Source: Auanema rhodensis
Lineage: Eukaryota > Animalia > Nematoda
Reading direction: 5' to 3'
Length of the DNA: 64,000 bases
NCBI GenBank assembly: GCA_964057225.1
Contig: OZ059897.1
Span: 10,416,001 to 10,480,000, forward strand
The position numbers and the translations under genes are program-made. This document shows positions 1 to 64,000 of this stretch, one piece after another. The stretch's first letter is position 1. Every line of letters starts with the position of its first letter. Under the pieces are notes generated by a model. It was given only the letters and a program-made list of their open reading frames with translations. It was not told the DNA's origin and did not search any database.

Positions 1-33
1 ACACACTAACTTTGTTAAGTTGTTGTAATATCG

Positions 34-105
34 GCCCAAGTAGTATAGTGGTTAGTACTCCACGTTGTGGCCGTGGCGACACAGGTTCGATTCTTGTCTT
101 GGGCA
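34..105 (+). tRNA. trnH-GUG: tRNA-His(GUG), first copy (T-stem variant TTCTTGT)
   Basis: Acceptor GCCCAAG/CTTGGGC with discriminator A; D arm GTAT...GTAC; anticodon arm CCACG-TTGTGGC-CGTGG with GTG at 67-69; T loop TTCGATT. Confidence 0.93.
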
Positions 106-111
106 TTTTTT
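106..111 (+). terminator. RNA polymerase III terminator (oligo-T), repeated after each tRNA copy
   Basis: TTTTTT directly after the discriminator base, followed by GTTTT; some copies read TCTTTT. Confidence 0.85.
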
Positions 112-694
112 GTTTTGAAATTAAAATGCTATAAACATATTGCTTGCTTGTCATGTTAGATTTGTTTAATTTAAATACTTATCTAAGTTCTAACAATTTT
201 TGATTTAATCACGTTCAATTAACTGTATTGTTTTCAAAAATAAAGACATCTTTCAATTTCTGGTCATTGAATTAGAATTTTCATGTTGTCACACAGGAAA
301 TGAAGAATCTTAGTTTATTTCAGTAACAATGAACACAATAATTTTGTTTAGTTTGTAATACCGGCCCAAGTAGTATAGTGGTTAGTACTCCACGTTGTGG
401 CCGTGGCAACACAGGTTCGATTCCTGTCTTGGGCATTTTTTGTTTTGAAATTTAAATGCTATAAAATTATTGCTTGCTTGTCATGTTAGATTTGTTTAAT
501 TTAAATACTTATTTAAGTTCCAACAATTTTTGATTAAATCACATTCAATTAACTGTATTGTTTTCAAACATAAAGACAAAATTCAACTTCTGTTCATTGA
601 ATTAGAATTTTCATGTTGTCACACAGAAATTGAAGAATCTTAGTTCTTTCAGTAACAATGAACACACTAACTTTGTTAAGTTGTTGTAATATCG

Positions 695-766
695 GCCCAA
701 GTAGTATAGTGGTTAGTACTCCACGTTGTGGCCGTGGCGACACAGGTTCGATTCCTGTCTTGGGCA
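695..766 (+). tRNA. trnH-GUG: tRNA-His(GUG), representative canonical copy
   Basis: Complete cloverleaf, A box TAGTATAGTGG, B box GGTTCGATTCC, preceded by G at -1 and followed by T6. Confidence 0.96.
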
Positions 767-3700
767 TTTTTTGTTTTGAAATTTAAATGCTATGAAATTA
801 TTGCTTGCTTGTCATGTTAGATTTGTTTAACTTAAATACTTATTTAAGTTCTAACAATTTTTGATTTAATCACGTTCAATTAACTGTATTGTTTTCAAAA
901 ATAAAGACATCTTTCAATTTCTGGTCATTGAATTAGAATTTTCATGTTGTCACACAGAAATTGAAGAATCTTAGTTCATTTTAGTAACAATGAACACACT
1001 AACTTTGTTAAGTTGTTGTAATATCGGCCCAAGTAGTATAGTGGTTAGTACTCCACGTTGTGGCCGTGGCGACACAGGTTCGATTCTTGTCTTGGGCATT
1101 TTTTGTTTTGAAATTAAAATGCTATAAACATATTGCTTGCTTGTCATGTTAGATTTGTTCAATTTAAATACTTATCTAAGTTCTAACAATTTTTGATTTA
1201 ATCACGTTCAATTAACTGTATTGTTTTCAAAAATAAAGACATCTTTCAATTTCTGGTCATTGAATTAGAATTTTCATGTTGTCACACAGGAAATGAAGAA
1301 TCTTAGTTCATTTCAGTAACAATGAACACAATAATTTTGTTTAGTTTGTAATACCGGCCCAAGTAGTATAGTGGTTAGTACTCCACGTTGTGGCCGTGGC
1401 GACACAGGTTCGATTCCTGTCTTGGGCATTTTTTGTTTTGAAATTTAAATGCTATAAAATTATTGCTTGCTTGTCATGTTAGATTTCTTTAATTTAAATA
1501 CTTATTTAAGTTCCAACAATTTTCGATTAAATCACATTCAATTAACTGTATTGTTTTCAAAAATAAAGACAAAATTCAACTTCTGTTCATTGAATTAGAA
1601 TTTTCATGTTGTCACACAGAAATTGAAGAATCTTAGTTCATTTTAGTAACAATGAACACACTAACTTTGTTAAGTTGTTGTAATATCGGCCCAAGTAGTA
1701 TAGTGGTTAGTACTCCACGTTGTGGCCGTGGCGACACAGGTTCGATTCCTGTCTTGGGCATTTTTTGTTTTGAAATTTAAATGCTATGAAATTATTGCTT
1801 GCTTGTCATGTTAGATTTGTTTAACTTAAATACTTATTTAAGTTCTAACAATTTTCGATTAAATCACGTTCAATTAACTGTATTGTTTTCAAAAATAAAG
1901 ACAAAATTCAATTTCTGTTCATTGAATTAGAATTTTTATGTTGTCACACAGGAAATGAAGAATCTTAGTTCATTTCAGTAACAATGAACACAATAACTTT
2001 GTTCAGTTGTTGTAATACCGGCCCAAGTAGTATAGTGGTTAGTACTCCACGTTGTGGCCGTGGCGACACAGGTTCGATTCCTGTCTTGGGCATTTTTTGT
2101 TTTGAAATTTAAATGCTATAAAATTATTGCTTGCTTGTCATGTTAGATTTGTTTAATTCAAATACTTATTTAAGTTCTAACAATTTTTGATTCAATCACG
2201 TTCAATTAACTGTATTGTTTTCAAAAATAAAGACATCTTTCAATTTCTGGTCATTGAATTAGAATTTTCATGTTGTCACACAGGAAATGAAGAATCTTAG
2301 TTCATTTCAGTAACAATGAACACAATAACTTTGTTTAGTTTGTAATACCGGCCCAAGTAGTATAGTGGTTAGTACTCCACGTTGTGGCCGTGGCGACACA
2401 GGTTCGATTCCTGTCTTGGGCATTTTTTGTTTTGAAATTTAAATGCTATAAAATTATTGCTTGCTTGTCATGTTAGATTTGTTTAATTTAAATACTTATT
2501 TAAGTTCCAACAATTTTCGATTAAATCACGTTCAATTAACTGTATTGTTTTCAAAAATAAAGACAAAATTCAATTTCTGTTCATTGAATTAGAATTTTTA
2601 TGTTGTCACACAGGAAATGAAGAATCTTAGTTCATTTCAGTAACAATGAACACAATAACTTTGTTTAGTTTGTAATACCGGCCCAAGTAGTATAGTGGTT
2701 AGTACTCCACGTTGTGGCCGTGGCGACACAGGTTCGATTCCTGTCTTGGGCATTTTTTATTTTGAAATTAAAATGCTATAAAATTATTGCTTGCTTGTCA
2801 TGTTAGATTTGTTTAATTCAAATACTTATTTAAGTTCTAACAATTTTTGATTAAATCACGTTCATTAAACTGTATTGTTTTCAAAAATAAAGACATCTTT
2901 CAATTTCTGGTCATTGAATTAGAATTTTCATGTTGTCACACAGAAATTGAAGAATCTTAGTTCATTTTAGTAACAATGAACACACTAACTTTGTTAAGTT
3001 GTTGTAATATCGGCCCAAGTAGTATAGTGGTTAGTACTCCACGTTGTGGCTGTGGCGACACAGGTTCGATTCTTGTCTTGGGCATTTTTTGTTTTGAAAT
3101 TAAAATGCTATAAACATATTGCTTGCTTGTCATGTTAGATTTGTTTAATTTAAATACTTATCTAAGTTCTAACAATTTTTGATTTAATCACGTTCAATTA
3201 ACTGTATTGTTTTCAAAAATAAAGACATCTTTCAATTTCTGGTCATTGAATTAGAATTTTCATGTTGTCACACAGGAAATGAAGAATCTTAGTTTATTTC
3301 AGTAACAATGAACACAATAATTTTGTTTAGTTTGTAATACCGGCCCAAGTAGTATAGTGGTTAGTACTCCACGTTGTGGCCGTGGCGACACAGGTTCGAT
3401 TCCTGTCTTGGGAATTTTTTGTTTTGAAATTTAAATGCTATAAAATTATTGCTTGCTTGTCATGTTAGATTTGTTTAATTTAAATACTTATTTAAGTTCC
3501 AACAATTTTTGATTAAATCACATTCAATTAACTGTATTGTTTTCAAACATAAAGACAAAATTCAATTTCTGTTCATTGAATTAGAATTTTCATGTTGTCA
3601 CACAGAAATTGAAGAATCTTAGTTCATTTCAGTAACAATGAACACACTAACTTTGTTAAGTTGTTGTAATATCGGCCCAAGTAGTATAGTGGTTAGTACT

Positions 3701-6700
3701 CCACGTTGTGGCCGTGGCGACACAGGTTCGATTCCTGTCTTGGGCATTTTTTGTTTTGAAATTAAAATGCTATAAACATATTGCTTGCTTGTCATGTTAG
3801 ATTTGTTTAATTCAAATACTTATTTAAGTTCTAATAATTTTTGATTTAATCACGTTCAATTAACAGTATTGTTTTCAAAAATAAAGACATCTTTCAATTT
3901 TTGGTCATTGAATTAGAATTTTCATGTTGTCACACAGAAATTGAAGAATCTTAGTTCATTTCAGTAACAATGAACACACTAACTTTGTTAAGTTGTTGTA
4001 ATATCGGCCCAAGTAGTATAGTGGTCAGTACTCCACGTTGTGGCCGTGGCGACACAGGTTCGATTCCTGTCTTGGGTGTTTTTTGTTTTGAAATTAAAAT
4101 GCTATAAACATATTGCTTGCTTGTCATGTTAGATTTGTTTAATTTAAATACTTATCTAAGTTCTAACAATTTTTGATTTAATCACGTTCAATTAACTGTA
4201 TTGTTTTCAAAAATAAAGACATCTTTCAATTTCTGGTCATTGAATTAGAATTTTCATGTTGTCACACAGGAAATGAAGAATCTTAGTTCATTTCAGTAAC
4301 AATGAACACAATAATTTTGTTTAGTTTGTAATACCGGCCCAAGTAGTATAGTGGTTAGTACTCCACGTTGTGGCCGTGGCGACACAGGTTCGATTCCTGT
4401 CTTGGGCATTTTTTGTTTTGAAATTTAAATGCTATAAAATTATTGCTTGCTTGTCATGTTAGATTTCTTTAATTTAAATACTTATTTAAGTTCCAACAAT
4501 TTTCGATTAAATCACATTCAATTAACTGTATTGTTTTTAAAAATAAAGACAAAATTCAACTTCTGTTCATTGAATTAGAATTTTCATGTTGTCACACAGA
4601 AATTGAAGAATCTTAGTTCATTTTAGTAACAATGAACACACTAACTTTGTTAAGTTGTTGTAATATCGGCTCAAGTAGTATAGTGGTTAGTACTCCACGT
4701 TGTGGCCGTGGCGACACAGGTTCGATTCCTGTCTTGGGCATTTTTTGTTTTGAAATTTAAATGCTATGAAATTATTGCTTGCTTGTCATGTTAGATTTGT
4801 TTAACTTAAATACTTATTTAAGTTCTAACAATTTTCGATTAAATCACGTTCAATTAACTGTATTGTTTTCAAAAATAAAGACAAAATTCAATTTCTGTTC
4901 ATTGAATTAGAATTTTTATGTTGTCACACAGGAAATGAAGAATCTTAGTTCATTTCAGTAACAATGAACACAATAACTTTGTTCAGTTGTTGTAATACCG
5001 GCCCAAGTAGTATAGTGGTTAGTACTCCACGTTGTGGCCGTGGCGACACAGGTTCGATTCCTGTCTTGGGCATTTTTTGTTTTGAAATTTAAATGCTATA
5101 AAATTATTGCTTGCTTGTCATGTTAGATTTGTTTAATTCAAATACTTATTTAAGTTCTAACAATTTTTGATTCAATCACGTTCAATTAACTGTATTGTTT
5201 TCAAAAATAAAGACATCTTTCAATTTCTGGTCATTGAATTAGAATTTTCATGTTGTCACACAGGAAATGAAGAATCTTAGTTCATTTCAGTAACAATGAA
5301 CACAATAACTTTGTTTAGTTTGTAATACCGGCCCAAGTAGTATAGTGGTTAGTACTCCACGTTGTGGCCGTGGCGACACAGGTTCGATTCCTGTCTTGGG
5401 CATTTTTTGTTTTGAAATTTAAATGCTATAAAATTATTGCTTGCTTGTCATGTTAGATTTGTTTAATTTAAATACTTATTTAAGTTCCAACAATTTTCGA
5501 TTAAATCACGTTCAATTAACTGTATTGTTTTCAAAAATAAAGACAAAATTCAACTTCTGTTCATTGAATTAGAATTTTCATGTTGTCACACAGAAATTGA
5601 AGAATCTTAGTTCATTTCAGTAACAATGAACACACTAACTTTGTTAAGTTGTTGTAATATCGGCCCAAGTAGTATAGTGGTTAGTACTCCACGTTGTGGC
5701 CGTGGCGACACAGGTTCGATTCCTGTCTTGGGCATTTTTTGTTTTGAAATTTAAATGCTATGAAATTATTGCTTGCTTGTCATGTTAGATTTGTTTAATT
5801 CAAATACTTATTTAAGTTCTAACAATTTTTGATTTAATCACGTTCAATTAACAGTATTGTTTTCAAAAATAAAGACATCTTTCAATTTTTGGTCATTGAA
5901 TTAGAATTTTCATGTTGTCACACAGGAAATGAAGAACCTTAGTTCATTTCAGTAACAATGAACACAATAATTTTGTTTAGTTTGTAATACCGGCCCAAGT
6001 AGTATAGTGGTTAGTACTCCACGTTGTGGCCGTGGCGACACAGGTTCGATTCCTGTCTTGGGCATTTTTTGTTTTGAAATTTAAATGCTATAAAATTATT
6101 GCTTGCTTGTCATGTTAGATTTGTTCAATTTAAATACTTATTTAAGTTCCAACAATTCTCGATTAAATCACGTTCATTTAACTGTATTGTTTGCAAAAAT
6201 AAAGACAAAATTCAATTTCTGTTCATTGAATTAGAATTTTCATGTTGTCACACAGAAATTGAAGAATCTTAGTTCATTTCAGTAACAATGAACACACTAT
6301 CTTTGTTAAGTTGTTGTAATATCGGCCCAAGTAGTATAGTGATCAGTACTCCACGTTGTGGCCGTGGCGACACAGGTTCGATTCCTGTCTTGGGCATTTT
6401 TTGTTTTGAAATTTAAATGCTATAAAATTATTGCTTGCTTGTCATGTTAGATTTGTTCAATTTAAATACTTATTTAAGTTCCAACAATTCTCGATTAATT
6501 CACGTTCATTCAACTGTATTGTTTTCAAAAATAAAGACAAAATTCAATTTCTGTTCATTGAATTAGAATTTTCATGTTGTCACACAGAAATTGAAGAATC
6601 TTAGTTCATTTCAGTAACAATGAACACACTAACTTTGTTAAGTTGTTGTAATATCGGCCCAAGTAGTATAGTGGTTAGTACTCCACGTTGTGGCCGTGGC

Positions 6701-9700
6701 GACACAGGTTCGATTCCTGTCTTGGGCATTTTTTGTTTTGAAATTAAAATGCTATAAACATATTGCTTGCTTGTCATGTTAGATTTGTTTAATTCAAATA
6801 CTTATTTAAGTTCTAATAATTTTTGATTTAATCACGTTCAATTAACAGTATTGTTTTCAAAAATAAAGACATCTTTCAATTTTTGGTCATTGAATTAGAA
6901 TTTTCATGTTGTCACACAGAAATTGAAGAATCTTAGTTCATTTCAGTAACAATGAACACACTAACTTTGTTAAGTTGTTGTAATATCGGCCCAAGTAGTA
7001 TAGTGGTCAGTACTCCACGTTGTGGCCGTGGCGACACAGGTTCGATTCCTGTCTTGGGTGTTTTTTGTTTTGAAATTTAAATGCTATAAAATTATTGCTT
7101 GCTTGTCATGTTAGATTTGTTTGATTTAAATACTTATTTAAGTTCTAACAATTTTCGATTAAATCACGTTCAATTAACTGTATTGTTTTCAAGAATAAAG
7201 ACAAAATTCAACTTCTGTTCATTGAATTAGAATTTTCATGTTGTCACACAGAAATTGAAGAATCTTAGTTCATTTCAGTAACAATGAACACACTAACTTT
7301 GTTAAGTTGTTGTAATATCGGCCCAAGTAGTATAGTGGTTAGTACTCCACGTTGTGGCCGTGGCGACACAGGTTCGATTCCTGTCTTGGGCATTTTTTGT
7401 TATGAAATTTAAATGCTATAAAATTATTGCTTTCTTGTCATGTTAGATTTGTTTAATTTAAATACTTATTTAAGTTCCAACAATTTTCGATTAAATCACG
7501 TTCAATTAACTGTATTGTTTTCAAAAATAAAGACAAAATTCAACTTCTGTTCATTGAATTAGAATTTTCATGTTGTCACACAGAAATTGAAGAATCTTAG
7601 TTCATTTCAGTAACAATGAACACACTAACTTTGTTAAGTTGTAATATCGGCCCAAGTAGTATAGTGGTTAGTACTCCACGTTGTGGCCGTGGCGACACAG
7701 GTTCGATTCCTGTCTTGGGCATCTTTTGTTTTGAAATTTAAATGCTATGAAATTATTGCTTGCTTGTCATGTTAGATTTGTTTAATTCAAATACTTATTT
7801 AAGTTCTAACAATTTTTGATTTAATCACGTTCAATTAACTGTATTGTTTTCAAAAATAAAGACATCTTTCAATTTCTGGTCATTGAATTAGAATTTTCAT
7901 GTTGTCACACAGGAAATGAAGAATCTTAGTTTATTTCAGTAACAATGAACACAATAATTTTGTTTAGTTTGTAATACCGGCCCAAGTAGTATAGTGGTTA
8001 GTACTCCACGTTGTGGCCGTGGCGACACAGGTTCGATTCCTGTCTTGGGCATTTTTTGTTTTGAAATTTAAATGCTATAAAATTATTGCTTGCTTGTCAT
8101 GTTAGATTTGTTCAATTTAAATACTTATTTAAGTTCCAACAATTCTCGATTAAATCACGTTCATTTAACTGTATTGTTTGCAAAAATAAAGACAAAATTC
8201 AATTTCTGTTCATTGAATTAGAATTTTCATGTTGTCACACAGAAATTGAAGAATCTTAGTTCATTTCAGTAACAATGAACACACTATCTTTGTTAAGTTG
8301 TTGTAATATCGGCCCAAGTAGTATAGTGATCAGTACTCCACGTTGTGGCCGTGGCGACACAGGTTCGATTCCTGTCTTGGGCATTTTTTGTTTTGAAATT
8401 TAAATGCTATAAAATTATTGCTTGCTTGTCATGTTAGATTTGTTCAATTTAAATACTTATTTAAGTTCCAACAATTCTCGATTAATTCACGTTCATTCAA
8501 CTGTATTGTTTTCAAAAATAAAGACAAAATTCAATTTCTGTTCATTGAATTAGAATTTTCATGTTGTCACACAGAAATTGAAGAATCTTAGTTCATTTCA
8601 GTAACAATGAACACACTAACTTTGTTAAGTTGTTGTAATATCGGCCCAAGTAGTATAGTGGTTAGTACTCCACGTTGTGGCCGTGGCGACACAGGTTCGA
8701 TTCCTGTCTTGGGCATTTTTTGTTTTGAAATTAAAATGCTATAAACATATTGCTTGCTTGTCATGTTAGATTTGTTTAATTCAAATACTTATTTAAGTTC
8801 TAATAATTTTTGATTTAATCACGTTCAATTAACAGTATTGTTTTCAAAAATAAAGACATCTTTCAATTTTTGGTCATTGAATTAGAATTTTCATGTTGTC
8901 ACACAGAAATTGAAGAATCTTAGTTCATTTCAGTAACAATGAACACACTAACTTTGTTAAGTTGTTGTAATATCGGCCCAAGTAGTATAGTGGTCAGTAC
9001 TCCACGTTGTGGCCGTGGCGACACAGGTTCGATTCCTGTCTTGGGTGTTTTTTGTTTTGAAATTTAAATGCTATAAAATTATTGCTTGCTTGTCATGTTA
9101 GATTTGTTTGATTTAAATACTTATTTAAGTTCTAACAATTTTCGATTAAATCACGTTCAATTAACTGTATTGTTTTCAAGAATAAAGACAAAATTCAACT
9201 TCTGTTCATTGAATTAGAATTTTCATGTTGTCACACAGAAATTGAAGAATCTTAGTTCATTTCAGTAACAATGAACACACTAACTTTGTTAAGTTGTTGT
9301 AATATCGGCCCAAGTAGTATAGTGGTTAGTACTCCACGTTGTGGCCGTGGCGACACAGGTTCGATTCCTGTCTTGGGCATCTTTTGTTTTGAAATTTAAA
9401 TGCTATAAAATTATTGCTTGCTTGTCATGTTAGATTTGTTCAATTTAAATACTTATTTAAGTTCCAACAATTTTCGATTAAATCACGTTCAATTAACTGT
9501 ATTGTTTGCAAAAATAAAGACAAAATTCAATTTCTGTTCATTGAATTAGAATTTTCATGTTGTCACACAGAAATTGAAGAATCTTAGTTCATTTCAGTAA
9601 CAATGAACACACTATCTTTGTTAAGTTGTTGTAATATCGGCCCAAGTAGTATAGTGATCAGTACTCCACGTTGTGGCCGTGGCGACACAGGTTCGATTCC

Positions 9701-12700
9701 TGTCTTGGGCATTTTTTGTTTTGAAATTTAAATGCTATAAAATTATTGCTTGCTTGTCATGTTAGATTTGTTCAATTTAAATACTTATTTAAGTTCCAAC
9801 AATTCTCGATTAATTCACGTTCATTCAACTGTATTGTTTTCAAAAATAAAGACAAAATTCAATTTCTGGTCATTGAATTAGAATTTTCATGTTGTCACAC
9901 AGGAAATGAAGAATCTTAGTTTATTTCAGTAACAATGAACACAATAATTTTGTTTAGTTTGTAATACCGGCCCAAGTAGTATAGTGGTTAGTACTCCGCG
10001 TTGTGGCCGTGGCGACACAGGTTCGATTCCTGTCTTGGGTGTTTTTTGTTTTGAAATTTAAATGCTATAAAATTATTGCTTGCTTGTCATGTTAGATTTG
10101 TTTGATTTAAATACTTATTTAAGTTCTAACAATTTTCGATTAAATCACGTTCAATTAACTGTATTGTTTTCAAGAATAAAGACAAAATTCAACTTCTGTT
10201 CATTGAATTAGAATTTTCATGTTGTCACACAGAAATTGAAGAATCTTAGTTCATTTCAGTAACAATGAACACACTAACTTTGTTAAGTTGTTGTAATATC
10301 GGCCCAAGTAGTATAGTGGTTAGTACTCCACGTTGTGGCCGTGGCGACACAGGTTCGATTCCTGTCTTGGGCATTTTTTGTTATGAAATTTAAATGCTAT
10401 AAAATTATTGCTTTCTTGTCATGTTAGATTTGTTTAATTTAAATACTTATTTAAGTTCCAACAATTTTCGATTAAATCACGTTCAATTAACTGTATTGTT
10501 TTCAAAAATAAAGACAAAATTCAACTTCTGTTCATTGAATTAGAATTTTCATGTTGTCACACAGAAATTGAAGAATCTTAGTTCATTTCAGTAACAATGA
10601 ACACACTAACTTTGTTAAGTTGTAATATCGGCCCAAGTAGTATAGTGGTTAGTACTCCACGTTGTGGCCGTGGCGACACAGGTTCGATTCCTGTCTTGGG
10701 CATCTTTTGTTTTGAAATTTAAATGCTATGAAATTATTGCTTGCTTGTCATGTTAGATTTGTTTAATTCAAATACTTATTTAAGTTCTAACAATTTTTGA
10801 TTTAATCACGTTCAATTAACTGTATTGTTTTCAAAAATAAAGACATCTTTCAATTTCTGGTCATTGAATTAGAATTTTCATGTTGTCACACAGGAAATGA
10901 AGAATCTTAGTTTATTTCAGTAACAATGAACACAATAATTTTGTTTAGTTTGTAATACCGGCCCAAGTAGTATAGTGGTTAGTACTCCACGTTGTGGCCG
11001 TGGCGACACAGGTTCGATTCCTGTCTTGGGCATTTTTTGTTTTGAAATTTAAATGCTATAAAATTATTGCTTGCTTGTCATGTTAGATTTGTTCAATTTA
11101 AATACTTATTTAAGTTCCAACAATTCTCGATTAAATCACGTTCATTTAACTGTATTGTTTGCAAAAATAAAGACAAAATTCAATTTCTGTTCATTGAATT
11201 AGAATTTTCATGTTGTCACACAGAAATTGAAGAATCTTAGTTCATTTCAGTAACAATGAACACACTATCTTTGTTAAGTTGTTGTAATATCGGCCCAAGT
11301 AGTATAGTGATCAGTACTCCACGTTGTGGCCGTGGCGACACAGGTTCGATTCCTGTCTTGGGCATTTTTTGTTTTGAAATTTAAATGCTATAAAATTATT
11401 GCTTGCTTGTCATGTTAGATTTGTTCAATTTAAATACTTATTTAAGTTCCAACAATTCTCGATTAATTCACGTTCATTCAACTGTATTGTTTTCAAAAAT
11501 AAAGACAAAATTCAATTTCTGTTCATTGAATTAGAATTTTCATGTTGTCACACAGAAATTGAAGAATCTTAGTTCATTTCAGTAACAATGAACACACTAA
11601 CTTTGTTAAGTTGTTGTAATATCGGCCCAAGTAGTATAGTGGTTAGTACTCCACGTTGTGGCCGTGGCGACACAGGTTCGATTCCTGTCTTGGGCATTTT
11701 TTGTTTTGAAATTAAAATGCTATAAACATATTGCTTGCTTGTCATGTTAGATTTGTTTAATTCAAATACTTATTTAAGTTCTAATAATTTTTGATTTAAT
11801 CACGTTCAATTAACAGTATTGTTTTCAAAAATAAAGACATCTTTCAATTTTTGGTCATTGAATTAGAATTTTCATGTTGTCACACAGAAATTGAAGAATC
11901 TTAGTTCATTTCAGTAACAATGAACACACTAACTTTGTTAAGTTGTTGTAATATCGGCCCAAGTAGTATAGTGGTCAGTACTCCACGTTGTGGCCGTGGC
12001 GACACAGGTTCGATTCCTGTCTTGGGTGTTTTTTGTTTTGAAATTTAAATGCTATAAAATTATTGCTTGCTTGTCATGTTAGATTTGTTTGATTTAAATA
12101 CTTATTTAAGTTCTAACAATTTTCGATTAAATCACGTTCAATTAACTGTATTGTTTTCAAGAATAAAGACAAAATTCAACTTCTGTTCATTGAATTAGAA
12201 TTTTCATGTTGTCACACAGAAATTGAAGAATCTTAGTTCATTTCAGTAACAATGAACACACTAACTTTGTTAAGTTGTTGTAATATCGGCCCAAGTAGTA
12301 TAGTGGTTAGTACTCCACGTTGTGGCCGTGGCGACACAGGTTCGATTCCTGTCTTGGGCATCTTTTGTTTTGAAATTTAAATGCTATGAAATTATTGCTT
12401 GCTTGTCATGTTAGATTTGTTTGATTTAAATACTTATTTAAGTTCCAACAATTTTCGATTAAATCACGTTCAATTAACTGTATTGTTTTCAAAAATAAAG
12501 ACAAAATTCAACTTCTGTTCATTGAATTAGAATTTTCATGTTGTCACACAGAAATTGAAGAATCTTAGTTCATTTCAGTAACAATGAACACACTAACTTT
12601 GTTAAGTTGTTGTAATATCGGCCCAAGTAGTATAGTGATCAGTACTCCACGTTGTGGCCGTGGCGACACAGGTTCGATTCCTGTCTTGGGCATTTTTTGT

Positions 12701-15700
12701 TTTGAAATTTAAATGCTATGAAATTATTGCTTGCTTGTCATGTTAGATTTGTTCAATTTAAATACTTATTTAAGTTCCAACAATTTTCGATTAAATCACG
12801 TTAAATTAACTGTATTGTTTTCAAAAATAAAGACATCTTTCAATTTCTGGTCATTGAATTAGAATTTTCATGTTGTCACACAGGAAATGAAGAATCTTAG
12901 TTTATTTCAGTAACAATGAACACAATAATTTTGTTTAGTTTGTAATACCGGCCCAAGTAGTATAGTGGTTAGTACTCCGCGTTGTGGCCGTGGCGACACA
13001 GGTTCGATTCCTGTCTTGGGCATTTTTTGTTTTGAAATTTAAATGCTATAAAATTATTGCTTGCTTGTCATGTTAGATTTGTTCAATTTAAATACTTATT
13101 TAAGTTCCAACAATTCTCGATTAAATCACGTTCATTTAACTGTATTGTTTGCAAAAATAAAGACAAAATTCAATTTCTGTTCATTGAATTAGAATTTTCA
13201 TGTTGTCACGCAGAAATTGAAGAATCTTAGTTCATTTCAGTAACAATGAACACACTATCTTTGTTAAGTTGTTGTAATATCGGCCCAAGTAGTATAGTGA
13301 TCAGTACTCCACGTTGTGGCCGTGGCGACACAGGTTCGATTCCTGTCTTGGGCATTTTTTGTTTTGAAATTTAAATGCTATAAAATTATTGCTTGCTTGT
13401 CATGTTAGATTTGTTCAATTTAAATACTTATTTAAGTTCCAACAATTCTCGATTAATTCACGTTCATTCAACTGTATTGTTTTCAAAAATAAAGACAAAA
13501 TTCAATTTCTGTTCATTGAATTAGAATTTTCATGTTGTCACACAGAAATTGAAGAATCTTAGTTCATTTCAGTAACAATGAACACACTAACTTTGTTAAG
13601 TTGTTGTAATATCGGCCCAAGTAGTATAGTGGTTAGTACTCCACGTTGTGGCCGTGGCGACACAGGTTCGATTCCTGTCTTGGGCATCTTTTGTTTTGAA
13701 ATTAAAATGCTATAAACATATTGCTTGCTTGTCATGTTAGATTTGTTTAATTCAAATACTTATTTAAGTTCTAATAATTTTTGATTTAATCACGTTCAAT
13801 TAACAGTATTGTTTTCAAAAATAAAGACAAAATTCAACTTCTGTTCATTGAATTAGAATTTTCATGTTGTCACACAGAAATTGAAGAATCTTAGTTCATT
13901 TCAGTAACAATGAACACACTAACTTTGTTAAGTTGTAATATCGGCCCAAGTAGTATAGTGGTTAGTACTCCACGTTGTGGCCGTGGCGACACAGGTTCGA
14001 TTCCTGTCTTGGGCATCTTTTGTTTTGAAATTTAAATGCTATGAAATTATTGCTTGCTTGTCATGTTAGATTTGTTTAATTCAAATACTTATTTAAGTTC
14101 TAACAATTTTTGATTTAATCACGTTCAATTAACTGTATTGTTTTCAAAAATAAAGACATCTTTCAATTTCTGGTCATTGAATTAGAATTTTCATGTTGTC
14201 ACACAGGAAATGAAGAATCTTAGTTTATTTCAGTAACAATGAACACAATAATTTTGTTTAGTTTGTAATACCGGCCCAAGTAGTATAGTGGTTAGTACTC
14301 CGCGTTGTGGCCGTGGCGACACAGGTTCGATTCCTGTCTTGGGCATTTTTTGTTTTGAAATTTAAATGCTATAAAATTATTGCTTGCTTGTCATGTTAGA
14401 TTTGTTCAATTTAAATACTTATTTAAGTTCCAACAATTCTCGATTAAATCACGTTCATTTAACTGTATTGTTTGCAAAAATAAAGACAAAATTCAATTTC
14501 TGTTCATTGAATTAGAATTTTCATGTTGTCACGCAGAAATTGAAGAATCTTAGTTCATTTCAGTAACAATGAACACACTATCTTTGTTAAGTTGTTGTAA
14601 TATCGGCCCAAGTAGTATAGTGATCAGTACTCCACGTTGTGGCCGTGGCGACACAGGTTCGATTCCTGTCTTGGGCATTTTTTGTTTTGAAATTTAAATG
14701 CTATAAAATTATTGCTTACTTGTCATGTTAGATTTGTTCAATTTAAATACTTATTTAAGTTCCAACAATTCTCGATTAATTCACGTTCATTCAACTGTAT
14801 TGTTTTCAAAAATAAAGACAAAATTCAATTTCTGTTCATTGAATTAGAATTTTCATGTTGTCACACAGAAATTGAAGAATCTTAGTTCATTTCAGTAACA
14901 ATGAACACACTAACTTTGTTAAGTTGTTGTAATATCGGCCCAAGTAGTATAGTGGTTAGTACTCCACGTTGTGGCCGTGGCGACACAGGTTCGATTCCTG
15001 TCTTGGGCATCTTTTGTTTTGAAATTAAAATGCTATAAACATATTGCTTGCTTGTCATGTTAGATTTGTTTAATTCAAATACTTATTTAAGTTCTAATAA
15101 TTTTTGATTTAATCACGTTCAATTAACAGTATTGTTTTCAAAAATAAAGACATCTTTCAATTTTTGGTCATTGAATTAGAATTTTCATGTTGTCACACAG
15201 AAATTGAAGAATCTTAGTTCATTTCAGTAACAATGAACACACTAACTTTGTTAAGTTGTTGTAATATCGGCCCAAGTAGTATAGTGGTCAGTACTCCACG
15301 TTGTGGCCGTGGCGACACAGGTTCGATTCCTGTCTTGGGTGTTTTTTGTTTTGAAATTTAAATGCTATAAAATTATTGCTTGCTTGTCATGTTAGATTTG
15401 TTTGATTTAAATACTTATTTAAGTTCTAACAATTTTTGATTAAATCACGTTCAATTAACTGTATTGTTTTCAAGAATAAAGACAAAATTCAACTTCTGTT
15501 CATTGAATTAGAATTTTCATGTTGTCACACAGAAATTGAAGAATCTTAGTTCATTTCAGTAACAATGAACACACTAACTTTGTTAAGTTGTTGTAATATC
15601 GGCCCAAGTAGTATAGTGGTCAGTACTCCACGTTGTGGCCGTGGCGACACAGGTTCGATTCCTGTCTTGGGTGTTTTTTGTTTTGAAATTTAAATGCTAT

Positions 15701-18700
15701 AAAATTATTGCTTGCTTGTCATGTTAGATTTGTTTGATTTAAATACTTATTTAAGTTCTAACAATTTTCGATTAAATCACGTTCAATTAACTGTATTGTT
15801 TTCAAGAATAAAGACAAAATTCAACTTCTGTTCATTGAATTAGAATTTTCATGTTGTCACACAGAAATTGAAGAATCTTAGTTCATTTCAGTAACAATGA
15901 ACACACTAACTTTGTTAAGTTGTTGTAATATCGGCCCAAGTAGTATAGTGGTTAGTACTCCACGTTGTGGCCGTGGCGACACAGGTTCGATTCCTGTCTT
16001 GGGCATTTTTTGTTTTGAAATTTAAATGCTATAAAATTATTGCTTGCTTGTCATGTTAGATTTGTTTAATTTAAATACTTATTTAAGTTCCAACAATTTT
16101 CGATTAAATCACGTTCAATTAACTGTATTGTTTTCAAAAATAAAGACAAAATTCAACTTCTGTTCATTGAATTAGAAGTTTCATGTTGTCACACAGAAAT
16201 TGAAGAATCTTAGTTCATTTCAGTAACAATGAACACACTAACTTTGTTAAGTTGTTGTAATATCGGCCCAAGTAGTATAGTGATCAGTACTCCACGTTGT
16301 GGCCGTGGCGACACAGGTTCGATTCCTGTCTTGGGCATCTTTTGTTTTGAAATTTAAATGCTATGAAATTATTGCTTGCTTGTCATGTTAGATTTGTTTG
16401 ATTTAAATACTTATTTAAGTTCTAACAATTTTCGATTAAATCACGTTCAATTAACTGTATTGTTTTCAAAAATAAAGACAAAATTCAATTTCTGTTCATT
16501 GAATTAGAATTTTCATGTTGTCACACAGAAATTGAAGAATCTTAGTTCATTTCAGTAACAATGAACACACTAACTTTGTTAAGTTGTTGTAATATCGGCC
16601 CAAGTAGTATAGTGGTTAGTACTCCACGTTGTGGCCGTGGCGACACAGGTTCGATTCCTGTCTTGGGCATTTTTTGTTTTGAAATTTAAATGCTATAAAA
16701 TTATTGCTTGCTTGTCATGTTAGATTTGTTTAATTCAAATACTTATTTAAGTTCTAACAATTTTTGATTTAATCACGTTCAATTAACTGTATTGTTTTCA
16801 AAAATAAAGACATTTTTCAATTTCTGTTCATTGAATTAGAATTTTCATGTTGTCACACAGAAATTGAAGAATCTTAGTTCATTTCAGTAACAATGAACAC
16901 ACTAACTTTGTTAAGTTGTTGTAATATCGGCCCAAGTAGTATAGTGGTTAGTACTCCACGTTGTGGCCGTGGCGACACAGGTTCGATTCCTGTCTTGGGC
17001 ATCTTTTGTTTTGAAATTTAAATGCTATGAAATTATTGCTTGCTTGTCATGTTAGATTTGTTTGATTTAAATACTTATTTAAGTTCTAACAATTTTCGAT
17101 TAAATCACGTTCAATTAACTGTATTGTTTTCAAAAATAAAGACAAAATTCAATTTCTGTTCATTGAATTAGAATTTTCATGTTGTCACACAGAAATTGAA
17201 GAATCTTAGTTCATTTCAGTAACAATGAACACACTAACTTTGTTAAGTTGTTGTAATATCGGCCCAAGTAGTATAGTGGTTAGTACTCCACGTTGTGGCC
17301 GTGGCGACACAGGTTCGATTCCTGTCTTGGGCATTTTTTGTTTTGAAATTTAAATGCTATAAAATTATTGCTTGCTTGTCATGTTAGATTTGTTTAATTC
17401 AAATACTTATTTAAGTTCTAACAATTTTTGATTTAATCACGTTCAATTAACTGTATTGTTTTCAAAAATAAAGACATTTTTCAATTTCTGGTCATTGAAT
17501 TAGAATTTTCATGTTGTCACACAGGAAATGAAGAATCTTAGTTTATTTCAGTAACAATGAACACAATAATTTTGTTTAGTTTGTAATACCGGCCCAAGTA
17601 GTATAGTGGTTAGTACTCCACGTTGTGGCCGTGGCGACACAGGTTCGATTCCTGTCTTGGGCATTTTTTGTTTTGAAATTTAAATGCTATAAAATTATTG
17701 CTTGCTTGTCATGTTAGATTTGTTCAATTTAAATACTTATTTAAGTTCCAACAATTCTCGATTAAATCACGTTCATTCAACTGTATTGTTTTCAAAAATA
17801 AAGACAAAATTCAATTTCTGTTCATTGAATTAGAATTTTCATGTTGTCACACAGAAATTGAAGAATCTTAGTTCATTTCAGTAACAATGAACACACTAAC
17901 TTTGTTAAGTTGTTGTAATATCGGCCCAAGTAGTATAGTGGTTAGTACTCCACGTTGTGGCCGTGGCGACACAGGTTCGATTCCTGTCTTGGGCATTTTT
18001 TGTTTTGAAATTTAAATGCTATAAAATTATTGCTTGCTTGTCATGTTAGATTTGTTTAATTTAAATACTTATTTAAGTTCCAACAATTTTCGATTAAATC
18101 ACGTTCAATTAACTGTATTGTTTTCAAAAATAAAGACAAAATTCAACTTCTGTTCATTGAATTAGAATTTTCATGTTGTCACACAGAAATTGAAGAATCT
18201 TAGTTCATTTCAGTAACAATGAACACACTAACTTTGTTAAGTTGTTGTAATATCGGCCCAAGTAGTATAGTGGTTAGTACTCCACGTTGTGGCCGTGGCG
18301 ACACAGGTTCGATTCCTGTCTTGGGCATCTTTTGTTTTGAAATTTAAATGCTATGAAATTATTGCTTGCTTGTCATGTTAGATTTGTTTGATTTAAATAC
18401 TTATTTAAGTTCTAACAATTTTCGATTAAATCACGTTCAATTAACTGTATTGTTTTCAAAAATAAAGACAAAATTCAACTTCTGTTCATTGAATTAGAAT
18501 TTTCATGTTGTCACACAGAAATTGAAGAATCTTAGTTCATTTCAGTAACAATGAACACACTAACTTTGTTAAGTTGTTGTAATATCGGCCCAAGTAGTAT
18601 AGTGGTTAGTACTCCACGTTGTGGCCGTGGCGACACAGGTTCGATTCCTGTCTTGGGCATTTTTTGTTTTGAAATTTAAATGCTATAAAATTATTGCTTG

Positions 18701-19077
18701 CTTGTCATGTTAGATTTGTTTAATTTAAATACTTATTCAAGTTCCAACAATTTTCGATTAAATCACGTTCAATTAACTGTATTGTTTTCAAAAATAAAGA
18801 CAAAATTCAACTTCTGTTCATTGAATTAGAATTTTCATGTTGTCACACAGAAATTGAAGAATCTTAGTTCATTTCAGTAACAATGAACACACTAACTTTG
18901 TTAAGTTGTTGTAATATCGGCCCAAGTAGTATAGTGATTAGTACTCCACGTTGTGGCCGTGGCGACACAGGTTCGATTCCTGTCTTGGGCATTTTTTGTT
19001 TTGAAATTTAAATGCTATGAAATTATTGCTTGCTTGTCATGTTAGATTTGTTCAATTTAAATACTTATTTAAGTTCC

Positions 19078-19133
19078 CGTTCCATTATGGCTCTAACCCT
19101 GCAGTTACATATATAGGGTCTCCGAATGGAACG
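19078..19133 (-). repeat. Gypsy 3' LTR, internally deleted (56 bp)
   Basis: Equals the first 11 bp (CGTTCCATTAT) plus the last 45 bp (GGCTCTAACC...AATGGAACG) of the 366-bp LTR at 30470-30835. Confidence 0.92.
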
Positions 19134-19145
19134 TGCCCTTTTTCA
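19134..19145 (-). promoter_or_regulatory. Polypurine tract of the Gypsy element
   Basis: Minus strand reads GAAAAAAGGGCA immediately before the 3' LTR. Confidence 0.75.
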
Positions 19146-19830
19146 AAGATTGTCGCGACCTCGCGATATTTTAAACAAAAGTTTGGGCTTATATGTAACT
19201 GAGTTTTAGAGTTTAAATGTTTCAGCTTCACAATAACTATAGTATGATAGAGTTTTAATTAGTATAAAAACAAAATTACAATAATTCATAAGAAGTGTTC
19301 AATATAATATGAAGTGACGATGAATTAGAATATTATTAATTTCATAAATTAATTATCTCAATATTCAAGCATTTCTTAATAGAGATTGTAGAATAAGGGG
19401 CTAGTAATGAATGGGAATATGTTATTATTTTGACTAATGGTCTCAAGAAGTACTCATTTCTAAATTGAACCGAGATTATGATTTAATAATGTGTCTCAAT
19501 ATGTCTCCCAGAGTGAATCCTTGATTACTAATAGAGACTACCACTTAAGATGAAATTGTGGTTGATACGCCTACCAGTGTTTATCTCATCTTATTTGGAG
19601 AGGCACATGGAGCTCGGATGGTTGTCAAAATGTCCTCTAGTCCGCATAGGATTACGGTAACTTGGAACCATTAGTCATAACATCTCCTCGTTAAGAATTT
19701 GCCTTATTTTTCCTTTCTCAATCTCTATTAAATGCTATTTTTATTTTGAATGTTATTTAGCATAAATTTTTTTTTCTAATTCATCGTTATTTTGTTACAA
19801 TAATTTGAATAACGTAGCATTATCTTGTTG

Positions 19831-22800
19831 TTATTCTTCTTCATTCCTCGGAAGCCATATTTCGTCTTCATTTTCATCTTCTGGCTCTGTATCTTTGCTA
19901 TCCTTGTTGTTCCTGTTGATCACTTCTATTATTTCGATGTCGCTATCTTCTTCTGCTTGACTTTCTCGAAATCTTGCGCGAGTGTTGTAAGAGATGTTTT
20001 GTGAAGCAGGAGAGAAGATTTTCAAGTTATTTTTGTGGATATCTTGTAGTTTTCCTGATGAATTTCTGATTTGAACTTTTGATCCTTCTACGTCGATGAC
20101 TTCGTATGGTCCATCATAGCTTTTCCGAAGCTTTTGGCCGATTTGGTGTGATTTTATAGTCGTCATCACCATGTCGCCCGGTTGAATGTCTCTATGGTGT
20201 GCTCTTTGCGTTCTATCTTTCTTCTTTTTCGCATTTTCTTGATTTTTAGCTATGCGGTTCTTTATTATTTCGTCTCTCTTGTCCATATCTGGTCTTCTTT
20301 GGAGTAATTCTTCAGAAATTTCTTGAATTTTGGTGATCGTTTCTGGTAATTCAGCGTCCATTGACATTCTGCATTCTTTACCGAATAATGCAATGTATGG
20401 CGCAATCCCTGTAGTCGCGTGCTGAATATTGTTAATAACAAAAGTGATTTTTGGTAATACAGTATCCCAGTCACTAAGGTCCTCTTTTAAGTAGTGGGTT
20501 AATTCTTCTTCGAGGGTTCTGTGAAGTCTTTCCACTTGTCCATTTGAGTTCTTTTGGTGTGGTAGTGTTGGTTCATGTTTGATTCCAAGTTTAGTACACA
20601 TTTCTTCGAACTTTTTAGATACAAAGTTCGAACCTCTATCGGTGATCAAGCAATGGGGTGGTCCAAAAATGTAAACGAAATGTCTTAGAAATCGGTCAAT
20701 TGTGATTTCCGTTGTTATTTGTGGTACAGCAATTGTTGTTGACCATTTTGTAAATGCGTCTTGCATGGTAATGACGTAGGTACAGTTTCTTTTTGAAGGG
20801 GGAAATGGTCCCATTACGTCCATGTGGACTCGTTCAAATGGCTTGCTTGGTATCTCAAAATGACCTATTGGTTGTACCGTCATGGAATGTGGATCTTTTT
20901 TTCTTTGAGCACATTTAATGCAGTTTTTGATAAATATAGTAATGTCGTTCTGCATATTTGTCCAATAGAATCTTTTTAGAATTGCTTCTTTTGGTTTAAT
21001 AATTCCTTGATGTGCTGCAATTGTAGGATCCTCATGAAAAACTTTGATTATTTCCTCAATTATGGGGTGTTCTTGTGGTATTACGATAGCGGGTTGTGGC
21101 TTTTTGTCTGTTGGTTTTGTATAGAGCAAGTCATTTATGACACAATATCTGTCATTAGCTGTCATGTTCTTTTGTGCTCTATATTCAATCTCCGCTATCG
21201 TCCGTTTTATCCAAGGGGTGTTTAGTTGAATTTTCTTTATTGTTGGTGTATTTATGGCGTTAATGTGAATTTCTTCCATTTTCTTCTTCTTTGTTACCGG
21301 CTTAGCATCGTTAGCTTCTTCACCTATATATCGAGATAGAGCATCGCATACTTTATTTAATTGGCCTGCGCGATATTTTATTTCAATATCATATACTTGG
21401 ATGACCAGCTGGAACTTCGCAAGACGACCAAATAAGTCTCTGCGTGTCATTAAGCTGGTAAGGGGTCGATGGTCCGTAATACATATAGTATGAGTTCCAA
21501 GAATGTATGTACGGAATTGATTTAATGCATATACAAGGCCTAATGCTTCTATCTCGATTGGTGCGTAGTTACGTTCGGCTTTAACTAGTTTTCTGCTTGC
21601 AAATGCGATAGGGTGTAGATTTTTCAGAGGCTGTTTTGGATCTTCCGGTTGTAATAATACAGCACCTATGGCGATGTTACTACCGTCGCTTTCAACTATA
21701 AACAAGCGGTCCGATTTAGGTGGGCTTAAAACGGGTGCCTGTATTAAACTTCTTTTAAGGAGGTCTAAAGCTTCTTTATGTTTGTGTTCCCATTTGAATT
21801 CAGTATCTGCCTTTGTCAGATCGTATAAAGGGCTTGCGATACGTGCAAAATCTTTCATGAATTTGCGAAAAAATCCAACCATTCCCAAGAATGCTCGTAC
21901 ACCTGTTGCATTCTTTGGTGCCGGATAATCTTGTATGGCGGCGACTTTTTGAGGGTCAGGTTTTATACCTTGACGTCTTACAATAAGTCCTAGAAATTTC
22001 ACTTCTGGTTGAGCAAAAGCGCATTTCTTAAGCTTTATCTTCATTCCCAATTCTTCTACTGCTTGCAGTAAATCATCGATATCTTTGAGATGTTGTTCTC
22101 TTGTATCAGATATAACTAATAGATCGTCCAAATAAACAAATAGTTTACAAGAACATTTACTTTGCAAATACCTTACTGCTGTTTGAAAGGTATGAGGGGC
22201 TCCACAAAGGCCTATCGGCATCCGTTTGTACTGGTATGTGCCGGATGTGGTCGTAAATGCTGTTAGTGGTCGATCTGATTTTCTCAAGGATATTTGAAAA
22301 AATCCTGACACTAAATCGAAGTTTGAGAAAAATTGGGCGCCTGCTGCCAAATCAACTATGTCAGAAATGCTTGGAATGACATAAGTTTGCTTGCGTGTGA
22401 CATTATTTAAAGCTCGAAAATCTGTCACAAACCTATACGTGTCATCTTTCTTCTTAACTAGTACTACAGGGCTATTAAATAGAGATGTAGAAGGCTCTAT
22501 TATGCCTTGCTCAAGCATTTCTTTGACTTGTTTTTCAATTTCTTCCTGTTTTCCTAAGGGAATACGTGTTATTCTCGGCTTTGGCATATCCATATCTGTT
22601 CTCAATGGTATGGTATGCTCAATAGGACCTTTAAATAAGCCTATTTTCCTGTCCTCGTTAAGAAATGCCTCACGATGGTTTTCAATTATTTTTGTAAGCT
22701 CGTGTTTTTCTTCTTTCGTGAGATCAGCATTCTCTAGATCAAGATCTTTTATGAAGTCTCTTGGAAAATATGGTAGTTTACTCTCCCAATCGGCTTCTGG

Positions 22801-24294
22801 CGGAACATATGGTAAAATTGGCTTATGCTTAAAGGGTTCACAAGCCGGAATTTCTCCAATTATTGCCTGTCCGATGACTGAATTAGCTTCCATAGCTATT
22901 GATACATCGGTATCGTTACGGAACATAACATATACTCCACTGGTATCACGAAACGCAGTTGGATATAATGATTTTAATGCGCTTCCACTATCCCTTAAGA
23001 CAACCACTTCGTTAGATTCTAGTGGTTTATCTGTTTTTATTGGGATAGGTGCCTCTTCATCAGGCTTTAATGTTTTTGTTCTTAAATTAATGATATTCAC
23101 AGTTATCTCCGTATGCTTAATAGATTCATTTCCTATTAATGGGATGGCATTGTTTCCAATCTCCAACCTCTTCTTGGATGGTTTAAGGCTGACGTCGATG
23201 TTTTCGCTGTCAAGCGCTTTCATGAAATCTAGTCCACTTAAAGCAGGAGCAGGACAGTCATGATCGTTTGAGACCAAAAAGGTGTGTTCGATCTCGTAGC
23301 CGGCAATTTCAATTACAAGATTTATCTTTCCATAAAATGTGAAAGTGGACTTGTTGGCTGCCATCGCTACTAAATGTCTCTTCTTGACATTTTCGGCCAT
23401 GTTCAGATATTTGAGGATGGAGAGCCTAACATATGACACTGATGAGCCTGAATCCCATAAAGCTAAAATCAGTTTATCTTCAACTGATATATATATTAAT
23501 GGTAACTTCGTTTCCGCTGATGCAATAGAAGCAACAAATGGTATTGCGATTGGAATAAATGTTACTAAAGCAGGATAGTATTGCTTCATGATGTTATCTG
23601 GCATCTGTTGGTCTGGGCGGCTTACAAGTTCCAATGTTTCTTCATAGCCTGGGGGCTCATTATCTATTTCGTGGACATGCATTACGGTTAGTGGAGTGGC
23701 TCTGAAGAACCAAAATTTAGCAACAACGAAAAGAATTATTAATACTGCGGCAATCGTAACCATTGATCCTATGAAGATGAGTGTTCTCTCAATTGATCCT
23801 ATCAGAAATTGCTTTACGCTAGTCCAGGCGGAAGTTGTGAACTCAGCTGCTTTAGAGATATAGTCACTGCCCTTTTTCAAAAGGTTAAAGGCTGACGTAA
23901 TTTTTGGATCGTTGTGAATAGTATGTAAAACATGGTTCTGTCGTATGGATGCTAAACTTGCTCCATATGCAATAGCTGTTGACATTGAGTAAACTCTCAA
24001 TGATAAATTGGTGTATAAGTTAGCGCCTGTGAACTTTAAAGATGTTAATTGGTGGTATTGCGCTTTATCAAAGAGTGATATTGGTTTTACTTCAACCGAT
24101 CCATTCATATTTATCCATTCTCCATTTTGATAGTACACATCTGTTGGTACATGTTCGCAATCTATCTCTTTTCCATCTGTTAATAAGTCTCTTGATCCTG
24201 GAGCAGCAAAATATAATCTCTCATCTTCTGTTATTACTGGTGTTTCCAAATAGCATGTATCATTGATCTTATGATTATGATAAACAGCTTTAGG
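19831..24294 (-). CDS. pol: Polyprotein, distal part: Env C-terminus and TM anchor, aspartic protease, RT, RNase H, DDE integrase
   Basis: TM LIFIGSMVTIAAVLIILFVVAKFWFF; PR LWDSGS; RT YRFVTDFRALN and YLDD; RH ESDGSNIAIGAVL and TDHRPL; IN H..H..CIKC, HMDVMGP, TDRGSNF, NGQVER, DGPY. The frame stays open up to 24294; the track start at 24249 is TTG, not a true start. Confidence 0.95.
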   Translation of the reverse strand, partial: PKAVYHNHKINDTCYLETPVITEDERLYFAAPGSRDLLTDGKEIDCEHVPTDVYYQNGEWINMNGSVEVKPISLFDKAQYHQLTSLKFTGANLYTNLSLRVYSMSTAIAYGASLASIRQNHVLHTIHNDPKITSAFNLLKKGSDYISKAAEFTTSAWTSVKQFLIGSIERTLIFIGSMVTIAAVLIILFVVAKFWFFRATPLTVMHVHEIDNEPPGYEETLELVSRPDQQMPDNIMKQYYPALVTFIPIAIPFVASIASAETKLPLIYISVEDKLILALWDSGSSVSYVRLSILKYLNMAENVKKRHLVAMAANKSTFTFYGKINLVIEIAGYEIEHTFLVSNDHDCPAPALSGLDFMKALDSENIDVSLKPSKKRLEIGNNAIPLIGNESIKHTEITVNIINLRTKTLKPDEEAPIPIKTDKPLESNEVVVLRDSGSALKSLYPTAFRDTSGVYVMFRNDTDVSIAMEANSVIGQAIIGEIPACEPFKHKPILPYVPPEADWESKLPYFPRDFIKDLDLENADLTKEEKHELTKIIENHREAFLNEDRKIGLFKGPIEHTIPLRTDMDMPKPRITRIPLGKQEEIEKQVKEMLEQGIIEPSTSLFNSPVVLVKKKDDTYRFVTDFRALNNVTRKQTYVIPSISDIVDLAAGAQFFSNFDLVSGFFQISLRKSDRPLTAFTTTSGTYQYKRMPIGLCGAPHTFQTAVRYLQSKCSCKLFVYLDDLLVISDTREQHLKDIDDLLQAVEELGMKIKLKKCAFAQPEVKFLGLIVRRQGIKPDPQKVAAIQDYPAPKNATGVRAFLGMVGFFRKFMKDFARIASPLYDLTKADTEFKWEHKHKEALDLLKRSLIQAPVLSPPKSDRLFIVESDGSNIAIGAVLLQPEDPKQPLKNLHPIAFASRKLVKAERNYAPIEIEALGLVYALNQFRTYILGTHTICITDHRPLTSLMTRRDLFGRLAKFQLVIQVYDIEIKYRAGQLNKVCDALSRYIGEEANDAKPVTKKKKMEEIHINAINTPTIKKIQLNTPWIKRTIAEIEYRAQKNMTANDRYCVINDLLYTKPTDKKPQPAIVIPQEHPIIEEIIKVFHEDPTIAAHQGIIKPKEAILKRFYWTNMQNDITIFIKNCIKCAQRKKDPHSMTVQPIGHFEIPSKPFERVHMDVMGPFPPSKRNCTYVITMQDAFTKWSTTIAVPQITTEITIDRFLRHFVYIFGPPHCLITDRGSNFVSKKFEEMCTKLGIKHEPTLPHQKNSNGQVERLHRTLEEELTHYLKEDLSDWDTVLPKITFVINNIQHATTGIAPYIALFGKECRMSMDAELPETITKIQEISEELLQRRPDMDKRDEIIKNRIAKNQENAKKKKDRTQRAHHRDIQPGDMVMTTIKSHQIGQKLRKSYDGPYEVIDVEGSKVQIRNSSGKLQDIHKNNLKIFSPASQNISYNTRARFRESQAEEDSDIEIIEVINRNNKDSKDTEPEDENEDEIWLPRNEEE

Positions 24295-26580
24295 TTAAAG
24301 AGGTAGGCATATATGAACATGAACTATATCGCTGCCTACGAAACGGGCTGCAATATCCTCTCTTCCTAAAATAGTCCTCATTGCTATTGTGGGTTCTATG
24401 TGTAAAATAGAACGCCATAGCTCGAGGTATCTATTTTGAATCTCACATATGGATTTATAAGATTCCATAAAATGTTTCTGTAGCTCTTCTTGTATGAGTG
24501 TTGTTATATATTGTAGATGATCTTGAGCTATTCTGCGAGATACGTTGAGGTTGAATTGTATTTCGTTGTTCACTTTTGACGCTGTATACGTTGCCTGAGC
24601 CTGAATTTCTCTGGTTTCTACGGGTGGAGATGATGTTCTTTGTTTCCTTAAGGTTCGTGACGCCGTGTCAGTGACTGTTGCTAGTGTTGTTGGCAAGAGA
24701 GTCGTAGTTATCACGGCTGTTGTCGTGTCAACTGTGGTTGTCGTCGGAATCCGAGTCGTATAGCTTATAGTTGTCTCCTGAACTAGTGAAGCGGGTTTGT
24801 CCATTGTTGTCGTTAATGACAGTCTTCTAGTCAGATAAGGCGGTGTTTCAATATTCTCTAACAGTGGTAAAAATGTTTTTATAAGTAGCTGGCGTGTATC
24901 CGCGCTTGGAGTTTGAATGCGAGGGTGGGGGCCTATCGATATACCGTAGTTAGAATCTTTATCTCGATATAGTTTGTTGGTATCTGGCACATTGATTGTT
25001 AATTGTCGGAACTTTTCATCATCTACGGCTGCTGCTGTTTTATTCGGCCTTATTACTCGCAATGTCATCAAGTTATGGTATAAGTAAAGAGTATTTCTAA
25101 GTACTATACGCTCATCAGCATTGTCAGTTGTTAAAGTTGGTCGGATAGGCGGCATGTTCACAAAGGATTTTAAAACCTCTTGCTTTGATGGTACCGACAG
25201 ATTGTTTTCAAATATTACCGGTGTATAAGCTAGCTCCATCGCTATGCTTTTGGCTCTTTCACGGTAGGATCCGTCCTTTTCTAGTAGTTGTTCGTCAAAT
25301 TCGTGTGATGTTAATCTGTCACCTATCTGTTCTAATAATTGTTTTGAGGTTAAATACCGTATAGCGCCGCGAGTGGTTGCTGCCAGTTCCTTTTGCGCAA
25401 GAAAATAAAGTATTGCTTCCTCAGGGTCGTGTATTTCGTATGTTTGAAGGAAACGTTGTATGGATTTATCAGATACGGGACTTCTTAAGAAGAAATAAAA
25501 CTTCTCGGGATGTGCTGAAACCCAATCAATAATTGAATATGAAGGGTTGACAGCTCGTCTGGCCTTTATAAGCGGTATTATCTGATAAATACCAGGATTA
25601 CTCATCACCGGTCGTAAGAAAGGATAAGGACAAATATTTAATATTAAAGTTTCAAAATCTTCCTGTTTTTGTATCCACTCCTTGTTTAATTCAACCGTGC
25701 ATTCCGCAATTGCTCTTTTATCTCTTTTCGCCGGAAGTTTCTTATATTCTCTCTCTATTAAAACATGGATATTGGTGTCATTTGGGTACTGTGGTAAGAG
25801 AATGTAATTGCCAGTTGTGGTGTGGAAGATTAACTGTTTAAAACAAGAAGATATTTGCTTCGGTATCTCTTTTTGATCTATTACAAGGGCTGATTGAGTG
25901 GTTGGTAACAGAATAATGCCGTCTCCAATTATCGCATCATATTCACTCATGTCGATATATTTGCATCGATATTCATAAGGCTGTTTCTCCCATATGATGA
26001 TTGAGGTATCTGATGCACATTCTCCATGATGCGCTAAGCATCCTTCAGTATTTAGTATTAAATTGGAGATTATAGTTTCATCTGGCATCCGTGTCATAAC
26101 CCCTCTTTCGATAACCAATCTGGCTTTCTCTTTACATAGTTCATTATTAAAAGATCGGCCTGGCGAGAAGGAAGGCTCGTCAGTTGCATATGTTATGCTG
26201 TCGATCTTCTTTAATTCACTCCAATTCCATCTTCTATCTCTCACTGCCAGTCTGCATTCTGCAGCTGGTATCTTTTCAATTCTCACTATCGTTGTATTGG
26301 TATCTCTAAGGAACAAAAGGTCTCTGATACACATTTTATGAATTTCTTTGGAGCATCTCCATGCATCCCATTCATGTGCCGTTTGATTCCTTGTATAAAG
26401 ATGAACTTTTGTTCGTAAGATATGCTTTATTGGTGGTAATAAGCATTTTCGGAGAGATGGGGGACGGAGAAGGGCTCCTCCAGTAGCTTTAGTACATAGC
26501 TGGTATGCTTCAGCTGTTGTAACCAGTGATAAGATTACTGATAAAGCTACGGCTAAAGTCAAAGGAGATATCAGAGTCAA
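23700..26580 (-). other. env: Env domain: class III fusogen (herpes gB / chuvirus G-like) spanning the in-frame stop
   Basis: Signal peptide ~26505-26580, furin site 25714-25728, gB domain III/IV-like motifs (CEIQN..., AARFVG...C.P, CYLETPV), TM ~23705-23785. Confidence 0.8.
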
Positions 26581-28536
26581 ATTATTGACTCTTGAGCCTC
26601 TACCTCTGCCTCTATTGTTGTTATTTCCCCTAAAGGTACTGTTATTTCTCTGTCTATTATTGCTCATTTCTTGATTTTGTGATGCATTGTGGCTTCTTTG
26701 ATACCCATTTTGATTTTGATTCTGATAATTTCGACCGCAGTCACCAAAATTGCGGTTCCTAGCAAATGGGTTTTGGAAATTCCAGCCTTTTTTATTTTTT
26801 GAAAATTTATGATAATTTTGATTGTTTTGAAAGTTTGGATGATAATTGTTATAATTATTATAATTTTGATAATTTTTATTATTAAAAGATTGATAACCTC
26901 TTGCCATACCTCTCCCACCATTGTTTCTGCGTGGGGGGAAAGTTCTTTCAATTGCGTTAACCAATAGCGCCTGAGGGTCTGCTACTTGGTTTGCAATTGA
27001 TTCCACCCAGCGAGCACTATCAACAGCCTCAGCAAAAGTTTTGGGTTTTGCTCGAATTACCCCTGGGCGTATCGTATTTTTCAAGCCTCTCAAAAATGTG
27101 GACCTCAGAATGTGATCTTTAAGAGTATCACTATTAGAGAAAGCATTTAAGCTGAGGTTTCTTAACGTTTGTGCGAAACCATCAATTGATATATCGCCTT
27201 GAGTGCTGTTTTGAAGTGTGATAAGAGCTGGGTCTTGATTGTATTCGGGACACAGCTTGGATGTTAACTCTTCTATTAGGGTAACCCAAGGTCCAGCTGT
27301 TCTGACCTTGTCAGGTAGCTCTAAATAAGCTTCCTCTGCTCTATCATTTTTCAATAGTAATGGTAAAATAGTTAGTCTTTCGGGCATCACTAAGCCTAAG
27401 GCGTTAGAAAAGGTATTAAACTTTGCCACGAAATCTCTAAAGTTACGACTTCCGTCGTATATGGGGCAATAAGGTGAGCTTAATGCGTGCGCAATGGTAG
27501 ATTTACCAGCTCCCGGAAGACGTGGTGTCTCCGTCATGGTTGGTATATTTTCAGGGTATGTGTGAGATGACGTAATCCCTTTACTGCCTGAGCTTCTCGC
27601 CGTTAAATTCTCACCTCCCTTTTTCGAGTTACCAGATGTTGGATAACTAATGGTAGGGGCGGCTGAGGAGAACCGCTTCCCTGGGAGTTTGATAACTCGA
27701 CTCGTTGCCTGAGGCGTCGAATGTATTGAAACGCTTGAGCTGGGTATAGCGCTATCTGACTTATTAAGGGTTGGGTTGGAGGATACGTGAAGAGAGTTAT
27801 CAACTTGTTCTGTTGTTACCTCCCCTGGAGACAAATTCAAAACTTTTATTAAGCGAGCTGTTAAAGATTTCTTACTTTTGAACTTATCAGTAGTTAGTGA
27901 TAAGGGCAAAACTTCGGTAATTTCCTGATTTGGTTCTACGGGATTATTAGAGGTTGAGCGCCTACGCGGTGTATTAGTTTTTCTTTTATTAATCTTTTTA
28001 GAATCAAGCTTTTTCGAATCAAGCTTATCAGTGATAACTGATAAGGGTGATTTGCGAATAGTGAGAGATGAGGTTTTATTAAGTTGTGAGTTTTCTATCG
28101 GAGTGGAAAATGCCTGCGGTGTTAGAGTTAGTTCAAAAGAAGATGCAAGATCGTTATCAGTATTAATTGATAAAGTTGATAAGTTTAGGTGGGGGGTGGC
28201 TGGTGAAGTATTAGAGGTTATTTGTTTTGGTTTTCGAATTTTTTGAATCTTCTTATTACTTTTAAAAGAGTGTACCTTTGGAGTTGAAGCTGAAGTTTGA
28301 ATATTGTAGTCCTGAATATAGAAATCAGGGTCCTCCTCGGTGTTGTCCGGAGGTGAATACGTGCCTTCTCGAGGAATGAAGGTTTTCTCGACTTTGGGTT
28401 TTACCTCTTGTTCAGGCTCTTCAATCTGAACACTGAGGAGTCGAGTGCGGCTTCTGGTTCGACTGGCGACTGCGATGTCGTCAGTGGACTCAGAAGGGTA
28501 TAGAGCAGGGACGGCCGAAGAGTATCTTCGTGCCAC
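24295..28536 (-). CDS. gag-env: Polyprotein, proximal part: S/T/K-rich leader, Gag, signal peptide, gB-like glycoprotein ectodomain
   Basis: Gag capsid-like CPIYDGSRNFRDF...FLRGLKNTIR...PKTFAEAV; N/Q/R/G-rich tail; hydrophobic LTLAVALSVILSLVTTAEA; Cys-rich ectodomain; furin site KRDKR; gB-like CEIQNRYLELW...GREDIAARFVG. Confidence 0.88.
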   Translation of the reverse strand: MARRYSSAVPALYPSESTDDIAVASRTRSRTRLLSVQIEEPEQEVKPKVEKTFIPREGTYSPPDNTEEDPDFYIQDYNIQTSASTPKVHSFKSNKKIQKIRKPKQITSNTSPATPHLNLSTLSINTDNDLASSFELTLTPQAFSTPIENSQLNKTSSLTIRKSPLSVITDKLDSKKLDSKKINKRKTNTPRRRSTSNNPVEPNQEITEVLPLSLTTDKFKSKKSLTARLIKVLNLSPGEVTTEQVDNSLHVSSNPTLNKSDSAIPSSSVSIHSTPQATSRVIKLPGKRFSSAAPTISYPTSGNSKKGGENLTARSSGSKGITSSHTYPENIPTMTETPRLPGAGKSTIAHALSSPYCPIYDGSRNFRDFVAKFNTFSNALGLVMPERLTILPLLLKNDRAEEAYLELPDKVRTAGPWVTLIEELTSKLCPEYNQDPALITLQNSTQGDISIDGFAQTLRNLSLNAFSNSDTLKDHILRSTFLRGLKNTIRPGVIRAKPKTFAEAVDSARWVESIANQVADPQALLVNAIERTFPPRRNNGGRGMARGYQSFNNKNYQNYNNYNNYHPNFQNNQNYHKFSKNKKGWNFQNPFARNRNFGDCGRNYQNQNQNGYQRSHNASQNQEMSNNRQRNNSTFRGNNNNRGRGRGSRVNNLTLISPLTLAVALSVILSLVTTAEAYQLCTKATGGALLRPPSLRKCLLPPIKHILRTKVHLYTRNQTAHEWDAWRCSKEIHKMCIRDLLFLRDTNTTIVRIEKIPAAECRLAVRDRRWNWSELKKIDSITYATDEPSFSPGRSFNNELCKEKARLVIERGVMTRMPDETIISNLILNTEGCLAHHGECASDTSIIIWEKQPYEYRCKYIDMSEYDAIIGDGIILLPTTQSALVIDQKEIPKQISSCFKQLIFHTTTGNYILLPQYPNDTNIHVLIEREYKKLPAKRDKRAIAECTVELNKEWIQKQEDFETLILNICPYPFLRPVMSNPGIYQIIPLIKARRAVNPSYSIIDWVSAHPEKFYFFLRSPVSDKSIQRFLQTYEIHDPEEAILYFLAQKELAATTRGAIRYLTSKQLLEQIGDRLTSHEFDEQLLEKDGSYRERAKSIAMELAYTPVIFENNLSVPSKQEVLKSFVNMPPIRPTLTTDNADERIVLRNTLYLYHNLMTLRVIRPNKTAAAVDDEKFRQLTINVPDTNKLYRDKDSNYGISIGPHPRIQTPSADTRQLLIKTFLPLLENIETPPYLTRRLSLTTTMDKPASLVQETTISYTTRIPTTTTVDTTTAVITTTLLPTTLATVTDTASRTLRKQRTSSPPVETREIQAQATYTASKVNNEIQFNLNVSRRIAQDHLQYITTLIQEELQKHFMESYKSICEIQNRYLELWRSILHIEPTIAMRTILGREDIAARFVGSDIVHVHICLPL

Positions 28537-28946
28537 TTTGGAATCACTCTTGGTTTGGAAAAACCGCGAGTGTTTCGTTATATGGGGGATGTTGACGTTG
28601 AATGAGTGACAAGAAATTCAGGTCGGTTATAGGGAAAAGTAAGAAAAGTTTGAAGATTGAGACGTGGCGTTTTTCGCCGAGAATCGTTATTAGATGAGAA
28701 AGAGTTTTAAAATCTTGGCCTGAGATCTGGCTCCGCCTATCTACCGTATTCTCTTTTCTTTATTCTTTTTTTCACAGATATTCATCAATTATAAATTTTG
28801 TTGGTCTTCGCTCTTTCCAGCCTCAATCTTAATACTTTACTCTAATTGAATTCTTGAAAATATGAGAGAGATTTTCAGTCGTTTTAAGTCCTCTTTTTAT
28901 GCATAAGAATCTTTATATTTGTAGAGCTGAAAAAAAAAATCAAAGA

Positions 28947-29480
28947 ATGGCTTATGAAGGTCTATCGGGAATGACTTTTGTCGTGAGGAAGCTGTACGCT
29001 GACCTCGTCTTGTATGATCAAGACGAAGTGTTAGCTTATAGGCCGCACCCAGACATAATTAAGATGGTTGGTTAAAACAAAGAAACATGTTATGTTAATA
29101 AGAATTTTTAGTTTATAGAGGATTTAAAGATGCATTATCTGGGAAGGGGATTAGTAAACTTCTCCCTAATGCAGGAAATAGCGGATGAGGTTGCAGCTAT
29201 CCGGCGATGGTGCCTCACCGACTTGTGCGCGCATTGGTATGAAAACCCTAATCTAGTCGCATCCCCTTGGAATTGGTATGAGCATAAGTCTCATGATTTT
29301 TATGATTATATGTCTAAAATTTTGTTTAAAATTTATTTGTTTTATGAACAGTCTCCTATGGGCTTATTGCTAAGGACCTCTGCGGATTCAGTGTATTCGC
29401 AGTATTTAGAGCCTAGCGATGAGCCCATCTCACAGCCTATAGAATTTGTGAGACAGTTGCATTTTAAATGGGGCTTTTAA
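28947..29480 (+). CDS. Putative two-exon antisense accessory gene (~162 aa, unknown function) in the Gypsy leader
   Basis: Exon 1 28947-29066 (ATG GCT TAT..., 40 codons); 45-nt intron GTTGGT...TTTTTAG 29067-29111; exon 2 29112-29480 in frame with the 116-aa track ORF; AATAAA at 29497-29502. Confidence 0.65.
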
Positions 29481-29523
29481 CAATTGTTTTATATATAATA
29501 AATACTTAATTTCACTCATTTGT

Positions 29524-29543
29524 TCTCTCTCTCTCTCTCTCTC
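29524..29543 (+). repeat. (TC)n microsatellite
   Basis: Run of about 10 TC units downstream of the antisense gene. Confidence 0.8.
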
Positions 29544-30456
29544 TTTTTCTTTTTCATAACACAAACTTTGGTCGAGCTTATTAATAAAGAAGGAGTGCGT
29601 GCGCCTTGGGAAAATGGCTCATGTGCACGTTGATTATTAAAAGCCGTGGGCGATTCTTTTCCGGAATGATTTTGGCATGCTAATGAGATTCCGAGAATAT
29701 TTAAAAAGATTGCTCATTTTACTAATGGACTGAGACCAAAGCTCGTTTATAAAACGCAATTTTTTTCTTTAAACCATTTTACTAATTTATAGAATATTAC
29801 AATATGAAGACTACGGTAGGTGTGTGGGAATATCTTATGATGTTAGCAACAAAAATGAGCTGAGGAAGGTGACACATTCTACGGAGAAGAAAACATCCGT
29901 AGCCCATGTGCTTTCGCCAAAATGACCTGACAGGCAATAAAATTTGTGCCAGGATTTTTCGGACTAGTGTGGTCTATTCTCACAATCAAAAAAAAAATAA
30001 ATACCGAATAACGGCTCCCGCAAAAATATTTAGTTAGCATGCTCTTTTACGCCTGAATTTAACTTTCAAATCTCTAGTCCTGACCACAATAAAATATTAA
30101 ACTTTGTGCGCTTTCAAAATTTCATTCTAACTCCTCGTTGCCAAATAATAATGAAATCAAAATTTCGTTTGGTGAAATTGTCCCCTATTTCAATCCAAAC
30201 GTCCTCAAAAAAAATGCAAGAGAAGCGGTGCAGGATACGGTATTATAAGGGTGGACACTCAGACGGTTTTATGAGTGGGGACAGCGGGTAAAATTTCAAA
30301 ATTATATAGTCCTAGCTCTCTAAAAGAGAGATCCCTTGTACCTGCACCTTATACAAGTTGGCGCCCTCATTATGTTGCTAACCGTGGAGGAAATTTTAAT
30401 TTAGATATCAAAATATGGACTTTTTATGCGAGTTTTTGCGACAAAAATGAGTTCGA

Positions 30457-30469
30457 GGTGGAACCTCCA
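30457..30469 (-). promoter_or_regulatory. Primer-binding site complementary to the tRNA-Gln 3' end
   Basis: Minus strand TGGAGGTTCCACC abuts the 5' LTR and matches the eukaryotic tRNA-Gln 3' end GGTGGAACCT-CCA. Confidence 0.85.
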
Positions 30470-30835
30470 CGTTCCATTATGCTCCTACGTATATTGAACA
30501 GACCATTGTAGTCTGCTCAACTACGCGTATAGTATTCCATAAGTGTAGCGGTATGGAAACAGAGCATAAGGATTACATAAGATTAGGAAATAAATAGGTT
30601 TATTATACACAATACAATATCATTACAATACAATAACACAAGGATAAAGTAAACTACATTTACAAGACAAAGACTAATATATAAGATTAACTAAGTTAGG
30701 TGCAAACCGTCCATGGGCTTGCGAAGGGGCGAACTCCCGAATAGGGGCATGAGGGAAGGCGGTGCCATTCCTCATTTCTCTAGTCGGTCTGGCTCTAACC
30801 CTGCAGTTACATATATAGGGTCTCCGAATGGAACG
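30470..30835 (-). repeat. Gypsy 5' LTR (366 bp)
   Basis: 9-bp terminal inverted repeat CGTTCCATT/AATGGAACG, bounded by the PBS and the TSD; TATA-like (~30676-30685) and AATAAA (~30599-30604) on the minus strand. Confidence 0.92.
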
Positions 30836-33800
30836 TTCCAACAATTTTCGATTAAATCACGTTCAATTAACTGTATTGTTTTCAAAAATAAAGACAAAAT
30901 TCAATTTCTGTTCATTGAATTAGAATTTTTATGTTGTCACACAGGAAATGAAGAATCTTAGTTCATTTCAGTAACAATGAACACAATAACTTTGTTAAGT
31001 TGTTGTAATATCGGCCCAAGTAGTATAGTGGTTAGTACTCCACGTTGTGGCCGTGGCGACACAGATTCGATTCCTGTCTTGGGCATTTTTTGTTTTGAAA
31101 TTAAAATGCTATAAACATATTGCTTGCTTGTCATGTTAGATTTGTTTAATTCAAATACTTATTTAAGTTCTAACAATTTTCAATTTAATCACGTTCAATT
31201 AACTGTACTGTTTTCAAAAATAAAGAAATCTTTCAATTTCTGGTCATTGAATTAGAATTTTCATGTTGTCACACAGAAATTGAAGAATCTTAGTTCATTT
31301 CAGTAACAATGAACACACTAACTTTGTTAAGTTGTTGTAATATCGGCCCAAGTAGTATAGTGGTTAGTACTCCACGTTGTGGCCGTGGCGACATAGGTTC
31401 GATTCCTGTCTTGGGCATTTTTTGTTTTGAAATTTAAATGCTATAAAAATATTGCTTGCTTGTCATGTTAGATTTGTTTAATTCAAATACTTATTTAAAT
31501 TCCAACAATTTTCGATCAAATCACGTTCATTTAACTGTATTGTTTTCAAAAATAAAGACATCTTTCAATTTCTGGTCATTGAATTAGAATTTTCATGTTG
31601 TCACACAGAAATTGAAGAATCTTAGTTCATTTCAGTAACAATGAACACACTAACTTCGTTAAGTTGTTGTAATATCGGCCCAAGTAGTATAGTGGTTAGT
31701 ACTCCACGTTGTGGCCGTGGCGACACAGATTCGATTCCTGTCTTGGGCATTTTTTGTTTTGAAATTTAAATGCTATGAAATTATTGCTTGCTTGTCATGT
31801 TAGATTTGTTTAATTCAAATACTTATTTAAGTTCTATCAATTTTCGATTTAATCACGTTCAATCAACTGTATTGTTTTCAAAAATAAAGACATCTTTCAA
31901 TTTCTGGTCATTGAATTAGAATTTTCATGTTGTCACACAGAAATTGAAGAATCTTAGTTCATTTCAGTAACAATGAACACACTAACTTTGTTAAGTTGTT
32001 GTAATATCGGCCCAAGTAGTATAGTGGTTAGTACTCCACGTTGTGGCCGTGGCGACACAGGTTCGATTCCTGTCTTGGGCATTTTTTGTTTTGAAATTTA
32101 AATGCTATAAAATTATTGCTTGTTTGTCATGTTAGATTTGTTTAATTCAAATACTTATTTAAGTTCTAACAATTTTTAATTTAATCACGTTCAATTAACT
32201 GTATTGTTTTCAAAAATAAAGACAAAATTCAATTTCTGTTCATTGAATTAGAATTTTCATGTAGTCACACAGAAATTGAAGAATCTTAGTTCAATTCAGT
32301 AACAATGAACACACTAACTTTGTTAAGTTGTTGTAATATCGGCCCAAGTAATATAGTGGTTAGTACTCCACGTTGTGGCCGTGGCGACACAGGTTCGATT
32401 CCTGTCTTGGGCATTTTTTGTTTTGAAATTTAAATGCTATAAAATTATTGCTTGCTTGTCATGTTAGATTTTTTTAATTTGAATACTTATTCAAGTTATA
32501 ACAATTTTCGATTTAATCACGTTCAATCAACTGTATTGTTTTCAAAAATAAAGACATCTTTCAATTTCTGGTCATTGAATTAGAATTTTCATGTTGTCAC
32601 ACAGAAATTGAAGAATCTTAGTTCATTTCAGTAACAATGAACACACTAACTTTGTTAAGTTGTTGTAATATCGGCCCAAGTAATATAGTGGTTAGTACTC
32701 CACGTTGTGGCCGTGGCGACACAGGTTCGATTCCTGTCTTGGGAATTTTTTGTTTTGAAATTAAAATGCTATAAAATTATTGCTTGCTTGTCTTGTTAGA
32801 TTTCTTTAATTTGAATACTTATTCAAGTTATAACATTTTTCGATTTAATCACGTTCAATCAACTGTATTGTTTTCAAAAATAAAGACAAAATTCAATTTC
32901 TGTTCATTGAATTAGAATTTTCATGTTGTCACACAGAAATTGAAGAGTCTTAGTTCGATTCAGTAACAATGAACACACTAACTTTGTTAAGTTGTTGTAA
33001 TATCGGCCCAAGTAATATAGTGGTTAGTACTCCACGTTGTGGCCGTGGCGACACAGATTCGATTCCTGTCTTGGGCATTTTTTGTTTTGAAATTAAAATG
33101 CTACAAAATTATTGCTTGCTTGTCATGTTAGATTTCTTTAATTTGAATACTTATTAAAGTTATAACAATTTTCGATTTAATCACGTTCAATCAACTGTAT
33201 TGTTTTCAAAAAAAAAGACATCTTTCAATTTCTGGTCATTGAATTAGAATTTTCATGTTGTCACACAGAAATTGAAGAATCTTAGTTCATTTCAGTAACA
33301 ATGAACACACTAACTTCGTTAAGTTGTTGTAATATCGGCCCAAGTAGTATAGTGGTTAGTACTCCACGTTGTGGCCGTGGCGACACAGGTTCGATTCCTG
33401 TCTTGGGCATTTTTTGTTTTGAAATTTAAATGCTATAAAATTATTGCTTGCTTGTCATGTTAGATTTGTTTAATTCAAATACTTATTTAAGTTCCAACAT
33501 ATTTCGATCAAATCACGTTCATTTAACTGTATTGTTTTCAAAAATAAAGACATCTTTCAATTTCTGGTCATTGAATTAGAATTTTCATGTTGTCACACAG
33601 AAATTGAAGAATCTTAGTTCATTTCAGTAACAATGAACACACTAACTTCGTTAAGTTGTTGTAATATCGGCTCAAGTAGTATAGTGGTTAGTACTCCACG
33701 TTGTGGCCGTGGCGACACAGATTCGATTCCTGTCTTGGGCATTTTTTGTTTTGAAATTAAAATGCTATAAACATATTGCTTGCTTGTCATGTTAGATTTG

Positions 33801-36599
33801 TTTAATTCAAATACTTATTTAAGTTCTATCAATTTTCGATTTAATCACGTTCAATCAACTGTATTGTTTTCAAAAATAAAGACATCTTTCAATTTCTGGT
33901 CATTGAATTAGAATTTTCATGTTGTCACACAGAAATTGAAGAATCTTAGTTCATATCAGTAACAATGAACACACTAACTTTGTTAAGTTGTTGTAATATC
34001 GGCCCAAGTAGTATAGTGGTTAGTACTCCACGTTGTGGCCGTGGCGACACAGGTTCGATTCCTGTCTTGGGCATTTTTTGTTTTGAAATTTAAATGCTAT
34101 AAAATTATTGCTTGTTTGTCATGTTAGATTTGTTTAATTCAAATACTTATTTAAGTTCTAACAATTTTTGATTTAATCACGTTCAATTAACTGTATTGTT
34201 TTCAAAAATAAAGACAAAATTCAATTTCTGTTCATTGAATTAGAATTTTCATGTTGTCACACAGAAATTGAAGAATCTTAGTTCAATTCAGTAACAATGA
34301 ACACACTAACTTTGTTAAGTTGTTGTAATATCGGCCCAAGTAATATAGTGGTTAGTACTCCACGTTGTGGCCGTGGCGACACAGATTCGATTCCTGTTCT
34401 GGGCATTTTTTGTTTTGAAATTTAAATGCTATAAAATTATTGCTTGCTTGTCATGTTAGATTTTTTTAATTTGAATACTTATTCAAGTTATAACAATTTT
34501 CGATTTAATCACGTTCAATCAACTGTATTGTTTTCAAAAATAAAGACATCTTTCAATTTCTGGTCATTGAATTAGAATTTTCATGTTGTCACACAGAAAT
34601 TGAAGAATCTTAGTTCATTTCAGTAACAATGAACACACTAACTTTGTTAAGTTGTTGTAATATCGGCCCAAGTAGTATAGTGGTTAGTACTCCACGTTGT
34701 GGCCGTGGCGACACAGGTTCGATTCCTGTCTTGGGCATTTTTTGTTTTGAAATTAAAATGCTATAAAATTATTGCTTGCTTGTCTTGTTAGATTTCTTTA
34801 ATTTGAATACTTATTCAAGTTATAACATTTTTTGATTTAATCACGTTCAATCAACTGTATTGTTTTCAAAAATAAAGACAAAATTCAATTTCTGTTCATT
34901 GAATTAGAATTTTCATGTTGTCACACAGAAATTGAAGAATCTTAGTTCAATTCAGTAACAATGAACACACTAACTTTGTTAAGTTGTTGTAATATCGGCC
35001 CAAGTAATATAGTGGTTAGTACTCCACGTTGTGGCCGTGGCGACACAGATTCGATTCCTGTCTTGGGCATTTTTTGTTTTGAAATTAAAATGCTACAAAA
35101 TTATTGCTTGCTTGTCATGTTAGATTTCTTTAATTTGAATACTTATTAAAGTTATAACAATTTTCGATTTAATCACGTTCAATCAACTGTATTGTTTTCA
35201 AAAATAAAGACATCTTTCAATTTCTGGTCATTGAATTAGAATTTTCATGTTGTCACACAGAAATTGAAGAATCTTAGTTCATTTCAGTAACAATGAACAC
35301 ACTAACTTCGTTAAGTTGTTGTAATATCGGCCCAAGTAGTATAGTGGTTAGTACTCCACGTTGTGGCCGTGGCGACACAGGTTCGATTCCTGTCTTGGGC
35401 ATTTTTTGTTTTGAAATTTAAATGCTATAAAATTATTGCTTGCTTGTCATGTTAGATTAGTTTAATTCAAATACTTATTTAAGTTCCAACATATTTCGAT
35501 CAAATCACGTTCATTTAACTGTATTGTTTTCAAAAATAAAGACATCTTTCAATTTCTGGTCATTGAATTAGAATTTTCATGTTGTCACACAGAAATTGAA
35601 GAATCTTAGTTCATTTCAGTAACAATGAACACACTAACTTTGTTAAGTTGTTGTAATATCGGCCCAAGTAGTATAGTGGTTAGTACTCCACGTTGTGGCC
35701 GTGGCGACACAGGTTCGATTCCTGTCTTGGGCATTTTTTGTTTTGAAATTTAAATGCTATAAAATTATTGCTTGCTTGTCATGTTAGATTTGTTTAATTC
35801 AAATACTTATTTAAGTTCTAACAATTTTTGATTTAATCACGTTCAATTAACTGTATTGTTTTCAAAAATAAAGACAAAATTCAATTTCTGTTCATTGAAT
35901 TAGAATTTTCATGTTGTCACACAGAAATTGAAGAATCTTAGTTCAATTCAGTAACAATGAACACACTAACTTTGTTAAGTTGTTGTAATATCGGCCCAAG
36001 TAATATAGTGGTTAGTACTCCACGTTGTGGCCGTGGCGACACAGATTCGATTCCTGTTTTGGGCATTTTTTGTTTTGAAATTTAAATGCTATAAAATTAT
36101 TGCTTGCTTGTCATGTTAGATTTTTTTAATTTGAATACTTATTCAAGTTATAACAATTTTCGATTTAATCACGTTCAATCAACTGTATTGTTTTCAAAAA
36201 TAAAGACATCTTTCAATTTCTGGTCATTGAATTAGAATTTTCATGTTGTCACACAGAAATTGAAGAATCTTAGTTCATTTCAGTAACAATGAACACACTA
36301 ACTTTGTTAAGTTGTTGTAATATCGGCCCAAGTAATATAGTGGTTAGTACTCCACGTTGTGGCCGTGGCGACACAGATTCGATTCCTGTCTTGGGCATTT
36401 TTTGTTTTGAAATTAAAATGCTACAAAATTATTGCTTGCTTGTCATGTTAGATTTCTTTAATTTGAATACTTATTTAAGTTATAACAATTTTCGATTTAA
36501 TCACGTTCAATCAACTGTATTGTTTTCAAAAATAAAGACAAAATTCAATTTCTGTTCATTGAATTAGAATTTTCATGTTGTCACACAGAAATTGAAGAA
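30836..36599 (+). repeat. tRNA-His array, segment 2 (~17 copies, 332 bp unit); mix of canonical and mutant copies
   Basis: First tRNA at 31014, last at ~36326; G53A (ACAGATTCG) and G10A (AGTAATATAG) variants appear here. Confidence 0.96.
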
Positions 36600-36951
36600 T
36601 GTGGCGTTATACCACAAGTGTATAGTATGGTTGGAAGTAAAACACAGAGCGAATATGTAGAAAAGGGTTTATTGATGAATTAACAAGACAAGCACGGAAT
36701 AAAATCACTGACTGCGAACGTTGAAAATGTAAGACTGATCTCTTCTCGTGGGCGGTCGTCAGCCTGAAACAAAGAGTTAGTCATGCCACATGTATAACAC
36801 AACATGTGGTATGGATAAAAATTACTTAGGAAGTTAGAAGAAAGAAGAAAGAAGAGAGAGAAAGAAGAGAGAGAGAGAGAGAACAGGAGAAACAAATAAA
36901 ACAATTGTTGAAGATAAAAAAATTATACAAACTCACTCGCTTATCGCGACA
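36600..36951 (-). repeat. BEL/Pao 3' LTR (352 bp)
   Basis: TGTGGCG...CGCGACA, near-identical to 46007-46360; contains a GA-rich microsatellite. Confidence 0.95.
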
Positions 36952-36981
36952 CTCCCAGCAATGCGGGAATGAGAAGAAGGC

Positions 36982-37494
36982 CTACAAAGGTCTTTTACGT
37001 TTTATATCTCCACAAACCACTCCATGATGCGTATCCGCCTTACATCTATAGCAGGATACCTCGCATATCGCTGGATGTTTTTGATTCAAACATCTGATGC
37101 ATAACCCCAGTTCATGAAGACGGAGAGTGCGTTCCGGTGAGGAAGGATAAATCGGACAGGCCGCAGTACGGTGCCCATCAGCTGTCGGTTTATTGCAGAA
37201 TACACATGAAGCTTTAGGAGCAGTCTGAATGGTCAAATTGTCTAGTTTCAGATTTAACGAATGTTGAATATTGTCCAGTCGTTCGGATAGATGGTTCACC
37301 GCGCTAGCTAGGTGCTCGTAGAGCCTCTTTTCAAGCACAATTAGTTGCCTCAGATTGGCAGCAGTGTTAGGTAGATGGGAATATTTTTTGAGCTCTTCCT
37401 CAAAGGAAGCATTCTCAATTATATTCGAGACTATATCTTCCATTTTCATGGAATATAGGAAAGACATGAGCTGCATCCTTATATACATGTTCAC
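36982..37494 (-). CDS. Accessory ORF or exon downstream of env: coiled coil plus Gag-like triple Cys/His knuckle
   Basis: CVFC..GHRTAAC, CIRCLNQKH...C and CYRC...HHGVVC; preceded by a possible splice acceptor GTCCAG at ~37497-37502. Confidence 0.75.
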   Translation of the reverse strand: MNMYIRMQLMSFLYSMKMEDIVSNIIENASFEEELKKYSHLPNTAANLRQLIVLEKRLYEHLASAVNHLSERLDNIQHSLNLKLDNLTIQTAPKASCVFCNKPTADGHRTAACPIYPSSPERTLRLHELGLCIRCLNQKHPAICEVSCYRCKADTHHGVVCGDIKRKRPL

Positions 37495-37885
37495 ATCTGG
37501 ACTTTAAACGCTGATTATCATCTATTAGTTCATTGTACAATGGTGTGTTTAGGTTATCTTGTTACAGATACAATGAATTTTAGAGCCTGTACAAAAGGTT
37601 ATGTGTTATGTAACTGAGTTGGATAAAAAAAACTTGATACTACCATAAATTGAAAAGAAAGAAAAACTATGATATTGTTTTATTACAATGGTTATATTCG
37701 TACATAATGCTTTCTTTTTCTTTTGTTTCATTATTATTTCAATTTTCAATTTTAAATTTTATCTCCACAAGAAATTCTTCTCTTATGCTTTTAAAATCTT
37801 TGATCCAGAAATAAGGCTTTTGATTTTATCCACAGTGTGAATATCCTGGTAGCTATCCATTGTGTGGTTAAGACTGTATTCAAAA

Positions 37886-39280
37886 CTACACAGTACATGA
37901 TGGGTGTACATGCCACATATCCATGGTGGCGGTTATTGCAACGCCTATCAATATGATTCCCAACTTTGATAAAATTAACTTGAAGATTGGGGCAAAGTCA
38001 ATGGATTTGGATTCTGTACCCTTACTTGAGTCACTTTCGTTTATTTCATCTATGCTTGCTATGTGATGTAATATTCCTTTAATAATGATCTTAATTTTTT
38101 TATTGTCGCATGTGGTATAGCATAATTCATCAATCTGAGAATTTTCTCTTTTCATTGTTACTTTTGTGATTGCTACTTTTGGAGAGCATTTTATCATGAA
38201 TACTTCTTTTTGACATTCGATAGAAATCCATGTTTCTTCTGCCGTAAGGCATTGGAATTCTGCGAATGCACCCTGCCCGCAGGAGTAGCAACCTGATAGT
38301 TTTGTCAGGGCAGGTGCGCAAGGCAAATTGTTGGAGAAAATCACTGAGTTTAAGAATAGGGATGAATCGACCGTAACTAAATTTTCGTCTAAATTCGTAG
38401 AGAATGATAACGTGTTATCTTTAGTTTTAAAGTTTTGGTTAGGAGATGTTATGTCTGATGTATTGGACATTTTTTCAAAAGTAGGGGTATCACACCTACA
38501 TTTTATTTCATCAAATCTATTGAATGTGCAAGGGCAGAATGAGGATACTGTACAGTTATTAAAATGTTTTAATGCGGCTTCCTCTGTTGCACATTGAATT
38601 ATTCCCTTTGTGTGTATATCCGTAATGTACGTGTTTTCTTTGGAGGAAAAAAATAATTTTGTGTACATTTCTGGAGGAGGTTGTGATTGTGATAACGTTG
38701 TTATATTGAAAAGTTGTTCACGATTTTTTGTGTAAGGTTGTAGAGTGATATTGTAATTATTTTTCTGCTGGAGTAATGTTGTTTCTATATTAAATACGGT
38801 TTGGGTGGACCAACTATCACAAGTATAGACTTCGTATACTTCCTCAGTGACGGGTATATGCTCTATTTTGTAGAAAAGGCACGGATCTGTCCAAATCATA
38901 GGACATGTGTAAAATCTCGCTGACGATGTGAAGCAACCTGATTGTGAAGGGAACGTATATGGTTGTAGTTCCTCGATTTTATTATGAAGCGAGTTAGTTT
39001 CACATGTTCCGTCACACGAGCCCCGGTGACGGCATCGTAATATGCTCAATATGTTGACGGTTGTCTGTCTAGTGAAGTATCTAGTATTCTTCTGGCAGAC
39101 ATGTTCAGTATATAGTTTAGTTATTTTAAATTGACCAATTTCATGATTAGAATGCGTTATGGTAATGCATAATTGTTTTGTTCCGGGAGAAAATATGATA
39201 TCTTGACTGTATTCGTGATAACAAGCTAAGTTGTCATCGCATCGTATGTTAACGAAGTGTTGAACGTGAACATCGGAACA
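37886..39280 (-). other. env: Phlebovirus Gc (G2)-like class II fusion glycoprotein domain
   Basis: Follows signal LLAIILALCIGSCSS; Cys pattern C..TRYFTR..RC...GSC...C..CLFY..YTC.SW..GCYSC..GA...C; C-terminal hydrophobic segment. Confidence 0.85.
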
Positions 39281-42200
39281 TGAACTGCAGCTTCCAATAC
39301 ATAAAGCCAAGATGATTGCCAGTAACGATGGTAAAGATGTTTGCGACCCTCTAGTAAAGAGAGAGAATTTTGGTGGCTTTCTCGTATGGTTTAAAATAGG
39401 GTAAATATGCTTTTGAAAGGTTTCATGATCCACAATATTAGCGTCTTGTGTGTTCGTTTGTTTTAATTGCAACGTATCATTGTGGTCTTCTGTTATTTTT
39501 TGATCAGTTTCATGATCTTCTTGTTTGGAGATTGTTTTATGTTTTAATTTCATGATGTTGAGCATGGTTTGAGTGTTTCTGGACCATGTCTTATATCTAT
39601 ATTGGCTGTAACCCATGCGGCATAGACAAGAGACTATGAGGGTAACGGCCATAATGGTTATTATCACTGTCCATGTTGCCATTTCTGGGGAGCAATGAGG
39701 ATTCGCTATAAGTTTTGTGGTGAACATGTTAGAGTCCTTGCAACTATTGATTTCTTCGGCATATGTCGAAGTTATTATAATCGGTAAGGAAAGCGCTTTC
39801 ATTATGTCAGCTGCTACTTTTGGGTTTATTTTATTTTTTCTTTGGTGTGTAGCATAGGACATTTTTAGTGGGAAGGCTTTTATAATTTCCTTCTCAGTGA
39901 CATCATCTTGTTCTGTATATTTTGCTGTTTTTACTGCTGATTGTTTTGTCTTATTTTGAGGTCGATCATTTGTGGCATCCTCATTATTCTCTGTTTCTGG
40001 AGTGTATGTATTATCATGTTGAGAGTTGTCTGATTCATATGCAATATCGTAATTATGGTTGCTATCATTTATGTTATTGTTCTCATGTATTGTTTCATCT
40101 GTATGTTCTATATGATGATCGGAGTGTATGTTGTCTAATACGGTATCAGTATGTGCTATTCTATCTGTTGAGCTATTATTTTCTTGGACTATGTGTGAGT
40201 TGTCTTCTATGATTTTGTTGTTGCTAGTGTTGCATCTTATCTCTAGTGGATAGAGCTGATTGATGGATCGAGTAATTATGTTTCCGTTGCTTGTTGCAAC
40301 TTTTGCTGAACGTATGTTGCCATCTGAACTAGTAATTGTTTCAATAATGCGACCTAGTTTCCATGTTCCTCGTGGCGACATGTCGTTTTGTATTATTACT
40401 ATTTCATCCTTGTGAGGAAAGAGATTTGTGTGATTTTTTCTCTTGTTTTTATATTTGAAAATGTCTTTTAAACTAGTTAGATACTCCTCCTGGAAACGTG
40501 TCCAGAATTTAGACGCTGAGTCTTCTGATAACTGAAGAGCTTCTAGCGCTTGTTCTGTCGATTGAATCGTTTGGATATCGCTGTGAATATCGAATATATG
40601 AGTGTTATCATTGTTTTCTGGTAATGAAAACTTTATTGCTGATGTTAAAAAATCAATTGGTCTTATGGGTAAAGCATCTAAATTATCTGGGTGTGGATGA
40701 GTGAGTGGGCGTGTATTAATTATGGCTTCTATTTTTACAATAGCTGTGTGTAAATCATCTAGTGACATTTGACTAGGAACGAAGCATTTTTTGAGGGATG
40801 ATTTGGTGACACCTACTAAGCGTTCCCAACAACCTCCTTTCCAAGGAGATAGCGGAGTGTTGTATATCCATTTAATTTTTCTTTGAGCTAATGTGTTTAG
40901 TATGCTACTTTCATTGTAATCCGAGGTTTTTTCAAGGGTTTCTAATATTTTTGAGCTCAGAATAAAGTTTCCTGCGCAGTCACTGCGCATAATTTCTGGA
41001 GTACCTCTGCGTGAAATAAATCTATTAAATGCATTCATAAAGGCAACTGTGGATTGATTGGTGACTACCTCTAAGTGAACCGCTCTAGTTGTCATGCATG
41101 TAAACAGACAAATATGGACTTTAGACCCATTTCGAAGGGTGAAGGGGCCCATAAGATCACACCCTGTTGAAAAGAATGCTCTTGTAAGAATTGTTCTGTC
41201 TTTTGGTAGCGATGGCATATCTGGTAATTCATAAGGATGTGATTGAAATCTTTTACATGTCACACAGTTTTTCAATGTTTGCTTAATGACTCCGGTTATT
41301 TTTGGTATATAGAACTTTTGTCTGAGTTGAATAAGCGTGAAATTTTTGCCTTGATGATTATTATCTTTGTGTATTTTGTTGATCAGTTTTTTAACTATGG
41401 GGTTTGTTTTGAGAAGGAATATAGGGTTTTTTGTCTCTTCGGGAAGAAGAGTATTTTGTAAACGACTTCTTACGCGATAAATGTCCCATGTATCTTTGAA
41501 GAATTTTAAATTTATATTTCTTTGCTGTAGCTCATCGAGGCTCATATTAGATTGGCTGTTACTGATCAAAATTTTTTCAATTATGTTGATGTCTTCAACA
41601 GTATTCGTGTCTGTTGATGTGAGATGTTTTATTTTTTGCAACTTGTTGGCGTCGTTAGGATGGACTTTAAGAAACCATTTTTTGAATAATTTTCCTACGG
41701 TTGTCATTGTTTTGATCACATCATCATAGTTTTCACGAATGTTCCAAATATCATCGGTTGGAAGATTGTCTATAATTATGTGGACCACATTGTGATGCTC
41801 CGATTCTGATTCTGCGTTATTCCTGTTAGAGTTCTTAGGCGAGCCGAATGATGTCAGAGGGTTATGAGCGGAAAGTTTAGTTAACCAATGTGGACCCTTT
41901 ATCCAGTCGGAATCTTGTAGTTTCTCGATGTCTGCACCTCGGGATCCGATGTCTGCAGTATTGTACGAAGTTTGTACATGATGTAATTCTACATTGCAAC
42001 ATACTTGTTTGATTTGGTGTAGCTGTTTATTTATAATGTTTGTTTGATTTTTAATGAACAGTGGGAGGGATTTTAGAGAAATAATCCATGATAGCGCGAT
42101 GTTGCTATCGCTTACAATGTTGACTTTTGCCACTTTCGGGCATATGGTTACAATAGCTAATGCCATTCGTACTGCTAAGCGGATGGCTAATAATTCTAAT

Positions 42201-44338
42201 CGAGGAATTGTGGTCTTATTTTTGGGTGCTATGCGCGATTTACCGTTGAGCAGAGAACTAATCTGCTCGTTTGTTTGGAAATATGAACATGCGGCCATGG
42301 CTTGGTTGCTTGCGTCAGCAAAGACCCATAACTGTGTTTTATGTTCAGAGAATTTAAAATATCTTTTCATGGTCAATTGCTGATTGTTAATGTGATTAAT
42401 ATGTTGTTCCCATTGTTTGATATTATCTGATTCAATGGGTTGGTCCCATGATAATTTTGTGTTTATGATTTCTCGCAAGATAAGTTTGAGAGGTAACAGT
42501 AATGGTGCTGCTAATCCAATGGGATCAAATATTGAGTGTAGCTGACTGAGTAGAATTCTCTTGGTGTAACTTGTGTGAGTCGTTGTTATTTTTATTGGGA
42601 TAATGAAGGAGTCGTGTTCTTTATTAAAAGATATGCCAAGTATTTTGGTTGTCATGTTCGGATATCTGTCTTCTTCAGGAAGGTTCTGTATTACTTGTTC
42701 GTCGTTTGACAAGAATTCGCGAACATGCATGTTTATTTCTGTAAATAGTTTTTGGGTTTCTTTACATTTCTTTATAGCTTCTGCTGTTGTATTTGCTGTA
42801 AGAATGATATTGTCAACGTATAAGTTGTTCAGTATTTCCATAGCTAATTGGTTGTCTACTTTTGATTCTAAGAACCATTTTATGCCCATGTTCAATACGC
42901 TGGGGGATGCAGTGATACCGAACGGTAATCTGTTGAATCGAAGGGTTATGATATTATTGTGAGATATTGGGTATTCTTTGTTTTTTATCCAAAAGAATTT
43001 GCATAGATTTTTGTGATTCTCTGTCAGTTGTATTTGTAAAAATGCGGCTTTGATATCGCATGTTATTAATATTGGTCTTGTTCTGCAGGAGATCATGATG
43101 TCGTGTATATATGTGATAAATGATCGTCCTGTGTGTATTATCTCATTCAACGATGGGCTGTCTTTCTGTTTAGCGGAGGCGTCAAAAACGATTCTGAGAG
43201 GGTTAGCCTTGCTGGGCTTCCAAACCCCATGGTGGGGCATATAAAACTCTAAAGGCTTCTGGTGATTGTTGGGAATTTGTTCGACAATGTTATCTTTGAG
43301 GTAACTTTCAATGGTTGTAGTATAGTGTGAGAGCATTTCTGGATTGTGCAGTAACTTTCGCCATAGGGATACGAATCTATGGTACGCGGGCATTTTGTTG
43401 TTTTTAAGATTTTTGAAGTTATTTTTTAACGGGAACGGTGCAATAATACGGTTGTTCTCAATTTTTATATCTTTTGAGTATTCTTCATAGTAATCAATAG
43501 TGCGGTCTGCGTTGGCATTTTCTGTATTGATGCCGATAGAATCCAGTTCAAACAGATTAGTGAGGAGTTCTTTATGAGAGGTTTCTTTTGTTATTTCTTC
43601 TACTGTAGAGCATAATATTACTTCTTGTTGTGTATTATCATCGGGAAGAGGAGCTTCATGTATCATGTGGCCGAATACCGAATTTTTCAATCTCATACGT
43701 GAGGGGAGTTCGGTTTCTTCGTTTAAATGCATGAACAGTTTGTATCTATCCATACCTATCAGTATATCCGGAGTAAATGATTCTCCGTTTGTTTGTGGAT
43801 TGGCTAATTTTATTTTTCTTGTCTTTATAAATTTCAAGTCTTCTTTAGATAGTTTTGGACAACGTATGGGTGTGGTTAACATGGGTTTGGTGAATAGTTT
43901 TGTTACGATAAGGGATCCACTTGAGGTTCCAATAATTACCTTTACGTCCTGAACTTCGTGCGTTTCGGACAATGCTCCGATACCGTAAAAGGTTTTCTTT
44001 TGAGAACCAAGGATGGGCAATCCTAACTTAGTGGATAAGTCCTTGGATATAAAAGATCTCATGGATCCTTCATCTATGAGCATGCGTACTTGCTCATATT
44101 TTTTACTATTGTGGTTGTATATGTTCGTCATTGCTGTTCGTAATATTACTTGACTTTCTTCAATATTATGGGTGTCGGCAATGTGATTAAGCGATACTGG
44201 TGCATTAAGTGCCTCAGTAGGGATTCGATTATTAGTGTCAGAGTCTTGTTTATATTCTGTTGTTTTTTTATTCAATAATTCTTCTGTGGTGATCAGTAAA
44301 GCCTGATCTTTTTTAATTGTGGAAGTTTCTTTATCTTT
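37886..44338 (-). CDS. pol-env: BEL/Pao Pol-Env polyprotein: PR, RT, RNase H, integrase, reduced Gn-like segment, Gc-like fusogen
   Basis: PR LIDEGS..ILIGMD; RT LRIVFDAS, DIKAAFLQI, LPFG, YVDN; RH FADAS, TIPRLEL; IN CVTC, DLMGP, RSDCA, WERLV. Frame is open up to the gag stop. Confidence 0.94.
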   Translation of the reverse strand, partial: KDKETSTIKKDQALLITTEELLNKKTTEYKQDSDTNNRIPTEALNAPVSLNHIADTHNIEESQVILRTAMTNIYNHNSKKYEQVRMLIDEGSMRSFISKDLSTKLGLPILGSQKKTFYGIGALSETHEVQDVKVIIGTSSGSLIVTKLFTKPMLTTPIRCPKLSKEDLKFIKTRKIKLANPQTNGESFTPDILIGMDRYKLFMHLNEETELPSRMRLKNSVFGHMIHEAPLPDDNTQQEVILCSTVEEITKETSHKELLTNLFELDSIGINTENANADRTIDYYEEYSKDIKIENNRIIAPFPLKNNFKNLKNNKMPAYHRFVSLWRKLLHNPEMLSHYTTTIESYLKDNIVEQIPNNHQKPLEFYMPHHGVWKPSKANPLRIVFDASAKQKDSPSLNEIIHTGRSFITYIHDIMISCRTRPILITCDIKAAFLQIQLTENHKNLCKFFWIKNKEYPISHNNIITLRFNRLPFGITASPSVLNMGIKWFLESKVDNQLAMEILNNLYVDNIILTANTTAEAIKKCKETQKLFTEINMHVREFLSNDEQVIQNLPEEDRYPNMTTKILGISFNKEHDSFIIPIKITTTHTSYTKRILLSQLHSIFDPIGLAAPLLLPLKLILREIINTKLSWDQPIESDNIKQWEQHINHINNQQLTMKRYFKFSEHKTQLWVFADASNQAMAACSYFQTNEQISSLLNGKSRIAPKNKTTIPRLELLAIRLAVRMALAIVTICPKVAKVNIVSDSNIALSWIISLKSLPLFIKNQTNIINKQLHQIKQVCCNVELHHVQTSYNTADIGSRGADIEKLQDSDWIKGPHWLTKLSAHNPLTSFGSPKNSNRNNAESESEHHNVVHIIIDNLPTDDIWNIRENYDDVIKTMTTVGKLFKKWFLKVHPNDANKLQKIKHLTSTDTNTVEDINIIEKILISNSQSNMSLDELQQRNINLKFFKDTWDIYRVRSRLQNTLLPEETKNPIFLLKTNPIVKKLINKIHKDNNHQGKNFTLIQLRQKFYIPKITGVIKQTLKNCVTCKRFQSHPYELPDMPSLPKDRTILTRAFFSTGCDLMGPFTLRNGSKVHICLFTCMTTRAVHLEVVTNQSTVAFMNAFNRFISRRGTPEIMRSDCAGNFILSSKILETLEKTSDYNESSILNTLAQRKIKWIYNTPLSPWKGGCWERLVGVTKSSLKKCFVPSQMSLDDLHTAIVKIEAIINTRPLTHPHPDNLDALPIRPIDFLTSAIKFSLPENNDNTHIFDIHSDIQTIQSTEQALEALQLSEDSASKFWTRFQEEYLTSLKDIFKYKNKRKNHTNLFPHKDEIVIIQNDMSPRGTWKLGRIIETITSSDGNIRSAKVATSNGNIITRSINQLYPLEIRCNTSNNKIIEDNSHIVQENNSSTDRIAHTDTVLDNIHSDHHIEHTDETIHENNNINDSNHNYDIAYESDNSQHDNTYTPETENNEDATNDRPQNKTKQSAVKTAKYTEQDDVTEKEIIKAFPLKMSYATHQRKNKINPKVAADIMKALSLPIIITSTYAEEINSCKDSNMFTTKLIANPHCSPEMATWTVIITIMAVTLIVSCLCRMGYSQYRYKTWSRNTQTMLNIMKLKHKTISKQEDHETDQKITEDHNDTLQLKQTNTQDANIVDHETFQKHIYPILNHTRKPPKFSLFTRGSQTSLPSLLAIILALCIGSCSSCSDVHVQHFVNIRCDDNLACYHEYSQDIIFSPGTKQLCITITHSNHEIGQFKITKLYTEHVCQKNTRYFTRQTTVNILSILRCRHRGSCDGTCETNSLHNKIEELQPYTFPSQSGCFTSSARFYTCPMIWTDPCLFYKIEHIPVTEEVYEVYTCDSWSTQTVFNIETTLLQQKNNYNITLQPYTKNREQLFNITTLSQSQPPPEMYTKLFFSSKENTYITDIHTKGIIQCATEEAALKHFNNCTVSSFCPCTFNRFDEIKCRCDTPTFEKMSNTSDITSPNQNFKTKDNTLSFSTNLDENLVTVDSSLFLNSVIFSNNLPCAPALTKLSGCYSCGQGAFAEFQCLTAEETWISIECQKEVFMIKCSPKVAITKVTMKRENSQIDELCYTTCDNKKIKIIIKGILHHIASIDEINESDSSKGTESKSIDFAPIFKLILSKLGIILIGVAITATMDMWHVHPSCTV

Positions 44339-45718
44339 TTAGATATTTTGTACACTTTTTCTTCCTTGTGAGCACAAGGCGGAATTATGATCTCCTTGGC
44401 AATTGCGACATTTTTGTTTTCTGCATTCCGAACTTTTGTGTTTATCGGAAAAGCAAATCCAACAGATGGCCTTTCCGCGAATGCGGTACCTTCTTTTCTC
44501 TGGTGTTTCAAATGTGGTGCATTGATAAAAACGATGCTCGGATGAGTCGCAAAAGACACATGGCCAAGTTTGGGTTTTCCGTTGTTCTGCAGTGCTGTCT
44601 TTATGTGAAACAGATGTGACATTGTCTTTGTGATTTCGAAACTTTTGTTCATGACTATTTCTTGTTTGTTCTTTTAGAATAAACGAATAGATTTTATGGT
44701 CTACAGCCGCCAGCATTTCTTTAGTAGAATGGTAGTTGTTTGGATGAATTAGAATGTCTTCCACGATGTGGTATGGGAATTTGTTGAGAATCATCGCGGT
44801 ACACATTTCGCGGGATACTGTAGCTCCGGCTGCTTCAATTTGCCTGATAAGTGCCTTGGTTTCTCCAAATGTTTCTTTGCATGCTTTTGCATTATTGCTT
44901 GCAAATCTCAAATTACGTAGTTGTGTTAAAGGAGAGTTGATATCCGACGAATAGTCTCCAAATTCAGAAACTAATGCTTCACGCATGAGCTCATAATTTT
45001 GAGCAGAGGGTTCTATTCCTCTGATTGCTATTTGTGAATTGCCTTTGAGGCTTTCACAGAGTAGGTTTACCTTTTCTAAGGTTGTAAACTGTTCATTATC
45101 ATGAACAAGTCTATCAAAACGGCCCCAGAATGATTTGAAGTTCTCTGGTTTGCCATCAAATGTAGGTAGCGACATCGCTGGTTTTTGGATGCTAGTTTGT
45201 TGGATGTGTAGGAATGACTTGATAATTTCCAGAAATTGATCATTCGATTTGTTTTCTGTTTCATTGTTTTCTGTTGAGCAATTGCTGTTGTGCTCAGATT
45301 CATTCTTATGAAGCGTTTTTCTCAGCTTTCTAAGTATGCGTTCGGCTTTCATGATGTGTTCGTCAAGCTCAATAATGGCGTTTTGAACCTTTTTAATGTT
45401 GGGTTCAAAGTCATCATCGGATGTGAAGGCGATGTACTGTTCGTCTAATGCTTTACGAAGCGTTTTGTCTGATGCTTCGTAAAATTTTTGGAATTTTTTC
45501 TCGTTATCTTGATGATTTTTCAACGATTCTTTGAATTGGTGTTGGACTTTTGTCCAGCGAATGATAAGGCAAGAGAGGGTTTCCTCTTCTTCCTCAGTGT
45601 GGAAGTCGCAATCCACCAGAATACCAGGAAGGTCCTTCACTTCCATCTCGTATCGTGTAAGCAGTTCTCCAAGAAACTGGTTAGATTGTTTGATATGATT
45701 GACAAAAAGGAGTGACAT
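44339..45718 (-). CDS. gag: BEL/Pao Gag
   Basis: Coiled-coil N-terminus; LPTFDG..F..FW.RF..LVH (DUF1759-type); CVFC...H....C, CWIC....H....C and CRNC...H...LC. Confidence 0.93.
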   Translation of the reverse strand: MSLLFVNHIKQSNQFLGELLTRYEMEVKDLPGILVDCDFHTEEEEETLSCLIIRWTKVQHQFKESLKNHQDNEKKFQKFYEASDKTLRKALDEQYIAFTSDDDFEPNIKKVQNAIIELDEHIMKAERILRKLRKTLHKNESEHNSNCSTENNETENKSNDQFLEIIKSFLHIQQTSIQKPAMSLPTFDGKPENFKSFWGRFDRLVHDNEQFTTLEKVNLLCESLKGNSQIAIRGIEPSAQNYELMREALVSEFGDYSSDINSPLTQLRNLRFASNNAKACKETFGETKALIRQIEAAGATVSREMCTAMILNKFPYHIVEDILIHPNNYHSTKEMLAAVDHKIYSFILKEQTRNSHEQKFRNHKDNVTSVSHKDSTAEQRKTQTWPCVFCDSSEHRFYQCTTFETPEKRRYRIRGKAICWICFSDKHKSSECRKQKCRNCQGDHNSALCSQGRKSVQNI

Positions 45719-45991
45719 TTTTGTTGTAGATGTAGGAATAATGCTTATATTCCTTTTTTGTTTTCTTTTTTCTTTGTTTGTTTGGTGATCACAGTATATG
45801 TGAACGTAAGGAAATTGAAACCTCTGTTTCTAATTTCAGAGTTTGCTTATTGTTCAAGTCTGTTTGGTGTGACTTGACGTGGACTTATGATCGCCACGAT
45901 TTTTATTAAGTATGTTTTTTGCTCAAACACGCTTGGTTCGAGTTGTATCTCACCTGCCACGCGGGACTTAAAGCGGCTAAGATCTAAACTA

Positions 45992-46003
45992 GCCGATGCA
46001 CCA
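45992..46003 (-). promoter_or_regulatory. Primer-binding site complementary to the tRNA-Gly 3' end
   Basis: Minus strand TGGTGCATCGGC, 3 nt from the 5' LTR; matches tRNA-Gly(GCC)-type ...GCCGATGCA-CCA. Confidence 0.8.
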
Positions 46004-46006
46004 ATT

Positions 46007-46360
46007 TGTGGAGTTATACTACAAGTGTATAGTATGGTTGGAAGTAAAACACAGAGCGAATATGTAGAAAAGGGTTTATTGATGAATTAACAAGACAAGC
46101 ACGGAATAAAATCACTGACTGCGAACGTTGAAAATGTAAGACTGATCTCTTCTCGTGGGCGGTCGTCAGCCTGAAACAAAGAGTTAGTCATGCCACATGT
46201 ATAACACAACATGTGGTATGGATAAAAATTACTTAGGAAGTTAGAAGAAAGAAGAAAGAAGAGAGAGAAAGAAGAGAGAGAGAGAGAGAGAACAGGAGAA
46301 ACAAATAAAACAATTGTTGAAGATAAAAAAATTATACAAACTCACTCGCTTATCGCGACA
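46007..46360 (-). repeat. BEL/Pao 5' LTR (354 bp)
   Basis: Differs from the other LTR by two substitutions near one end and one extra GA unit, by eye. Confidence 0.95.
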
Positions 46361-49300
46361 AAGAATCTTAGTTCATTTCAGTAACAATGAACACAATAAC
46401 TTTGTTTAGTTGTTGTAATATCGGCCCAAGTAGTATAGTGGTTAGTACTCCACGTTGTGGCCGTGGCGACACAGGTTCGATTCCTGTCTTGGGCATTTTT
46501 TGTTTTGAAATTAAAATGCTATAAACATATTGCTTGCTTGTCATGTTAGATTTCTTTAATTCAAATACATATTTAAGTTCTAACAATTTTTGATTTAATC
46601 ACGTTCAAACAACTGTATTGTTTTCAAAAATAAAGACATCTTTCAATTTCTGGTCATTGAATTAGAATTTTCATGTTGTCACACAGAAATTGAAGATTCT
46701 TAGTTCAATTCAGTAACAATGAACACACTAACTTTGTTAAGTTGTTGTAATATCGGCCCAAGTAATATAGTGGTTAGTACTCCACGTTGTGGCCGTGGCG
46801 ACACAGATTCGATTCCTGTTTTGGGCATTTTTTGTTTTGAAATTTAAATGCTATAAAATTATTGCTTGCTTGTCATGTTAGATTTCTTTAATTTGAATAC
46901 TTATTCAAGTTATAACAATTTTCGATTTAATCACGTTCAAACAACTGTATTGTTTTCAAAAATAAAGACATCTTTCAATTTCTGTTCATTGAATTAGAAT
47001 TTTCATGTTGTCACACAGAAATTGAAGAATCTTAGTTCAATTCAGTAACAATGAACACACTAACTTTGTTAAGTTGTTGTAATATCGGCCCAAGTAGTAT
47101 ACTGGTTAGTACTCCACGTTGTGGCCGTGGCGACACAGATTCGATTCCTGTTTTGGGCATTTTTTGTTTTGAAATTAAAATGCTATAAACATATTGCTTG
47201 CTTGTCATGTTAGATTTGTTTAATTCAAATACTTATTTAAGTTCCAACAATTTTCGATTAAATCACGTTCATTTAACTGTATTGTTTTCAAAAATAAAGA
47301 CATCTTTCAATTTCTGGTCATTGAATTAGAATTTTCATGTTGTCACACAGAAATTGAAGAATCTTAGTTCATTTCAGTAACAATGAACACACTAATTTCG
47401 TTAAGTTGTTGTAATATCGGCCCAAGTAGTATAGTGGTTAGTACTCCACGTTGTGGCCGTGGCGAAACAGATTCGATTCCTGTCTTGGGCATTTTTTGTT
47501 TTGAAATTAAAATGCTATAAACATATTGCTTGCTTGTCATGTTAGATTTGTTTAATTCAAATACTTATTTAAGTTCTATCAATTTTCGATTTAATCACGT
47601 TCAATCAACTGTATTGTTTTCAAAAATAAAGACATCTTTCAATTTCTGGTCATTGAATTAGAATTTTCATGTTGTCACACAGAAATTAAAGAATCTTAGT
47701 TCATTTCAGTAACAATGAACACACTAACTTTGTTAAGTTGTTGTAATATCGGCCCAAGTAGTATAGTGGTTAGTACTCCACGTTGTGGCCGTGGCGACAC
47801 AGGTTCGATTCCTGTCTTGGGCATTTTTTGTTTTGAAATTTAAATGCTATAAAATTATTGCTTGCTTGTCATGTTAGATTTGTTTAATTCAAATACTTAT
47901 TTAAGTTCTAACAATTTTTGATTAAATCACGTTCAATTAACTGTATTGTTTTCAAAAATAAAGACAAAATTCAATTTCTGTTCATTGAATTAGAATTTTC
48001 ATGTTGTCACACAGAAATTGAAGAATCTTAGTTCAATTCAGTAACAACGAACACACTAACTTTGTTAAGTTGTTGTAATATCGGCCCAAGTAATATAGTG
48101 GTTAGTACTCCACGTTGTGGCCGTGGCGACACAGATTCGATTCCTGTTTTGGGCATTTTTTGTTTTGAAATTTAAAAGCTATAAAATTATTGCTTGCTTG
48201 TCATGTTAAATTTCTTTAATTTGAATACTTATTTAAATTCTAACAATTTTTGATTTAATCACGTTCAATTAACTGTATTGTTTTCAAAAATGAAGACATC
48301 TTTCAATTTCTGTTCATTGAATTAGAATTTTCATGTTGTCACACAGAAATTGAAGAATCTTAGTTCAATTCAGTAACATTGAACACACTAACTTTGTTAA
48401 GTTGTTGTAATATCGGCCCAAGTAGTATACTGGTTAGTACTCCACGTTGTGGCCGTGGCGACACAGATTCGATTCCTGTCTTGGGCATTTTTTGTTTTGA
48501 AATTAAAATGCTATAAACATATTGCTTGCTTGTCATGTTAGATTTGTTTAATTCAAATACTTATTTAAGTTCTAACAATTTTCGATTTAATCACGTTCAA
48601 TCAACTGTACTGTTTTCAAAAATAAAGACATCTTTCAATTTCTGGTCATTGAATTAGAATTTTCATGTTGTCACACAGAAATTGAAGAATCTTAGTTCAT
48701 TTCAGTAACAATGAACACACTAACTTTGTTAAGTTGTTGTAATATCGGCCCAAGTAGTATAGTGGTTAGTACTCCACGTTGTGGCCGTGGCGACACAGGT
48801 TCGATTCCTGTCTTGGGCATTTTTTGTTTTGAAATTTAAATGCTATAAAATTATTGCTTGCTTGTCATGTTAGATTTGTTTAATTCAAATACTTATTTAA
48901 GTTCCAACAATTTTCGATTAAATCACGTTCATTTAACTGTATTGTTTTCAAAAATAAAGACATCTTTCAATTTCTGGTCATTGAATTAGAATTTTCATGT
49001 TGTCACACAGAAATTGAAGAATCTTAGTTCATTTCAGTAACAATGAACACACTAATTTCGTTAAGTTGTTGTAATATCGGCCCAAGTAGTATAGTGGTTA
49101 GTACTCCACGTTGTGGCCGTGGCTAAACAGATTCGATTCCTGTCTTGGGCATTTTTTGTTTTGAAATTAAAATGCTATAAACATATTGCTTGCTTGTCAT
49201 GTTAGATTTGTTTAATTCAAATACTTATTTAAGTTCTATCAATTTTCGATTTAATCACGTTCAATCAACTGTATTGTTTTCAAAAATAAAGACATCTTTC

Positions 49301-52300
49301 AATTTCTGGTCATTGAATTAGAATTTTCATGTTGTCACACAGAAATTGAAGAATCTTAGTTCATTTCAGTAACAATGAACACACTAACTTTGTTAAGTTG
49401 TTGTAATATCGGCCCAAGTAGTATAGTGGTTAGTACTCCACGTTGTGGCCGTGGCGACACAGGTTCGATTCCTGTCTTGGGCATTTTTTGTTTTGAAATT
49501 TAAATGCTATAAAATTATTGCTTGCTTGTCATGTTAGATTTGTTTAATTCAAATACTTATTTAAGTTCTAACAATTTTTGATTTAATCACGTTCAATTAA
49601 CTGTATTGTTTTCAAAAATAAAGACAAAATTCAATTTCTGTTCATTGAATTAGAATTTTCATGTTGTCACACAGAAATTGAAGAATCTTAGTTCAATTCA
49701 GTAACAACGAACACACTAACTTTGTTAAGTTGTTGTAATATCGGCCCAAGTAATATAGTGGTTAGTACTCCACGTTGTGGCCGTGGCGACACAGATTCGA
49801 TTCCTGTTTTGGGCATTTTTTGTTTTGAAATTTAAAAGCTATAAAATTATTGCTTGCTTGTCATGTTAAATTTCTTTAATTTGAATACTTATTTAAATTC
49901 TAACAATTTTTGATTTAATCACGTTCAATTAACTGTATTGTTTTCAAAAATGAAGACATCTTTCAATTTCTGTTCATTGAATTAGAATTTTCATGTTGTC
50001 ACACAGAAATTGAAGAATCTTAGTTCAATTAAGTAACATTGAACACACTAACTTTGTTAAGTTGTTGTAATATCGGCCCAAGTAGTATACTGGTTAGTAC
50101 TCCACGTTGTGGCCGTGGCGACACAGATTCGATTCCTGTTTTGGGCATTTTTTGTTTTGAAATTAAAATGCTATAAACATATTGCTTGCTTGTCATGTTA
50201 GATTTGTTTAATTCAAATACTTATTTAAGTTCTAACAATTTTCGATTTAATCACGTTCAATCAACTGTACTGTTTTCAAAAATAAAGACATCTTTCAATT
50301 TCTGGTCATTGAATTAGAATTTTCATGTTGTCACACAGAAATTGAAGAATCTTAGTTCATTTCAGTAACAATGAACACACTAACTTTGTTAAGTTGTTGT
50401 AATATCGGCCCAAGTAGTATAGTGGTTAGTACTCCACGTTGTGGCCGTGGCGACACAGGTTCGATTCCTGTCTTGGGCATTTTTTGTTTTGAAATTTAAA
50501 TGCTATAAAATTATTGCTTGCTTGTCATGTTAGATTTGTTTAATTCAAATACTTATTTAAGTTCCAACAATTTTCGATTAAATCACGTTCATTTAACTGT
50601 ATTGTTTTCAAAAATAAAGACATCTTTCAATTTCTGGTCATTGAATTAGAATTTTCATGTTGTCACACAGAAATTGAAGAATCTTAGTTCATTTCAGTAA
50701 CAATGAACACACTAATTTCGTTAAGTTGTTGTAATATCGGCCCAAGTAGTATAGTGGTTAGTACTCCACGTTGTGGCCGTGGCGAAACAGATTCGATTCC
50801 TGTCTTGGGCATTTTTTGTTTTGAAATTAAAATGCTATAAACATATTGCTTGCTTGTCATGTTAGATTTGTTTAATTCAAATACTTATTTAAGTTCTATC
50901 AATTTTCGATTTAATCACGTTCAATCAACTGTATTGTTTTCAAAAATAAAGACATCTTTCAATTTCTGGTCATTGAATTAGAATTTTCATGTTGTCACAC
51001 AGAAATTGAAGAATCTTAGTTCATTTCAGTAACAATGAACACACTAACTTTGTTAAGTTGTTGTAATATCGGCCCAAGTAGTATAGTGGTTAGTACTCCA
51101 CGTTGTGGCCGTGGCGACACAGGTTCGATTCCTGTCTTGGGCATTTTTTGTTTTGAAATTTAAATGCTATAAAATTATTGCTTGCTTGTCATGTTAGATT
51201 TGTTTAATTCAAATACTTATTTAAGTTCCAACAATTTTCGATTAAATCACGTTCATTTAACTGTATTGTTTTCAAAAATAAAGACATCTTTCAATTTCTG
51301 GTCATTGAATTAGAATTTTCATGTTGTGACACAGAAATTGAAGAATCTTAGTTCATTTCAGTAACAATGAACACACTAATTTCGTTCAGTTGTTGTAATA
51401 TCGGCCCAAGTAGTATAGTGGTTAGTACTCCACGTTGTGGCCGTGGCGAAACAGATTCGATTCCTGTCTTGGGCATTTTTTGTTTTGAAATTAAAATGCT
51501 ATAAACATATTGCTTGCTTGTCATGTTAGATTTGTTTAATTCAAATACTTATTTAAGTTCTATCAATTTTCGATTTAATCACGTTCAATCAACTGTATTG
51601 TTTTCAAAAATAAAGACAAAATTCAATTTCTGTTCATTGAATTAGAATTTTCATGTTGTCACACAGAAATTGAAGAATCTTAGTTCAATTCAGTAACAAT
51701 GAACACACTAACTTTGTTGAGTTGTTGTAATATCGGCCCAAGTAGTATAGTGGTTAGTACTCCACGTTGTGGCCGTGGCGACACAGGTTCGATTCCTGTC
51801 TTGGGCATTTTTTGTTTTGAAATTTAAATGCTATAAAATAATTGCTTGCTTGTCATGTTAGATTTCTTTAATTTGAATACTTATTCAAGTTATAACAATT
51901 TTTGATTTAATCACGTTCAATTAACTGTATTGTTTTCAAAAATAAAGACAAAATTCAATTTCTGTTCATTGAATTAGAATTTTCATGTTGTCACACAGAA
52001 ATTGAAGAATCTTAGTTCAATTCAGTAACAATGAACACACTAACTTTGTTAAGTTGTTGTAATATCGGCCCAAGTAATATAGTGGTTAGTACTCCACGTT
52101 GTGGCCGTGGCGACACAGATTCGATTCCTGTCTTGGACATTTTTTGTTTTGAAATTAAAATGCTATAAACATATTGCTTGCTTGTCATGTTAGATTTCTT
52201 TAATTCAAATACATATTTAAGTTCTAACAATTTTTGATTTAATCACGTTCAATTAACTGTATTGTTTTCAAAAATAAAGACATCTTTCAATTTCTGTTCA

Positions 52301-55300
52301 TTGAATTAGAATTTTCATGTTGTCACACAGAAATTGAAGATTCTTAGTTCAATTCAGTAACAATGAACACACTAACTTTGTTAAGTTGTTGTGATATCGG
52401 CCCAAGTAATATAGTGGTTAGTACTCCACGTTGTGGCCGTGGCGACACAGATTCGATTCCTTTCTTGGGCATTTTTTGTTTTGAAATTAAAATGCTACAA
52501 AATTATTGCTTGCTTGTCGTGTTAAATTTCTTTAATTTGAATACTTATTTAAGTTATAACAATTTTCGATTTAATCACGTTCAATCAACTGTATTGTTTT
52601 CAAAAATAAAGACAAAATTCAATTTCTGTTCATTGAATTAGAATTTTCATGTTGTCACACAGAAATTGAAGAATCTTAGTTCAATTCAGTAACAACGAAC
52701 ACACTAACTTTGTTAAGTTGTTGTAATATCGGCCCAAGTAATATAGTGGTTAGTACTCCACGTTGTGGCCGTGGCGACACAGATTCGATTCCTGTTTTGG
52801 GCATTTTTTGTTTTGAAATTTAAATGCTATAAAATAATTGCTTGCTTGTCATGTTAGATTTCTTTAATTTGAATACTTATTCAAGTTATAACAATTTTTG
52901 ATTTAATCACGTTCAATTAACTGTATTGTTTTCAAAAATAAAGACAAAATTCAATTTCTGTTCATTGAATTAGAATTTTCATGTTGTCACACAGAAATTG
53001 AAGAATCTTAGTTCAATTCAGTAACAATGAACACACTAACTTTGTTAAGTTGTTGTAATATCGGCCCAAGTAATATAGTGGTTAGTACTCCACGTTGTGG
53101 CCGTGGCGACACAGATTCGATTCCTGTCTTGGACATTTTTTGTTTTGAAATTAAAATGCTATAAACATATTGCTTGCTTGTCATGTTAGATTTCTTTAAT
53201 TCAAATACATATTTAAGTTCTAACAATTTTTGATTTAATCACGTTCAATTAACTGTATTGTTTTCAAAAATAAAGACATCTTTCAATTTCTGTTCATTGA
53301 ATTAGAATTTTCATGTTGTCACACAGAAATTGAAGATTCTTAGTTCAATTCAGTAACAATGAACACACTAACTTTGTTAAGTTGTTGTGATATCGGCCCA
53401 AGTAATATAGTGGTTAGTACTCCACGTTGTGGCCGTGGCGACACAGATTCGATTCCTTTCTTGGGCATTTTTTGTTTTGAAATTAAAATGCTACAAAATT
53501 ATTGCTTGCTTGTCGTGTTAAATTTCTTTAATTTGAATACTTATTTAAGTTATAACAATTTTCGATTTAATCACGTTCAATCAACTGTATTGTTTTCAAA
53601 AATAAAGACAAAATTCAATTTCTGTTCATTGAATTAGAATTTTCATGTTGTCACACAGAAATTGAAGAATCTTAGTTCAATTCAGTAACAATGAACACAC
53701 AAACTTTGTTAAGTTGTTGTAATATCGGCCCAAGTAATATAGTGGTTAGTACTCCACGTTGTGGCCGTGGCGACACAGATTCGATTCCTGTTTTGGGTAT
53801 TTTTTGTTTTGAAATTTAAATGCTATAAAATTATTGCTTGCTTGTCATGTTAGATTTCTTTAATTTGAATACTTATTCAAGTTATAACAACTTTCGATTT
53901 AATCACGTTCAATCAACTGTATTGTTTTCAAAAATAAAGACAAAATTCAATTTCTGTTCATTGAATTAGAATTTTCATGTTGTCACACAGAAATTGAAGA
54001 ATCTTAGTTCAATTCAGTAACAATGAACACACTAACTTTGTTAAGTTGTTGTAATATCGGCCCAAGTAATATAGTGGTTAGTACTCCACGTTGTGGCCGT
54101 GGCGACACAGATTCGATTCTTGTCTTGGACATTTTTTGTTTTGAAATTAAAATGCTATAAACATATTGCTTGCTTGTCATGTTAGATTTCTTTAATTCAA
54201 ATACATATTTAAGTTCTAACAATTTTTGATTTAACCACGTTCAATTAACTGTATTGTTTTCAAAAATAAAGACATCTTTCAATTTCTGTTCATTGAATTA
54301 AAATTTTCATGTTGTCACACAGAAATTGAAGATTCTTAGTTCAATTCAGTAACAATGAACACACTAACTTTGTTAAGTTGTTGTGATATCGGCCCAAGTA
54401 ATATAGTGGTTAGTACTCCACGTTGTGGCCGTGGCGACACAGATTCGATTCCTTTCTTGGGCATTTTTTGTTTTGAAATTAAAATGCTACAAAATTATTG
54501 CGTGCTTGTCATGTTAGATTTCTTTAATTTGAATACTTATTTAAGTTATAACAATTTTCGATTTAATCACGTTCAATCAACTGTATTGTTTTCAAAAATA
54601 AAGACAAAATTCAATTTCTGTTCATTGAATTAGAATTTTCATGTTGTCACACAGAAATTGAAGAATCTTAGTTCAATTCAGTAACAACGAACACACTAAC
54701 TTTGTTAAGTTGTTGTAATATCGGCCCAAGTAATATAGTGGTTAGTACTCCACGTTGTGGCCGTGGCGACACAGATTCGATTCCTATTTTGGGCATTTTT
54801 TGTTTTGAAATTTAAAAGCTATAAAATTATTGCTTGCTTGTCATGTTAAATTTCTTTAATTTGAATACTTATTTAAGTTCTAACAATTTTTGATTTAATC
54901 ACGTTCAATTAACTGTATTGTTTTCAAAAATGAAGACAAAATTCAATTTCTGTTCATTGAATTAGAATTTTCATGTTGTCACACAGAAATTGAAGAATCT
55001 TAGTTCAATTCAGTAACAACGAACACACTAACTTTGTTAAGTTGTTGTAATATCGGCCCAAGTAGTATAGTGGTTAGTACTCCACGTTGTGGCCGTGGCG
55101 ACACAGATTCGATTTCTGTTTTGGGCATTTTTTGTTTTGAAATTTAAATGCTATAAAATAATTGCTTGCTTGTCATGTTAGATTTCTTTAATTTGAATAC
55201 TTATTCAAGTTATAACAATTTTTGATTTAATCACGTTCAATTAACTGTATTGTTTTCAAAAATAAAGACAAAATTCAATTTCTGTTCATTGAATTAGAAT

Positions 55301-58300
55301 TTTCATGTTGTCACACAGAAATTGAAGAATCTTAGTTCAATTCAGTAACAATGAACACACTAACTTTGTTAAGTTGTTGTAATATCGGCCCAAGTAATAT
55401 AGTGGTTAGTACTCCACGTTGTGGCCGTGGCGACACAGATTCGATTCCTGTCTTGGACATTTTTTGTTTTGAAATTAAAATGCTATAAACATATTGCTTG
55501 CTTGTCATGTTAGATTTCTTTAATTCAAATACATATTTAAGTTCTAACAATTTTTGATTTAATCACGTTCAATTAACTGTATTGTTTTCAAAAATAAAGA
55601 CATCTTTCAATTTCTGTTCATTGAATTAGAATTTTCATGTTGTCACACAGAAATTGAAGATTCTTAGTTCAATTCAGTAACAATGAACACACTAACTTTG
55701 TTAAGTTGTTGTGATATCGGCCCAAGTAATATAGTGGTTAGTACTCCACGTTGTGGCCGTGGCGACACAGATTCGATTCCTTTCTTGGGCATTTTTTGTT
55801 TTGAAATTAAAATGCTACAAAATTATTGCTTGCTTGTCGTGTTAAATTTCTTTAATTTGAATACTTATTTAAGTTATAACAATTTTCGATTTAATCACGT
55901 TCAATCAACTGTATTGTTTTCAAAAATAAAGACAAAATTCAATTTCTGTTCATTGAATTAGAATTTTCATGTTGTCACACAGAAATTGAAGAATCTTAGT
56001 TCAATTCAGTAACAATGAACACACAAACTTTGTTAAGTTGTTGTAATATCGGCCCAAGTAATATAGTGGTTAGTACTCCACGTTGTGGCCGTGGCGACAC
56101 AGATTCGATTCCTATTTTGGGCATTTTTTGTTTTGAAATTTAAAAGCTATAAAATTATTGCTTGCTTGTCATGTTAAATTTCTTTAATTTGAATACTTAT
56201 TTAAGTTCTAACAATTTTTGATTTAATCACGTTCAATTAACTGTATTGTTTTCAAAAATGAAGACAAAATTCAATTTCTGTTCATTGAATTAGAATTTTC
56301 ATGTTGTCACACAGAAATTGAAGATTCTTAGTTCAATTCAGTAACAATGAACACACTAACTTTGTTAAGTTGTTGTGATATCGGCCCAAGTAATATAGTG
56401 GTTAGTACTCCACGTTGTGGCCGTGGCGACACAGATTCGATTCCTTTCTTGGGCATTTTTTGTTTTGAAATTAAAATGCTACAAAATTATTGCTTGCTTG
56501 TCGTGTTAAATTTCTTTAATTTGAATACTTATTTAAGTTATAACAATTTTCGATTTAATCACGTTCAATCAACTGTATTGTTTTCAAAAATAAAGACAAA
56601 ATTCAATTTCTGTTCATTGAATTAGAATTTTCATGTTGTCACACAGAAATTGAAGAATCTTAGTTCAATTCAGTAACAATGAACACACAAACTTTGTTAA
56701 GTTGTTGTAATATCGGCCCAAGTAATATAGTGGTTAGTACTCCACGTTGTGGCCGTGGCGACACAGATTCGATTCCTATTTTGGGCATTTTTTGTTTTGA
56801 AATTTAAAAGCTATAAAATTATTGCTTGCTTGTCATGTTAAATTTCTTTAATTTGAATACTTATTTAAGTTCTAACAATTTTTGATTTAATCACGTTCAA
56901 TTAACTGTATTGTTTTCAAAAATGAAGACAAAATTCAATTTCTGTTCATTGAATTAGAATTTTCATGTTGTCACACAGAAATTGAAGATTCTTAGTTCAA
57001 TTCAGTAACAATGAACACACTAACTTTGTTAAGTTGTTGTGATATCGGCCCAAGTAATATAGTGGTTAGTACTCCACGTTGTGGCCGTGGCGACACAGAT
57101 TCGATTCCTTTCTTGGGCATTTTTTGTTTTGAAATTAAAATGCTACAAAATTATTGCTTGCTTGTCGTGTTAAATTTCTTTAATTTGAATACTTATTTAA
57201 GTTATAACAATTTTCGATTTAATCACGTTCAATCAACTGTATTGTTTTCAAAAATAAAGACAAAATTCAATTTCTGTTCATTGAATTAGAATTTTCATGT
57301 TGTCACACAGAAATTGAAGAATCTTAGTTCAATTCAGTAACAATGAACACACAAACTTTGTTAAGTTGTTGTAATATCGGCCCAAGTAATATAGTGGTTA
57401 GTACTCCACGTTGTGGCCGTGGCGACACAGATTCGATTCCTGTTTTGGGTATTTTTTGTTTTGAAATTTAAATGCTATAAAATTATTGCTTGCTTGTCAT
57501 GTTAGATTTCTTTAATTTGAATACTTATTCAAGTTATAACAATTTTCGATTTAATCACGTTCAATCAACTGTATTGTTTTCAAAAATAAAGACAAAATTC
57601 AATTTCTGTTCATTGAATTAGAATTTTCATGTTGTCACACAGAAATTGAAGAATCTTAGTTCAATTCAGTAACAATGAACACACTAACTTTGTTAAGTTG
57701 TTGTAATATCGGCCCAAGTAATATAGTGGTTAGTACTCCACGTTGTGGCCGTGGCGACACAGATTCGATTCCTGTCTTGGACATTTTTTGTTTTGAAATT
57801 AAAATGCTATAAACATATTGCTTGCTTGTCATGTTAGATTTCTTTAATTCAAATACATATTTAAGTTCTAACAATTTTTGATTTAATCACGTTCAATTAA
57901 CTGTATTGTTTTCAAAAATAAAGACAAAATTCAATTTCTGTTCATTGAATTAGAATTTTCATGTTGTCACACAGAAATTGAAGAATCTTAGTTCAATTCA
58001 GTAACAATGAACACACTAACTTTGTTAAGTTGTTGTAATATCGGCCCAAGTAATATAGTGGTTAGTACTCCACGTTGTGGCCGTGGCGACACAGATTCGA
58101 TTCCTGTTTTGGGTATTTTTTGTTTTGAAATTTAAATGCTATAAAATTATTGCTTGCTTGTCATGTTAGATTTCTTTAATTTGAATACTTATTCAAGTTA
58201 TAACAACTTTCGATTTAATCACGTTCAATCAACTGTATTGTTTTCAAAAATAAAGACAAAATTCAATTTCTGTTCATTGAATTAGAATTTTCATGTTGTC

Positions 58301-61300
58301 ACACAGAAATTGAAGAATCTTAGTTCAATTCAGTAACAATGAACACACTAACTTTGTTAAGTTGTTGTAATATCGGCCCAAGTAATATAGTGGTTAGTAC
58401 TCCACGTTGTGGCCGTGGCGACACAGATTCGATTCTTGTCTTGGACATTTTTTGTTTTGAAATTAAAATGCTATAAACATATTGCTTGCTTGTCATGTTA
58501 GATTTCTTTAATTCAAATACATATTTAAGTTCTAACAATTTTTGATTTAATCACGTTCAATTAACTGTATTGTTTTCAAAAATAAAGACATCTTTCAATT
58601 TCTGTTCATTGAATTAAAATTTTCATGTTGTCACACAGAAATTGAAGATTCTTAGTTCAATTCAGTAACAATGAACACACTAACTTTGTTAAGTTGTTGT
58701 GATATCGGCCCAAGTAATATAGTGGTTAGTACTCCACGTTGTGGCCGTGGCGACACAGATTCGATTCCTTTCTTGGGCATTTTTTGTTTTGAAATTAAAA
58801 TGCTACAAAATTATTGCGTGCTTGTCATGTTAGATTTCTTTAATTTGAATACTTATTTAAGTTATAACAATTTTCGATTTAATCACGTTCAATCAACTGT
58901 ATTGTTTTCAAAAATAAAGACAAAATTCAATTTCTGTTCATTGAATTAGAATTTTCATGTTGTCACACAGAAATTGAAGAATCTTAGTTCAATTCAGTAA
59001 CAACGAACACACTAACTTTGTTAAGTTGTTGTAATATCGGCCCAAGTAATATAGTGGTTAGTACTCCACGTTGTGGCCGTGGCGACACAGATTCGATTCC
59101 TATTTTGGGCATTTTTTGTTTTGAAATTGAAAAGCTATAAAATTATTGCTTGCTTGTCATGTTAAATTTCTTTAATTTGAATACTTATTTAAGTTCTAAC
59201 AATTTTTGATTTAATCACGTTCAATTAACTGTATTGTTTTCAAAAATGAAGACAAAATTCAATTTCTGTTCATTGAATTAGAATTTTCATGTTGTCACAC
59301 AGAAATTGAAGAATCTTAGTTCAATTCAGTAACAACGAACACACTAACTTTGTTAAGTTGTTGTAATATCGGCCCAAGTAGTATAGTGGTTAGTACTCCA
59401 CGTTGTGGCCGTGGCGACACAGATTCGATTTCTGTTTTGGGCATTTTTTGTTTTGAAATTTAAATGCTATAAAATAATTGCTTGCTTGTCATGTTAGATT
59501 TCTTTAATTTGAATACTTATTCAAGTTATAACAATTTTTGATTTAATCACGTTCAATTAACTGTATTGTTTTCAAAAATAAAGACAAAATTCAATTTCTG
59601 TTCATTGAATTAGAATTTTCATGTTGTCACACAGAAATTGAAGAATCTTAGTTCAATTCAGTAACAATGAACACACTAACTTTGTTAAGTTGTTGTAATA
59701 TCGGCCCAAGTAATATAGTGGTTAGTACTCCACGTTGTGGCCGTGGCGACACAGATTCGATTCCTGTCTTGGACATTTTTTGTTTTGAAATTAAAATGCT
59801 ATAAACATATTGCTTGCTTGTCATGTTAGATTTCTTTAATTCAAATACATATTTAAGTTCTAACAATTTTTGATTTAATCACGTTCAATTAACTGTATTG
59901 TTTTCAAAAATAAAGACATCTTTCAATTTCTGTTCATTGAATTAGAATTTTCATGTTGTCACACAGAAATTGAAGATTCTTAGTTCAATTCAGTAACAAT
60001 GAACACACTAACTTTGTTAAGTTGTTGTGATATCGGCCCAAGTAATATAGTGGTTAGTACTCCACGTTGTGGCCGTGGCGACACAGATTCGATTCCTTTC
60101 TTGGGCATTTTTTGTTTTGAAATTAAAATGCTACAAAATTATTGCTTGCTTGTCGTGTTAAATTTCTTTAATTTGAATACTTATTTAAGTTATAACAATT
60201 TTCGATTTAATCACGTTCAATCAACTGTATTGTTTTCAAAAATAAAGACAAAATTCAATTTCTGTTCATTGAATTAGAATTTTCATGTTGTCACACAGAA
60301 ATTGAAGAATCTTAGTTCAATTCAGTAACAATGAACACACAAACTTTGTTAAGTTGTTGTAATATCGGCCCAAGTAATATAGTGGTTAGTACTCCACGTT
60401 GTGGCCGTGGCGACACAGATTCGATTCCTATTTTGGGCATTTTTTGTTTTGAAATTTAAAAGCTATAAAATTATTGCTTGCTTGTCATGTTAAATTTCTT
60501 TAATTTGAATACTTATTTAAGTTCTAACAATTTTTGATTTAATCACGTTCAATTAACTGTATTGTTTTCAAAAATGAAGACAAAATTCAATTTCTGTTCA
60601 TTGAATTAGAATTTTCATGTTGTCACACAGAAATTGAAGATTCTTAGTTCAATTCAGTAACAATGAACACACTAACTTTGTTAAGTTGTTGTGATATCGG
60701 CCCAAGTAATATAGTGGTTAGTACTCCACGTTGTGGCCGTGGCGACACAGATTCGATTCCTTTCTTGGGCATTTTTTGTTTTGAAATTAAAATGCTACAA
60801 AATTATTGCTTGCTTGTCGTGTTAAATTTCTTTAATTTGAATACTTATTTAAGTTATAACAATTTTCGATTTAATCACGTTCAATCAACTGTATTGTTTT
60901 CAAAAATAAAGACAAAATTCAATTTCTGTTCATTGAATTAGAATTTTCATGTTGTCACACAGAAATTGAAGAATCTTAGTTCAATTCAGTAACAATGAAC
61001 ACACAAACTTTGTTAAGTTGTTGTAATATCGGCCCAAGTAATATAGTGGTTAGTACTCCACGTTGTGGCCGTGGCGACACAGATTCGATTCCTGTTTTGG
61101 GTATTTTTTGTTTTGAAATTTAAATGCTATAAAATTATTGCTTGCTTGTCATGTTAGATTTCTTTAATTTGAATACTTATTCAAGTTATAACATTTTTCG
61201 ATTTAATCACGTTCAATCAACTGTATTGTTTTCAAAAATAAAGACAAAATTCAATTTCTGTTCATTGAATTAGAATTTTCATGTTGTCACACAGAAATTG

Positions 61301-64000
61301 AAGAATCTTAGTTCATTTCAGTAACAATGAACACACTAACTTTGTTAAGTTGTTGTAATATCGGCCCAAGTAGTATAGTGGTTAGTACTCCACGTTGTGG
61401 CCGTGGCGACACAGATTCGATTACTGTCTTGGACATTTTTTGTTTTGAAATTAAAATGCTATAAACATATTGCTTGCTTGTCATGTTAGATTTCTTTAAT
61501 TCAAATACATATTTAAGTTCTAACAATTTTTGATTTAATCACGTTCAATTAACTGTATTGTTTTCAAAAATAAAGACATCTTTCAATTTCTGTTCATTGA
61601 ATTAAAATTTTCATGTTGTCACACAGAAATTGAAGATTCTTAGTTCAATTCAGTAACAATGAACACACTAACTTTGTTAAGTTGTTGTGATATCGGCCCA
61701 AGTAATATAGTGGTTAGTACTCCACGTTGTGGCCGTGGCGACACAGATTCGATTCCTTTCTTGGGCATTTTTTGTTTTGAAATTAAAATGCTACAAAATT
61801 ATTGCGTGCTCGTCATGTTAGATTTCTTTAATTTGAATACTTATTTAAGTTATAACAATTTTCGATTTAATCACGTTCAATCAACTGTATTGTTTTCAAA
61901 AATAAAGACAAAATTCAATTTCTGTTCATTGAATTAGAATTTTCATGTTGTCACACAGAAATTGAAGAATCTTAGTTCAATTCAGTAACAACGAACACAC
62001 TAACTTTGTTAAGTTGTTGTAATATCGGCCCAAGTAATATAGTGGTTAGTACTCCACGTTGTGGCCGTGGCGACACAGATTCGATTCCTGTTTTGGGCAT
62101 TTTTTGTTTTGAAATTTAAAAGCTATAAAATTATTGCTTGCTTGTCATGTTAAATTTCTTTAATTTGAATACTTATTTAAGTTCTAACAATTTTTGATTT
62201 AATCACGTTCAATTAACTGTATTGTTTTCAAAAATGAAGACAAAATTCAATTTCTGTTCATTGAATTAGAATTTTCATGTTGTCACACAGAAATTGAAGA
62301 ATCTTAGTTCAATTCAGTAACAATGAACACACTAACTTTGTTAAGTTGTTGTAATATCGGCCCAAGTAGTATACTGGTTAGTACTCCACGTTGTGGCCGT
62401 GGCGACACAGATTCGATTCCTGTCTTGGGCATTTTTTGTTTTGAAATTAAAATGCTATAAACATATTGCTTGCTTGTCATGTTAGATTTCTTTAATTCAA
62501 ATACATATTTAAGTTCTAACAATTTTTGATTTAATCACGTTCAATCAACTGTATTGTTTTCAAAAATAAAGACAAAATTCAATTTCTGATCATTGAATTA
62601 GAATTTTCATGTTGTCACACAGAAATTGAAGAATCTTAGTTCAATTCAGTAACAACGAACACACTAACTTTGTTAAGTTGTTGTAATATCGGCCCAAGTA
62701 ATATAGTGGTTAGTACTCCACGTTGTGGCCGTGGCGACACAGATTCGATTCCTGTTTTGGGCATTTTTTGTTTTGAAATTTAAATGCTATAAAATAATTG
62801 CTTGCTTGTCATGTTAGATTTCTTTAATTTGAATACTTATTCAAGTTATAACAATTTTTGATTTAATCACGTTCAATTAATTGTATTGTTTTCAAAAATA
62901 AAGACAAAATTCAATTTCTGTTCATTGAATTAGAATTTTCATGTTGTCACACAGAAATTGAAGAATCTTAGTTCAATTCAGTAACAATGAACACACTAAC
63001 TTTGTTAAGTTGTTGTAATATCGGCCCAAGTAATATAGTGGTTAGTACTCCACGTTGTGGCCGTGGCGACACAGATTCGATTCCTGTCTTGGACATTTTT
63101 TGTTTTGAAATTAAAATGCTATAAACATATTGCTTGCTTGTCATGTTAGATTTCTTTAATTCAAATACATATTTAAGTTCTAACAATTTTTGATTTAATC
63201 ACGTTCAATTAACTGTATTGTTCTCAAAAATAAAGACATCTTTCAATTTCTGTTCATTGAATTAGAATTTTCATGTTGTCACACAGAAATTGAAGATTCT
63301 TAGTTCAATTCAGTAACAATGAACACACTAACTTTGTTAAGTTGTTGTAATATCGGCCCAAGTAATATAGTGGTTAGTACTCCACGTTGTGGCCGTGGCG
63401 ACACAGATTCGATTCCTGTCTTGGACATTTTTTGTTTTGAAATTAAAATGCTATAAACATATTGCTTGCTTGTCATGTTAGATTTCTTTAATTCAAATAC
63501 ATATTTAAGTTCTAACAATTTTTGATTTAATCACGTTCAATTAACTGTATTGTTTTCAAAAATAAAGACATCTTTCAATTTCTGTTCATTGAATTAGAAT
63601 TTTCATGTTGTCACACAGAAATTGAAGATTCTTAGTTCAATTCAGTAACAATGAACACACTAACTTTGTTAAGTTGTTGTGATATCGGCCCAAGTAATAT
63701 AGTGGTTAGTACTCCACGTTGTGGCCGTGGCGACACAGATTCGATTCCTTTCTTGGGCATTTTTTGTTTTGAAATTTAAATGCTATAAAATAATTGCTTG
63801 CTTGTCATGTTAGATTTCTTTAATTTGAATACTTATTCAAGTTATAACAATTTTTGATTTAATCACGTTCAATTAACTGTATTGTTTTCAAAAATAAAGA
63901 CAAAATTCAATTTCTGTTCATTGAATTAGAATTTTCATGTTGTCACACAGAAATTGAAGAATCTTAGTTCAATTCAGTAACAACGAACACACTAACTTTG
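46361..64000 (+). repeat. tRNA-His array, segment 3 (~53 copies, 332 bp unit)
   Basis: First tRNA at 46424, last at ~63688; array continues past the window end. Confidence 0.96.
52060..63770 (+). pseudogene. Run of probably non-functional tRNA-His copies
   Basis: Essentially every copy has B-box G53A; most also have G10A and a further stem change (CTTGGAC, TTTTGGG, CCTTTC, CCTATT). Confidence 0.7.

What the first reader, a model, noticed from the sequence alone, without database searches (positions are those of the whole stretch)
19831..28536. Gypsy element with Gag-Env-Pol order: a gB-like class III fusogen embedded between gag and pol in one reading frame
Seen: after Gag comes a signal-peptide-like stretch, a Cys-rich ectodomain with a furin site, a TM anchor, and only then PR-RT-RH-IN, all in one frame. 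Known: retroviruses, errantiviruses and env-bearing BEL/Pao elements place env after pol. The segment CEIQNRYLELW...GREDIAARFVGSDIVHVHICLP..CY..PV resembles, from recall, herpes gB WCELQN.EL.LW...[20 protein letters not shown]..CYSRP. gB-like env is known from the Ascaris Tas element (BEL/Pao). Inference: an independent env capture in a Gypsy lineage, giving a polyprotein that threads the ER membrane with Gag and Pol cytosolic and Env lumenal, i.e. a candidate infectious endogenous virus with a distinctive genome plan. I cannot confirm it is undescribed.
Basis: partly seen in the sequence, partly recalled or inferred. Interest (0 to 1): 0.95.

Follow-up and report, generated by a model that had tools for sequence, protein, structure and literature searches.

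The report
Nematode Gypsy retrovirus with internal envelope
This is a slightly damaged copy of an already described kind of nematode endogenous retrovirus, in which a herpes-gB-like membrane-fusion protein sits between gag and pol in one reading frame; it is real, but not a new genome plan.

Summary
On the minus strand, one frame is open for 2,901 codons with a single internal stop. The other two frames carry 227 and 238 stops. The frame reads Gag, signal-like segment, Cys-rich ectodomain with a furin-like site, transmembrane anchor, then PR-RT-RH-IN.

The middle part is a class III fusogen:
- A 57-sequence family profile hits about 54 herpesvirus gB chains (best E 1.2e-15).
- An AlphaFold model (pLDDT 79) gives only gB in the top 50 PDB matches (best E 1.1e-12).
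- It also matches nyami-, chu- and rhabdo-like virus G proteins.

It is a true LTR element of about 11.76 kb. It has a 5-bp target duplication, a 365-bp 5' LTR and a 55-bp 3' LTR remnant.

The architecture is a clade trait, not a one-off. The closest pol relatives (44-62% identity) are all rhabditid nematode proteins with the same order. Two relatives carry it as uninterrupted genomic ORFs.

The plan is published: Sacco et al. 2022, and Chary & Hayashi 2026, who report gB-type ENV in GAG-ENV-POL order in nematodes.

This copy is defective: one stop in env, one large deletion in the 3' LTR, and no ATG at the head of the frame.

Extras: an orphan all-alpha insert in env, and a host locus that is a tandem tRNA-His gene array.

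The parts
19073..19077 (.). Left copy of the 5-bp target-site duplication (GTTCC) in the 332-bp host repeat
   Evidence: The host repeat stops here and resumes at 30835 with the same 5 bases. Joining the flanks minus one copy gives the intact repeat unit. Bounds are uncertain by about 2 nt.
19078..19132 (-). 3' LTR remnant, 55 bp, with one large internal deletion relative to the 5' LTR
   Evidence: its first 12 and last 45 bases are identical to the two ends of the 365-bp LTR.
19136..19144 (-). Polypurine-tract-like run (GAAAAAGGG on the minus strand), 3 nt inward of the 3' LTR
   Evidence: Read directly. Position and composition only; function is inferred.
19831..23502 (-). pol: PR (23140-23502, DSG), RT (21982-22458, YLDD), RNase H (21391-21792), integrase zinc finger plus core (20557-21063), then a C-terminal tail ending at the stop codon. 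No stops or frameshifts.
   Evidence: RVT_1 4.8e-32, RT_RNaseH_2 6.2e-28, rve 2e-14, Integrase_H2C2 4.4e-13, all nearly full-length profile matches. One search gives the motifs.
23503..23709 (-). Cytosolic tail between the env anchor and PR. It holds a PPxY motif (PPGY, 23644-23655) and a second, weaker, proline-rich hydrophobic stretch.
   Evidence: The Auanema relative has PPSY at the same place and two other relatives have PSAP.
23710..26589 (-). env, a class III fusogen, broken once by an in-frame stop with no frameshift. Sub-features: signal-like segment 26503-26589; beta-rich Cys domain 25726-26502; furin-like RDKR 25714-25725; all-alpha insert 24832-25713; Ser/Thr-rich disordered linker 24622-24831; long central helix 24367-24621; TM anchor 23710-23781.
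   Evidence: Pfam, (Glycoprotein_B 5.8e-7, Monjiviricetes_fusion 4e-4, both below the curated cut-off). PDB, (29 of 29 hits are gB). Profile, (gB 1.2e-15). AF2. Foldseek. Conservation. Collinearity with the Auanema protein across the stop.
26590..28536 (-). gag. It has a disordered N-terminal extension (27538-28536) that is open but lacks an ATG at its head. The capsid-like core and an N/Q/R/G-rich basic tail with no CCHC knuckle run from the first in-frame ATG (27535-27537) to 26590.
   Evidence: Ty3_capsid 0.0014, Retrotrans_gag 0.013. (family profile hits dArc2, PNMA2 and Arc capsids, 3.5e-4 to 9e-4). (30 relatives with this capsid piece upstream of env). (0 stops in the extension against 15 and 39 in the other frames).
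28537..30451 (-). Long leader of about 1.9 kb with no minus-strand ORF. It contains a (CT)n run.
   Evidence: Pfam finds nothing in its ORFs and Rfam finds nothing.
30452..30469 (-). Primer-binding-site-like sequence starting TGG directly after the 5' LTR
   Evidence: Read. It is not complementary to the local tRNA-His. The cognate tRNA was not identified.
30470..30834 (-). 5' LTR, 365 bp, with 8-nt terminal inverted repeats (GTTCCATT / AATGGAAC)
30835..30839 (.). Right copy of the 5-bp target-site duplication (GTTCC)

Best explanation
The region is one copy, about 11.76 kb on the minus strand (19078-30834), of a Ty3/Gypsy-type endogenous retrovirus. It belongs to the nematode clade whose genome plan is LTR-gag-env-pol-LTR, with all proteins in one reading frame.

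Shown here:
- The env is a class III fusion glycoprotein, homologous to herpesvirus gB and to the G proteins of nyami-, chu- and rhabdo-like viruses.
- It sits between a Ty3/Arc-type Gag and PR-RT-RH-IN.
- It begins with an internal signal-like segment and ends with one TM anchor.
- The same order, signal and anchor recur in relatives from at least eight named rhabditid species. Two relatives carry it as uninterrupted genomic ORFs.

Inferred mechanism:
- The full-length RNA is translated as one polyprotein.
- Gag is made in the cytosol.
- The internal signal sends the next roughly 900 residues into the ER lumen, where signal peptidase cuts after the small-x-small motif.
- The TM anchor stops transfer, so the tail and PR-RT-RH-IN return to the cytosol.
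- A furin-like protease cuts the ectodomain at the conserved R-x-K/R-R site, as in many gB proteins.
- The element's own protease frees Pol from the env tail.

This topology works like that of a flavivirus or pestivirus polyprotein. It would let a single-ORF element express an envelope without splicing.

This copy cannot do that. Env carries one in-frame stop, the 3' LTR has lost most of its length in one deletion, and the frame has no ATG at its head. It is nevertheless young. What remains of the two LTRs is identical, and 8.7 kb of frame holds only that one stop.
For: - Frame statistics.
- Domain calls.
- gB homology: 29/29 PDB hits are gB, best 0.0019; profile of 57 relatives, about 54 gB sequences, best 1.2e-15, plus rhabdovirus-type G at 1e-4 to 1e-3.
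- Pfam over 55 relatives: 33 match Monjiviricetes_fusion (best 2.6e-20) and 25 match Glycoprotein_B (best 7.6e-11).
- Fold: (pLDDT 79; beta-rich domain above 90; an 85-residue helix); the top 50 PDB hits are all gB, E 1e-12 to 2e-9, about 400 aligned columns; viral G and gB, best 5.5e-14.
- Element bounds, target duplication and LTRs.
- Clade-wide architecture: (160 relatives); 36 have Gypsy pol after env, 12 have gag-env-pol in one protein, and only 1 has Gypsy RT before env; the closest pol relatives, 44-62% identical, are all nematode. Every one of the best 12 that reaches upstream of PR shows env (10 of 12); six aligned proteins show the complete order.
- Uninterrupted genomic ORFs: L001, Auanema, and L002, 2,493 codons.
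- Topology conservation. In 18 of 19 relatives there is exactly one hydrophobic segment between the ectodomain and PR.
- Furin-like site: 29 of 43 relatives at that column, against 0-2 of about 52 at control columns.
- Ten ectodomain Cys are conserved in 74-100% of relatives.
- Literature: PMC13524379.
Against: - The window's own env scores below Pfam's curated cut-offs (29.6-31.2 bits against 43 for Glycoprotein_B). Family membership therefore rests on the relatives' profile and on the predicted fold.
- TM-scores are low (0.2-0.3). The model is a monomeric fragment with a 290-residue insert.
- Polyprotein translation, the cleavage sites and trimer formation are inferred from sequence only. 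No transcript or protein data were available.
- A second, weaker hydrophobic stretch before PR would put Pol on the wrong side if it spanned the membrane. It is proline-rich and absent from the Auanema relative.
- The PBS-like sequence could not be matched to a tRNA.
- The host species is unknown. 'Nematode' is inferred from the relatives.
Confidence: 0.88

Rival explanations
1. One-off chimera: an unrelated env-bearing sequence was nested into an ordinary Gypsy copy, or the assembly joined two elements. On this reading the gag-env-pol order is an accident of this locus.
For: Only the general rarity of env upstream of pol, together with the unequal LTRs.
Against: The same order in the same frame is found in many independent nematode proteins. 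It is also found in two uninterrupted genomic ORFs from other sources. Pol and env relatives coincide: the closest pol proteins are the env-bearing ones. There are no internal LTRs or duplications around env.
Confidence: 0.02
2. Same element, different expression. Env is made mainly from a spliced or subgenomic RNA, as in retroviruses and Drosophila gypsy. The open frame through gag-env-pol would then be tolerated rather than used as one polyprotein.
For: A 1:1:1 output of Gag, Env and Pol is unusual for retroelements. Nematodes splice and trans-splice widely (general knowledge). The 1.9-kb leader leaves room for splice donors.
Against: Frame continuity across both junctions is kept in distant relatives, which argues for selection on read-through translation. 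The env signal-like segment follows Gag directly, with no intervening stop or start context. One TM between the ectodomain and PR is conserved in 18 of 19 relatives, as a threaded polyprotein needs.
Confidence: 0.2
3. The env-like segment is a host-domesticated fusogen gene, or a relic with no envelope role, that merely lies beside retroelement genes.
For: Class III fusogen genes have been captured by other nematode mobile elements, namely Mavericks (bioRxiv 10.1101/2022.07.12.499685, listed).
Against: The segment lies inside the LTR-bounded element, in frame with gag and pol. Cys pattern, furin-like site, signal and anchor are conserved across element copies from many species, as expected of an element-encoded envelope. 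In this copy it is broken.
Confidence: 0.03

Closest known systems
Nematode endogenous retroviruses with gag-env-pol order (Sacco et al. 2022, J Gen Virol 103:1739; 'ancient errantiviruses' of Nematoda in Chary & Hayashi, eLife 2026, PMC13524379)
   Same: Ty3/Gypsy pol, with an HSV/gB-type class III env placed between gag and pol. The ectodomain is flanked by a signal (or first TM) and a TM. Relatives are nematode.
   Different: Nothing in kind. This copy adds a roughly 290-residue all-alpha insert shared only with Auanema relatives, a long leader, and damage (one stop in env, a deleted 3' LTR). The 2026 paper treats the genes as three ORFs and does not discuss one continuous frame. The 2022 paper could not be read here.
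Herpesvirus glycoprotein B (Pfam PF00606; many PDB entries, e.g. 9mw5, 2gum, 5cxf)
   Same: Class III fold, long central helix, internal furin-type site after the first two domains, and a C-terminal anchor. Profile E 1.2e-15; Foldseek E 1.1e-12.
   Different: About 10% identity in the structural alignments. The window's own score is below Pfam's cut-off. The protein is encoded inside a retroelement polyprotein and has an extra helical module.
Glycoproteins of nyami-, chu- and rhabdo-like negative-strand RNA viruses (Pfam PF24664 Monjiviricetes_fusion)
   Same: This is the Pfam family matched by most relatives (33 of 55, best 2.6e-20). It also gives the top predicted-structure hits (Beihai rhabdo-like virus 3, Nyavirus).
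   Different: Those are free-standing genes of RNA viruses. The direction and date of any transfer were not tested here.
BEL/Pao elements with class III env behind pol (Ascaris Tas, from the finding and my own knowledge; mosquito BEL/Pao with chuvirus-like G, Dezordi et al. 2020 as cited in PMC13524379)
   Same: The env family is homologous. P0087, P0048 and P0096 are Peptidase_A17 polyproteins that end in this env.
   Different: They belong to a different superfamily (Peptidase_A17, DUF1759 gag), and env follows integrase rather than preceding protease.
Drosophila gypsy and other insect errantiviruses
   Same: Ty3/Gypsy elements that carry an envelope gene.
   Different: The order is gag-pol-env. 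Most have an F-type (class I) env made from a spliced RNA (general knowledge; PMC13524379).
Flavivirus and pestivirus polyproteins (resemblance in mechanism only)
   Same: A cytosolic capsid is followed by an internal signal sequence, lumenal glycoprotein(s), a stop-transfer anchor and cytosolic enzymes, all from one ORF (general knowledge).
   Different: There is no homology. Here the enzymes are PR-RT-RH-IN and the topology is predicted, not shown.

Membership tests
Ty3/Gypsy (Metaviridae) LTR retroelement | pol domain order PR-RT-RNase H-IN with Gypsy-type RT and integrase | tested here: met
   (all four above Pfam cut-offs, in that order). (760 Gypsy-type relatives at E<=1e-30).
Ty3/Gypsy (Metaviridae) LTR retroelement | Gag with Ty3/Arc-type capsid | tested here: met
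   The window's own sequence is weak (Ty3_capsid 0.0014). The family profile hits dArc2, PNMA2 and Arc capsids at 3.5e-4 to 9e-4. There is no CCHC knuckle.
Ty3/Gypsy (Metaviridae) LTR retroelement | Direct LTRs flanked by a short target-site duplication | tested here: met
   5-bp duplication and exact empty-site logic. The 5' LTR is 365 bp. The 3' LTR is a 55-bp remnant identical at both ends.
Ty3/Gypsy (Metaviridae) LTR retroelement | tRNA primer-binding site and polypurine tract next to the LTRs | tested here: inconclusive
   A TGG-starting sequence abuts the 5' LTR and a purine run lies 3 nt from the 3' LTR. No matching tRNA was available.
Nematode GAG-ENV-POL errantivirus-like ERVs | gB-type env between gag and pol of a Gypsy element | tested here: met
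   Definition taken from PMC13524379.
Nematode GAG-ENV-POL errantivirus-like ERVs | Closest pol and env relatives are nematode elements with the same order | tested here: met
   Species named: Auanema sp. JU1783, Caenorhabditis auriculariae, C. remanei, C. nigoni, C. brenneri, C. japonica, Diploscapter pachys, Heterorhabditis bacteriophora, Oesophagostomum dentatum, Acrobeloides nanus.
Nematode GAG-ENV-POL errantivirus-like ERVs | Placement inside the published POL tree clades; nematode host | not tested
   The published sequences and supplements were not held, and the origin of the window is not given.
Class III viral fusion glycoproteins (gB / G / gp64) | Class III fold | tested here: met
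   Foldseek PDB: the top 50 are all gB, prob 1.00, about 400 columns. BFVD: G proteins and gB. The model covers only the part upstream of the stop.
Class III viral fusion glycoproteins (gB / G / gp64) | Long central helix followed by crown and membrane-proximal parts and a C-terminal TM anchor | tested here: met
   An 85-residue helix in the model. The family profile aligns to HCMV gB from domain II through the anchor (7kdd). TM. The downstream piece matches Monjiviricetes_fusion at 4e-4.
Class III viral fusion glycoproteins (gB / G / gp64) | Trimer with bipartite internal fusion loops; membrane-fusion activity | not tested
   Only a monomer fragment was modelled. Activity cannot be read from sequence.
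Herpesvirus gB family in the strict Pfam sense (PF00606) | Score above the curated gathering cut-off | tested here: not met
   29.6-31.2 bits against 43. It is therefore a distant homologue within the class III superfamily, not a herpesvirus gB.
BEL/Pao env-bearing elements (Tas-like) | Peptidase_A17 protease, DUF1759 gag, env after integrase | tested here: not met
   None of these is present in this element. All are present in the neighbouring element B and in P0087, P0048 and P0096.

The most novel reading that the evidence does not exclude
Two readings are not excluded.

(a) In this clade the single continuous gag-env-pol frame is the obligatory way of making all proteins. The polyprotein would be threaded through the ER membrane, with Gag in the cytosol, Env in the lumen and Pol in the cytosol. 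The literature I could read lists this as an ORF order only and does not analyse it as a mechanism.

(b) The roughly 290-residue all-alpha module inserted just after the furin-like site is a newly gained functional part of a class III fusogen, for example for receptor binding or shielding. It is shared only with Auanema relatives and has no PDB fold match.
Probability: 0.35. Interest if true: 0.5.

Novelty: new member of a known kind. Interest (0 to 1): 0.3.

Why it matters
The finding confirms, from raw sequence, that retroelements can carry an envelope gene inside the gag-pol polyprotein. It adds a young, nearly whole example to a clade that bears on how retroelements gained and kept fusogens. 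The value is in annotation and comparison rather than discovery, because the genome plan and the env type are already in print.

Three points may repay further description:
- the conserved signal/anchor topology across relatives
- the orphan helical insert in env
- the setting, in which two envelope-bearing elements of different superfamilies and fusogen classes lie inside one tandem tRNA-His gene array

Tried and rejected
- The genome-contig scan with pol found nothing. That collection holds only bacteria and archaea, so the blank says nothing.
- The default repeat search found no LTRs. They emerged only from reading the junctions and from blastn, because the 3' LTR is a short remnant.
- The first pol homology search drew its words from the env/PR end and gave only distant Gypsy hits. 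Repeating it on RT-IN gave the nematode clade.
- Exact look-ups of P0070, P0025, P0009 and of element B's gag found no contigs.
- Sacco et al. 2022 is not held, nor are the eLife supplements. No other held paper cites the 2022 paper.
- Rfam found nothing in the element. Pfam found nothing in the leader ORFs or in the Gag N-terminal extension.
- The helical insert, folded alone (pLDDT 74, pTM 0.73), has no PDB match (best E 0.12).
- The downstream env piece alone has no PDB sequence hit.
- The PBS-like sequence does not fit the local tRNA-His.
- A literature search on tRNA arrays and nematode retroelements gave nothing relevant.
- I considered programmed read-through of the env stop and rejected it. 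The stop lies inside a conserved folded domain. The Auanema relative is collinear there, with the same spacing and an open frame.
Full report
**Setting.** The window has GC of about 0.30 and is made almost entirely of a 332-bp tandem repeat, with two islands of GC about 0.38. The repeat is not an anonymous satellite. Each unit holds a tRNA-His(GTG) gene. ARAGORN finds 128 copies, all on the plus strand. Rfam's tRNA model scores 64-67 bits against a threshold of 29. Each gene is followed by a T-run. The finding lies in the first island.

**The observation.** On the minus strand between 28536 and 19831 there are two very long ORFs in one and the same frame, separated by a single stop.
- Over the 2,901 codons that frame has 1 stop. 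The other two frames have 227 and 238.
- From base composition, the chance of even the shorter open run is below 1e-40.
- In reading order, the frame holds a disordered N-terminal stretch and a capsid-like region. An N/Q/R/G-rich basic region without a zinc knuckle follows, then a 29-residue hydrophobic segment ending in a small-x-small motif.
- Next comes a Cys-rich ectodomain with R-D-K-R, a strong TM segment, a tail, and then DSG (protease) and YLDD (RT).
- Pfam confirms RVT_1 (4.8e-32), two RNase H models (about 1e-27), Integrase_H2C2 (4.4e-13) and rve (2e-14) in the Gypsy order.

**Is the middle part a class III fusogen?** The evidence is as follows.
- By itself, the part of env upstream of the stop matches Pfam Glycoprotein_B at E 5.8e-7. 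The part downstream matches Monjiviricetes_fusion at 4e-4. Both are below the curated cut-offs.
- Against all PDB sequences, every one of its 29 hits with E<=1 is a herpesvirus gB, aligned on the central-helix region. The best is 0.0019.
- An exhaustive HMMER search of 1.84 billion representatives found 160 relatives at E<=0.001, of which 61 were at E<=1e-10.
- A profile of 57 of them hits about 54 distinct gB sequences in the PDB. The best is 1.2e-15, and one alignment runs from domain II to the anchor. Rhabdovirus-type 'Glycoprotein' chains follow more weakly, at 1e-4 to 1e-3.
- Of 55 relatives scanned one by one, 33 match Monjiviricetes_fusion (best 2.6e-20) and 25 match Glycoprotein_B (best 7.6e-11).
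- An AlphaFold2 model of the upstream part with that alignment has mean pLDDT 79. It shows a beta-rich domain above 90, a helical domain at 80-90, a disordered Ser/Thr-rich linker, and an 85-residue helix.
- Foldseek against the PDB returns only gB in the top 50, with E 1.1e-12 to 1.9e-9, probability 1.00 and about 400 aligned columns. TM-scores are low (0.2-0.3), as expected for a monomeric fragment with an insert.
- Against predicted viral structures, the best hits are G proteins of rhabdo-like and nyami-like viruses (5.5e-14, 2.3e-13), gB (3.4e-13), chu-like viruses and two entomopoxvirus proteins.
- Ten Cys of the ectodomain are conserved in 74-100% of relatives. An R-x-[KR]-R motif lies near the same alignment column in 29 of 43 relatives, against 0-2 of about 52 at seven control columns. 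That is the position of the furin site in many gB proteins (general knowledge).

The class III assignment is sound. 'gB-like' is fair, but the protein is at least as close to the G proteins of negative-strand RNA viruses.

**Is it a real element?**
- The host repeat stops at 19077 and resumes at 30835 with the same five bases, GTTCC. Removing one copy restores the intact unit.
- Inside the right-hand junction lies a 365-bp LTR (30470-30834) with 8-nt terminal inverted repeats. A TGG-starting PBS-like sequence follows it directly.
- Inside the left-hand junction lies a 55-bp remnant. Its first 12 and last 45 bases are identical to the two ends of that LTR. A purine run lies 3 nt before it.
- The element spans 19078-30834, about 11.76 kb.
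- Between the PBS-like site and the long frame lies a 1.9-kb leader without any minus-strand ORF.

- env: one in-frame stop, no frameshift. The spacing across it equals that of the open Auanema relative.
- pol: no breaks.
- gag: no stops or frameshifts. However, the open frame has no ATG at its head, and the first in-frame ATG is codon 334. Either the 333-codon extension is not translated from this copy or its start has been lost. The extension has 0 stops, against 15 and 39 in the other frames.
- 3' LTR: one large internal deletion.

The copy is defective but young.

**Gag.** The window's own sequence gives only weak Ty3_capsid (0.0014) and Retrotrans_gag (0.013) hits. Thirty relatives carry the same capsid piece upstream of env. 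A profile of 19 of them hits the capsids of Drosophila Arc2, PNMA2 and Arc, at 3.5e-4 to 8.9e-4.

**Is the order a one-off?** No.
- Among the representatives with an env match, 36 have Gypsy PR/RT/RH/IN after env. Twelve have capsid, env and pol in one protein. Only one has a Gypsy RT before env.
- Searching with RT-IN alone, the best hits (44-62% identity over up to the whole region) are all from rhabditid nematodes. They are Heterorhabditis bacteriophora, Caenorhabditis auriculariae, C. remanei, C. nigoni, C. japonica, C. brenneri, Auanema sp. JU1783 and Diploscapter pachys, with Oesophagostomum dentatum a little further off. Every one of the best 12 that reaches upstream of PR shows env (10 of 12). 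Env-less Gypsy proteins from other phyla start at about 40% identity or less.
- Six proteins show the complete order capsid-env-PR-RT-RH-IN.
- Two relatives prove that the order sits in one genomic frame and is not an artefact of spliced gene models. The Auanema contig L001 is one 5-kb ORF from gag through env and PR into RT. The Logan contig L002 has a single 2,493-codon ORF carrying capsid, fusogen, RT, RNase H and integrase.
- The closest env relative overall is the Auanema protein P0151, 46% identical over 80% of the query.

**Mechanism.**
- Shown: the position of the signal-like segment right after Gag recurs in 26 relatives. The anchor after the ectodomain recurs in 37 of 47. In 18 of 19 relatives that reach PR there is exactly one hydrophobic segment between ectodomain and PR, followed by a tail of 40-95 residues.
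- Inferred: a co-translationally threaded polyprotein, cytosolic Gag, lumenal Env and cytosolic Pol. The cuts would be by signal peptidase, by a furin-like protease and by the element's own protease. This is a topology like that of flavivirus polyproteins. It suits a lineage that encodes everything in one ORF, because no splice is needed to express env.
- The tail carries PPGY, and PPSY in Auanema. This may be a late-domain-like motif, but it is not general in the family.
- A second, weaker and proline-rich hydrophobic stretch before PR is a caveat for the topology in this copy.
- Whether a spliced env RNA also exists cannot be told from DNA.

**Comparison with what is known.** Chary & Hayashi (eLife 2026, PMC13524379) write that errantiviruses in Nematoda, Bryozoa and Platyhelminthes carry only HSV/gB-type ENV. 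They report the ORFs as arranged GAG-ENV-POL and the elements as forming several host-associated clades. They searched for this order because Sacco et al. 2022 had reported it in nematodes. They also describe gB-type ectodomains flanked by a signal peptide and a TM, or by two TMs, and a furin site that is not always kept. They do not discuss a single continuous frame or a polyprotein. From memory only, the 2022 abstract describes a continuous gag-env-pro-pol arrangement, but I could not read it. The genome plan and the env type are thus published. This is a further member.

The same env family also occurs behind pol in BEL/Pao polyproteins (P0087, P0048, P0096). This fits the Tas and mosquito cases named in the finding and in the paper.

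**Features beyond the published outline.**
1. A roughly 290-residue all-alpha module lies directly after the furin-like site and before the Ser/Thr-rich linker. It is found only in the window and in Auanema relatives. Modelled alone it has pLDDT 74 and pTM 0.73, with no PDB fold match (best E 0.12).
2. The host locus is a tRNA-His gene array.
3. A second, apparently unbroken, envelope-bearing element of another superfamily lies 6 kb away.

- While reasoning I began to write, from memory, an approximate pattern of conserved residues of the gB central helix.
- While reading the ORF tables I also worked out where the breaks lie and mused on the nature of one of them.
- That implicitly bounds the stop.

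None of this is repeated in this report. No repaired, joined or consensus sequence was built, and the consensus lines printed by the alignment tool were not used.

Noticed in passing
window 1-64000 (units of 332 bp; e.g. tRNA at 18920-18991): The 'satellite' that fills the window is a tandem array of tRNA-His(GTG) genes. There are 128 copies, all on the plus strand, each with a T-run terminator. Both retroelements sit inside it. Element A lies 86 bp after one tRNA and about 179 bp before the next. Element B ends about 64 bp before a tRNA. Whether this reflects targeting or tolerance is open.
   Followed up: partly
window 36600-46360, minus strand: A second LTR element, BEL/Pao type. Its LTRs are about 352 bp and 99% identical (36600-36951, 46007-46360). 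It has a DUF1759 gag ORF (44339-45718) and one 2,129-residue ORF (37886-44275) with Peptidase_A17, integrase and DUF5641. That ORF ends in Phlebovirus_G2 (3.9e-42) plus Phlebo_G2_C, a class II fusogen fused behind pol. This resembles what I recall of the Cer13 and hookworm 'Atlas virus' type.
   Followed up: partly
window 24832-25713, minus strand: A roughly 290-residue all-alpha module lies inside the env ectodomain, right after the conserved furin-like site. It is shared only with Auanema sp. JU1783 proteins (P0151, P0179, P0001, P0002, P0026, P0031 and others). It is confidently modelled (pTM 0.73) but has no PDB fold match.
   Followed up: yes
window 23644-23655, minus strand: A PPxY motif (PPGY) lies in the cytosolic tail just after the env anchor. 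The Auanema relative has PPSY at the same place and two other relatives have PSAP. This may be a budding (late-domain) motif placed in the Env tail/Pol leader rather than in Gag.
   Followed up: partly
proteins P0087, P0048, P0096: The same env family is also found at the C-terminal end of BEL/Pao gag-pol polyproteins. One fusogen family is thus used by two retroelement superfamilies at two different positions.
   Followed up: partly
window 28537-30451, minus strand: The leader between the PBS-like site and the long frame is unusually long, at 1.9 kb. It has a (CT)n run near 29527-29548, no minus-strand ORF, and no Pfam or Rfam match. Its role is unknown; it could hold splice signals or a decayed insertion.
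   Followed up: partly
window 26590-26860, minus strand: Gag has no CCHC zinc knuckle. In its place is an N/Q/Y-rich, RGG-like low-complexity basic region directly before the env signal-like segment.
   Followed up: no
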